Source: an uncultured Victivallales bacterium (GTDB taxonomy: Bacteria; Verrucomicrobiota; Lentisphaeria; Oligosphaerales; JAFGRS01). From it: DNA of 37,078 nucleotides. The notes under the pieces are model-generated. The model did not search any database. It was not told where the DNA came from and was given only the letters and a program-made list of their open reading frames with translations. The stretch spans positions 1 to 37,078 of the forward strand of contig CAIZKT010000239.1 in NCBI GenBank assembly GCA_903933565.1, given 5' to 3'. The translations under genes and the position numbers were made by a program. This document shows positions 1 to 37,078 of the stretch, in pieces. Each line of letters opens with the position of its first letter. Position 1 is the stretch's first letter.

Positions 1-298
1 CTCCCGCCGGAAGTCTCCCCCAAGAGTCACGTGACCCGTTCTGCTCGCCGGAGGCGGAGACGATCGAAACAGAAGCCCCTACTGAACTGACCTGCGCCCC
101 CCAGGTTCGACGGGGCTCTGGCATTGGTATCAGAGCGCGGCGATATTGCCAAGCGGAGCGGTTGTCCGCGGCTCCCCGGTTGCGGCCGCTGGTCGGCGCG
201 ATAGGTGGTCGGCACTCGGCGGGAATGAGTGCCGACTGCGGAGAGGGTTTCGAGCCCGACCGCGACGCAGAGGCGTGATCCTGCAAGGAGGTGGTGAG

Positions 299-1591
299 AT
301 GGCCAGTGAGAAGAGCGCATTGCGTGCCGGCATTTCCCGGCGCTGCATCACCCCGATCCGACCGGTATTTCAGAGCGGCTACAGCCGCAGCGCCAAGTCT
401 GAAGGCGTGTACCAGCAGCTGTATGCCCGAGCCCTCATGCTCGAGGACCAGAGCGGGCGGCGCTTGGCGATCCTGACCGCGGAGCTGCTCGACTTCAGCG
501 ACTCGCTGGTGGCGAGCATCAAGGCCGGGGTCCAGGCGCGTCTCGGCCTGGCGGCGGATCAGGTTCTGCTGTCGGCCTCGCACACGCATTGCGGTCCGGT
601 GGTGGACGACCACATCAGCAACCTCTACCCCGAGGTCGACATGGAGTATGTGCAGTGGTTGGGCCGGACCTGCGTCGACGCCATCTGCGCCGCGGCCGAG
701 GAATTGCTGCCGGTGAGCGCCCAGTTCGCCACCGGCCGCGCCGCGTTCGGCATCAACCGTCGGCGGCCGGACTTGCCCGGGTGTCCCATGATGCCGAATC
801 CCAGCGGGCGCTGGGATCCCGAGGTCGGCGTGGTACGGCTGATTCGCGCCAGCGGCGAGACCTTGGCCGTGCTATTTTCGTACGCTTGTCACGCCACCGT
901 CATGGGTGGTCAGCTCATCGGCGGCGACTATCCAGGACAGGCGCAACTCAGTTTGGAGCAGGAGTTCCCCGGCGCCAACGCCATGTTCTTAGCCGGCTGT
1001 TTTGGTGACGTGCGGCCGCGCTTGATCAACGCCCAGGGCCGGTTCAAGGGCGGCACGCTGGACGACGTGCGGGCTCTGGGGCGGGAGATGGCCCTGGCGG
1101 TGATGGCGGCGCTGGCCGGCCCGGTGCAGGACATCACCGGGCCGTTGCGGTACGGGCTGGCCACGGTGGCACTGCCTTACCAGAAGGCGTTGACCGAGGC
1201 TGAGTTACGGGCCAAGGCTGGTGGGGGTGACAGCTCCGAAGCGCGCTGGGCCAAGGCGATGCTCGAGCGCCTACAGCGCGACGGGGCCTTGCCGACTACG
1301 CGGCCCAGCACTGTCCAGAGCCTGGGGATCGGGCCGTTTCGGCTGGTCGCCTTCAACGATGAGATGTGCCTGGGCTACCAGCTTGGGGTGAAGCAGGCGC
1401 TGGCGCCGACACCCGCGATCGTGGCGGGGTACTGCGGCTCGTCGCGCTCCTATGTGCCGACGGCGGACATGCTCCCCGAGGGCGGGTATGAGGCCTACAG
1501 CAACATCTGGGTCTACCTGGAGCCGGCGCCGCTGGCGGCGGAGACCGAGTCGATCTTGCTGGACGCGGCCCTGCGCCTGGCGCGGCAGTAG
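299..1591 (+). CDS. neutral/alkaline ceramidase-like hydrolase, no signal peptide (430 aa)
   Basis: Track ORF 146..1591. The internal ATG at 299 is preceded by AAGGAGGTGGTGAG. The N-terminus is MASEKSALRAGISRRCITP. The LSASHTHCGP block resembles the SHTHxGP block of the neutral ceramidase N-terminal domain family. GC3 is strongly elevated. Confidence 0.7.
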   Translation: MASEKSALRAGISRRCITPIRPVFQSGYSRSAKSEGVYQQLYARALMLEDQSGRRLAILTAELLDFSDSLVASIKAGVQARLGLAADQVLLSASHTHCGPVVDDHISNLYPEVDMEYVQWLGRTCVDAICAAAEELLPVSAQFATGRAAFGINRRRPDLPGCPMMPNPSGRWDPEVGVVRLIRASGETLAVLFSYACHATVMGGQLIGGDYPGQAQLSLEQEFPGANAMFLAGCFGDVRPRLINAQGRFKGGTLDDVRALGREMALAVMAALAGPVQDITGPLRYGLATVALPYQKALTEAELRAKAGGGDSSEARWAKAMLERLQRDGALPTTRPSTVQSLGIGPFRLVAFNDEMCLGYQLGVKQALAPTPAIVAGYCGSSRSYVPTADMLPEGGYEAYSNIWVYLEPAPLAAETESILLDAALRLARQ

Positions 1592-1716
1592 GGTCCTGCG
1601 AGGTGGCCTCAGTAGGGTGCGCGAAACCGGCTGACCCGCCGCAGCGGGCTCTACTACGTACGCGACGCATCGCAGCCTGGAAGTCTCAGTCCGGTATATC
1701 CGGCCACGGCCGGAGG

Positions 1717-1743
1717 CAACGCTGGAGAGGGTCTTCAGCGTTG
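1717..1743 (-). terminator. candidate hairpin between convergent genes (8-bp stem CAACGCTG/CAGCGTTG, 11-nt loop)
   Basis: Read directly from the sequence. It lies 6 nt downstream of the esterase stop at 1750 on the minus strand. No U-tract follows, so this is weak. Confidence 0.25.
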
Positions 1744-1749
1744 CGCCGC

Positions 1750-3960
1750 TCACCGTGGCGCGCGACGGACCAGAACCTGCAGCCTCGCACTCGCGTAACT
1801 GCTGGCGTTCTTGGCGAAGGTCCAATCAGGATGCGGGCCCACGGCGTTGCCGATGCCGAGGTCGGCGCCGCCTATGGTTTTCCAGTTGTTGTAGGCGAAG
1901 AGGGTCTGTTTGGCGGCAGGATTGTGAACCTGCATCGAGCCATGGCCATTGGGCACGTCGTCACTGATCGCATCAGCGAAATCGTAGGCGTTGTCGGAGG
2001 CCCCCTCGACCTTGGCCGCGTTGCCGGGCGCATAGTTGCAGGGCCAGAACTCGAGGTATCCAGCCAGGTTGTCGCCCGTCACGATGCCAGCGACGTTGCT
2101 GCGGACCTGCATGCCGGTCACCGCCTGTTGGAAGCGGGCTGCGGTAGCGAAGGCGGGCACGCCGATCTTGTCGGGATCGGGGCTGAAGGCGTCCAGGCTG
2201 ACAAAGACGAACTGCGGCTTCCCGTCGCCTTTCCGCAGGATCAGAAAGTAGGCCACGCGGTCAAAGGCGCCGGTGATGTCCTGGCGGCGATCGACGCTGT
2301 AGACGACGCGGTCGTTGACGTAGGTGATGTTGGGCAGATCGACGCTGTAGAGCAGGGCGTACTCTTTGGCCTCGGGCACATTGGCGTCCAGGTCGGCACG
2401 AACCGGGATTTCGCCAGCGCGGCAGGCGCTGGCCGGGAGGTCGGCCTGGTTGGTCAGATTGGGCGTGGCCAGTTTGTCCCAGGCGAACCGCATGGCGACC
2501 GGGCTCTTGACCGCCGGCGAGGAGAGCACGACCGCGGTGCCGTCGAGCCCCGCCGTTGCCTTGACGAAGAGCCCATTCTCGCCGATGATCTCGAACCCGT
2601 CCGGAGCCTTGTCGTCGCGCGTCTTGAGGCCGCCCTCGGCCTGATCGAAGATGACGCGCAGGGTTCCGGGTCCGACCGTCATCTCGCGGAATAGCGGGCC
2701 CCGGCAGATGGTGTCCTGGCGGCCGTAGGTCTCATGCAGGGCAAGGAGGGCGAGGCGGCGACCGACTTCCTGCTTGTTCTTGGGGTGGATGTCCTTGACG
2801 TCGCCGACGTCATGGATGACGGCCATGCCGGTGTGCGGAATGACCTTCTCGATGGCGGCCTGGGCTTCCCAGAATGTGGGCAGGCGCTGCGGATCCTCCT
2901 CGCCGTAGGGCCAGGGCGCAATCTGCACGTAGTAGTACGGCAGGTCGGGCTTGTTCCACACCGTGCGCCAGCCCTGGACCAGCGCCTTGGTCTTCTCGAC
3001 GTAGGCCATGCCATCCCCGTGGTTGGACTCGCCCTGGTACCAGATGGCGCCGCGGATGCCGTAGGGCACCAGCGGCGCGATCATAGCGTTGTACATGGCG
3101 GTGGGATCTCCGTTGCCGGACAGTGGCGCCAGTTCAGGCGGCATGGCGGGAGGCGCGCCGATGACGGTTTCCCGCTGGAGGGCCTGCTGCGCGTCGCCGA
3201 GCCAGGCAGCCGTGGCGGCCAGGAAGTCGGCTGCCGCCTTCTGGTGCGCTGCGGTATCGAGGGTGCCGATCTCGACGCGCCGACTCAGCTCCGGCAGCGT
3301 GGTGATCTGACGAAAGCCCTCCGGCGGCGCCCACGGTTCGAGCCGTGAGCCGCCCCAGGAGGAATCGATCAGGCCAATGGGGACATTCAGCGTGCGGCGC
3401 AATTCGCGGCCGAAGTAGTAGGCGCAGGCGCTGAAGCCGCCCCAAGTGCCCTGCTTGGCCACCGTCTCCGGGGTGCAGCGCACCCAGGTGCCGACGAAGT
3501 CCTTCTGCGGCGCCGGATTCGTCACCTTCGGGACATCGATCAGACGGATATCGGGCTCGTCCGCGGCGGCGACCTCCTTTTCGGCGTCGAGACAGATGGA
3601 AATCCCCATCTCCATGTTGGACTGTCCCGAGCACAGCCAGACCTCGCCAACCGCCACATCTTCGAAGCTCAGCGTGTTCTTGCCGGTCACGGTCATGGTC
3701 AGGTCCCGCGCCACCGCCGTGGCGGGCAGTGCGACGCGCCAGTTGCCCTGAGCGTCTGCGGTCGCCTGGGCCGCGCTTTGACCGAGCTTGACCGTGACCG
3801 CCTCTCCGGGTTCCGCCTGGCCCCAGACGGTGATCGGTTCGCCTTGTTGCAGGACCATGTGGCTGCCAAAGATGGCGGGCAACTTGACGTCGGCACGGAG
3901 CAGCGCGCCGATCGAGAGCAGAGCCAGGGTTGCACACGCAGTTGCACGACGGGTGTTCAT
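1750..3960 (-). CDS. sialate O-acetylesterase-like carbohydrate esterase (SASA/DUF303-type) with an extra C-terminal domain of about 217 aa; secreted
   Basis: Track ORF 1750..4008. The ATG at 3960 gives the signal peptide MNTRRATACATLALLSIGALLRA, with GGAGGA about 10 nt upstream. GEVWLCSGQSNME is the nucleophile block of sialic-acid-specific acetylesterases. The IWYQGESN block is also present. Confidence 0.85.
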   Translation of the reverse strand: MNTRRATACATLALLSIGALLRADVKLPAIFGSHMVLQQGEPITVWGQAEPGEAVTVKLGQSAAQATADAQGNWRVALPATAVARDLTMTVTGKNTLSFEDVAVGEVWLCSGQSNMEMGISICLDAEKEVAAADEPDIRLIDVPKVTNPAPQKDFVGTWVRCTPETVAKQGTWGGFSACAYYFGRELRRTLNVPIGLIDSSWGGSRLEPWAPPEGFRQITTLPELSRRVEIGTLDTAAHQKAAADFLAATAAWLGDAQQALQRETVIGAPPAMPPELAPLSGNGDPTAMYNAMIAPLVPYGIRGAIWYQGESNHGDGMAYVEKTKALVQGWRTVWNKPDLPYYYVQIAPWPYGEEDPQRLPTFWEAQAAIEKVIPHTGMAVIHDVGDVKDIHPKNKQEVGRRLALLALHETYGRQDTICRGPLFREMTVGPGTLRVIFDQAEGGLKTRDDKAPDGFEIIGENGLFVKATAGLDGTAVVLSSPAVKSPVAMRFAWDKLATPNLTNQADLPASACRAGEIPVRADLDANVPEAKEYALLYSVDLPNITYVNDRVVYSVDRRQDITGAFDRVAYFLILRKGDGKPQFVFVSLDAFSPDPDKIGVPAFATAARFQQAVTGMQVRSNVAGIVTGDNLAGYLEFWPCNYAPGNAAKVEGASDNAYDFADAISDDVPNGHGSMQVHNPAAKQTLFAYNNWKTIGGADLGIGNAVGPHPDWTFAKNASSYASARLQVLVRRAPR

Positions 3961-4004
3961 TTCAGGCATTCCTCCGACGGGGTCTCGTAGACGCGGCGGC
4001 GTCC

Positions 4005-5327
4005 TCAATCCAGGTTTGGCAGATACGCGCCGCTGGCTTGCAGACGCTGGAGCAGTTCGCGGACCGGGAAGCCGCGGCTGTCGGTGTTCTTTTCAATCGC
4101 GATACTGGCGGCCATGCCGGCGGCCTGGCCGGTGATGTAGCAACCCGGCATGACCCGGATCGAGCCTTGGATGGCGCGGTCGGAACTGATGCAGCGGCCG
4201 GCGACGAGCAGGTTATCGAGCCCGCGTGGCGTCAGCACCCGGTACGGGATGCCGTAGCTCTCGCCCTTGCCATAGCGCAAGGTCTCGCGGAACTCCTTCT
4301 CGAAGCGCGCATAGTGCTCGGGATCGGGCTTCGAAGGGTGAATGTCCACCGGGTAGCAGTAGCGGCCGATCTCGTCGGGAAATACGGCCCGCGTCTTGAA
4401 GTCGTCCACGTTCAGGACGTAGTCGCCCAGGATGCGGCGACTCTCCCGTACGCCCATGAGCGACCCGGAGCCCACCAGTTCGAGGTTCTGAAAGCCCGGG
4501 ACATAAGTGCGGTAGAAGCTCTCGAACTCAGGCAGCCGCGCGCGGGCCTCGATGAAGTGCTTGGTGAGGGAGCGTTCGTCGGTGGAATCCAGGCCGAAGG
4601 CATGGCCGATATTGCCGCCGGTAACATGTCGGCCGACTGGCCACATGCCGGGGTGATGCGGGTCCTTGACGGTGAAATGTCCGTCTTTGAAGGCCTGGTA
4701 GAGCAGTTCCTGGACATGCACTCCCGCGGCCCGCCAGGCGGCCACGTCCACGTCCGCCCACAGGCTGCAGAGCGTGCCGGGCATGAGGTTACCGCCGGCG
4801 TCGCCCTTCTCGAACGGTGCGCCAGCCCAGGCCGCCAGGTCGCCGTCACCGCTGCCATCGATAAACATCCGAGCGCGAACCGCGAACAGGCCGCTCTTGC
4901 CCCAGCAGATGGCTTGCTCGACGTGGCCGGCCTGTGCCATCACGTCCAGCACCGTGGTCTGGAACGAGAACTGCACGCCCGCAGCCACCATCAGGCGGTC
5001 GTAGACGCGCTTGAGCAACTCAGCGGGTATGGAGTTGTCGGGGAGCGCGGAGTTGGCGCCCTTCTCCGCGGTCAGGGCAGTGAGTACCTCGCGGCCGATG
5101 CCGTCCGCCAGAAAGTTCACCCCGTCGGAGAAGGCCATGAACACCGGCACCATTGCCGCCGTGCCCATGCCGCCGAAGCAGGTGTGCGCTTCGGCCAAAA
5201 AGACGCTGCGGCCCTGGCGCGCCGCGGTCAGGGCCGCGGCCACCCCGGCGGGACCACCGCCGGCGATGAAGATGTCGACCTCGTGTCGGAGCGGGATGGA
5301 GCGCGTGTAGGCGATCTGTTCAGCCAT
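4005..5327 (-). CDS. FAD-dependent oxidoreductase (FAD_oxidored family), 440 aa
   Basis: Track ORF 4005..5555. The ATG at 5327 starts MAEQIAYTRS. The dinucleotide-binding motif is DIFIAGGGPAGVAAALTAARQG. The stop lies 45 nt upstream of the esterase start on the same strand, so the two are probably co-transcribed. Confidence 0.85.
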   Translation of the reverse strand: MAEQIAYTRSIPLRHEVDIFIAGGGPAGVAAALTAARQGRSVFLAEAHTCFGGMGTAAMVPVFMAFSDGVNFLADGIGREVLTALTAEKGANSALPDNSIPAELLKRVYDRLMVAAGVQFSFQTTVLDVMAQAGHVEQAICWGKSGLFAVRARMFIDGSGDGDLAAWAGAPFEKGDAGGNLMPGTLCSLWADVDVAAWRAAGVHVQELLYQAFKDGHFTVKDPHHPGMWPVGRHVTGGNIGHAFGLDSTDERSLTKHFIEARARLPEFESFYRTYVPGFQNLELVGSGSLMGVRESRRILGDYVLNVDDFKTRAVFPDEIGRYCYPVDIHPSKPDPEHYARFEKEFRETLRYGKGESYGIPYRVLTPRGLDNLLVAGRCISSDRAIQGSIRVMPGCYITGQAAGMAASIAIEKNTDSRGFPVRELLQRLQASGAYLPNLD

Positions 5328-5556
5328 AGGGACCTCGATCAAGGTTTGACCACGGAGTTGTGTGCCGAGCCTGGACTCCTGCCGCAACCTGTTCGCAGAG
5401 GCCCGGTTTAGGCCTGCCCCAGTCCACCCCGTTAATGTACCCGGTATCGGTGGGTCCGCCAGGGTCCTGCCGTCGGGCGCCCGGCAGCGCCCCCGCGAAG
5501 GGTCGGCAGACGGACCGCAGCCCGCGGACACCGCAAAAAAAGCGCCCCTGTCCACG

Positions 5557-5584
5557 TTGACATAACGGCTGCAATGAATATCGT
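5557..5584 (+). promoter_or_regulatory. candidate sigma-70-type promoter (TTGACA, 16 nt spacer, TATCGT)
   Basis: A perfect -35 hexamer sits at 5557..5562 and a 4/6 -10 match at 5579..5584, inside a locally AT-richer patch of the divergent intergenic region. Promoter rules for this lineage are unknown. Confidence 0.35.
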
Positions 5585-5661
5585 TGCGTGCGTGTTCCGC
5601 AGCGGTAAGCTACTTCTGCAATCCGCCGTTCCCGGGCACGCAGCCCGTTAGGAGATTCGGT

Positions 5662-7698
5662 TTGATCAGGTCATTGGGCAGTCTGGGCGAGTTGTTTCCG
5701 GACAAGGATTTGTGCTGTCGCATCCGCGGCTGCAACAACGTGTGGCGTTTCTCGGGCGAAGATGCCCTGCGCAACGTGGCACGCGGCAAGACGGCTCGCC
5801 CTGAACGAATGTGCGACGAGTGTTTCGAGCTTTTCCAGAGGCTCGAAGACAAAGAGGTCAAGTGTTCGCGGGCCGAGTGCGGCAAGACTTGGCCATGGAA
5901 TCGCTTCCAGCAACTGGAGGCCGTGCGTCAGGGGCGTGGCGACACGCCGCCAAGCAACCTCTGTCGCGACTGCGTGCAAGCACTCCGTGATATCGGCGAT
6001 CTGCAAGTTCCCTGCCGCATGAAGGGCTGCCAGAACACCTGGACGTGGTACGCCCGCGAGCGGCTGCTTGGCGAGGCCGAGAAGCCGCCGCGGCGGCTCT
6101 GTGGGGACTGCTTTACGAAGCTCAACGAACTCCAGGACGCGGCGGTCCCCTGCCGCCTGCGCGGTTGTACCAACACGTGGAGCTGGAACCGCTTCCAACA
6201 GCTTGAACACCTGCTCGGCGGCAAGACCGTGGACAAGCCGGCGCGCAAGATGTGCGACTCCTGCTATAAGGCGTTTCAGGAGTTGCAGGATCAGCAGGTG
6301 CCCTGCAAGTCCAAGGACTGCAGCAACACCTGGACTTACACCGCCTACGAACAGCTTGAGCACCGCCTGAGCGAAGGCGAGAACCCACCGGTTCCCGAGC
6401 GCCTCTGCCCGGACTGCTTCACCTTCTGCCGGACGGCCGTGGATCAGGAGATCCCGTGCCGCAATCGCGGTTGCCACCACACCTGGACCTATAGCCGCAT
6501 GATGCAGTTGCGCATGAAGCTGAAGGGCCTGCAACGTCCCCCGGCACGCACTTGCGACTCCTGTCAGGGGCGTCTTTCCGTGCTCCAGGACCGCGAGGTG
6601 AAATGCGTGATTCCGGGGTGTGTCCGCACTTGGACGTACAGCGCTCCCGACCAGTTGCGGGATGAGTTGACCGGCCGGATCGAAGCCCCCGGTCGGCGCT
6701 GCAAAGAGTGCGAGGCGTTCCTTGCTGAACACCAGTCGGTCACCTTGTCCTGCGAGCATTGCCACCAGAGCATCCCGTGGTCGGGGTACGAGCAGCTTAT
6801 GTGCGAACTGGGCACGTTCAAGAAGCCCACCAAATGCACCAGTTGCGTCGAGCAGTTACTGGCTATGGGCCGGACGCGTGAACCCGAACGGCTCGAACAC
6901 CACCTCATCATCCGCGTGCCCAGCGCCGGCCGCTGGCACGAAGACGAGTTGATCCGCGAACGCCCGGCGCGCATGGGCCACGACATCCTGGAACGCATGG
7001 AGCGGGCCGCGATACGCGTGGTCTGCATCGGCGATGAACTGACCTATTCGCTGGACGACGAGGACCTCAGTTGGCCGTCCCTGTTGCAGCAGCGTCTGTG
7101 TGAGCTGTACGGTCAGGACCGCGTGGCCGTGTTGAACGCGGGGATAGCGTTCTGCACCACCGCCCAGGGGGTGGTACGCTTTCCGCGCGACGTCGTGCCG
7201 TTCCAGCCCCATCTGGTGGTGTTCTCCTTCTCGCTGGCCGATGCCAGGCTGTATCATCACCGTGAGGAGCAGGCCTGGCGCGCCGAGCTCTCCCCCGAGG
7301 CGATGATGGCCGCGTTCGAGCGCTTTGCCGAGTGCTTGAAACGCCTGTCCGGTAAGGCGTTGTACTGGACGCCTAATCCCATCTTCCCGACGGATGAGGG
7401 AAGCGGTGAGGCCACGCGATCAGCGGAAAACCGCGGTCACAGCTCCTGGGCCAACGCCCAGAGCGCCGCCCTTGACCAGGCCCTGCGCGTGGCGCACCAG
7501 TGCTGCAGTCGCTATGGCATCCCCGGGTTGGACGTCCGGGCCCGGTTTGAGGTAAATGGCGCGAAGAGCGCGCGGAAGTGGATGGGGAGCTGGTATCAGC
7601 ACAACGATGTGGGCGCCCGGAATATTGCCACGTGGTTGGCCGAGCACGTGGTCCACGAAGGGTTGATTCCGCCCCCTACCGCCAGGCCGCCAGAGTGA
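5662..7698 (+). CDS. cytoplasmic protein with eight tandem four-Cys zinc-ribbon repeats fused to a C-terminal SGNH/GDSL-like domain (678 aa from TTG 5662)
   Basis: Track ORF 5584..7698. The TTG at 5662 has AGGAG 7 nt upstream. The TTG at 5584 overlaps the putative -10 and has no SD. No signal peptide or TM segment is present. The repeats and the SGNH-like blocks are described under findings. Confidence 0.8.
   Translation: MIRSLGSLGELFPDKDLCCRIRGCNNVWRFSGEDALRNVARGKTARPERMCDECFELFQRLEDKEVKCSRAECGKTWPWNRFQQLEAVRQGRGDTPPSNLCRDCVQALRDIGDLQVPCRMKGCQNTWTWYARERLLGEAEKPPRRLCGDCFTKLNELQDAAVPCRLRGCTNTWSWNRFQQLEHLLGGKTVDKPARKMCDSCYKAFQELQDQQVPCKSKDCSNTWTYTAYEQLEHRLSEGENPPVPERLCPDCFTFCRTAVDQEIPCRNRGCHHTWTYSRMMQLRMKLKGLQRPPARTCDSCQGRLSVLQDREVKCVIPGCVRTWTYSAPDQLRDELTGRIEAPGRRCKECEAFLAEHQSVTLSCEHCHQSIPWSGYEQLMCELGTFKKPTKCTSCVEQLLAMGRTREPERLEHHLIIRVPSAGRWHEDELIRERPARMGHDILERMERAAIRVVCIGDELTYSLDDEDLSWPSLLQQRLCELYGQDRVAVLNAGIAFCTTAQGVVRFPRDVVPFQPHLVVFSFSLADARLYHHREEQAWRAELSPEAMMAAFERFAECLKRLSGKALYWTPNPIFPTDEGSGEATRSAENRGHSSWANAQSAALDQALRVAHQCCSRYGIPGLDVRARFEVNGAKSARKWMGSWYQHNDVGARNIATWLAEHVVHEGLIPPPTARPPE
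5716..6846 (+). repeat. protein-level tandem array: 8 repeats of about 47-50 aa, pattern C-x4-C-x3-W-x-(W/Y)...QL...P-x-R-x-C-x2-C
   Basis: First Cys pairs: CRIRGC, CSRAEC, CRMKGC, CRLRGC, CKSKDC, CRNRGC, CVIPGC, CEHC. Second Cys pairs: CDEC, CRDC, CGDC, CDSC, CPDC, CDSC, CKEC, CTSC. Aromatic blocks: VWRF, TWPW, TWTW, TWSW, TWTY (three times), IPWS. The copies are diverged at DNA level. Confidence 0.8.
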
Positions 7699-7759
7699 AT
7701 TGGCGACGCCGGGGCGGGCGCGGTTGACGCAACCTGGTGGAATCCGTGGGCGAGAGGGT

Positions 7760-7788
7760 TTGTAACCACGGGTTTCGACCGATACATT
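7760..7788 (+). promoter_or_regulatory. candidate promoter upstream of pal (TTGTAA, 17 nt spacer, TACATT)
   Basis: Hexamers read by eye, each 4/6 to consensus, about 57 nt upstream of the pal ATG. Confidence 0.25.
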
Positions 7789-7844
7789 TGCGCACGGTTT
7801 TGCGACAGTGTGGGTAAGCGGATGAAGGACGAGGACACACCAGC

Positions 7845-8468
7845 ATGAGTAAGAGAGTCTGGTCAGTCGTGCTTGCGGCGGTGCTTGTGGCAACGGTTCT
7901 GACGGGCTGCTCCCGCAAGCCAAAACTGGACTTGAGCGGGTTACGCAACCCCCCGGCTGGCAGCGGTGAAGGGGTCGCGGGAGGGACGTTCAGCCCGCTG
8001 GACGGTATGGCGGGCGGCGCCGGTGCTTTCGGTGCGGGGACCGGCGCGGATGGCGCCTGGGCCGGCATGGATAAGCCCTTGGGTGGCGGCGGCGGCAGCA
8101 GCAATATCAATGCGATCAACGAGCCTTGGGCTCAAGTGGTGGTCTATTTCGCTTTCGACAGTGCCACGCTCGGCGACTCCGAGATGCCCAAGCTGGAGAC
8201 GTTGGCCGGGCATCTGCGTGAGCATGCGGACTACATCACGGTGGTCGAGGGGCATTGCGACGAGCGCGGCAGCGACGAGTACAATCGGGCGCTGGGCGAA
8301 AACCGCGCCCTGGTCGTGCGTGACCACCTGATCAGTCTTGGCATTGAAGCGGCGCGCCTCGAGACGGTCAGCTATGGCGAAGAGAAGCCGGCCGTCCCCG
8401 GCGCCACCAGCGAGTCGCAGCACGCCAAGAACCGCCGCGCGCAGTTTGTGATTGGCACCCGGAAGTAA
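7845..8468 (+). CDS. pal: peptidoglycan-associated lipoprotein (Pal / OmpA-family)
   Basis: Lipoprotein signal MSKRVWSVVLAAVLVATVLTGC with lipobox LTGC, followed by a Gly-rich linker. The OmpA-like C-terminal domain reads VYFAFDSATL...GHCDERGSDEYNRALGENRA...NRRAQFV. Confidence 0.9.
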   Translation: MSKRVWSVVLAAVLVATVLTGCSRKPKLDLSGLRNPPAGSGEGVAGGTFSPLDGMAGGAGAFGAGTGADGAWAGMDKPLGGGGGSSNINAINEPWAQVVVYFAFDSATLGDSEMPKLETLAGHLREHADYITVVEGHCDERGSDEYNRALGENRALVVRDHLISLGIEAARLETVSYGEEKPAVPGATSESQHAKNRRAQFVIGTRK

Positions 8469-8473
8469 CGCCG

Positions 8474-8896
8474 TTGATCGACGTCTGTGCGGCTGTCATC
8501 CGCCGGGGAACACGCCTTCTCCTGGCCACGCGACCCCCAGGGAGTCGCCTGGCGGGAATGTGGGAGTTCCCCGGCGGTAAGGTGTCTGGGGGGGAGAGCC
8601 TGGTCGGTTGTATTCGTCGTGAGATCGCCGAAGAACTGGGACTCGAACTCCTCTCCGCGGTGCAGATCGACACGGTTGAGCACGCCGCCCAGCCGTCCGC
8701 AATCCGCCTGCACTTCATGGAATGCCGGATTGCGCCGAACGCTGAGCCGGTCTGCCATGAGGGTCAGCAAGCGGCCTGGTTCACCCCAGAGGAACTCGCG
8801 GCTCTGGACCTCCTCCCGGCCGACCGTCTCTTTGCCTCCCGTCTGCTGCCGGGATGCGTCGCCGCCACGGCAACCGTCCTCAAGCCGTCGGCTTGA
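8474..8896 (+). CDS. NUDIX hydrolase, MutT-like (deoxy)nucleoside triphosphate pyrophosphohydrolase
   Basis: Complete Nudix box G-x5-E-x7-REUxEExGU, read as GKVSGGESLVGCIRREIAEELGL. TTG start 5 nt after the pal stop. 140 aa. Confidence 0.85.
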   Translation: MIDVCAAVIRRGTRLLLATRPPGSRLAGMWEFPGGKVSGGESLVGCIRREIAEELGLELLSAVQIDTVEHAAQPSAIRLHFMECRIAPNAEPVCHEGQQAAWFTPEELAALDLLPADRLFASRLLPGCVAATATVLKPSA

Positions 8897-8931
8897 TCCC
8901 CAGGGCGACGCCGTCCGCCTCGTCCGCCGCT

Positions 8932-10392
8932 TCAGTTCCCTATGATCGGCGCCCAGCGCAGTTGCGCCGTTGGCGTGCGGTCGAGCAGCCATTCGCGGCG
9001 TCGCCGGAACCCGTTCAGGCGCTCCGCCTGGGCAGGATCGGCAGCGCGGTTGTGCCGCTCCCCGGGATCAGCTTCCAGGTCGAAGAGCAGTTCGCGGGGC
9101 TGGTCAGGATCGGGGTAATCAAGGAAGCGGACGTACTTGCAGTGCTCCGTCTGCAGCATCTGCCACTGTCCCGAACACTCGCTGAAGGCGGTGTCGCGTA
9201 TTCCGGTGGCGCTGCCGCGAACCACGGGCAAGAGCGACCGACAGGGCACGAGGTTGTTGAAGGCAGGCCAGGGTAGAGACAGTTCGGCCTGCCAGTCCAG
9301 TCCCGCCGCATCCAGGAGAGTGGCCGTCAGGTCGATGATTTCAGTCGGTGAGGTGATCAGACGCCGGTCCAGGTGGTGCGGGTGCCGCACCAGGGTGGGG
9401 ACGGTCACGGCTTGGCGGTAGAAGGTGCTCTTTTGGAAGCGCTGGTGGTCGCCCAGCATCTCGCCGTGGTCGCTGGTGAAGAGGATGAGCGTCCGGTCCA
9501 GCAGGTTGTCCGCCTGCAGGGCAGCGAGGATACGGCCCACCTGTGCGTCGATCGCCAGGAGCATGGCGCGGTAGGAGCGGCGGAGGGTCCACAGACGTTT
9601 CTTGACCGCGGTGTCCAGGGCTCCGTCGGCGTCGACGATAAAGTCGTCCACCTCTTCGTAGGGGACCTGTTGGAGATAGGAGTCGGGCGGGTCGAAGGGG
9701 GCATGAGGGCCACAGAAGGAGCCGAAGATGCAGAAGGGCCGGTCCTTGGGGCGTTGGCGCAGGCACTCCAGGATCTTGTCTCCCGTGAGCACGTCGACGT
9801 AGTCCTCTTCGGGAAAAGGCCAAGGCTTGCCGGTGAATTCCACCTTGGCGGCTTGGTCGACGTTGCGGCCTTCGACCTCGATGTGGTCCCGGTAAGCCTC
9901 CAAAAGACCACGGCGTTCCAGGTGCGCGGCGTGTTCGCAGTAGTTTCTCAGGGCCAATTGCTTGCCGGCGGTTTCCCAGACGTAGTCCAGGCCGAACCCC
10001 TGCATGGTTTCACGCAAGGCGACCAGGTCGTGGCCCTGGCCGCGTCCGCGCTGCCAGGGCCAGCCCTGCAGCCAATGGAACTTGCCGATGCCGGCGGTGA
10101 AGTACCCGGCCCGCTGCAGCGCCTGGAAGTAGGTCGGGTGCTGCAGGCTGAGATCACCCGACATGCTGAGTGTGCCGATCTGGTGGGTGTACTTGCCGGT
10201 GAGCAAGGCGGTGCGGGCCGGCGTACAAATCGGGTTGACCGTGACGCAGTTGCTGAAGGCCGTACCGTCGGCCAGCCGGTCCAAGTTCGGCATAGCGAAG
10301 CGGCTGCCGGGAAGAAAACCGACATGGTCGGCGCGGTGTTGGTCGGTCATCAGGAAGAGGATGTTCAGGGGCTCAGTTGCGGTCTTGGGCAT
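8932..10392 (-). CDS. Cys-type sulfatase (arylsulfatase family), no signal peptide
   Basis: Track ORF 8932..10446. The ATG at 10392 is preceded by GGGAGGA. N-terminus MPKTATEPLNILFLMTDQHRADH. Formylglycine motif CTPARTALLTGK. The FTSDHGE block is present. Confidence 0.9.
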   Translation of the reverse strand: MPKTATEPLNILFLMTDQHRADHVGFLPGSRFAMPNLDRLADGTAFSNCVTVNPICTPARTALLTGKYTHQIGTLSMSGDLSLQHPTYFQALQRAGYFTAGIGKFHWLQGWPWQRGRGQGHDLVALRETMQGFGLDYVWETAGKQLALRNYCEHAAHLERRGLLEAYRDHIEVEGRNVDQAAKVEFTGKPWPFPEEDYVDVLTGDKILECLRQRPKDRPFCIFGSFCGPHAPFDPPDSYLQQVPYEEVDDFIVDADGALDTAVKKRLWTLRRSYRAMLLAIDAQVGRILAALQADNLLDRTLILFTSDHGEMLGDHQRFQKSTFYRQAVTVPTLVRHPHHLDRRLITSPTEIIDLTATLLDAAGLDWQAELSLPWPAFNNLVPCRSLLPVVRGSATGIRDTAFSECSGQWQMLQTEHCKYVRFLDYPDPDQPRELLFDLEADPGERHNRAADPAQAERLNGFRRRREWLLDRTPTAQLRWAPIIGN

Positions 10393-10435
10393 GGCGTCCT
10401 CCCAGTTTCCCTGGCGGCATTCGCCGAGCGCGGTT

Positions 10436-11488
10436 CTACAACTCACCGAGGAGAGCGTTGAGGCGGGCGGTCCAGACGGCCTGGGCCAGGGTTTGGCGGG
10501 CGGTACCGAGTTGCCGGTCGAGCTCGTGCCATTGGCGGGCGTCCAGGCTGGCCTGGCCGGCGAGGCGTTCGGCGAGCTGGAGGCCCTCGGCTTGGCGGGC
10601 CTGCACCAGCGCGGTCAGCTCCGCCTTGCAGGCTGGGCTGGGCTCCTGTTCCGCCTGGCGCGTTAGCGCCGCGAGCTGTTCTTGCAGACTCTTCAGGCCG
10701 GCTTCGGCGAGGGCGCGGTAGGTGGTCTCCGCCAAGCCGACACGGGTGAACAGCGTGATCGCACCCGAGCGGTCACCTTTGCGGAGTTCGCTGCCGAGAT
10801 CGGAGATCGCTGCCGGCGTGCCCTCCAGGATGACGTGGCCGAAACGGATTGGGTCGTGGAAGCCGGTGGTGACGCGGGCCCAGTTGGACCACTGGCGATT
10901 GCCGATGTAGCGGTCGCGACAGACGTTCAGCCCAAGCAGATGGCCAGCCCGGGGCGTTACCCCCAAGTCCTTCCACGGCACCGCGATCTCAAGGGACCAC
11001 CCCGTCGGCGAGGTGCTGGCAGCGGCCTGGACGGCGGCACTCCAGGCTGGCTCCTCGCCGCACGAGTCGTAGATGCTGCCCGCGGCGTTGACGGCGATCT
11101 GGTAGTAGGTCGTGTGAGAGTGCGCCGGATCGATGAAGAGCTCGATAGTCTCGCCGTGGAACACCGCGTGGGCATCGCGTGCCTGGGCCTCCGGGGCGAA
11201 TTGCTTCATCTCCGGTTCGTCGCAGTTCACCCCCAGGTAGAGGAAGTCGGCGTCGAAGGCGACGCGGAAGAAAGTTGGCGGTTCGCAGGCCGTATCGGTC
11301 CCATAGAGCCGGAAACCCCCGGCCAGGGGTGCCAGCTGCCAGGCGGGTTCGTCGAGGCGGCCGTCCACCTTTGCCCCTTCGAGGCGCGGGGCCGTGTAGA
11401 CGTTGATGTCGAACGCCTCGTCGGCCGCCAGGGGCGCGGCGGACCAGCTCACGGCGAAGAGAAGCAGGGAGGCGATGAAGGGCTTCAT
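10436..11488 (-). CDS. secreted protein with CBM9/DOMON-like carbohydrate-binding domain and C-terminal coiled-coil
   Basis: The ATG at 11488 gives the signal peptide MKPFIASLLLFAVSWSAAPLAA. KVDGRLDEPAWQLAP...FDADFLYLGV is the typical CBM9-like opening. The tail is rich in Q, A, L and E with heptad-like spacing. The stop is 43 nt upstream of the sulfatase start. Confidence 0.65.
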   Translation of the reverse strand: MKPFIASLLLFAVSWSAAPLAADEAFDINVYTAPRLEGAKVDGRLDEPAWQLAPLAGGFRLYGTDTACEPPTFFRVAFDADFLYLGVNCDEPEMKQFAPEAQARDAHAVFHGETIELFIDPAHSHTTYYQIAVNAAGSIYDSCGEEPAWSAAVQAAASTSPTGWSLEIAVPWKDLGVTPRAGHLLGLNVCRDRYIGNRQWSNWARVTTGFHDPIRFGHVILEGTPAAISDLGSELRKGDRSGAITLFTRVGLAETTYRALAEAGLKSLQEQLAALTRQAEQEPSPACKAELTALVQARQAEGLQLAERLAGQASLDARQWHELDRQLGTARQTLAQAVWTARLNALLGEL

Positions 11489-11567
11489 GCTGAGGTTCTC
11501 CAGATGTCTCCGCCGCAAGGCGTTGAAGCCATCTTGTCCGGCGGGAAGCGCGGGCTCCAGTCGGCGG

Positions 11568-12932
11568 TCACGGTGGCGTCAGGAGGCTCCTTGCCAGGTC
11601 AGCCGCCAGTCGCTGCCAGGCCTCAGGCGCGGCGGCGAAGGGCTGCGTCACCACCCGGTACCGCCACGTGCGCCCCGGCTCCACCGTGGCGTTGCTGAAC
11701 ACCACAAAGTAGTGCTTGCGGTAGCGCTCCGGCATGTCCCAGTAACGCACTTCCCAAGGGAGCTCCGCAGGGACCTCGAGAACAGCGGTCACCGCGCCCT
11801 TGCCGAGGGTCTCGCTGAACACGGCGGACCACCTGACCGGGGCGCTGACCTTCATGCTCTTGTCGTCCACGAAGCGGCCCTCTACCCTCTGCCCGTCAAG
11901 GCGTTCCGCCAGGAAATGGCTCATGGCTGGCACCCACGGATGCATGAAGTGATAGAGGAGGTTGAGCGCCACGGGCTTCTCGGCCGCCAGGACGACCTCC
12001 TCGTCGATGCGGTTGTCCTTCACCGTGATGGTGGTGTCAAGGACCAGGTCCCGGATACGCGAGCGTTTGCGCAGAGCAACACGGTCGGCGGTATACGAGT
12101 CCTTGGGGAGTACCTCCCGCACGCCGTTCACCTCCAAAGCCAGGTCATCGACCTGCTCAGTCTCCCCGTTCTCGGTATGGCCTGAGCCGATCAGTCCGGT
12201 GCCCTTAACACTAGCGACGCTGCCGTAGTGACTGCCGAACACGTCCATGCAGACGCGGGTGCCCTGGTAATCGATCCGGTACAGCGTCCAGAATGAGCGA
12301 CTCTCGAAACGCACCTCCAGATCCTGTGAGCGCACCAGGATTGAGGCGGGCCAACCGGCGAACTTGCCCGGTTCCTGCGCCGAGATGCGGACCTCGTCCA
12401 TCCAGGCCTCACCCGTACACTTGCCGCTTGGTTCGTGGAAAGACAGCCGCAGGTGGATCGCATGGGCCCCAGCGGGGTAGGCCTTGTCGGTGCCGGGGCC
12501 GAAGCGCGTGGCCCGCTGCACCCAATCGTGCGGCGCCGAATCCGTCCGCCAGCTCTGGACGGCATACTGAACCAGGCGCTTGCCGGCGGCGTCAAGCACG
12601 CAGATGGAGAAGGCGGCAATACCGCTCTCGAGCCCACCGAACTTGAGCCGGGCACTGACCTCATAGGCCTTGGTCGGGTCGAGTTGCTGGCCGAGGATCA
12701 GTAGCTCGGAGTCCAGGCCGAGGGTGGCGCCTTGGGCGCGCAGGCGGACGGCACTGCCCTGGGCTCCTGCGACTGACCCTACCGACACCATGGCGGGCTC
12801 GCCCGGCACCAGCTTCCAGCCCTCCAGTCCCTGCTCGAAGTCACCGTTGATGATGAGCGGTTCGGCCGCCCACGCCACTGTGGCAGTGGCGAGCAGCCAC
12901 GCGGCTCCGGTTCTCAGCCAGGCTTTCACCAC
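11568..12932 (-). CDS. secreted protein with N-terminal CBM4/9-like jelly-roll domain; C-terminal part of unknown function
   Basis: The GTG at 12932 is preceded by AAGGAG plus 6 nt. Signal peptide VVKAWLRTGAAWLLATATVAWA. The NGDFEQGLEGWKL motif is typical of CBM4_9-like modules. Same strand as the next two genes. Confidence 0.6.
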   Translation of the reverse strand: MVKAWLRTGAAWLLATATVAWAAEPLIINGDFEQGLEGWKLVPGEPAMVSVGSVAGAQGSAVRLRAQGATLGLDSELLILGQQLDPTKAYEVSARLKFGGLESGIAAFSICVLDAAGKRLVQYAVQSWRTDSAPHDWVQRATRFGPGTDKAYPAGAHAIHLRLSFHEPSGKCTGEAWMDEVRISAQEPGKFAGWPASILVRSQDLEVRFESRSFWTLYRIDYQGTRVCMDVFGSHYGSVASVKGTGLIGSGHTENGETEQVDDLALEVNGVREVLPKDSYTADRVALRKRSRIRDLVLDTTITVKDNRIDEEVVLAAEKPVALNLLYHFMHPWVPAMSHFLAERLDGQRVEGRFVDDKSMKVSAPVRWSAVFSETLGKGAVTAVLEVPAELPWEVRYWDMPERYRKHYFVVFSNATVEPGRTWRYRVVTQPFAAAPEAWQRLAADLARSLLTPP

Positions 12933-13113
12933 GGCAAACTCCTTGGTTGCGCTTCTGCGGCCAGCTCCATACGGCGCCAGGCATACGGCCACCCGTTAAC
13001 ATGGAGTCCAAACCCGCGCTGTCCATGGCGACAGGGGTGCAGGTCAGTTTCGTAGGGGCTTCTGCCTGGCACGGCGGGGCGCCGGTCGGTTCAGGGGTGG
13101 TCGGGGCTGCTGG

Positions 13114-13209
13114 GGGACGGTCGAGGCCGACCGGCGCTCCACGCCTGGCGCCCGTCTGGCGCGAGGCGGATTGGGACGGTCGAGGCCGACCGGCGCTCCA
13201 CGCCTGGCG
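13114..13209. repeat. two perfect 37-bp direct repeats (GGGACGGTCGAGGCCGACCGGCGCTCCACGCCTGGCG) at 13114..13150 and 13173..13209, period 59 bp
   Basis: Read directly. Each copy contains the small hairpin CGGTCG-aggc-CGACCG. They lie in the divergent intergenic region between the gene starts at 12932 (-) and 13299 (+). Confidence 0.9.
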
Positions 13210-13298
13210 ACAGGTGGGCGCGGCGACGACGGCGCGTGTGGACGGTGTTGGCGTCGGCTGTTATGTTGCGGAGTCTCCCGGTCGTCTCCGAGATCAGC

Positions 13299-14972
13299 AT
13301 GGCTGCTTCTACCCTCCACAACATCGCTCATTTCCTGCCCGAGTGGGCGCTGGCGGCGCCGTTGCGCCAGGCGCTGCTGGTTCCGTCTCGGTCGGGGGGG
13401 AGCGGCGCCTCGGCGTGGACCGGCTGGACCTTCGCCGAACTCGATGCGGCCTGCGACCGGCAGGCCCACGCCCTGCGGCGGCTGGGGGTACAGCGCGGCA
13501 TGCTGACGCTGCTGATGGTCAGGCCGGGGCTGCCTTTCTACGCGCTGACCTTTGCGCTGTTCAAGATTGGCGCTGTGCCGATCTTCATTGATCCCGGCAT
13601 GGGCTGGCTCAATTTCATGGACTGCGTGCGGCAGTCGGGTCCGGAAGTTTTTCTGGGGATACCTGCGGCGCACGTGCTGCGGGTGTTGTTTCCGGCGCGC
13701 TTTCGCAGCGTCCGCATCAAGGCTGTTCTTGGGCGTCTGCCGTTCCCTGGGGCGCGGCGGCTTGGCGAGGGTAGCGAGGGGGTCGCGGCAGCGTTTCCCA
13801 CGGAGCCGGTGGAGGCCGACGCTCCGGCCGCCGTGCTGTTCACCACGGGTAGCACGGGCCCAGCCAAGGGCGTCGCGTACACCCACCGGGTCTTCATCAC
13901 CCAGGTCGAGCTGCTGCGGCGCGAGTACGGCATCGGCCCCGGCGATGTCGACCTGCCCTGTTTTCCGCTGTTCGGCCTGTTCAGTACGGCTCTAGGGGCG
14001 ACGGCGGTCATCCCTGACATGGACCCTTCGCGGCCAGCGCAGGTGGATCCACGGCGCATTGTCGAGCCGATTCTGACGCATGGAGTGACCTACTCCTTCG
14101 GCTCGCCGTCCCTCTGGGGTCGGGTCGGGCAATACTGCGCCCAGAGCGGCCAGCGCCTTCCGAGCCTGACTCGCGTGATCATGGCCGGGGCGCCGGTACC
14201 GGCAGCAGTCCACGAGACGCTCTTGGAGTACGTGCTGCCGCCGGGTGCGCAAACGTTCACGCCCTACGGCGCCACGGAGGCGCTGCCGGTCACGACCTTC
14301 TCCGGCAGGGAGATGTTGGACGAGACCGCGGCGGCGACCCGCATGGGTGCGGGCATGTGCGTCGGCCGCCCGTTGCCGGAGATCACCCTGCGTATCATCC
14401 GCATTTTCGCTGCGCCGATCGAGCGCTGGCGTGACGATCTGGTAGTGCCCCCGGGGCAGATCGGCGAAGTCGTGGTCAAGGGCCCTGTGGTGACCTCGCA
14501 GTACCACCTTCTTCCGGAGTCCACGCGCCGCGCCAAGATTGCGGATGGCGACACGGTCTGGCACCGCATGGGCGACGTGGGCTATCTTGACGAAGGCGGT
14601 CGGCTGTGGTTCTGCGGTCGCCTGGCACACCGGGTGCAGACAGCGCACGGCACCTCGTACAGCGTCTGCTGTGAAGCGATCTTCAATGCGGTACAGGGGG
14701 TTCGCCGTTGTGCCCTCGTCGGGGTCGGCGTCGACCGAGCCCGTCAGCGCCCGGTCATCGTCATCGAGCCGGAGGCGGGGAGTTTTCCGGCTTCGCGCTG
14801 CAAGCGTGCGGCCTTTACGGAGCGTCTTCTGGCTGCTGGTGCGGCGAGCGCGCTGACCTGCGGCATCCGAGACGTGCTCTTCCACCGGGCCTTCCCCGTG
14901 GACATCCGGCACAATGCGAAGATTCGGCGTGAGGTGTTGGCGCAGTGGGCCAGTCTGCGGCTGAAAGGGTGA
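13299..14972 (+). CDS. AMP-dependent synthetase/ligase (fatty acyl-AMP/CoA ligase family), 557 aa
   Basis: The ATG at 13299 starts MAASTLHNIAHF. Adenylation cores present: LFTTGSTGPAKGV, TPYGATE, GEVVVKGPVVTSQY, WHRMGDVGYLDEGGRLWFCGR, and a C-terminal HNAKIRR lysine. Confidence 0.85.
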   Translation: MAASTLHNIAHFLPEWALAAPLRQALLVPSRSGGSGASAWTGWTFAELDAACDRQAHALRRLGVQRGMLTLLMVRPGLPFYALTFALFKIGAVPIFIDPGMGWLNFMDCVRQSGPEVFLGIPAAHVLRVLFPARFRSVRIKAVLGRLPFPGARRLGEGSEGVAAAFPTEPVEADAPAAVLFTTGSTGPAKGVAYTHRVFITQVELLRREYGIGPGDVDLPCFPLFGLFSTALGATAVIPDMDPSRPAQVDPRRIVEPILTHGVTYSFGSPSLWGRVGQYCAQSGQRLPSLTRVIMAGAPVPAAVHETLLEYVLPPGAQTFTPYGATEALPVTTFSGREMLDETAAATRMGAGMCVGRPLPEITLRIIRIFAAPIERWRDDLVVPPGQIGEVVVKGPVVTSQYHLLPESTRRAKIADGDTVWHRMGDVGYLDEGGRLWFCGRLAHRVQTAHGTSYSVCCEAIFNAVQGVRRCALVGVGVDRARQRPVIVIEPEAGSFPASRCKRAAFTERLLAAGAASALTCGIRDVLFHRAFPVDIRHNAKIRREVLAQWASLRLKG

Positions 14973-15062
14973 TGCAGGCGAGTGGCGGTCGCAACCGCGT
15001 TCTCCGTCCCGCTGTGCTTTGGCCGGTCGGGTGGCCGGTCCTGTTCCCGACGTTGCCAGGCG

Positions 15063-15099
15063 CAGAAAAAGACAACGCCCGGCCGTGGCGGCCGGGCGT
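15063..15099 (-). terminator. Rho-independent terminator of the small minus-strand gene
   Basis: On the minus strand, ACGCCCGGCCG-cca-CGGCCGGGCGT forms an 11-bp GC stem, followed by TTGTCTTTTTCT. It begins 24 nt after the stop at 15123. Confidence 0.6.
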
Positions 15100-15122
15100 G
15101 GCGAACTCACTCAACCCTGCAG

Positions 15123-15449
15123 TTACTTCTTCGCGGGTGCCATCGGGGCGGGGCCGGGGCCGGGGCCGCCCATGGCGCCTTCGGGCATTTCCACCATCGG
15201 GACGGGGGCGAACTTCCACAGGACCTTGCCGTCCTCGTTAACGGCCTGGAAGCCGCCGACGGTGTTCTGTGCCGTGGTGGTCACCAGCACATCGACCTGC
15301 CGGTTCATCTTGATCAGTTCATCCTTGATCTTGTTCAGGGAAGTGACCATGAAAATGCCGAGGATGACGACCAGGACGACAGCGAGCGCCTGTACCGTCT
15401 TCATCGAGTCACCACCACACTCGGGAGCCGCCTTCACTTCGTCCGCCAT
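15123..15449 (-). CDS. small membrane-anchored protein of unknown function with Pro/Gly-rich tail (108 aa, or 93 aa from the ATG at 15404)
   Basis: High GC3. One TM segment, ALAVVLVVILGIFMV. Both candidate ATGs have SD-like sequences (AAGGG for 15449, GGTGGTG for 15404). A clean terminator follows. I recognise no family. Confidence 0.55.
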   Translation of the reverse strand: MADEVKAAPECGGDSMKTVQALAVVLVVILGIFMVTSLNKIKDELIKMNRQVDVLVTTTAQNTVGGFQAVNEDGKVLWKFAPVPMVEMPEGAMGGPGPGPAPMAPAKK

Positions 15450-15757
15450 GATGTCGCCCTTTCTCTGCTCGCGTTGCCCGTTGAATCCCTACCGACGCCA
15501 CTCCGGGCGTCGGCTCCGCTAAGTCTTACCTTTATAACCGGTCCATGCGGCTGTTGCAAGCGCTCCTGCCGCAAAAAGGTGTCTTGTTCGCATGATCTCC
15601 CGCACCCCCACGTATTCGAGGCGCGGTCGCCGTTCCTGAAACCGCTCGCCGAAATCCTCCCCGCGGGGGTGGCAACGAGACGGTTCAGGGTCACATTGAG
15701 ATTCCGTCGGATGGCCGTGTTTTGGAGCTGCCGCCCATCATCCAGGGAGCCGCAACC

Positions 15758-16684
15758 ATGATTCAGGATCTGCTCCAGCTTGTCTCAGCCGAGCGCCTGC
15801 GCCGCGACCTTGTCTACCTGGCTGGTGAGCCGCTGCCCTTTCGTAAGGTGAACTATACCCGGCCGGGGCAGAGTCTTTCTTCGCTGGACGAGGCCGATGC
15901 CTACCTGCAGGCGCAGTTGCAGGCCGCGGGGTGGGCCGTGGCGCGCACCACGCACCGCGTGCAGGCCTTCCGTTGCGACGCGACCAAGCCGTTGCATCAC
16001 TGGTACTCGAAGCCCGCGCCCGAGGATGCTTGGTACGACGCCTGCAACCTCGAGGCCGAAAAGCCGGGCAGCGCGTGTCGCGACGAGATCATCCAACTCA
16101 TTGCGCACAAGGACTCCATGAGTTGGATCGATTCGCCTGGCGCCCACGATAACGCCGTCGGCACGGTAGCGAATCTCGAAATCGCCCGAGCTCTGGCCGG
16201 TTGCCCGACCCGGCGCACGATTCGCATTCTCTTCTGCAACGAAGAACACACCCCCTGGACCAGCCGCTTCGCCGCCGACGCGGCTGCCAGCCGCGGCGAC
16301 CGGATCATCGCCGTGCTCAACCAGGACTCGCTGGACGGCAAATCGGAGGCGGACATGGCCGCCGGCCGCCTCATTCACGTGGTCGCCTACAGCACCGATG
16401 AGGGGCGGCCGCTGGCGGACCTGGTGGAGCGCTGCAATCGTACTTACGGCCTCGGGCTCGAGGTCGCGGTGGCCTTCAAGCAACACGTCAACGACGACGA
16501 TGGGATGTTCATCAAGGCAGGTTTCCGCACGACCGTAATGAACCTCGGTTCCTGGCCCTATGCCGATGCCGAGTATCATCTGCCGGGCGACCGGCCGGAG
16601 CGGGTGAATCTGGAGAACGTCAGGCGCAGCACGCAACTGGTACTGGCCGCCGTGCTCGAACTGGATGCGCACGGATTAGGCTGA
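15758..16684 (+). CDS. M28-family metallopeptidase (aminopeptidase-like)
   Basis: The ATG at 15758 is preceded by GGGAG. HKDSMSWIDSPGAHDNAVGTVANLEIARAL matches the M28 H-x-D...GAxDNxxG block. This is followed by FCNEEH (the EE metal/catalytic block). Confidence 0.8.
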   Translation: MIQDLLQLVSAERLRRDLVYLAGEPLPFRKVNYTRPGQSLSSLDEADAYLQAQLQAAGWAVARTTHRVQAFRCDATKPLHHWYSKPAPEDAWYDACNLEAEKPGSACRDEIIQLIAHKDSMSWIDSPGAHDNAVGTVANLEIARALAGCPTRRTIRILFCNEEHTPWTSRFAADAAASRGDRIIAVLNQDSLDGKSEADMAAGRLIHVVAYSTDEGRPLADLVERCNRTYGLGLEVAVAFKQHVNDDDGMFIKAGFRTTVMNLGSWPYADAEYHLPGDRPERVNLENVRRSTQLVLAAVLELDAHGLG

Positions 16685-16923
16685 GAGGCAGTCCTGTCTG
16701 TGGGTGTCGAGCGTGAGGTCCGGCCTGCTTCTGACCAGCTTGGCGAGGGCTGGGTCTGTTCGCCGTGGCAAAGACGCCGCCCCGTGGCCAGTTTCACCGG
16801 ATTACCCGTGCCTCTCCTTGTGGAAATGACCGCTGGAGCGGTCCATGGTAAGGCGCGCCTGACCCTCGGCGCTTTGCTGGGGCGGTCTGGTAGTGTTCGG
16901 GAAGCCTAGGAAGGAGTCGATCG

Positions 16924-17682
16924 ATGAAACCCATTGCCCTGCAGTTGTACACCCTCCGGGACGCCGCCAAGACGGACTTTGCGGGCGTGCTCAAGCAAGT
17001 GGCCGCCTTGGGCTACCTGGGCGTCGAGCCCGCCGGTTTCCACAATCTCTCCATGGCTGAGTTTCGCAGGGTCGTCGAAGACTGCGGCATGAAGGTGTGT
17101 TCGAGCCACGGTCCCGGGGCTAAGCCGGACAACCTGCAGGAGGTCATCGACGCAGCGGGCATTCTCGGCCTTGATCTGGCGTGCTGCGGCTACGGTCCAG
17201 CGCAGTTCGACACCCGTGAGCACATCCGCCAGACCGCCGAAACCGTCGCCAGCATGGCCGAGAAGCTGCATCAGGCCGGGATCACGCTGTTCCAGCACAA
17301 CCACTACTGGGAGTTCGCCCAGGTCGAGGGCCGTCTGGCCTACGACTGGTACCTCGAGGACTGCGGGCCGTACGTAACCTTCGAGATGGACGCCTACTGG
17401 TCCGCCAACCACGGCGCCAACGACCCGGCGGCAATGACCAAGAAGTTCGCCGACCGCATCCCGCTGCTGCACGTCAAGGACGGGCCGCTGGAGAAGGACA
17501 AGGCGATGATGCCACTGGGCACCGGTAAGATGGACATTCCGGCGGTCGTCAAGGCCTGCAACGAGAAGGTGTTGCGCTGGGTGATCGTCGAACTGGACCG
17601 CTGCGACTGCGACATGTTCGAGGCGGTGTCACTGAGCTACACCTACCTCACGAAAAACGGCCTGGCAAAGGGCCGCAAGTAA
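16924..17682 (+). CDS. sugar phosphate isomerase/epimerase (xylose isomerase-like TIM barrel)
   Basis: AGGAAGGAG lies upstream of the ATG. The opening MKPIALQLYTLRD...LGYLGVEPAGF is typical of AP_endonuc_2/TIM-barrel family members. 252 aa. Confidence 0.85.
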   Translation: MKPIALQLYTLRDAAKTDFAGVLKQVAALGYLGVEPAGFHNLSMAEFRRVVEDCGMKVCSSHGPGAKPDNLQEVIDAAGILGLDLACCGYGPAQFDTREHIRQTAETVASMAEKLHQAGITLFQHNHYWEFAQVEGRLAYDWYLEDCGPYVTFEMDAYWSANHGANDPAAMTKKFADRIPLLHVKDGPLEKDKAMMPLGTGKMDIPAVVKACNEKVLRWVIVELDRCDCDMFEAVSLSYTYLTKNGLAKGRK

Positions 17683-17792
17683 GTCAGCACCCTGCAGTCT
17701 CAAGCAGGCGGCGCTCGCAGCCTGCCGCCATGGTTTCGCGCTTTCCCAGAGCCGTGGATGGCCTGCTGATCTGGCCATGACAGGGAGTGGCG

Positions 17793-18554
17793 ATGAATCT
17801 TCAGGAGATCTGGCCGGGCCAATGTCGAGGCGCGGTCTCGCTCAGCTTCGACGACGGCCTGGAGAACCAGCGCCTGGTGGCGGTGCCGTTGCTAAATGCG
17901 CGCGGGCTGCGCGGCACCTTCTACATCTGCCCAAGGGGCAACGACTACCGCGAGCGTCTGGCGCCCTGGGTTGAGGTTGCGGCGCAAGGCCACGAGATCG
18001 GCAACCACACCCTGTCGCACACCTGCTCGCGCAATTTCCATCCTGGCATTCGGCCGCAGGCGGGGTTGGAGGTGCTGAGCCTCGAGGCCATCGAAGCCGA
18101 CATTGTCACCGCCGAGGAACGCCTGCGGGAGCTGCTCCCGGAGCACGGGCCCCGCAGTTTCTGCTACCCGTGTTATATGACGCACGTGGGCGAGGGGCTG
18201 ACCCGCAGGAGTTACGTACCGGTGGTGGCGAAGCACTTTGTGGCTGGCCGGGCCGGGGGCGAACCCGGCTTCTTCAATCATCCCTACAACATCGACCTGC
18301 ACTGCCTGACGAGTGCCTCGGCGCAGTCCATGGAACCGGAAGAGCTGATCGGGCTAGTCGAACTGGCGGCGCGGCGCGGACACTGGTGCGTGCTGACCTT
18401 CCACGGCATCGGCATCGGCCGTCTGGGCACGGCCGAACACGCCTTTACCGAGATACTTGACCACCTCGTCACCCACCGCGACCGCCTGTGGACAGCGCCC
18501 GTCGCTGACGTCTCTCGGCACTGCACCGAGCTGCGGCAGAAAGCCGCGGAGTGA
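17793..18554 (+). CDS. polysaccharide deacetylase (CE4 / NodB homology domain)
   Basis: The ATG at 17793 lies 5 nt after GGGAG. NodB motifs SLSFDDG and GHEIGNHTLSH are present. Confidence 0.85.
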   Translation: MNLQEIWPGQCRGAVSLSFDDGLENQRLVAVPLLNARGLRGTFYICPRGNDYRERLAPWVEVAAQGHEIGNHTLSHTCSRNFHPGIRPQAGLEVLSLEAIEADIVTAEERLRELLPEHGPRSFCYPCYMTHVGEGLTRRSYVPVVAKHFVAGRAGGEPGFFNHPYNIDLHCLTSASAQSMEPEELIGLVELAARRGHWCVLTFHGIGIGRLGTAEHAFTEILDHLVTHRDRLWTAPVADVSRHCTELRQKAAE

Positions 18555-18656
18555 GCTGAGTGCAGCGGGGCCGACCTACACGGGCTGGGGCTCAAACTCG
18601 CCCAGAGTGCGAAGGTAGCCTATCACGGCCATCGGGTGCGGCCTGCGGCGGCAGTC

Positions 18657-19484
18657 TCACCCCGCGAACGTATCGAAGCCCCAGGGCTCGCGCCGCCGGA
18701 ACTTGGCCTTGTAGCCGGTCTTGACCAGGCCGCCGTCTTCCAGGCAGGCGATGCAGGCGCGGGTGCAGGCGGCGGCGAGGCGGTTGGGTGGGGCGCTGGC
18801 GCACGAGGTATCCGGGAAGGCGCCGTTGACACAGAGGCTGCACTTCTCCTTGGAGAACGTGCCAACGCCGAGCACCTGCTCACCGACCTGGCGCGGGGTC
18901 GGAATCGCGGACAGCGCCTGGGCCGGACAGCCTTTGACGCAGGCCAGGCAGCGCTCACGCCCACACACCTGGCCGCTCGCGAAGGGCGCGTCGGGCTCGA
19001 TGCTGGCTTCGGTAAAGAGCATGCCCAGCGCCTGCCGAGCGCCAAAGCGTGGGGTCAGAAAGATGCCGTTGTAGCCGATTTCGCCCAGTCCGGCCAGTTG
19101 CGCGGCCAGGTTGATATCCGGCGTCACGTTGGGGGCTGGTTTGCCCTCCTTGAAGACGATGCCGTCGGGCCAGCGCTCCGGCGCCAGCGGGCTGCAGGGA
19201 ACCGCCAGGAAGCCGTTGTCCTCGAGGCTGCGGCACAGGTAGTAGCCCGCTGTCGGCGGCAGATAGCGGTCCACCCGCAACCACAACGTGCCCTCCTCGA
19301 TGCCGCGGAAGTAGCTTCGCGGAATGGACTTACCGAACACGACGATGGACTTGGCCTTGGGCAGAATGCTCAGCGGGTTCCACTGAGGCTCGACGTCGCG
19401 GTAACCATCGAGTGCCGCGACGCCCAGGAGATCCAGCCCGAGGGACGTGGCCCACTGCCCCAGCTTATCTCTGGAGATATCCAT
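18657..19484 (-). CDS. QueG/RdhA-superfamily-like Fe-S protein, paralog 3 of 3 (275 aa)
   Basis: The ATG at 19484 starts MDISRDKLGQW and overlaps the upstream stop as TGATG, with GGAGGTGGTG as SD. Motifs: AAQLAGLGEIGYNGIFLTPRFGARQ, CGRERCLACVKGCP, CSLC, ACTRACIAC. C-terminus REPWGF. Confidence 0.7.
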   Translation of the reverse strand: MDISRDKLGQWATSLGLDLLGVAALDGYRDVEPQWNPLSILPKAKSIVVFGKSIPRSYFRGIEEGTLWLRVDRYLPPTAGYYLCRSLEDNGFLAVPCSPLAPERWPDGIVFKEGKPAPNVTPDINLAAQLAGLGEIGYNGIFLTPRFGARQALGMLFTEASIEPDAPFASGQVCGRERCLACVKGCPAQALSAIPTPRQVGEQVLGVGTFSKEKCSLCVNGAFPDTSCASAPPNRLAAACTRACIACLEDGGLVKTGYKAKFRRREPWGFDTFAG

Positions 19485-20446
19485 CACACCACCTCCCCTT
19501 TGACGCCGCCGCTGAGTTTGCCGCGGGTCTCCAGGTGCGAATTGCAGGCCTGCACGCAGCCGACGGCCCCGCAGACGGACCCAGGACGCCCGCCCTGCCC
19601 GTGCTCGGCGCTGCCGTTGGCGATCAGCTTCACGTACTCGATCCGCTCGGACAGGGCGAACCCCAGGCGGTAGGCTTCGTACCAGGTGTAGTTCGTCTTC
19701 TCGACCTCCATGTCCATGCCGGGCAGGTCTTTGCTGACAAAGGGTGAGGCTTTTGGATTGAGGCCCCAGTGAGTGACTTTGCACTTGCCGCAATCGACGG
19801 CGCCCCAGGCGAACTCGCGCCCTTCGACGGCGATGGCCTCTCGTTCCCCGCCCAGGGCCAGGCCCGGGCAGTGGCGCACGCAGGCCATGCAGCTGTCGCA
19901 GAGCGGCCCCTGGAACAGCGGGTCAGGCTCCAATTCGGCATCCGTAAGAATAATATCGAAGCGCTGGCGCGGGCCGAACTGCGGCGTCAAGAAGACCTTC
20001 GACCAGCCGAACTCACCCAGTCCCGCCAAGGCCGCCGCGACGCGCATGTGCAACATGATGCAGGGGGGCCGTTTACCCTTGGCCAAGGGCTCCCGCGCCG
20101 GGGGCGCCTCGTCGAGGAGCGTGTGGCCTCCCGGGGACGACACCGCCTCGTAGCCGTGGTCCTCCAGGAGGGCGGCAATGGCGCCGGTGGCGCTACCCAG
20201 GGAACTGTAGATGCCGCTGCCGTAACCGTAGATCCAGTAGGTGGACCAGTCCGTGCCTTCCTGAATGCCCTTGTAGCTGCCTTTCAGGATTCGGCTGGCG
20301 TAGACGATGATCGACTTTGCCTCCGGAAACAGCGAGGTAGGATGGGTTTCCGGCGGTCCGTCCTTGAAGCGTTCGAGGCTGGCGATACCGCACAGGTCGG
20401 CGCCGCCTTGGACCGCGCAGTCTTTGACCATCTTGGCGGTCAGCAT
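19484..20446 (-). CDS. QueG/RdhA-superfamily-like Fe-S protein, paralog 2 of 3 (320 aa)
   Basis: The ATG at 20446 starts MLTAKMVKD and lies 1 nt after the upstream stop (TGAgATG), with GGGGGTGGTG as SD. Motifs: GADLCGIASLERF, LFPEAKSIIVYA, AAALAGLGEFGWSKVFLTPQFGPRQ, CDSCMACVRHCP, CGKC, CGAVGCVQAC. Confidence 0.7.
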   Translation of the reverse strand: MLTAKMVKDCAVQGGADLCGIASLERFKDGPPETHPTSLFPEAKSIIVYASRILKGSYKGIQEGTDWSTYWIYGYGSGIYSSLGSATGAIAALLEDHGYEAVSSPGGHTLLDEAPPAREPLAKGKRPPCIMLHMRVAAALAGLGEFGWSKVFLTPQFGPRQRFDIILTDAELEPDPLFQGPLCDSCMACVRHCPGLALGGEREAIAVEGREFAWGAVDCGKCKVTHWGLNPKASPFVSKDLPGMDMEVEKTNYTWYEAYRLGFALSERIEYVKLIANGSAEHGQGGRPGSVCGAVGCVQACNSHLETRGKLSGGVKGEVV

Positions 20447-20447
20447 C

Positions 20448-21329
20448 TCACCACCCCCTCTTCTCATCCGGCCGGTAGCCCCAGGGCTCACGGCTGCGGA
20501 AGGGGATCCGGTATCCGGTATCGTGCGTCGCCTCGAAGTGTGCTATGCAGGCGCGTCCGCAGGCTGCGGAAAGGCGATTCGGCAAGCCGCCACGGGCAAA
20601 CTTGCTCTTGGCGTCGCCCTTGACCTGATTGTTCTCGATGTCGAAATGGAGTTCGTCGGCGCCGGCGAAGTACTTGGAGTCGCCGGAGACGCCATTGGGG
20701 CAAGCCCGGCAGGCGTTGGCGTTGATCAGGCCCAGTGACTGGGTTCGGCCGTTGCAGGTAATCGGGGTCGACTCGTGGGCCGAGATCGCCTGCAAGGGGC
20801 ACTGTTTGACGCACTCCAGGCAGTGGTCGCAGAGGGCTTCCCCGGACGGCGGGCTGGCCTCGATCTCCAGGTCGGTCACCAGCAGCCCCAGCATCTGACG
20901 GATGCCATACTTCGCGGTCATGAACATGCCATGGTAGCCGATCTCTCCCAAGCCCGCCGCCGCGGCGGCATACTCGACCGACAGTCGGAGACTATTGGGC
21001 GCCCCGAGCCCGGGGCGTACCGGCTGCCGCGGCATTCTGGGCGCGTCCAGAGGGGCATAGGGGACGCACTCGTGGCCCAGGCTCTCGAGGTAGCGCAGGA
21101 GACCGTCGAAGGTGGTGATCCAGCGGCCGGGGGTCTGCCAGAGCGAGCCCTCTTCCATCGCGCGGAACTGCCCTCGACGGATCTGCGAGCCCACCACGAC
21201 CACCGACTTGGCGTCAGGGAAGAGGCTGAGGGGGTGCTCGTTGGGCGGCAGCCCGACAAAACTGCTCAGCGGTGGCACGCCCACGAGGTCGTACCCCGCG
21301 TGCTTCCTGAACTCAGCGAACGACAGCAT
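20448..21329 (-). CDS. QueG/RdhA-superfamily-like Fe-S protein, paralog 1 of 3 (293 aa)
   Basis: The ATG at 21329 starts MLSFAEFRKH and is preceded by AAGGAGAGG. Motifs: YDLVGVPPL, LFPDAKSVVVVG, AAAAAGLGEIGYHGMFMTAKYGIRQ, CDHCLECVKQCP, CRAC, ACGRAC. C-terminus REPWGY. Confidence 0.7.
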   Translation of the reverse strand: MLSFAEFRKHAGYDLVGVPPLSSFVGLPPNEHPLSLFPDAKSVVVVGSQIRRGQFRAMEEGSLWQTPGRWITTFDGLLRYLESLGHECVPYAPLDAPRMPRQPVRPGLGAPNSLRLSVEYAAAAAGLGEIGYHGMFMTAKYGIRQMLGLLVTDLEIEASPPSGEALCDHCLECVKQCPLQAISAHESTPITCNGRTQSLGLINANACRACPNGVSGDSKYFAGADELHFDIENNQVKGDAKSKFARGGLPNRLSAACGRACIAHFEATHDTGYRIPFRSREPWGYRPDEKRGW

Positions 21330-21399
21330 GTCCGCAGCCTCTCCTTTCCGTCGGCAAGGATCCACGCCAGGTTCCGTCCAGCGCGGGCGCCGCGCCCGT

Positions 21400-24132
21400 T
21401 CACGGGACCAACTGGAGCAGCCCTGCCGTATCCACCTGCCAGACCTCGGCGCCAGTCAGGGTCCAGACCATCCAGGAATCGTCGGCGACCCGGCGGATGT
21501 TCAGGTTGAACGGCAACTCCTTCAGGGTGGCCGGATCGATCCCGGCGGCATCCATGGGTATGCGCCATTCGCCGACCCAGCGGTCGGGGGCGACCGTGGC
21601 CGCGAACTGCACCGCTGCGCCGAGCTGTTGCGCCTGCTCCGCGGTCGCCCCGGCCGCGCTCACACTCTCGAACTTGCCGTTGGGAAAGCCGCGCAGATTG
21701 AAGATGGGATTGCCATAGCATAGGCTCTTGGCGTGGGAGGGACTGCGGAAGGCCAGTTCGATGGCATCAACCTGGCCCCAGGCGCCCTCGGCCTTCAGCG
21801 GTTGGGTCGGGTCCAGCGGATTGACGACCAGCAGGTACAAGGCGGTGCCATCCCAGGCGGCCCAGGCCTGGGAGACCTGCTTGGAGGGCGTGCCGCACGC
21901 CGCACTGGCACAGCGCAAGGCGGTGCTGGGGTCTTGCACCCAGTCCTCGGCTTTGCCGTCGATGCTGAGGCTGCCCGGCGCCACCCGGCGAGCGGGGGGT
22001 TTGGGCACCGCGCCGCGCGTGATCCGTGTGGGCGCCTGGTCCGGGAGCGGTGCGTGTTGCACTGGCCAGGTGACCCGAAACTCATCCTGGCGCAGGCCGA
22101 TCTTGTCCACCGGAAGCGCCTGGAAACCGAGCGCCCATACCGGCGACTCCGGCCTGAGGCGGAAATCCTGTTTGGCCGCATCCACAAAGAGCGGATCGCC
22201 CTCGGTGAAGTTTCCCTCCAGGATCAGCAGCGGGCGCGCCTCGGCACTGACTTCGTCCCAGCGTCCGCCGACGCTGAGGTTGTGGGCGATACGGTTCCGC
22301 TTGGGCTTCTCCGGTTCATCATCGAGCATCCCCACCAGTTGCGGGTAACGCTCCTTCCAGGGCGATTCCTTGTACGGCATTTGCTTCAGGTTTTCCGGTT
22401 GGATCGTGGTGGCGCCGTAGTTGTATTTGCCCATGCCTCGCGCGTCGACGTGCAAGGCGGGTTTGCAGTCGACGAAGATGTTGTTTTCGACCACGTTCTC
22501 GCGTCCGCCGCCGATGAAGGCGGCGCGAGTGACCTTGTAGAAGATGTTGCCGATCATGCTGTGGCCGCTGAGGATGTCGTCGAGGTAGATACCGACGCAG
22601 CCCTGGCCGCGGAAGCCGTTGATGTGGTGCAGGTAGTTGTAGCGGAAGACGGTGCCTTGGAACGACCAGTTACGGCCGCCGTAGATGGCGCCGGCGTCGT
22701 TGGACTCGTAGCAGACGCTGTGGATCTCGTTATACTCGACTACGTGGTCGTTGCCGCTGAAGCCGATGGCTTCGTGCGGGGCGTCGTGGATCAGGTTATG
22801 CGCCACCCGGTTGCCGACGCCGTTGCACTGCACGCCGGGCTGATACATGCGGCACCAGCGGCTGTAGTGGTAGATGTGATTGTTCTCAGCGTAGAGCCCG
22901 GCCGGTGTGAGCGTCCTACGGTCGCCGCCGTCGAGGGTGACGCCGCCCAGGCCGGTGTCGGTGATGTCGCAGCCGAGCACGCCGTTCTGCGTGCCGCCGC
23001 CGATCGTGACCGCCCAGCCGCCGGTGTTGCGGAGCACGCACCCGGCGACGCGATTGCCCGTACCGCCGCGGATCGAGACCGCGGTGCCGCGACAGGCCTC
23101 CAGGATGAAGCCGCGGACGGTGATCTGCGCGGCATCCTTCATCACGATCAGCGTATCAAGCACTGAAACCGTCGGACGCTGGGCGGGCGAGGCTGGCGCT
23201 GAGCCGTCTCCCGCCGGTGGCCAGAAGTAGAGCAGTCCCGCCGCACGGTCCAGGTACCACTCGCCCGGGCTATCGAGCTCGCACAGCAGGTTGAAGCCGT
23301 AGAACCAGCGATCTTTACGGTAGCCGAAAGTGTGATACGGCGGTTTGACCGCCAGGACGTGCTTGTCCGGCTCGATGCTGGCGATCGGGTGGCGCTGGTC
23401 GGACCAGTCGTGGTACCAGTAGCCGTGGACCCAGCCGTCGGGCTCCTGCAGCCAGCGCGCCGGGCGGTCGCCCTCGTAGACGATCCGCCCTTCCTTGCAC
23501 ATGTCCTGCCCGCGGTCGTTCTTGGTCACCGGCCAGGCCACGTCGGCAATGCGGATAAAGCCGTCGTTGGGCCAGCGCGCCAGGGTCATGGGCCGGTCGC
23601 CACAGAACAGCTCCAGCCCCGGCCCACCGCGGCTCGTGTTCCAGTCCTGCTTGCCGTAGTCCATCACCCCCAGCGCCTTGAGGTCGGCCTGGAGCACATG
23701 CGCTCGCGCCGCCTCGTCCAGCCGAGCGAGGACGGCGGGGTCGGTGACCGGGACCAGGTTGGTGACCGCGCGCCCGCCGCTCAGTCGCACCTCGGCCCCA
23801 GGCGCGGCGCGGTAGGTGATCGGGCTGTCGGCAGTACCCGCGTCGGCGGCCGTGAGTTCAAAGGGCTGGACCAGCTGGTAGGTGCCCGCTGCCACCTCTA
23901 CCGTGACCCCGCCGGAGGGTAGTTTGCCGGCCGCCTTGAGTCGGCGAATCTCGTCGCGGGCGCGCTCCAGGGTCCGAAACGGCCCGGCGGTCGGGTCGGG
24001 CGGGGCGCGCTGGGCGCGGGCGCCGGAGCAGGCGTCGTCCCCGTCCGTCGCCACAAAGAGCGTGGCAGGGACGGCGGCGACCGCGGACGTAAGGATACAC
24101 GCGGCGGAGCACACCCAGGCAGAGGTTGTCAT
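21400..24132 (-). CDS. secreted right-handed parallel beta-helix protein (pectate-lyase-fold glycan-active enzyme) with C-terminal CBM9-like domain, 910 aa
   Basis: The ATG at 24132 gives the signal peptide MTTSAWVCSAACILTSAVAAVPA, with GGGGAG upstream. The opening LFVATDGDDACSG...PFRTLERARDEI...GGVTVEVAAGTY is typical of beta-helix enzymes. Repeated GxxNxV/I coils are present (GTGNRVAGCVL, GTQNGVLGCDI, VGNRVAHNLI). The C-terminal DGKAEDW...AWDGTALYLLV block is CBM9-like. Confidence 0.8.
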   Translation of the reverse strand: MTTSAWVCSAACILTSAVAAVPATLFVATDGDDACSGARAQRAPPDPTAGPFRTLERARDEIRRLKAAGKLPSGGVTVEVAAGTYQLVQPFELTAADAGTADSPITYRAAPGAEVRLSGGRAVTNLVPVTDPAVLARLDEAARAHVLQADLKALGVMDYGKQDWNTSRGGPGLELFCGDRPMTLARWPNDGFIRIADVAWPVTKNDRGQDMCKEGRIVYEGDRPARWLQEPDGWVHGYWYHDWSDQRHPIASIEPDKHVLAVKPPYHTFGYRKDRWFYGFNLLCELDSPGEWYLDRAAGLLYFWPPAGDGSAPASPAQRPTVSVLDTLIVMKDAAQITVRGFILEACRGTAVSIRGGTGNRVAGCVLRNTGGWAVTIGGGTQNGVLGCDITDTGLGGVTLDGGDRRTLTPAGLYAENNHIYHYSRWCRMYQPGVQCNGVGNRVAHNLIHDAPHEAIGFSGNDHVVEYNEIHSVCYESNDAGAIYGGRNWSFQGTVFRYNYLHHINGFRGQGCVGIYLDDILSGHSMIGNIFYKVTRAAFIGGGRENVVENNIFVDCKPALHVDARGMGKYNYGATTIQPENLKQMPYKESPWKERYPQLVGMLDDEPEKPKRNRIAHNLSVGGRWDEVSAEARPLLILEGNFTEGDPLFVDAAKQDFRLRPESPVWALGFQALPVDKIGLRQDEFRVTWPVQHAPLPDQAPTRITRGAVPKPPARRVAPGSLSIDGKAEDWVQDPSTALRCASAACGTPSKQVSQAWAAWDGTALYLLVVNPLDPTQPLKAEGAWGQVDAIELAFRSPSHAKSLCYGNPIFNLRGFPNGKFESVSAAGATAEQAQQLGAAVQFAATVAPDRWVGEWRIPMDAAGIDPATLKELPFNLNIRRVADDSWMVWTLTGAEVWQVDTAGLLQLVP

Positions 24133-24152
24133 GCGGACTACTCCCCAATCGG

Positions 24153-26093
24153 CTACTTCATCTGCGGCAGGATGATGCCGCGCAGGATGACCTTCTGGCA
24201 GAGGAGGAACACCAACAGCACCGGCACCGAGGTGATGGCGTAGGCGGCCATGACGACATAGGGCTGAGTGGCGAAGGTGCTCGAGAACTGATAGGTCCAG
24301 ACCGACACCGTCCACATACGCTGGTCCTGACAGACGATCAGGGCCCACTCCCAGCCGGCGTAGGCGCTGATGAAGGCGTTGAGCATGCTTACGGCGAGGA
24401 TGGGCTTGACCAGCGGTAGCGAGACCAGGTAGAACACCTGTATTTCGGAGGCGCCGTCGATGGTGGCCGCCTCAAACAGCTCCTGGGGCAGCGAGTCGAA
24501 GAAGCCCTTGAGCAGAAAGATGGTCATGCCGTTGGCGGCGCCCGGCAGCACGAGGGCCGCAAAGGTGTTGAGCAGATTCAGGTCACGCAACAGCAGAAAG
24601 CCCGGGATGGCGGAGACGGCGGCTGGGAAGGCCATGGTGGTGAGGCAAAAGACGATGATTTTCTCGGTCGGGCGCAGCCGGAACCGGCTCAGGGCGTAGG
24701 CGCAGAGCGGGTTGACGGTCAGGGTGATAGTGATGGCGAGCGCCACGAGGATAAGGGTGTTGCGCACCGCCGGGCCGCGGAGGAACAGGTGATCGAATAC
24801 CGCCCCGTAATTGCCCAGGGCGTCCTGCAGGGTAATGGACCACTCGCGGTCCGCAAAGGTCGTGAGAAGCGCCTGGCGGTAGGGAATGTGCAGTTGCTCG
24901 ATGCCGGCCAACTGCAGTCCGTAGGCGGCGTTGACGCCAGCGCGGTCGACGTGTTTGCGCAGGGCGAACTTCTGGAAGGCCAACTCGGGCAGGGTGTCAC
25001 GGATCTGCCAGTCCTGGACCGGGACCGCGGTGCGCAGAAAATCGAACCAGACGCCGCTGAACTTCTCGTCGGGCACCGTCGAAGTGAGCGGCAGATCATC
25101 CCAGGTCTGGACCGGGCGCTCAAGCACGCGCCCGGCATAAGCGGGAGTGCGAAAGCGGTCGACCAGGAAGGCGCGGAACGCCGCCGTGCGCTCTGCCGTC
25201 ACCGGAAACGCGACGTGGCGTAGCGCGAAGCTGTTCAGGAGGTACGCCTGCCACAATGTGCGCAGCGGCGCCGGGGCGTCTGCCGGGACCGGAAAGGGCA
25301 GGGCGCTGACCTCGCCTAGCGCCTTGCCTTCGTCACCGGCGGCGCGCACGTAGCTCTCCCAGGTGAAACGCAGGGCCGCCGGCCGCAGCAAGTTGGCTGG
25401 GGCGCCGACGAAGCAGGACGAGTAACGGTTCTGCCGGTAGGCCTGCCGGAAGGCGAGCAGATCCTGGTAGCGCGCGTCTTCCAGCGGGGTGAACGAAGGC
25501 AGGTCGAAGGCTTCGCCGCTCCACTCGCTGGCCGCGATCTTCATGAAGTCGTCGACGGAGAGTTCCCAGGCGGCATTGAAGCGATCCAGGGTCCGGTAGC
25601 GGTCCTTGAGGAAGAGGCCGATGTACTGGATGTTGTAGGAGACCGTGGTTTCGCGGAGGTCCCAGCCGTCGATAAACTCCGTGTAGTCGCGGGCCGCGGC
25701 CCGGAGGTCGGCCCGGCGCGCGGGGTCCGCCAGCTCGCGGAGTTGCTTCCGGGCCCAGGCATCGCTCTGCGCGCGCTCATCGCCGATGGCGGCCCAAATC
25801 TGCCAGTCCTCGGGACAGTCGGGGAAGAAGCTCTTCATCTGCTGGACCGAGTTGCGGGGCTGCGGCGGGAAGACCAGCGCCAGCAGCCGCATCAGGCGGT
25901 CCTCGCGCGACATTAAGAAGCGCGGCAGCAGGCTGCGGCGCTCGTAGTCGAAGGGATTGCTCACCGAGCCGGTCAGCATCACCAGGAAGGGGCAGACCAT
26001 GGCCACTGCGCCCAGGGTGAGCAGCACGTAAATGCCCACGATGAGGAAGCGTCCCCTGGCTGACTTGTAGTCTGTCGGGCCAATGATGGGCAT
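24153..26093 (-). CDS. ABC carbohydrate-transporter permease (MalG-like) with a periplasmic insertion of about 390 aa after TM1, 646 aa
   Basis: N-terminus MPIIGPTDYKSARGRFLIVGIYVLLTLGAVAMVCPFLVML is a positive cytoplasmic stretch followed by TM1. A long soluble segment follows, then the permease core. The EAA loop reads FDSLPQELFEAATIDGASEIQVFYLVSLPLVKP. The start lies 4 nt after the upstream stop. Confidence 0.85.
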   Translation of the reverse strand: MPIIGPTDYKSARGRFLIVGIYVLLTLGAVAMVCPFLVMLTGSVSNPFDYERRSLLPRFLMSREDRLMRLLALVFPPQPRNSVQQMKSFFPDCPEDWQIWAAIGDERAQSDAWARKQLRELADPARRADLRAAARDYTEFIDGWDLRETTVSYNIQYIGLFLKDRYRTLDRFNAAWELSVDDFMKIAASEWSGEAFDLPSFTPLEDARYQDLLAFRQAYRQNRYSSCFVGAPANLLRPAALRFTWESYVRAAGDEGKALGEVSALPFPVPADAPAPLRTLWQAYLLNSFALRHVAFPVTAERTAAFRAFLVDRFRTPAYAGRVLERPVQTWDDLPLTSTVPDEKFSGVWFDFLRTAVPVQDWQIRDTLPELAFQKFALRKHVDRAGVNAAYGLQLAGIEQLHIPYRQALLTTFADREWSITLQDALGNYGAVFDHLFLRGPAVRNTLILVALAITITLTVNPLCAYALSRFRLRPTEKIIVFCLTTMAFPAAVSAIPGFLLLRDLNLLNTFAALVLPGAANGMTIFLLKGFFDSLPQELFEAATIDGASEIQVFYLVSLPLVKPILAVSMLNAFISAYAGWEWALIVCQDQRMWTVSVWTYQFSSTFATQPYVVMAAYAITSVPVLLVFLLCQKVILRGIILPQMK

Positions 26094-26097
26094 CCGG

Positions 26098-28320
26098 CTA
26101 TACTCCCTTCGCCTGCCGGAAGTCGACCCGGCGCAGGATCTGCAACTGCAGGTAGGTGAAGCCCATCAGCATGCTGCCGAGGATCCAGGCGTACGCCGAG
26201 GCCAAACTGAAACGCAGGTTGACGTAGGCCTCCTGCCAGATGGCCAAGCTCATGACCATCGTTTCCTTGCCTGGGCCGCCGAAGGTGAGCAGGAAGATGT
26301 GGCCCATGGTCTGGAACGTGCCGATGAAGGCCCCCACAAAGTTGATCAGCACCAGCGGCGCGATGGTCGGTAGGGTGATGTGTCTGACCTTGCCGAAGAC
26401 GCCCAGGCCGTCGACGCTGGCGGCTTCGTAGAGGTCCTCGGGCACCGACTTCAGCGCGGCCAGGTAGATGAGACTGCTGATGCCAGCGCCGGCCCAGATG
26501 CCGGGGATGATGACGCAGGCCATCACCGTCGACGGATTGCCCAGCCAGTCGATGGGCTGAAACCCGAAGCGACCGAGCAGCCACAGCAGGAGCCGGTTGA
26601 TGGTGCCGGAGGCGGTGCCGACGTACATGTCCTTCCACATCAGGGTGACCACCAGTCCACTGGTCATCTGCGGCAGGAAGAAGAGCGTGCGGAAGAGGAC
26701 CTTCAGCCGTGGCACCTCGGCCAGCAGCAGGGCGAGGAAGATCGGCGTGAAGAAGGCCAGAAATAGGTTCCAGAGTACGAAGCGGAAGGTCGTGAAGATG
26801 TAATGGAAGAAGTTCGGGTCGGTGCCGATGGCGATGAAGTTGGTGAGCCCGACCAGGGCCGTCTTGCCCGCAATGCGGTAGTCCTGGAAGGCCATGACCA
26901 GACCGCGGCCCAGCGGGTAGTAGCCCCAGAGCGTGATCGAGACCAGGGCGGGGGCCATCATGATCCAGGGTAGCCAGCCCTTGTAGACGCCGGCCAGGCT
27001 CGGCTTGCGCCGGAGCTGGCTGCGGATGATCAATACCACCATCACCGCCATGAACGCGGCCATCGCGCCGACGATCAGGCGCGCCTTGGGCCGCAGCGCC
27101 TCGATCTGCTCGGGGGGGCGTTCGTACATGATCCCGGTGTTGGCATCCCGCTCCAGTTGCTGGAGTGCGGCCTTGTAGTCAAAATCCTTGCCGCTCGGCC
27201 GCAGCACCAGGTCGATCGCCTCCCGCTGGTAGTACTCGCGAAACTGCAGCCAGCGCCCCGTGAAGGGCTCCACAATCTCGAGGAATTTGCCGGCTTCGAT
27301 ATCGGCCCACAACTGCCGATTCTCGGGCGGCATCTGGCGGATGTAGTCGTCCAGTTCGAGTCGGCGCAGGTCCCGCGGATTCATGAACTTGGCCTGACCG
27401 GCGGCGACCTTCTGACGGATGACCTCTTCCTTGCCTTCGGGACTGGTGATCAGCGTCATGAGTTGCCAGACCCGGTCACGGTAGGCCTTGCGCGCCTCCG
27501 GCGTGGCGCCGCCGCGGTCGAGCACGTCCTTGCCGATCATGAAGAAGCAATTCGAGTGCTGCAGCACGGAGCGCTGGTCCGTGGTCATGGCGGGGAAGGG
27601 CATCATGCCGACGTCTTCCGGCTCGACCCCGGAGCTGGCAAACTCGGTCATGTCACCGGACCAGAGCGGGTACATGGCCAGGTCGCGCCCCATCCGTCGG
27701 ATGACCCGGTTGATCTCTTCGACGTTACACAACCGCAGGGAGCCTTCGACGACGTCCTCGGGCTTGAACGCGAGGGTCCGGCCCTGGTACGCGACCGCGC
27801 CGCGGGTGACGTCGGCAGGGGTCAGAGTGACCGGTTCGCCGGTCTCGGGATCGCGAATCCAGGGCTCCCAGCGCAACCGGTGATAGAAGCCGACCGCGGC
27901 CGTGCATTCCGGGCTGGCCACGTTGCAGCGCCAGGTGGGCGTGACGTTCTGCAGGTCTTCGTGCGTGTCCGGCGCGATGAACTCGGTATCCTGTTCGTTG
28001 AACTGGTAGACCTTCCCGGTTGTGGGGCTCTTGCGGTACTGCACGTTGATGCTGGAGCCGGTGGTGGCCACCCAGGGGGCAAACGACCAACTCGCCGAGA
28101 TGAACTCGACCTGGAAAACCTTGGTCTCAGGGTTGTAGAGCTTGCGGCACCAGCGCAGGTACTCGTCCCAGGTCTGCGGCGGCTGCATGGGGTCGAGTCC
28201 GGCCTTGCGCAGCAGCCGTTTGCTGTAGAGGATGCCGACGTAGGTGCCCTCGCTGAAGGGCAGGGAGTAGGGCTTGCCATCCACGGTGCAGACCAGGCGG
28301 AAGATCGGCTTGATCTTCAT
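26098..28320 (-). CDS. solute-binding-protein-like domain fused to a MalF-like ABC permease (740 aa as listed; probably the 3' part of a longer gene)
   Basis: The N-terminal roughly 400 aa look like an SBP family-1 domain (TVDGKPYSLPF, ILYSKRLLRKAGLDP). A TM segment follows, LIVGAMAAFMAVMVVLIIRSQLRRK. The permease core has the EAA loop LKSVPEDLYEAASVDGLGVFGKVRHITLPTIAP. Confidence 0.85.
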   Translation of the reverse strand: MKIKPIFRLVCTVDGKPYSLPFSEGTYVGILYSKRLLRKAGLDPMQPPQTWDEYLRWCRKLYNPETKVFQVEFISASWSFAPWVATTGSSINVQYRKSPTTGKVYQFNEQDTEFIAPDTHEDLQNVTPTWRCNVASPECTAAVGFYHRLRWEPWIRDPETGEPVTLTPADVTRGAVAYQGRTLAFKPEDVVEGSLRLCNVEEINRVIRRMGRDLAMYPLWSGDMTEFASSGVEPEDVGMMPFPAMTTDQRSVLQHSNCFFMIGKDVLDRGGATPEARKAYRDRVWQLMTLITSPEGKEEVIRQKVAAGQAKFMNPRDLRRLELDDYIRQMPPENRQLWADIEAGKFLEIVEPFTGRWLQFREYYQREAIDLVLRPSGKDFDYKAALQQLERDANTGIMYERPPEQIEALRPKARLIVGAMAAFMAVMVVLIIRSQLRRKPSLAGVYKGWLPWIMMAPALVSITLWGYYPLGRGLVMAFQDYRIAGKTALVGLTNFIAIGTDPNFFHYIFTTFRFVLWNLFLAFFTPIFLALLLAEVPRLKVLFRTLFFLPQMTSGLVVTLMWKDMYVGTASGTINRLLLWLLGRFGFQPIDWLGNPSTVMACVIIPGIWAGAGISSLIYLAALKSVPEDLYEAASVDGLGVFGKVRHITLPTIAPLVLINFVGAFIGTFQTMGHIFLLTFGGPGKETMVMSLAIWQEAYVNLRFSLASAYAWILGSMLMGFTYLQLQILRRVDFRQAKGV

Positions 28321-28790
28321 CCAGCCGTCCCACTTAGCCTGTCGGCGTCAATCTGGCCATTCTTGTCCGGGGTGCCCGCCGCGGTGAGCTTGGGCCGACC
28401 GTCGGCCAGCACCCCATCCTCGCCGATCCACTCCGTCAGCGGCACGGCTAAGTTCTGCGAGACCGCCTGCCGGATGTCCATCTCGAAGATGTCGGGGCCG
28501 CGGTTGCCGGCCATGGACATGCCCAGGCTCGCCGTCCAGGCGCCGCCCGGCATGCGCAGGCTCTCCCACTGCTTGAGATGGACATTGGGGTTCGCCGCGA
28601 AGAACTCACGGATCGTCTTGGGCTGACGGCCCTGCGCGTTGTAGCGCGAGGTGATCGAGATGTTGTACTCGACCGCCTGAGCCAGGGTGGCAGGCGCGGC
28701 CAGCACCAACAGGAAGGGGAGCAGGATCAGGGTCGGAAGCCGCCGCAGGTTCGCCGCCGCCGATCTCAGATGAGCACTGTTCCTGAGCAT
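28317..28790 (-). CDS. signal peptide plus N-terminal part of an SBP-like domain (157 aa); probably the 5' part of the 26098..28320 gene, separated by a frame change
   Basis: The N-terminus MLRNSAHLRSAAANLRRLPTLILLPFLLVLAAPATLAQA has an AQA-type cleavage site. The SBP-like sequence continues to LAVPLTEWIGEDG. The stop overlaps the next ATG as ATGA. See finding. Confidence 0.6.
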   Translation of the reverse strand: MLRNSAHLRSAAANLRRLPTLILLPFLLVLAAPATLAQAVEYNISITSRYNAQGRQPKTIREFFAANPNVHLKQWESLRMPGGAWTASLGMSMAGNRGPDIFEMDIRQAVSQNLAVPLTEWIGEDGVLADGRPKLTAAGTPDKNGQIDADRLSGTAG

Positions 28791-28890
28791 GTCATCCTTG
28801 CACGAGTTACCCCGCCGCGGCGGCTGTTGCGAGAAGCAGTCCGTACCGGCAGACAGTGTAGACCCTGGAGCTCAAGAATCAACACCGGAC

Positions 28891-30024
28891 TCAGTAGCGG
28901 CCGTAGGTGCGCGCCGTCTCGATCATCGCCTCGAGGTTGGCATCGGGGGTGTCGCGGCCGCATTGGTCGCCGGTGGAGAGGATGAAGCCGCCACCGGCGC
29001 CGGCATCGTCAATGGCCTGTCGAGAGGCGCGGACGACATCCTGCGGCGTCCCGCGCAGCATCACGTCCGTGGTGTGCAGGTTCCCCATCAGGCTGAGCTT
29101 GGCGCCGAACTCCCGCTTGAGGCGGCCCAGGTCGCAGTCGCCCATAGGAGGGACTTCCAGGGGGTTGATGTTGTCCAGGTCCGTTTCTTCGGCGCTGATC
29201 TTGACCAGATCGTACTCGGGGCCGCAGCAGTGGATCTGGCTGGGCATGCCGGCCTTGCGGCAGACCGCGGTGATGTCCTTCAGGGTCGCCAAGGCGAGTT
29301 CACGGAAGATGGGCGGCGGGTTGCTGAGCATGAATCCCGAGACGCCCACCAGGAGGAAGTCCATCTCCAGCTTGACCAGTGCCTCGGTGCGGCGCACGAT
29401 GGTCTGGCGCGCCTTTTCGCAGCGTTCGACCACCGCTTGGTGGTTATCGTAGTATTCGTACATCGACTCCGGAGCCAGCCCCAGGCCCGGCAACCAGACG
29501 CCGCCCCCGACGATGCCGGCTTCACCCATCAACTCGCGGGCTTTGGTGAGAGCGCTGGTGCCTGGGAAACTCGTGCGCGGCACGACGTCTTCCCACTGGT
29601 CTGGGTCAGCCCCCGTCAAACCGACCTTGGCTAAGGCGACACCCCCGGTGGGCGGATTGTCCGGGTAGTACACGTTGCAGGTCTTGGACCACTGCAACCG
29701 ACCGTTGATCTCGGCGTGCGTGCGGGTGATGATGAACTCTGGCGTGCGGGCCACGATGGCCTGCTGCCAGGCAGGACGGGCGGCGGCGTCTGCCGCCTCG
29801 TAGTCGAGAGTCACCGGTACGGAAGGCAACCAGCCGTCGAAGCCGAAGTGCTTGGCGCAGTGGATGTAGGCCTGCCACAAGGGCGGGTCCTGCCACAGAT
29901 AGATGTCCCAGAACGGCTTGCCCGTCAGCCGGCAGGGAATCATGTTCGAGGTGTCAGGGGCGACCGGCACACAGTCTGGCTGACCGTTCTTCATGGCGAT
30001 CAGCAGGCGTTCACGAGAGGTCAT
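28891..30024 (-). CDS. uroporphyrinogen decarboxylase (URO-D) family protein, MtaA/CmuA-like subgroup, 377 aa
   Basis: The ATG at 30024 is preceded by GGGAG. The opening MTSRERLLIAMKNGQPDCVPVAP and the C-terminal FILSTGDQCGRDTPDANLEAMIETA are typical of URO-D-fold proteins found outside haem operons. No other haem biosynthesis genes are nearby. Confidence 0.8.
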   Translation of the reverse strand: MTSRERLLIAMKNGQPDCVPVAPDTSNMIPCRLTGKPFWDIYLWQDPPLWQAYIHCAKHFGFDGWLPSVPVTLDYEAADAAARPAWQQAIVARTPEFIITRTHAEINGRLQWSKTCNVYYPDNPPTGGVALAKVGLTGADPDQWEDVVPRTSFPGTSALTKARELMGEAGIVGGGVWLPGLGLAPESMYEYYDNHQAVVERCEKARQTIVRRTEALVKLEMDFLLVGVSGFMLSNPPPIFRELALATLKDITAVCRKAGMPSQIHCCGPEYDLVKISAEETDLDNINPLEVPPMGDCDLGRLKREFGAKLSLMGNLHTTDVMLRGTPQDVVRASRQAIDDAGAGGGFILSTGDQCGRDTPDANLEAMIETARTYGRY

Positions 30025-30372
30025 CAGCGGCTCCCTGGTGCAGGTCTAACTTCGGGCACGGCAACGCCACGAGGGCCACGGTCATCCCAGGCGGCGACTT
30101 CCCGGGCGCTACGGATTCTCAGCCCGGCGCCTGGTCGAGCCCGTAGCCGTGCCGTATTCATGAGCCCCCAATCTACTGGTTTTAACCCCCTGTTGCAACG
30201 CCTCTATGCCAGTCAACCAATGTCACATAAACGTTCCACTTTCTGAGTTGCGGCACGTCTATGTACCAACGCCAGGAGCTTCACTCCCTCCTGGTGAAGG
30301 TCTGATACGATGGGTTCTAAGACATTTATGCGGAATAGGTAACATGTCTATTGCGGATTGAGTATAGGCGCT

Positions 30373-30388
30373 TGGCACGGCGCCTGCT
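30373..30388 (+). promoter_or_regulatory. sigma-54 (-24/-12) promoter candidate for glnA: TGGCACGGCGCCTGCT
   Basis: Matches TGGCACG-N4-TTGCW except for T to C at the first base of the -12 element. GG and GC have the correct spacing. It lies 83 nt upstream of the glnA ATG. glnA is a classic sigma-54/NtrC target in many bacteria. Confidence 0.5.
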
Positions 30389-30470
30389 ATACATCCTGAC
30401 AGTCGGGCCACTGCGGGGTGAACCGCAGTCCGTCAAACCGTCAGGAATCGAGCCAAGGAGACACACGGCG

Positions 30471-31910
30471 ATGTTCAAAAACGCGAAAGAGATCCTGGAG
30501 TTTGTGAAGAAGGAGGGAGTGCAGGCCGTGGATCTGCGCTTCATGGACTTCCCCGGTATCTGGCAGCACTTCACCATTCCCACCCATGAACTGGACGAGT
30601 CGGTGTTTGAAGCCGGTCTGGGCTTCGACGGCAGCTCCATCCGCGGCTGGAAGGCGATCAACGAATCCGACATGCTGGTGAAGCCGGTGGCCGAGACAGC
30701 CTTCGTCGATCCATTCTTCGTGCATAAGACCCTGGTCATGGTGTGCAACATCTGCGATCCCATCACCGGCGAGGACTACACTCGCGACCCGCGCAACATC
30801 GCCCGCAAGGCCGAGGCTTACCTGGCCGGCACCGGTATCGGCGACACGGCGTACTTCGGGCCGGAAGCGGAGTTTTTCATCTTTGACGACGTGCGCTTCG
30901 ATCAGAACCAGCACAGCGGCTACTACTTCATCGACTCCTCGGAAGGCGACTGGAACAGCGGTCGCAAGGAGAACCTCGACGCCAGTGGCCTGTCGCACAA
31001 TGACGGCTGCAAGATTCGCTACAAGGAAGGCTACTTCCCGGTACCGCCGGCGGACAGCCAGCAGGATATGCGCAGCGAGATGATGCTGACGCTGGAGCAG
31101 ATCGGCGTGCCCATCGAACGTCAGCACCACGAGGTGGCCACGGCGGGGCAGGCCGAGATTGACATCCGCTATGCCGCGCTGGTCGCCATGGGCGACATGA
31201 TGCTCAAGTACAAGTACGTCATCAAGAACGTCGCCAAGAAGTACGGCAAGACGGTTACCTTTATGCCCAAGCCGCTGTTCAAGGACAACGGCAGTGGCAT
31301 GCATGTGCACATGTCCATCTGGAAGAAGGGCCAGCCACTCTTTGCTGGGGATGGCTATGCCGGCCTGAGCGAGATGGCCCTGTACGCCATTGGCGGTCTG
31401 CTCAAGCATGCGCCCGCGTTGCTGGCGATCTGTAACCCGACGACCAACAGCTACAAGCGGCTGGTCCCTGGCTTCGAGGCGCCCGTCAACCTGGCCTACT
31501 CCAGCCGCAACCGGTCCGCCTCGATCCGTATCCCCATGTACTCGAACAACCCCAAGACCAAGCGCCTGGAATTCCGCTGCCCGGACCCGAGCTGCAATCC
31601 CTACCTGGCCATGTCGGCCATGCTCATGGCGGCCATCGACGGCATCCAGAACAAGATCCATCCCGGAGCCCCGCTGGATCGCGATATCTACGATATGAGC
31701 CCCGAGGAACTCTCCACCGTGCCGCATACGCCCGGCAGCCTGCGCGAGGCCCTCGAAGCCCTGCGTGCCGACCACCAGTTCCTGCTCAAGGGCGATGTCT
31801 TCACGCAGGACGTGATCGACACGTGGATCAGCTACAAGATGGATAATGACGTCAACGCCATGGCTCTGCGACCGCACCCGTGGGAGTTCAAGCTCTACTA
31901 CGACGTCTGA
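30471..31910 (+). CDS. glnA: glutamine synthetase type I
   Basis: The ATG at 30471 has AAGGAG 10 nt upstream. N-terminus [37 protein letters not shown]-site block [32 protein letters not shown] and [14 protein letters not shown] are present. A Tyr sits in the adenylylation-loop context [11 protein letters not shown]. 479 aa. Confidence 0.95.
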
Positions 31911-31937
31911 CGCCTCCCGGCATACTCGACCTCGATA

Positions 31938-32006
31938 GCGCGGCGGTGTAGGGCGACGAGCCGTTCTGCTGGCCAGCAGGACGAAGCGCGGCCTACACCG
32001 CCGTGC
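31938..32006 (+). terminator. long nested GC-rich hairpin 28 nt after the glnA stop (possible terminator or 3' UTR structure)
   Basis: The outer stem CGGCGGTGTAGG (31941..31952) pairs with CCTACACCGCCG (31992..32003) and can be extended by 3 further pairs including one G-U. The inner near-palindrome is GTTCTGCTGG/CCAGCAGGAC. No U-tract follows. Confidence 0.4.
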
Positions 32007-32327
32007 GCCGCGCTGGGAAGAGGCGGTTCGCCGCGGCGAACGCGGGTCAGTGGAACCGCCCCTGTACTTGCCTCTCCAAGCTGCGGGACGACACCTGCAC
32101 CGGTGGCTCTACCAAACGGGGGTTCTTGCAAAGCCCTTCTGAACGGGTATGCTTAGAGCCTCTCCTACCCCCGGCGTACGGCCTGCTGAAAAGGTACGCA
32201 CAACCCTGGCTGGGCGCCCGTGTCTGAGCCCTGTGTAGGGGCTTGTGGACGGGTTACGTCGGCGGGAGTTCTCCCCCAGGCCGGGGTGAGTACGGGTCCC
32301 TGGTGTCGAGCTTGCGAGGGCGTGACG

Positions 32328-35300
32328 ATGAAGAAGTGGCTGAAGCGGGTAGGTCTGGCACTGGCTGCCCTAGTGCTTGTGGTTGTGCTCTTGGCGGTCG
32401 TGGTCACGCGGTCCGGGTTCATCAACTCGGTGATCGTGCCGAGGGTCGGCAAGGCGCTGCAGACGGACATCCGCATCGGTTCCCTGGAGTTCTCGCCCTT
32501 CTCGCGGCTGCAGATGGGGGAGGTCCGAGTGGGGCCGGATGACGCGCCGCTGGTGCAGGGCAAACTCCTGCGCGTGCGCTACAGCTTGTTGAGCGCGTTG
32601 CGGGGACGGGTACGGGTCGATGAGATCCGGCTCGACGACACCGCGATCCACGTTGTGAAGCGCGCCGATGGTTCCATGAACCTGCCCGTCTTCCCGCCCA
32701 GCAAGACCCCTAAGGCTGAAGCCGAGGAGGAGGCGGACGACCTGAGCCAGGCCAAGGCGTCTAACCTCCGCATCGCCGACGTGCGGCTGTCGGGCCTCTC
32801 CTTCATCTACGAGCAGCGCCAGGGGCCGGGCCAGGAGCCGATCTCGGTCAAGACCTCGAATCTCTCGCTCGAGGTGCCCGAGGTGGTCGGCGGCCAAGAG
32901 GTCAAGCTAAAACTCGGTGGACAGATTGACGACTTGACCCTGGGCGGCGTCTCGGGGGTCAAGGGTACGGTGAGCGGCGACTGCCGCGTCGGGTTGCGGC
33001 CAAGCATGGCAGTCTCAGCGCTCGACCTGGTGGTGCGCATCGCGTTCAGCCAGGGCCGTGCGAACGCGCTCGATCTGGCGGGTCGCGAGGTGCGCCTGGA
33101 TGTCCAGATGGCCATGGAGAGCGGCGCCTTGGTCGTCCGGCGCGTGGCGCTGAGCGAGTTCATGGGAGACCGGCCGGAGGCCGCGCTGGCGCTCAGCGGC
33201 CGGGTGCAGTGGAAGCCCGCCGACGTGCAACTCGATGTGGTGGCGGACCCGATCGAGTCGGCCGTGTTCAGCCTCGTCGGGGCGCTACTGGGTGACGTGT
33301 CCTTCGGCGCGCCATCAGGGATCTACCGGGCCAAAATCGCCGTCCGGAGTCCGCAACGGCTGAGTCTCGACATGCAGCGCAATCAGGAACTGCCCTGGAC
33401 CATCGCAGCTACCGGTAAACTCGACCTGCGCTCGCTCAGTCCACGCTCGGAAAAGTGGGGCCTGCGTGACGTGGCCCCCTTCGATGCAAGTTTCGAGCAT
33501 GATGTGACCTGGCACACCGACAGCAAGACGCTCGATATCCGGCTCTTGACGGCCCGGGCCGGCACCCCGGAGCGCGAGATGCTCAGCGCCGCGCTGTCCC
33601 GGCCGCTCACGCTGGACTTCGCCGGCAAGACGCCGGCGGCGGCCCAGGCCGAGGCGGTGCTTGCACTCAAGGCTCGCGGCGTCGCGCTGAACACGGCCAA
33701 TCTGTTCCTGCCGCCGGGGCTGCCCCTGTCCGTGGCGGCTGGCAGCGTTGACGCCGACGCCGAGCTATCGGTGGCTCAACAAGGCGCGGCAGTCAGCCTG
33801 ACGGCCACGGTGCAGGTTGCTGACGCATTGCTGGCGGACCGCGTGGGCGGGTATGGCAAGCCCTTCTCGGTCGAGGCCCGAATCGGGGCAAAGGCCACGA
33901 ATCTGCGGCGCCTCGAGGCGGACGCGCTGACGATCTCCTTGCGCCCTCAGGGCGCCGCCGCGGCGGAACTGAAGGCCGCCGGACGCTTCGATCTCGACCA
34001 AGGCGGAGAGGGCACCGCCGCCCTCAGTGGCATTCGCGAGTCACTGCTCGCGCTGATCCCGGCCAGCCTGGGGTCGGCCCTGCCGCTGGAACGCTTCGCG
34101 CTGGACGGCGAGGTCCGCTGGCAGGCCGGGAAGGGCTTCCAGCCATTCACTGCCGATGCCGGCCTCCGTGTGGCCAATGCCCGCCTGCGCGGACAGAACG
34201 GCCCCGACGAACTCGCCCTCGCGCTGGCGCTCCAGGCGGAGACGAAGAAGGACGAGGTGGCGGTGCGCTCGGCGGCGCTGGAGGTCTCCGTGGGCGGCCG
34301 ACCTGTGGCGCAGGTGTCCGCGCAAGGAGCCGTGGGCCTGACTCCGGCCGCGGCGGCGGGACGGACGCTCACCCTGAGTTCCGACCTGCTCGACGTCGAC
34401 CGCCTGATGACTTTTGCCAAACCCCTGCTGAGCCCCCCGCCGCCCCGCGCTGGGCCGGTTGCCGCTGCCGTTACGGCCACCGCGGTCGCGGTCGCGGCGC
34501 CGCCCCCGCCGTCCCTGCCGCCGCTGAACCTGGCGGTGAACCTGGACTTCCGCAAGATCGTCTGCAACGGCCGCACGGTGGCGGTGGCGGGCACGGCCAC
34601 ATTGGCAGATGCCGCCGAACTCAAGTCTCTGGTGTTGCGGTTGCCGACGGGCAGTCTCACCGTCGATGCTCTGCTGAAGCCGGAAGGTGCCGACTGGCGC
34701 ACCCGTCTCTCGGTCTCCGCCGCAGGCGAGGCCCTGACCGAACTGGCCGCCTGGGCTGGCAAGACACTCCCCGGAAATCCCTTGCAGGGGACCACCCTGC
34801 TCGTGCGCTGGAATGGGACCGCGGCTCCCGATGCCTCCCGCGTGCGTCTTGATACCCTGGAAGTCAAGCTCTCGCAGGCGGGCCAGAGCCCCATGCTCGG
34901 GGTCGGCCTGGCGAAGCCCTTGACCCTGACGCGCTCCAAGGACGGAACCCTGACCTGGACCGATACCGAGCTCACCGTGACGGTCACGAAGTTTCCCCTG
35001 GCCATGGCGAACGTTGCCCTGCCAGCCGACTCCGGGCTGAGCCTCGATGGCGGTGCGCTCGATGCCGCGTTGGCGATCGGCCTGAAGGCGCAAACGCTGG
35101 GCGCCGCGGTGCGTGGCAACTTTACCCTCGAGGGTCTGGCTGGGCGCCGCGGCGAGCAGGTGTTCTCCGCCATCCGGGTCGAGGGTGCCGTGCAGGGCCA
35201 GGCGGAAGGCAAGGACCGGATCTCACTGTCCAAGCTGGCGGGAACGGTCTCGGCCGCTGGTAACCGTGCGCTGGCGTTCTCGGCGACGGCGGCATGGGAT

Positions 35301-37078
35301 CGCGTCAAAGGCAGTTCGGGAAGCTTGGAGATGACCGTGGATGTCCCCGTGGCTCTCAAGGCGGCGGCCATGGGCGGTCCTGAACTTGCCAAGATGCAGG
35401 CTTTGACCCTGACCCTGAAGGCCAACGCGCAACGGGCCTCGGCAGACGGCCCGATCCGCGCCGCGCTCGAACTGGCCGCCGCTGACATCCGGCGGCTGGA
35501 TGCCGCGGGCAAACCGCTGCCGCCGTGGGCGGCGCAGGTGGCCGCTGCCGCCGTGGTGTACGCGGACCGGGTAGCGCTCGATTCGTTGACCCTTCGCGCC
35601 CAGGCGGGCGAGAAGGCCCTCGCTAACCTGAGCCTGTCGGGAAACCTCGCGTCGGCGCCCGTCCGCGTCGACCTGAAGCTGAATGGCGATCTCCTGGACC
35701 TCACTGGCCTGCTGAATGTGGCGGTAGGATCGAAGCCCGCAGACGACACGGCCAAACCGGGGAAGAAAGCGCCGCCACCCCCAGCCCAGGAAGCCGCGCC
35801 GGAACCCGGTCCGTTCAATACCGGCGCTACCGCTGTCGTGGCCTTGGTCGACCTCAGGAATGTGATCTACGGTGAGATCAAGAGCGACGTGGCCTGCACC
35901 CTCCGTCTCGAGAACTCCGTGCTTACCGTGGCGCCACTCAAGGGACTGGTCAGCGGCAGCCCGCTGACCGGAGCCCTCAAGGCGAACCTGGCGGTGCAGG
36001 GACTCGATTACTCGGTGAATCTAAGCTTGGGCGCGCTGGACCTGACCCCGTTCATCAAGACCTTTGCGCCGGACCTGGCTCCCTCGATTCTCGGGTCGCT
36101 GACGGGCATGACCCTCGACGTGGCAGGGCGGGGCGTCACCCTGCCATCCTTGCAGAAGACGTTGAGCGGACGCCTGGAGACCGGAGCGAAGAGTCTGGTT
36201 CTGCAGGGGCTGCCCGGGCAGACAGAACTGGCAAAGAAATGGGAAGTCCCTGAGCTGGAACGGCTACAACTGGCACAGGTGGAACTGAAGACGCGCATCC
36301 AGGATGGGCACGTGCTGGTCGAGACCTGCCGGGAGGTGTCGCCCGAACACACCGTGAAGGTCAGCGGCAAGATTGGCCTCGATCAATCCCTGGCGCTGGA
36401 CCTCGACGTGGGGGTTGGCGGTGCCCTGCAGGCGCGGCTGAGTCAGAACTCGACCGGCAGCACGGTGATGAACTACTTGGTGAAGGACGGCGACCACCTG
36501 GTTACCCCTACCTCTATTCCGATCAACGGCACGATTGCCAAGCCCGGGATAGACTCTGAACGCTTCCTTACCGGCCTGGCCAAAGCGGCCGCGCAGAACC
36601 TGCTGAAGGGCTCGCTGCAGAACCAGGGCGGACAGTCGGTCGACTCGCTGCTTGGAGGGCTGCTTAAGAAGACCGGACAAACCAACTCCGGCGCTGCCAC
36701 GGCAGCCCCCGTCGCGAAGCCTGACACCGGCGGACAACCAACGGGCAAGGCGGCCGCGGTGCGCTGGACCGAGCCCGGCAACGACGGGGCGACGGGTGCT
36801 GCCACCGCCAGGAGGGCCGTGCCTGCCGCGGCCCCCACCGCGGCCCCGGTTCCCCCGGTCGCGCCAAAATCGGCCCCGCTGGCCCCCGCCGAGCGCGCCG
36901 CAGCCCCCGCGCCTGCCCCCGCCGCCAGGAAGGCGGTCCCGTTGCCCCCGGCCACGCCTAAGGATGTGCCGGCGCCTGCCCCCGCGGCAGCCCCCGCGGT
37001 AGCTCCCGCCGCTGCAGTCCCGTTGCCCCCGGCCACGCCTAAGGATGTGCCGGCGCCTGCCCCCGCGGCAGCCCCCGC
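32328..37078 (+). CDS. AsmA-family outer-membrane biogenesis / lipid-transfer-like protein, 3'-truncated by the window (at least 1583 codons)
   Basis: Absent from the ORF track because there is no stop before the window end. The ATG at 32328 gives MKKWLKRVGLALAALVLVVVLLAVVVTRSGFINSVIVPRVGKALQ, a single N-terminal TM followed by an AsmA-type opening. My hand translation of 33000..33560 and 36000..36700 in this frame is open and protein-like. The region around 36340..36560 reads GKIGLDQSLALDLDVGVGG...TSIPINGTIAKPGIDSERF, like AsmA C-terminal domains. The track lists no sub-ORFs in this frame, consistent with an uninterrupted frame. Confidence 0.85.
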   Translation, partial: MKKWLKRVGLALAALVLVVVLLAVVVTRSGFINSVIVPRVGKALQTDIRIGSLEFSPFSRLQMGEVRVGPDDAPLVQGKLLRVRYSLLSALRGRVRVDEIRLDDTAIHVVKRADGSMNLPVFPPSKTPKAEAEEEADDLSQAKASNLRIADVRLSGLSFIYEQRQGPGQEPISVKTSNLSLEVPEVVGGQEVKLKLGGQIDDLTLGGVSGVKGTVSGDCRVGLRPSMAVSALDLVVRIAFSQGRANALDLAGREVRLDVQMAMESGALVVRRVALSEFMGDRPEAALALSGRVQWKPADVQLDVVADPIESAVFSLVGALLGDVSFGAPSGIYRAKIAVRSPQRLSLDMQRNQELPWTIAATGKLDLRSLSPRSEKWGLRDVAPFDASFEHDVTWHTDSKTLDIRLLTARAGTPEREMLSAALSRPLTLDFAGKTPAAAQAEAVLALKARGVALNTANLFLPPGLPLSVAAGSVDADAELSVAQQGAAVSLTATVQVADALLADRVGGYGKPFSVEARIGAKATNLRRLEADALTISLRPQGAAAAELKAAGRFDLDQGGEGTAALSGIRESLLALIPASLGSALPLERFALDGEVRWQAGKGFQPFTADAGLRVANARLRGQNGPDELALALALQAETKKDEVAVRSAALEVSVGGRPVAQVSAQGAVGLTPAAAAGRTLTLSSDLLDVDRLMTFAKPLLSPPPPRAGPVAAAVTATAVAVAAPPPPSLPPLNLAVNLDFRKIVCNGRTVAVAGTATLADAAELKSLVLRLPTGSLTVDALLKPEGADWRTRLSVSAAGEALTELAAWAGKTLPGNPLQGTTLLVRWNGTAAPDASRVRLDTLEVKLSQAGQSPMLGVGLAKPLTLTRSKDGTLTWTDTELTVTVTKFPLAMANVALPADSGLSLDGGALDAALAIGLKAQTLGAAVRGNFTLEGLAGRRGEQVFSAIRVEGAVQGQAEGKDRISLSKLAGTVSAAGNRALAFSATAAWDRVKGSSGSLEMTVDVPVALKAAAMGGPELAKMQALTLTLKANAQRASADGPIRAALELAAADIRRLDAAGKPLPPWAAQVAAAAVVYADRVALDSLTLRAQAGEKALANLSLSGNLASAPVRVDLKLNGDLLDLTGLLNVAVGSKPADDTAKPGKKAPPPPAQEAAPEPGPFNTGATAVVALVDLRNVIYGEIKSDVACTLRLENSVLTVAPLKGLVSGSPLTGALKANLAVQGLDYSVNLSLGALDLTPFIKTFAPDLAPSILGSLTGMTLDVAGRGVTLPSLQKTLSGRLETGAKSLVLQGLPGQTELAKKWEVPELERLQLAQVELKTRIQDGHVLVETCREVSPEHTVKVSGKIGLDQSLALDLDVGVGGALQARLSQNSTGSTVMNYLVKDGDHLVTPTSIPINGTIAKPGIDSERFLTGLAKAAAQNLLKGSLQNQGGQSVDSLLGGLLKKTGQTNSGAATAAPVAKPDTGGQPTGKAAAVRWTEPGNDGATGAATARRAVPAAAPTAAPVPPVAPKSAPLAPAERAAAPAPAPAARKAVPLPPATPKDVPAPAPAAAPAVAPAAAVPLPPATPKDVPAPAPAAAP
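36936..37078 (+). repeat. in-frame 81-bp (27-aa) tandem repeat, VPLPPATPKDVPAPAPAAAPAVAPAAA; second copy cut by the window end
   Basis: 36936..36997 is identical base for base to 37017..37078 (62 nt, up to the edge). It sits inside a longer Pro/Ala-rich tail starting near 36700. Confidence 0.9.

Follow-up and report, generated by a model that had tools for sequence, protein, structure and literature searches.

Three tandem RdhA/QueG-like paralogs in Lentisphaerota as a candidate heteromeric corrinoid/[4Fe-4S] reductase

Described class III enzymes and the three-gene locus

Two kinds of class III B12 enzymes are described in the open literature searched, reductive dehalogenases and QueG (PMC7585037). 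Their fold is of the nitroreductase type, and one active-site tyrosine is common to all of them (QueG Tyr101, PceA Tyr246 and NpRdhA Tyr426; PMC4646009). The dehalogenase PceA (8q4h, 4uqu) is a homodimer of such modules, with 460–500 aa, large N- and C-terminal extensions and insertions, a TAT signal and an RdhB anchor. The catabolic RdhAs NpRdhA/BhbA (4ras, 6zxu) are cytoplasmic and TAT-less; they contain a duplicated, vestigial core domain, which binds no cobalamin and imitates the dimer interface of PceA (PMC10463259). The NpRdhA duplicate is a cis fusion that lacks iron-sulfur clusters, and a PDOR reductase domain is present in many members. RdhA clades described as 'cytosolic', which have no TAT signal, are also known (PMC12219181). 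QueG (5d08, 5d6s) ends in a HEAT-like tRNA-binding domain of approximately 130 aa (Leu257–Leu385 in B. subtilis; PMC5175355).

The window, a stretch of 37,078 nt from an uncultured Victivallales bacterium (contig CAIZKT010000239.1), contains three adjacent genes, here called A, B and C, with the following features:

21330–21399, minus strand: spacer from the stop of a beta-helix gene to the ATG of A, 70 nt; AAGGAG 11–16 nt 5′ of the ATG
20448–21329, minus strand: subunit A, 293 aa, short-type paralog
20943–20957, minus strand: A, AGLGE
20892–20909, minus strand: A, YGIRQM, without the second Arg of the B-type signature; the Tyr of the signature is missing in A too
20796–20831, minus strand: A, cluster motif CDHCLECVKQCP
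20700–20711, minus strand: A, CRAC, second cluster Cys
20547–20561, minus strand: A, CGRAC, second cluster Cys
20444–20465, minus strand: A/B junction, GGGGGTGGTGAgATG; Shine-Dalgarno-like run GGGGGTGG within the 3′ end of A, then TGA, g, ATG
19484–20446, minus strand: subunit B, 320 aa, long-type paralog, universal family member
20219–20230, minus strand: B, YGYG with Tyr75
20012–20026, minus strand: B, AGLGE
19961–19978, minus strand: B, FGPRQR with Arg162
19865–19900, minus strand: B, cluster motif CDSCMACVRHCP
19757–19783, minus strand: B, CKVTHWGLN, isolated Cys222, then a conserved insert of ~70 aa
19544–19573, minus strand: B, CGAVGCVQAC
19482–19503, minus strand: B/C junction, GGGGAGGTGGTGTGATG; GGGGAGGTGG within the 3′ end of B, then TGATG, 1-base overlap
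18657–19484, minus strand: subunit C, 275 aa, second short-type paralog
19080–19094, minus strand: C, AGLGE
19029–19046, minus strand: C, FGARQA, second Arg missing
18924–18965, minus strand: C, Cx4CxxCxxxCP variant of the first cluster motif
18831–18842, minus strand: C, CSLC
18753–18767, minus strand: C, CTRAC

Pairwise BLASTP showed 38% identity between A and C (E 3e-53), 30% between A and B (E 2e-38) and 35% between B and C (E 3e-35). This likeness is far above chance, and judged by it the three are paralogs that are 30–38% identical. The ORFs and BLASTP thus agree with the first-pass annotation, which had reported three adjacent minus-strand paralogs of 293, 320 and 275 aa; the TGAgATG and TGATG junctions with upstream Shine-Dalgarno sequences that it described were both read in the sequence, and every motif that it quoted was located. 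A, B and C have in common DL(V/C/L)G(V/I), P(D/E/K)AKS, AGLGE(I/F)G(Y/W), G.RQ and T(D/E)...E, followed by the first cluster motifs CDHCLECVKQCP, CDSCMACVRHCP and CGRERCLACVKGCP, respectively, and by split second cluster motifs, and a PNRL..AAC..ACIA...REPWG tail is found in A and C. Invariant cysteines are C167, 170, 173, 177, 207, 210, 257 and 261 in A, and C183, 186, 189, 193, 222, 297 and 301 in B, where C292 is near-invariant; the pattern in C is the same as in A. Eight invariant cysteines per subfamily is the number for two [4Fe-4S] clusters. Besides, G142, G144, R160 and T168 were near-invariant among 218 family members.

The N-termini (MLSFAEFRKHAGYDLVGV, MLTAKMVKDCAVQGGADLCGI and MDISRDKLGQWATSLGLDLLGV) contain neither an RR motif nor a hydrophobic segment, and the conserved N-terminal strand begins already at residues 12–18, which leaves no space for a Sec or TAT leader, as had been read previously for all copies. 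The chains end 19–32 residues past the last cluster cysteine. No extra domains were detected in A, B and C with Pfam or in the AlphaFold models of A and B, and these single-module chains are without TAT leader, membrane anchor, tRNA-binding domain or fused reductase.

Placement relative to RdhA and QueG

NCBIfam searches gave local matches to QueG and RDH models (E 1e-10 to 1e-5): the three proteins scored 39.6, 24.3 and 36.8 bits with TIGR00276 (QueG; cutoff 200) over only ~65 residues, and 33–39 bits with TIGR02486 (RDH; cutoff 160). Pfam Dehalogenase PF13486 did not match any of the three at E ≤ 1, and Pfam gave near-threshold scores only for the iron-sulfur part. In phmmer and profile searches against PDB, PceA 8q4h was the best match (2e-8 to 5e-18), followed by QueG and NpRdhA, and RdhA scored better than QueG in both PDB and NCBIfam. 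A comparison of the B profile with PceA 202–372 by hhalign gave a probability of 99% (E 2e-17). The local alignments to TIGR00276, TIGR02486, PceA, QueG and NpRdhA span the region from the AG(L/I)G loop to the T(D/N) strand before the first cluster motif.

The AlphaFold models (pLDDT 92 for B and 85 for A) showed the superfamily layout, a CblC-like (nitroreductase-type) fold followed by a ferredoxin domain. In Foldseek searches against PDB they matched, among solved class III enzymes, only RdhA (PceA), QueG and NpRdhA (E 1e-9 to 5e-4), followed by CblC/MMACHC, and the best 50 matches were B12 binders only; TM-scores to the solved class III enzymes were just 0.4–0.5. Profile matches and models support membership of A, B and C in the RdhA/QueG corrinoid/[4Fe-4S] superfamily, as the first-pass annotation had suggested, and its view that this is not a characterised family is in line with scores below both the QueG and the RdhA model cutoffs.

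PceA is the best match to A, B and C in sequence and fold. It has in common with them the N-terminal GADLVG strand, the AGLG loop, the T(D/N) strand and CxxCxxCxxxCP followed by a split second cluster motif, and with B also GP(R/N)xR, which includes the column of the catalytic PceA Arg305, and, tentatively, a counterpart of Tyr246. In contrast to PceA, the modules are of 275–320 aa, cytoplasmic and anchorless, and their partners are diverged paralogs. NpRdhA resembles them in being cytoplasmic and TAT-less, and its Lys488 column corresponds to Arg162 of B, whereas A, B and C are separate chains (with tandem fusions in relatives), contain two [4Fe-4S] motifs each and have no reductase domain. 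QueG has the same fold and cofactor layout, and the second-cluster cysteines of B are arranged '1 + 3' with an intervening insert as in QueG (PMC5175355); the triplet differs in that no equivalent of QueG Arg141 was identified, in being multi-subunit and in its position behind catabolic-type regulators in relatives. CblC/MMACHC (3som, 3sby) has in common with the triplet the nitroreductase-type module for binding base-off corrinoid (Foldseek E ~1e-2), but it has no ferredoxin domain and its sequence likeness is undetectable.

Membership in each of the described groups was rejected. For QueG, scores were 24–40 bits against the cutoff of 200, and neither Pfam searches of A, B and C nor the B model revealed a HEAT-like tRNA-binding domain, for which there is no space since the chains stop soon after the last cysteine (PMC5175355). 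The QueG Asp-Tyr-His motif and catalytic Asp (D100-Y101-H102 and D130 in S. thermophilus) were not found either, B having Y-G-Y-G at the aligned site and A and C no Tyr. The earlier description as a shortened queG is thus not upheld, since RdhA scores better and B has an RdhA-type Tyr/Arg pair without Asp-Tyr-His. Respiratory RdhA was rejected on the TIGR02486 scores (33–39 against 160 bits), the missing PF13486 match and TAT signal, and the missing rdhB; no rdhB-like gene for a small membrane protein lies next to the triplet in the window, and no recurrent candidate was detected in gene calls and a ±3-gene census of relatives. Catabolic RdhA (NpRdhA/BhbA) was rejected as there is no vestigial core in the same chain and no C-terminal PDOR reductase; of the catalytic NpRdhA residues Tyr426, Lys488 and Arg552, the alignments put Arg162 of B on Lys488 and, tentatively, Tyr75 on Tyr426.

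Subunit differences, conservation and neighbourhood

Nearly all long subunits contain the signature Y70, Y/F73, Y75, E113, R135, R160 and R162, the exception being a minor subclass of extra paralogs; these seven columns hold PWTPERM in A and V--ENRA in C. Tyr75 of B was placed on PceA Tyr246 by both HMMER and hhalign, the Tyr region being weak alone (HMMER conditional E 0.05), and Arg162 of B on PceA Arg305, which equals NpRdhA Lys488 (HMMER; the PceA match also by hhalign). The Tyr246 column holds a gap or a non-Tyr residue in A and C, and in C the segment bearing the Tyr in B is deleted. B is also the best conserved subunit (65–88% identity vs 57–79% for A and C), with 54–61% identity to Firmicutes. 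From these alignments we propose that B is the catalytic subunit and that A and C are degenerate iron-sulfur partners; the three copies are not equivalent, the putative catalytic residues being kept only in B. A and C retain an Asn (APN motif), placed by one alignment on PceA Asn272/QueG Asp130, and share with B the core of AGLGE, R, Q and T-D; they too may therefore be active and corrinoid-binding. The short partner of many two-gene systems still has Tyr and Arg, and 'degenerate partner' is thus no family-wide rule. Residues 221–242 of A form a conserved segment that is predicted to be disordered in the monomer AlphaFold model.

The A-B-C order was kept in every related locus of sufficient length, covering 22 species-level genomes and metagenome contigs. 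The triplet is conserved throughout Lentisphaerota, including the cultured Oligosphaera ethanolica, and the architecture recurs in Eubacteriales. A conserved, translationally coupled triplet favours the hetero-oligomer proposed previously, and A, B and C probably form one complex. The wider family, for which neither a Pfam nor an NCBIfam model was found and which has no name, comprises ~370 clusters at 50% identity from Lentisphaerota, Kiritimatiellia, Armatimonadota and Firmicutes; it is widespread in anaerobic bacteria and seems to be unstudied, and JGI labels several orthologs 'epoxyqueuosine reductase QueG'. In ~104 non-redundant loci its members were nearly always found as adjacent paralogs, mostly short + long, the long B-type subunit nearly always adjoining one to three short paralogs or being fused to one. 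Family-wide, 83 of 114 gene junctions were overlapping or ≤20 nt apart, and many relatives of 725–850 aa consist of two fused full modules, each with cluster motifs, and no further domain.

In the window, a same-strand row encoding a URO-D-like protein, a 184-aa protein, two ABC permeases and a 982-aa beta-helix protein precedes the triplet. The position at the end of a same-strand gene row, annotated first as a glycan-import operon, is true here, but in none of ~25 related loci were the URO-D, ABC and beta-helix genes found beside the triplet, which argues for an autonomous unit. Since the upstream genes are unrelated in relatives, the spacer at 21330–21399 is likely the boundary of this unit of three genes, and no promoter of the sigma-70 type was detected in its 70 nt. 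The commonest immediate neighbours in relatives were regulators (IclR 17, AraC 6, MarR 5 and LacI-type 3, of 143 neighbours), and the operon is therefore probably substrate-inducible. Commonest among enzymatic neighbours, each in a minority of loci, were GFO/IDH/MocA oxidoreductases (14/288 flanking proteins) and xylose-isomerase-like TIM barrels (AP_endonuc_2, 4/288), both abundant anyway in these genomes; glycoside hydrolases and transporters were also present, and PF12831 FAD oxidoreductases recur close to the triplet. The neighbour census revealed no fixed enzymatic partner gene, and no element for the uptake or synthesis of B12, nor a riboswitch, was found nearby. A glycan-derived substrate is weakly suggested.

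Proposed function and its meaning

We consider it an even call that A, B and C make up one cytoplasmic, soluble heteromeric corrinoid/[4Fe-4S] reductase with B catalytic and A and C as degenerate partners. For this reductase we infer corrinoid binding, complex formation, subunit roles, reaction type and substrate as follows. The triplet would form a heteromeric branch of its own within the class III reductases, each chain a minimal module in which a CblC-like fold for corrinoid binding is joined to a ferredoxin domain with two clusters. B would hold a base-off corrinoid with Tyr75 and Arg162 above it, as PceA Tyr246/Arg305, and its conserved 70-residue ferredoxin-domain insert would close the substrate pocket. 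A and C would pack on B like the second PceA monomer or the NpRdhA vestigial domain, following the logic by which the degenerate NpRdhA core packs on the active core, and their [4Fe-4S] clusters would relay electrons from a low-potential donor, e.g., ferredoxin. A Co(I) two-electron reductive elimination would be expected to cleave a C–O or C–halogen bond on a small organic molecule, probably released in complex-carbohydrate breakdown. More tentatively, and on balance doubtfully, long + short paralog systems, the A-B-C triplet among them, may constitute a third class III branch of obligate heteromers, a catalytic corrinoid subunit with degenerate Fe-S paralogs, that performs non-dehalogenating reductive elimination, such as deoxygenation or de-epoxidation of a metabolite derived from a sugar or cyclitol, in anaerobes that degrade polysaccharides.

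It is unlikely, though worth weighing, that the three subunits make up a catabolic RdhA of the cytoplasm that dehalogenates natural organohalogens (e.g., halogenated phenolics or algal metabolites); the chemistry would then be that of ordinary RdhA, and the subunit arrangement new. IclR, AraC and MarR regulators frequently control aromatic-compound catabolism genes, PDB and NCBIfam scores favour RdhA over QueG, and B has the Tyr/Arg(Lys) dyad of RdhA and, as in PceA 8q4h and NpRdhA, a GPRxR string; cytosolic TAT-less clades provide a precedent (PMC12219181). However, PF13486 is unmatched and scores are far under the RDH cutoff, dehalogenation or aromatic-degradation genes are not nearby, the neighbours are instead sugar oxidoreductases, TIM-barrel isomerases, glycoside hydrolases and transporters, and the hosts are fermentative glycan degraders.

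Loss of corrinoid binding, leaving a multi-cluster ferredoxin-like electron-transfer complex or one with another cofactor (e.g., flavin) in its nitroreductase-like fold, that serves another oxidoreductase, appears quite unlikely. The near-threshold Pfam scores from the iron-sulfur part only, the nitroreductase-type fold (PMC4646009), the recurrent PF12831 genes and the NpRdhA domain copy, which shows that cobalamin can be lost (PMC10463259), would fit it. Beyond the cysteines, however, the best-conserved stretch shared with RdhA/QueG is the corrin-side core (AGLG to T-D), the invariant Tyr, Glu and Arg of B point to an active site, the best 50 Foldseek matches bind B12, and there is no constant partner enzyme gene nearby.

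Respiratory rdhA genes often occur as several paralogs per genome, and the AGLGE/R-Q/T-D core and eight cysteines are present in all three proteins, as would be expected if A, B and C were independent isoenzymes for different substrates in a common operon and formed no complex. This is very unlikely, considering that gene order and number are fixed in two phyla, that the genes overlap or are tightly spaced, that fused two-module proteins occur and that the residues lost in A and C complement those kept in B. That the three are the organism's QueG split into subunits, as the JGI label, the local TIGR00276 matches and the housekeeping-like absence of conserved metabolic neighbours in Lentisphaerota might suggest, is extremely improbable given 24–40 bits against a cutoff of 200, the missing HEAT-like domain and Asp-Tyr-His motif, and catabolic loci behind IclR and AraC regulators in relatives.

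If the heteromeric reductase reading with B as catalytic subunit is true, several hundred 50%-identity clusters would be added to the class III B12 enzymes beyond the two described kinds, including the smallest form of the cofactor scaffold, assembled from paralogous subunits. The family would offer a minimal soluble, TAT-less scaffold for the study of Co(I) chemistry and a natural pairing of active and degenerate paralogs in trans, in cis and as three subunits; with the cultured host O. ethanolica DSM 24202, the system is open to experiment. Automatic labels such as 'QueG' or 'ferredoxin' on these genes inflate the profiles of queuosine and of B12 dependence that are inferred for these phyla, and correcting them would be a practical gain. 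For anaerobic carbon turnover, the triplet would probably represent a new reductive reaction.

Three coupled paralogs and their predicted fold

Three consecutive ORFs, designated A, B and C, were found on the minus strand at 18657–21329 of the window, which has a G+C content of approximately 66%:

A: 20448–21329, minus strand, ORF of 293 aa
B: 19484–20446, minus strand, ORF of 320 aa
C: 18657–19484, minus strand, ORF of 275 aa

Pairwise BLASTP comparisons showed 38% identity between A and C (E 3e-53), 30% between A and B (E 2e-38) and 35% between B and C (E 3e-35). The A/B junction reads TGA-g-ATG and the B/C junction is an overlapping TGATG; in both cases, the coding end of the upstream gene contains a G-rich Shine-Dalgarno-like run ahead of the junction. 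All three N-termini run directly into a conserved G-x-DL-x-G-(V/I) strand, which leaves no room for a signal peptide. The three coupled paralogs described in the first-pass annotation were thus fully borne out by the ORFs, the BLASTP comparisons and the junction reads, as were the absence of a Sec or TAT leader and, checked by position, all sequence blocks that it listed. A promoter/terminator scan showed no promoters around the triplet, and the terminator-like sites there fell solely within coding sequence. No B12 riboswitch or other RNA family was detected with Rfam, and no tRNAs were found.

Pfam gave only sub-threshold 4Fe-4S (Fer4) matches for the three proteins and no model for their N-terminal 160 residues, and no family-specific NCBIfam model was found. 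Significant local NCBIfam matches (E 3e-10 to 1e-5) were obtained to epoxyqueuosine reductase QueG (TIGR00276) and reductive dehalogenase RdhA (TIGR02486), spanning only a stretch of approximately 65 residues that begins at the AGLG loop and reaches the first cluster motif, and scoring 24–40 bits compared to curated cutoffs of 200 and 160. The best PDB sequence match was the tetrachloroethene RdhA PceA (8q4h; 2e-8 with A alone, approximately 5e-18 with an A- or B-family profile), and other best matches were PceA 4uqu, NpRdhA and QueG. The B-family profile aligned to PceA residues 202–372, a fragment rebuilt from printed alignments, over 162 columns (hhalign probability 99%, E 2e-17). AlphaFold models built from family alignments reached pLDDT 92.3 and pTM 0.90 for B and pLDDT 84.8 for A. 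In Foldseek searches against the PDB, each of the two models showed 46 matches at E ≤ 1e-3, all to PceA, QueG or NpRdhA, followed in rank by the B12 chaperone MMACHC/CblC. On the basis of these AlphaFold and Foldseek results, A and B are predicted to adopt the class III B12 fold, in which a nitroreductase-type corrinoid domain is joined to a two-cluster ferredoxin domain. TM-scores to solved class III enzymes were only 0.4–0.5 because A and B are much smaller than these. The earlier assignment to the QueG/RdhA superfamily is hence supported by NCBIfam local matches, PDB profile searches and Foldseek.

Within this superfamily, the proteins were set apart from each known type. QueG requires a C-terminal HEAT-like tRNA-binding domain of approximately 130 residues (PMC5175355) and an Asp-Tyr-His motif (PMC4646009), whereas A, B and C end 19–32 residues past the last cluster cysteine, leaving no HEAT-like domain, and do not contain Asp-Tyr-His. 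As they also scored far below the TIGR00276 cutoff, QueG was rejected, and the emphasis first placed on it was not upheld. Assignment to respiratory RdhA was likewise rejected, since that type combines a TAT leader with an RdhB anchor gene and an above-cutoff PF13486/TIGR02486 match, none of which was seen for A, B and C. In catabolic RdhAs, a vestigial core domain is fused into the chain, usually together with a PDOR reductase domain (PMC10463259); both are missing here. The clades in a cold-seep RdhA survey and those in an Asgard RDase paper are different ones; they carry PF13486, transmembrane helices or RdhB.

A conserved cassette within a wider family

Homologs of A formed approximately 70 clusters (57–99% identity), all from metagenome genomes of Lentisphaerota/Victivallales/Kiritimatiellia type. 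A scan of one genome per species detected 22 loci, including one in the cultured Oligosphaera ethanolica DSM 24202, genome accession NZ_JAUSVL01. All but three of these are labeled Lentisphaerota (Lentisphaeria/Lentisphaerae, Victivallales), the others being one Kiritimatiellae and two Verrucomicrobia. The order A-B-C was kept in every locus long enough to show all three genes, and B was the best conserved (65–87% identity vs. 57–79% for A and C).

In the window, the triplet follows a same-strand row of sugar-transporter genes, from which it is separated by a gap of 70 nt:

28891–30024, minus strand, URO-D-fold protein, heading the transporter operon
28317–28871, minus strand, 184-aa unknown ORF
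26098–28320, minus strand, UgpA/MalF-like ABC permease
24153–26093, minus strand, UgpE/MalG-like ABC permease
21400–24348, minus strand, 982-aa right-handed beta-helix protein, immediately upstream of the triplet

None of these upstream genes was found near the triplet in relatives. The search for the triplet beside URO-D and ABC genes in related genomes, proposed in the first-pass annotation, thus recovered the triplet in its A-B-C order and no such neighbors, which speaks against the emphasis placed on a glycan-import operon. All-against-all clustering of flanking ORFs showed an IclR regulator (four loci) as the sole recurrent neighbor in Lentisphaerota loci, and FAD oxidoreductases, DUF4838/CBM9 proteins or GH20 were found near other triplets. 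As gene order is kept while the neighbors change, the triplet behaves as a self-contained three-gene cassette, and its place behind the sugar-transporter row is incidental.

Overall, the window represents a region typical of glycan degraders: it contains a sulfatase, an SASA esterase, CBM9, a ceramidase-like protein and PF12831. In NCBIfam, the URO-D-fold protein matched MtaA/CmuA methylcobamide:CoM methyltransferases only weakly (E 6e-14, well short of the cutoff), and the adjacent 184-aa ORF as a corrinoid protein acting with this URO-D/MtaA-like gene was rejected for lack of Pfam/NCBIfam support. Both permeases carry unusually long N-terminal extensions (approximately 440–520 aa), the first with a short solute-binding-protein fragment at residues 16–83; of the scanned window ORFs, none encoded a separate full-length binding protein or ATPase. 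The beta-helix protein had no NCBIfam match, and its true start is probably internal because the ORF overlaps the preceding permease ORF by approximately 195 nt. Four minus-strand ORFs (28317–28871, 11568–12992, 13044–13886 and 13992–15110) had no Pfam/NCBIfam match at E ≤ 1e-3, and two of them were flagged by codon bias. One further gene is very large and runs off the window end:

32190–37076, plus strand, AsmA/DUF748-type protein of >1,629 aa

B has more than 1,300 homologs, including sequences from Christensenellales and Eubacteriales (54–61% identity), Armatimonadota and candidate division WS1. When 1.84 billion representatives were searched exhaustively with a profile, 370 clusters were detected at E ≤ 1e-30, 1,909 at ≤ 1e-10 and 6,580 at ≤ 1e-3. 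Among approximately 104 non-redundant loci sampled, family members almost always adjoined one another, most commonly as a short subunit (approximately 260–310 aa) immediately upstream of a long B-type subunit (approximately 340–375 aa). Triplets are organized as A-B-C in Lentisphaerota and as 301/340/274 aa in Eubacteriales (38, 59, and 51% identity to A, B, and C, respectively), and quadruplets also occur. Adjacent members overlapped or lay within 20 nt at 83 of 114 junctions. Many representatives of 725–850 aa consist of two modules in head-to-tail fusion, and a second Fe-S-containing module is also present in other longer members; no unrelated domains were found in longer members, the extra length always being a second copy of the same module. 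Since tandem fusions are classic gene-fusion evidence, the modules are taken to work together, and the suggested hetero-oligomer gains support from the fixed order, the tight junctions and the fused modules.

Asymmetry between long and short subunits

In an alignment of 218 family members, G142, G144 and E145 (AGLGE loop), R160, Q161, T168, D169 (B numbering) and the cluster cysteines were common to all. Nearly all long subunits, in every phylum sampled, add Y70, Y/F73, Y75, E113, R135 and R162. A minor long subclass, found mostly as extra paralogs, departs from this pattern: column 73 is Met, the residue at 113 is often a variant one, and the Cys292 column usually holds Glu or Gly. At the long-subunit columns, A reads P-W-T-P-E-R-M and C reads V-gap-gap-E-N-R-A, and short partners elsewhere have either kept the Tyr and Arg (YFYEDRR type) or lost them (LGPEDRM type).

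HMMER and hhalign independently aligned Tyr75 of B to PceA Tyr246 and Arg162 to PceA Arg305 (NpRdhA Lys488), the alignment of the Tyr region being weak taken alone; in A, hhalign placed the Tyr column within a deletion. As described with the QueG structure (PMC4646009), a tyrosine at the Tyr246 position is the single active-site residue common to all class III enzymes, and Tyr246 and Arg305 together are proposed to transfer protons in RdhA. A and C retain an Asn (APN motif), which one alignment put on PceA Asn272/QueG Asp130. Their cluster motif is CxxCxxCxxxC ... CxxC ... insert ... CxxxC, and that of B is CxxCxxCxxxC ... C ... 70-residue conserved insert ... Cx4CxxxC. B thereby shares the "1 + 3" layout of second-cluster cysteines of QueG and RdhA, and its insert lies where QueG has the active-site-lining "Fd-insert" (PMC5175355).

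Residues 221–242 of A (approximately 20604–20669) are conserved in A orthologs (consensus YFAGAEELHFExxNNQVKGD) and predicted to be disordered (pLDDT 38–56 in the monomer model), and they possibly form a subunit-interface element. Family-wide, column R135 is almost always Arg in long subunits and mostly Asp/Glu in short partners, which may, speculatively, reflect oppositely charged partners facing each other across a pseudo-symmetric interface.

Neighbors, substrate and proposed mechanism

A Pfam census covered 288 proteins within three genes of family clusters. Regulators were the most frequent class (IclR 17, AraC 9, MarR 5 and, among immediate neighbors, LacI-type 3), followed by GFO/IDH/MocA oxidoreductases (14), SBP_bac_5 (6), xylose-isomerase-like TIM barrels (4), ABC permeases (4) and sulfatases (3). 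Two glycyl-radical enzymes were also counted. In single loci, the family genes lie within operons of sugar type: a Kiritimatiellia genome has IclR-SIS-GFO/IDH/MocA-GH20-short-long, and in a Eubacteriales locus AraC-A-B-C lies next to two GFO/IDH/MocA genes and one TIM barrel. Convergent downstream of the triplet, the window itself contains a TIM-barrel gene (weak IolE-like match) and a polysaccharide deacetylase. These neighbors give a weak signal for an inducible enzyme in the catabolism of a small molecule derived from a carbohydrate or cyclitol, although GFO/IDH/MocA- and TIM-barrel-type genes are abundant in the host genomes anyway. An organohalogen substrate is a serious alternative.

A PF12831 FAD-dependent oxidoreductase is encoded in the window (E 3e-96):

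4005–5555, minus strand, PF12831 FAD-dependent oxidoreductase

In two other loci (L001, 5327–6637; L003, 7669–8946), homologs are encoded no more than 5 kb from the triplet, which may be a loose association or may mirror the mere abundance of the PF12831 family in these genomes. In locus L031 (153–2435, minus strand), a 760-aa fused double module of the A-B-C family shares an operon with a flavoprotein of the FAD_binding_2 type, a short-chain dehydrogenase and an Old-Yellow-Enzyme-type reductase. An AraC regulator and a separate set of three genes (281/271/363 aa) are oriented divergently from this operon. This locus looks like a multi-reductase catabolic island.

From the fold, motifs, residue patterns and gene organization, we infer for A-B-C a soluble heteromer in which B would hold a base-off corrinoid beside its own proximal [4Fe-4S] cluster. 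Tyr75, Arg162 and perhaps Glu113 of B would act on the substrate above the cobalt, in a pocket formed by the B-specific insert. A and C would pack on B like the second monomer of dimeric PceA or the vestigial domain of NpRdhA (PMC10463259), supplying another four [4Fe-4S] clusters through which electrons from ferredoxin or a comparable donor would enter; the neighbor census showed no dedicated reductase gene near family clusters. By analogy with the superfamily, the reaction would be a Co(I)-mediated two-electron reductive elimination, i.e., C-halogen or C-O cleavage, or epoxide opening.

Orthologs are named "hypothetical protein" or "4Fe-4S binding protein" by PGAP and, for some, "epoxyqueuosine reductase" or "ferredoxin" by JGI. 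Full-text literature searches turned up no account of a minimal, heteromeric class III family like this one, and a 2021 paper still defines class III as RDases plus QueG (PMC7585037). The scaffold is already known, and the subunit architecture, the asymmetric paralogs and the distribution are new; the substrate of the A-B-C family is very probably new as well.

Follow-up and report, generated by a model that had tools for sequence, protein, structure and literature searches.

The seven same-strand genes at positions 18657-30024 (minus strand) of the window, the whole 37,078-nt stretch of DNA analysed, belong to a Lentisphaerota-like bacterium of a Victivallales-like population and combine four cassettes that circulate separately, rather than forming a conserved pathway linked to vitamin B12. 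With moderate confidence, the string is read as a ~10-kb lineage-specific accessory catabolic cassette beside a backbone URO-D-like gene. Besides a CUT1-type ABC importer for oligosaccharides, this cassette holds one slot for an exchangeable enzyme and a set of three Fe-S subunits of the QueG/RdhA superfamily. The Fe-S triplet, predicted to be a widespread, unstudied three-subunit enzyme related to dehalogenases, is the least understood part of the string.

Results

The earlier note described eight consecutive minus-strand ORFs. Every one of them is present at its coordinates, but the genes number seven (Table 1). Internal stops are absent from all of these ORFs, their GC3 is 0.85-0.90 in a window of ~0.65 GC, and RBS-like purine-rich stretches lie upstream of them. 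The junction lengths given before were confirmed: 4 nt (26094-26097), 20 nt (24133-24152), 70 nt (21330-21399) and 1 nt (20447), a 1-nt overlap at 19484 and a 100-nt gap after the URO-D gene (28791-28890). The 70-nt gap upstream of G6 is the second-largest of the string. Consensus scans for promoters and terminators gave no match above chance. Gene spacing is what suggests that the string may be co-transcribed, and promoters could lie within the 70-nt and 100-nt gaps. In the contig L156, glnA (479 aa) was called from position 30471, which leaves a divergent intergenic region of ~446 nt. The string was proposed to start at this region shared with glnA, but the arrangement is not conserved, because L109 and L001 carry other genes upstream of URO-D. 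The window also holds sulfatase, CBM9, SASA esterase, GDSL, polysaccharide deacetylase and AP_endonuc_2 genes, and synteny with L001 and L109 extends to AP_endonuc_2 and an M28 peptidase.

Table 1. Features of the gene string and its downstream flank, in positions of the window
Feature	Position	Strand	Evidence or remark
G1, 377-aa cytoplasmic URO-D/MtaA-fold protein	28891..30024	-	PF01208; backbone gene outside the accessory block
G2+G3, 897-aa fusion of signal peptide, SBP_bac_1 and MalF/UgpA-like permease	26098..28790	-	profiles, P0241
Frameshift site, one G missing	28340..28341	-	blastn against L156
G4, 646-aa MalG/UgpE-like permease	24153..26093	-	BPD_transp_1 at residues 477-640
G5, 910-aa right-handed beta-helix protein, probably secreted or anchored	21400..24132	-	PF13229, PDB matches
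G6, 293-aa QueG/RdhA-superfamily Fe-S protein, first subunit, most divergent	20448..21329	-	sub-threshold TIGR00276/TIGR02486, PDB matches
G7, 320-aa QueG/RdhA-superfamily Fe-S protein, middle subunit, most conserved	19484..20446	-	family profile, AF2 fold
G8, 275-aa QueG/RdhA-superfamily Fe-S protein, third subunit	18657..19484	-	sub-threshold TIGR00276/TIGR02486
Polysaccharide deacetylase	17787-18554	+	Pfam; convergent, downstream backbone
AP_endonuc_2 (xylose-isomerase-like TIM barrel)	16924-17682	+	Pfam; convergent, downstream backbone

The first importer gene is divided in the window by a 1-nt deletion into ORFs of 157 and 740 aa. Its intact form, P0241 (897 aa, 157 + 740), shows 100% identity in the part aligned by BLASTP and reads ...GQIDADEAKWDGWMKIKPIF... 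across the 157/740 junction. By blastn, L156 matches the window at 99.72% identity over 19,404 nt, and the sole gap is at 28340/28341, where the window lacks a G, which changes the coding strand from GACGAGGCT in L156 to GACAGGCT in the window. The SBP_bac_1 profile is spread over both ORFs (positions 9-90 in the first, 104-163 in the second), the C-terminus carries BPD_transp_1, and the homologues are nearly all fusions of 860-930 aa among the ~120 matches listed. The intact P0241, the extra G of L156 and the fused homologues therefore indicate that the ATGA overlap at 28317-28320, listed before as a gene junction, comes from this deletion and not from translational coupling. In four further assemblies of this population the importer is intact and the seven genes have the same order. 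The frameshift would reflect a mistake in the assembly or, if real, a pseudogene at strain level, in which case the cassette may not work in this strain.

The hydrophobic segments of G2+G3 fit a signal peptide, then an ectodomain of ~530 aa, then TM helices. In the TM scan, G4 has a single N-terminal TM helix followed by an extracytoplasmic domain of ~400 aa; its N-terminal 418 aa have no Pfam match, and this ectodomain belongs to no known family. The matches of G4 to NCBIfam UgpE and MalG are sub-threshold, and its PDB sequence matches are AlgM2, MalG and SugB. Wherever the contig runs past G2+G3 (39 importer loci), this gene is paired with G4, and the pair is kept in 45 genomes, amid varied glycan genes and seldom beside an ATPase (of 70 same-strand neighbours, only 2 have an ABC_tran domain). 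The lack of an ABC ATPase, correctly remarked before, is thus normal for this importer family.

G5 matches PF13229 Beta_helix at 42.8 bits, with GH141_M and NosD below the cut-off. Its PDB sequence matches are 9rx2, a 'parallel beta-helix repeat protein' (E 3e-28; no publication on it was found in a literature search), and the N-terminus of the GH141 protein BT_1002 (E 4e-7). One hydrophobic segment is found at the N-terminus (residues 10-28). The C-terminal domain is possibly CBM9-like, as a CBM9_1 match there covers the full profile length at a sub-threshold 16 bits. Homologues of G5 in other genomes stand alone.

G1 matches PF01208 at 56.4 bits in its C-terminal half only, and reaches 52 bits against TIGR01463, the MtaA/CmuA model with a cut-off of 235. 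Its AF2 model (pLDDT 84) finds MtaA 4ay7 (TM 0.61/0.68) and UROD (~0.60) as the best PDB fold matches. H265, C266, C267 and C355 are invariant across 18 homologues and resemble the MtaA zinc site, in line with the zinc features set beforehand as a check for this protein, and the model fits MtaA about as well as UROD. The orthologues, 50-84% identical, occur in MAGs of Lentisphaerota, Armatimonadota and Planctomycetota in different gene contexts; their neighbours are GH2, GH65, DUF6785 or glycyl-radical enzyme genes, and never the triplet outside this lineage. No homologue of G2-G8 was found in the 12 URO-D-orthologue loci, viewed up to 10 kb on each side with several contigs short. G1 is probably a separate, metal-dependent enzyme of carbohydrate context.

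G6 matches TIGR00276 (39.6 bits) and TIGR02486 (38.7 bits) below threshold, and its PDB sequence matches, an RDH complex (E 2e-8) and QueG (E 9e-6), extend over the AGLGxxG-to-CxxCxxCxxxCP core. The family profile of G7 matches PceA-type RDH (E 7.5e-15), NpRdhA (1.6e-7) and QueG (1.2e-5), and its AF2 model (pLDDT 83.6) matches RDH/PceA, QueG and NpRdhA, then MMACHC/CblC, so G6-G8 have the RdhA/QueG/CblC fold, in agreement with the QueG/RdhA assignment made before. Eight cysteines are invariant in each subunit: 167, 170, 173, 177, 207, 210, 257 and 261 in G6 (22 orthologues), 183, 186, 189, 193, 222, 292, 297 and 301 in G7, and 174, 179, 182, 186, 215, 218, 240 and 244 in G8. These would be enough for two [4Fe-4S] clusters per subunit. 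G8 is 43% identical to G6, and this paralogy is also seen as DNA repeats 1,800 nt apart. The TM scan found no TM segment in G6. The D-Y-H/Asp motif of QueG could not be mapped, since the three paralogues share only 'EG..W' in that region.

The Fe-S family is self-contained and has no model in Pfam or NCBIfam; no precomputed Pfam domain was found for the 120 G7 homologues among the matches listed. Its modules occur as pairs, triplets and fused three-module proteins, at more than 579 loci in a set of genomes with one representative per GTDB species. The pairs of distant relatives have a short G8-like subunit upstream of a G7-like one. Fusion of the three modules in proteins of 725-836 aa speaks for a physical complex of the subunits. 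The triplet order is identical in Lentisphaerota and Clostridia, where the neighbours are IclR, AraC, T2SS or GFO_IDH_MocA/AP_endonuc_2, and IclR (10/114) and GFO_IDH_MocA (7/114) are the first and second same-strand neighbour families of the modules.

The comparison covered 12 URO-D-orthologue, 92 Fe-S, 4 beta-helix and 47 importer loci. Conservation of the gene association, set beforehand as a check, largely failed. The full combination was found in none of the URO-D-orthologue, Fe-S or beta-helix loci, and no Fe-S locus contained an importer or beta-helix homologue. Among the importer loci, the combination was present only in the related metagenome contig L109, where a 446-aa GFO_IDH_MocA oxidoreductase occupies the G5 slot. 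The order in L109 is URO-D (78% identity), SBP-permease (88%), permease (85%), GFO_IDH_MocA, G6/G7/G8 (76/88/81%), Uma2, AP_endonuc_2 and M28. In L001, the closest genome, URO-D (84%) has Uma2 (81% identity with the L109 gene) as its immediate neighbour, and AP_endonuc_2 and M28 come next. Because L001 is syntenic with L109 on both flanks, the six-gene block is a clean indel, present or absent as a whole, with URO-D on one side and the downstream backbone on the other. L001 has URO-D without the block, and therefore URO-D is a backbone neighbour, and the importer, the variable enzyme and the triplet form an accessory cassette. Outside this lineage, the four components each occur singly in other gene contexts.

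The importer and the triplet were linked in only two related lineages (0/45 other importer loci, 0/92 Fe-S loci). This link could be inherited synteny without function.

Discussion

In the proposed cassette, the G5 beta-helix enzyme would trim an extracellular glycan, and the importer would take in the product with power from a shared ATPase encoded elsewhere. A soluble Fe-S heterotrimer may then carry out a low-potential reductive step on the imported carbohydrate-derived compound, possibly with a corrinoid; cobalamin use by the predicted Fe-S proteins is possible by analogy with RdhA and QueG. The URO-D/MtaA-fold protein would adjoin because of the insertion site, not a shared pathway. The earlier note had named all four families correctly (URO-D/MtaA fold, CUT1-type ABC importer, secreted beta-helix protein and three QueG/RdhA-superfamily Fe-S paralogues). 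Its scheme of depolymerisation, import and processing is reasonable as generic logic in a glycan-degrader context, but the functional unity of the string is largely unsupported, as the combination is not conserved. The removal of a glycan decoration by corrinoid-linked chemistry is pure speculation.

A single dedicated pathway, in which a URO-D/MtaA methyltransferase and QueG/RdhA cobalamin enzymes strip an O-methyl or other reducible group from imported oligosaccharides, is very unlikely. The invariant H-x-C...C pattern and MtaA-like fold of G1 and the class-III cobalamin enzyme fold of G6-G8, including the MMACHC/CblC likeness, agree with it; so do the same order of URO-D and triplet in the window population and L109, and a distant URO-D paralogue near the Fe-S pair locus L070 and the importer loci L110, L115 and L151. 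However, no corrinoid-binding protein or activase was found among the scanned window genes, as stated before, and no cobalamin riboswitch in the window or in five related loci. G1 scores far below the MtaA/CmuA cut-off and its orthologues lack G2-G8 nearby, L001 retained URO-D despite the clean loss of the block, and 91 of the 92 Fe-S loci have no URO-D-like gene, the remaining one holding a distant paralogue.

Less improbable, but still doubtful, is that the genes are neighbours by history alone and that the triplet, which elsewhere has an IclR/AraC regulator of its own, is autonomous with a role apart from importer and glycans. In most of the loci examined, the neighbours of triplets and pairs are unrelated to this importer, the importer is elsewhere accompanied by fucosidase, GH123, GH20 and FGE-sulfatase genes and not by Fe-S genes, and the gap upstream of G6 is wide for this string. 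In contrast, the importer, the slot enzyme and the triplet were gained or lost jointly between L001 and L109, the order is kept in two lineages at 76-88% protein identity, and frequent triplet neighbours are carbohydrate enzymes (GFO_IDH_MocA, sulfatase, GH4). Here the triplet is without the IclR gene, which suggests reliance on upstream transcription. The locus might also be decaying, with a real frameshift and the cassette on its way to a pseudogene. The split importer gene and the dispensability of the block in L001 would fit, but we regard this as very unlikely, since the gene is intact in the other assemblies of the population, the deletion is a lone gap in 19.4 kb at 99.7% identity, the remaining genes are intact with high GC3, and an error in the consensus or the assembly is no less likely.

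The accessory catabolic cassette resembles polysaccharide-utilisation-type operons of PVC bacteria and Armatimonadota in having a secreted enzyme, an importer and cytoplasmic enzymes on one strand, surrounded by sulfatase, esterase and CBM genes. It differs from them in that no regulator lies within the string and the cytoplasmic part is an Fe-S reductase set in place of the usual glycoside hydrolases. With CUT1 sugar importers (MalFGK2, UgpAE, AlgM1M2, SugAB) it shares the MalF/UgpA and MalG/UgpE BPD_transp_1 pair and the SBP_bac_1 domain, and many CUT1 systems likewise have their ATPase encoded elsewhere. Unlike in those systems, the binding protein is covalently joined to the N-terminus of the first permease, and the second permease bears the large ectodomain. 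Importers of the GlnPQ and OpuA types are known to have such binding protein-permease fusions; to our knowledge, none has been described for CUT1 sugar systems. G5 shares Beta_helix repeats with GH141 and other beta-helix carbohydrate-active enzymes (BT_1002, PDB 5mqp; 9rx2); its N-terminal segment resembles BT_1002 and its similarity to 9rx2 is strong, whereas the GH141 insertion-domain model stays below the cut-off.

G1 has the URO-D-type TIM barrel and a candidate zinc site H-x-C...C in common with the MtaA/MtbA/CmuA methylcobamide:thiol methyltransferases and the bacterial MtaA-like 'mlp' clusters (PMC10418091), and M. mazei MtaA is its top PDB fold match. However, it is just 16% identical to MtaA, no cognate corrinoid protein is nearby, and the neighbours of its orthologues are the GH2, GH65, DUF6785 or glycyl-radical enzyme genes.

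The RDH catalytic subunits PceA and NpRdhA and the epoxyqueuosine reductase QueG are class III cobalamin enzymes with two [4Fe-4S] clusters (PMC4646009). Their AGLGxxG...CxxCxxCxxxCP core and eight cysteines for two clusters are common to G6-G8, and the predicted fold matches all three enzymes, with a weaker match to MMACHC/CblC. In contrast to RdhA, G6-G8 have no TAT signal and no RdhB-like anchor. They are far below the cut-offs of both curated families and have 275-320 aa versus 370-437 residues in solved QueG chains; judged from length and match extent, the C-terminal helical-repeat domain of QueG would be lost. Their second cluster motif is interrupted by a long insertion, unlike in RdhA/QueG. 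The family also differs in that two or three paralogues obligately occur together, or three modules are fused into one protein, and in being placed among carbohydrate genes with a corrinoid binding that is only putative.

The minus-strand gene string and its frameshift

The GC content of the window is about 65%. The minus-strand ORFs described in the earlier note were all recovered at its coordinates with no internal stops and a third-position GC of 0.85–0.90, and a purine-rich, ribosome-binding-like sequence precedes each named ORF. The junction lengths it gave were borne out, and its family assignments for the string were confirmed by Pfam and NCBIfam. Its count of eight genes has to be corrected to seven, as the 157-aa and 740-aa ORFs are one gene, which encodes a binding-protein-permease (SBP-permease) fusion. 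Positions 9–90 of the SBP_bac_1 profile of Pfam lie in the 157-aa ORF, and positions 104–163 lie at the start of the 740-aa ORF. The homologue P0241, which has 897 aa (157 + 740) and 100% identity across the aligned part, is continuous through the ORF junction (...GQIDADEAKWDGWMKIKPIF...). Nearly all of the about 120 homologues listed are likewise fusions, with 860–930 aa. The gene is intact at the same locus in four other assemblies, and a contig of the same population (L156) aligns with the window over 19,404 nt at 99.72% identity, with a sole gap of one G that is absent from the window between 28340 and 28341. Because P0241 and the other assemblies are intact and the gap to L156 is a single G, the ATGA "overlap" of the two ORFs is a frameshift, which is either an assembly error or a strain-level lesion.

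The gene spacing is compatible with an operon. The 100-nt and 70-nt gaps were scanned for promoters and terminators, which gave nothing above chance. As an operon, it is an ordinary, lineage-specific glycan-utilisation gene string. On the plus strand, a very large gene (32328–37078) runs past the end of the window; it is called with 1,572 aa in L156, and an internal piece of 623 aa has no Pfam match.

Genes of the string in the window, and DUF6785/DUF6784 genes at compared loci (L-numbers)
Feature	Location	Strand	Basis or remark
URO-D-like (G1)	28891-30024	minus	PF01208, weak MtaA/CmuA similarity
SBP_bac_1 + BPD_transp_1 (SBP-permease fusion)	ORFs after URO-D	minus	Pfam/NCBIfam
Second BPD_transp_1 permease (G4)		minus	Pfam/NCBIfam
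Beta_helix protein (G5)		minus	Pfam
Three Fe-S proteins (G6-G8)		minus	sub-threshold QueG (TIGR00276) and RdhA (TIGR02486) matches
DUF6785/DUF6784	L009-L011		upstream of URO-D orthologues
DUF6785/DUF6784	L013 13938-15977		
DUF6785/DUF6784	L022 10407-12293		
DUF6785/DUF6784	two importer loci		

Six genes are present or absent as one unit

Loci were fetched around homologues of each component and then searched with all window proteins. Homologues of the other string genes were found neither in the 12 loci of URO-D orthologues (50–84% identity; up to 10 kb on each side, several contigs being short) nor in the four beta-helix loci, and the 92 Fe-S loci contained no importer or beta-helix homologue. 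One of these 92 (L070) has a distant URO-D paralogue. In the importer loci (45 genome loci, L109 and L110), the two permease genes were always together; distant URO-D paralogues were present in three importer loci, a beta-helix paralogue (51% identity) only in L111, and one weak Fe-S fragment in L126. The sole exception is L109, a 30-kb metagenome contig with the layout of the window in which the beta-helix gene is replaced. Its order is URO-D (78% identity), SBP-permease (88%), permease (85%), GFO_IDH_MocA, G6/G7/G8 (76/88/81%), Uma2, AP_endonuc_2 and M28. The earlier note had proposed a check of whether the gene combination recurs in other genomes; among the loci examined, only L109 nearly repeats it.

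The closest relative found by backbone-gene identities in the species-representative genome collection is a Victivallales MAG (L001), in which the genes right after URO-D (84%) are Uma2, a deacetylase remnant, AP_endonuc_2 (89%) and M28 (84%). L001 and L109 share synteny to either side of URO-D, and their Uma2 proteins have 81% identity; the six genes from SBP-permease through G8 therefore occur together or not at all. The clean six-gene indel is solid, and URO-D lies outside it and belongs to the backbone. An insertion of the block into the window was considered and dropped, since the more distant L109 carries the block at the same site; both a loss in L001 and a gain in a common ancestor are possible. 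The block has no flanking direct or inverted repeats that would mark mobile-element boundaries, and the only repeats found were those of G6/G8 paralogy.

The string is best taken as a backbone URO-D-like gene with an accessory six-gene cassette behind it, which comprises an importer, an exchangeable enzyme and an Fe-S reductase set and is put together from independently circulating parts. The presence/absence polymorphism (window and L109 versus L001) and the exchange of the middle enzyme offer a tangible entry point for experiments.

A second accessory indel in the window is the minus-strand block at 8932–12992, which encodes a sulfatase, a CBM9 protein and a 474-aa protein without Pfam match; it sits between AMP-binding and OmpA genes and is absent from the syntenic L001 region. 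L109 has a MazE/PIN toxin-antitoxin pair (7449–8109) directly upstream of URO-D, which is absent from the window.

The importer and the beta-helix protein

The two BPD_transp_1 permeases and the SBP_bac_1 binding protein found by Pfam and NCBIfam make this a CUT1 sugar importer, with PDB matches to MalG, AlgM2 and SugB. By hydrophobicity, the intact fusion has a signal-like segment, after which come an ectodomain of about 530 aa and the TM helices. In the second permease (G4), a single TM helix precedes an ectodomain of about 400 aa, for which Pfam has no match, and the MalG-like core comes last. No dedicated ATPase for the importer was found in the window, as the earlier note had observed. 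It took this as a sign of an incomplete model, and this part did not hold: ABC_tran was found in only 2 of the 70 same-strand neighbours of the importer cassette in related loci, and because it is so rare there, the missing ATPase is the norm for this importer family. The neighbours of the importer cassette in other genomes include alpha-L-fucosidase, GH123, GH20, FGE-sulfatase and DUF6785; counting of neighbour Pfam families gave heterogeneous carbohydrate genes and no conserved partner. In L109, a 23S_rRNA_IVP-family gene (12889–13257), absent from the window, separates the two permease genes of the importer.

The beta-helix protein (G5) has a single N-terminal hydrophobic segment in addition to its Beta_helix repeats, which match the Pfam model with 42.8 bits (cut-off 25.9). 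The GH141_M model of an insertion domain gave 17.8 bits (cut-off 27), and the GH141 enzyme BT_1002 matched in the N-terminal part only (residues 27–122, E 4e-7). G5 is strongly similar in sequence to PDB 9rx2, for which a literature search found nothing relevant. The C-terminus is CBM9-like, with a match that is only sub-threshold. The general catabolic logic proposed in the earlier note, extracellular depolymerisation followed by oligosaccharide import and cytoplasmic processing, was upheld.

The URO-D-like protein

G1 matches PF01208 with 56.4 bits (cut-off 23.9) over residues 191–374 only. Its scores were 52 bits against the methylcobamide methyltransferase family MtaA/CmuA (TIGR01463, cut-off 235.4), 31.8 bits against the MtaA equivalog model (cut-off 400) and 24.9 bits against the MtbA model (cut-off 600). 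A direct sequence search of the PDB with G1 gave no match, and the matches of a profile search, to MtaA and HemE, were all marginal. The AF2 model (pLDDT 84) has the URO-D-type TIM-barrel fold; its top Foldseek match is M. mazei MtaA (4ay7, E 6e-9, TM 0.61/0.68), and UROD structures reached a TM of about 0.60. The model is equally close to MtaA and UROD. H265, C266, C267 and C355 are invariant in 18 G1 homologues. This pattern resembles the MtaA zinc site His-x-Cys...Cys and marks a candidate site. In the HMMER alignment, C355 is two residues off the Cys of the MtaA 'GCG', a zinc ligand in MtaA.

G1 is found in the context of carbohydrate genes, not haem genes. Its orthologues have GH2, GH65, DUF6785/DUF6784, a PFL-like glycyl-radical enzyme or LacI regulators as neighbours, and neighbour Pfam counts gave heterogeneous carbohydrate genes rather than a conserved partner. 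In an Armatimonadia MAG (L003 7654–9915), a PFL-like glycyl-radical enzyme (PF02901 and Gly_radical) has a G1 orthologue (69% identity) directly downstream. A literature search for URO-D-like proteins in glycan loci found nothing relevant, nor did one for DUF6785; large DUF6785/DUF6784 proteins (630–790 aa) recur beside URO-D orthologues, Fe-S modules and the importer cassette.

Close homologues of G1 and the importer genes (65–70% identity) also occur in Armatimonadota, and homologues of G1 and the SBP-permease fusion at this identity were seen in MAGs labelled Armatimonadota, Lentisphaerota, Planctomycetota and Kiritimatiellia. This unusually high cross-phylum identity suggests horizontal transfer or mis-binned contigs.

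The Fe-S proteins and the corrinoid hypothesis

The three Fe-S paralogues G6, G7 and G8 have 275–320 aa, share 31–43% identity and have no TM or hydrophobic segment. Their N-termini (MLSFAEF.., MLTAKMV.., MDISRDK..) contain no twin-arginine motif, and no small membrane-protein gene that could encode an RdhB-like anchor adjoins the triplet. Against the QueG model TIGR00276 (cut-off 200) they scored 39.6, 24.3 and 36.8 bits, covering model positions of about 135–199 only, and against the RdhA model TIGR02486 (cut-off 160.35) 38.7, 35.3 and 33.2 bits. The family profile matched PceA-type RDH (7.5e-15), NpRdhA (1.6e-7) and QueG (1.2e-5), and the RDH/QueG matches span the core from AGLGxxG to CxxCxxCxxxCP. 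G6–G8 are shorter than solved QueG chains, and their matches to these cover the core only. The Foldseek matches of the G7 model (pLDDT 83.6) were RDH/PceA, QueG, NpRdhA and then MMACHC/CblC. Exactly eight Cys are invariant in each of the three orthologue groups (22 sequences each), which would be enough for two [4Fe-4S] clusters per subunit. By predicted fold and these eight Cys, G6–G8 fit the class III cobalamin/[4Fe-4S] superfamily (RdhA/QueG).

The nearest relatives of the Fe-S genes (84–88% identity), like those of the backbone genes, are in Lentisphaerota/Victivallales MAGs. The order G6-G7-G8 is kept in Lentisphaerota and Clostridia, and in relatives further away, at about 40% identity and from many phyla, a short gene of the G8 type stands ahead of one of the G7 type. 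The Fe-S module matches more than 579 loci in species-representative genomes, and the family profile matches 5,101 proteins of the representative library at E ≤ 1e-3 and 302 at E ≤ 1e-30. The family has no Pfam or NCBIfam model, none of the 120 homologues listed has a precomputed Pfam domain, and a literature search for the triplet found nothing relevant. Among the 148 best cluster representatives matching the G7 family, 41 have 725–836 aa. The four examined (P0366, P0371, P0385 and P0418) are single proteins with three tandem QueG/RdhA-like modules. The Cys motif is generally retained in modules 1 and 3 and has been lost from module 2; P0418 has the exact motif in module 1 only. As a Rosetta-stone hint, these fused proteins support that the separate paralogues form one physical hetero-oligomer.

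The 114 same-strand neighbours of Fe-S modules are heterogeneous (IclR 10, GFO_IDH_MocA 7, sulfatase 5, AraC 5), with no conserved partner by Pfam counts, and URO-D, SBP and Beta_helix are absent from the 25 neighbour families listed. In five Clostridia loci (L019–L021, L044, L045), an AraC regulator precedes the triplet, which is flanked by two GFO_IDH_MocA genes and AP_endonuc_2. The L109 triplet has GFO_IDH_MocA upstream and AP_endonuc_2 downstream, and the window triplet AP_endonuc_2 only. These arrangements are a hint that an oxidoreductase/TIM-barrel/Fe-S theme recurs. An Armatimonadota Fe-S pair (L022) has a Ceramidase_alk-like protein (5826–7133) directly upstream, and after the pair come a pectate-lyase-type beta-helix protein and DUF6785; the window also encodes a Ceramidase_alk-like protein (146–1591).

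Cobalamin binding by G6–G8 is plausible from the modelled fold. No B12-binding domain was found among the scanned window proteins, and the B12-binding family is absent from the best 25 of the 74 families among the immediate neighbours at 11 G1-orthologue loci. An Rfam search of the window and five related loci was negative for riboswitches of all kinds, and 18300–30600 contains no sub-threshold cobalamin element. The reading of the string as a conserved corrinoid-linked unit, which goes back to the earlier note, is not supported.

Comparison with known systems

The string has three components that are each conserved and often found among anaerobic glycan degraders (Lentisphaerota, Armatimonadota, Clostridia, Planctomycetota and others), namely the multi-subunit RdhA/QueG-like Fe-S family, an orphan family of MtaA fold that has a candidate zinc site, and a sugar ABC importer whose binding protein is fused to a permease. 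The Fe-S family is the most interesting part left. It is conceivable, though rather unlikely, that G6–G8 represent a widespread and uncharacterised RdhA/QueG branch that works as a soluble hetero-oligomer, be it as pairs, as triplets or as three modules fused in one chain, carries as many as six [4Fe-4S] clusters and perhaps also a corrinoid, and catalyses reductive C-O (or C-S/C-X) cleavage of carbohydrate-derived substrates in anaerobic glycan degraders. If so, this cleavage would be a new reaction class of the superfamily beside dehalogenation and epoxide reduction, and if the family is a cobalamin-dependent reductase acting on sugars, class III B12 chemistry would extend into carbohydrate catabolism.

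G1 shares the URO-D-type TIM barrel with MtaA/CmuA, but its score is far under the cut-off of that family. The active site of QueG has a D-Y-H motif and a catalytic Asp (PMC4646009); the sequence alignments of G6–G8 end short of this region. Full-length QueG has a C-terminal helical-repeat domain, whereas the sequence matches of G6–G8 reach only the core. Respiratory RdhA has a TAT signal and an RdhB membrane anchor, whereas G6–G8 are without either. Because they lack TM segments and a TAT signal and are shorter than QueG, G6–G8 are neither QueG nor respiratory RdhA.
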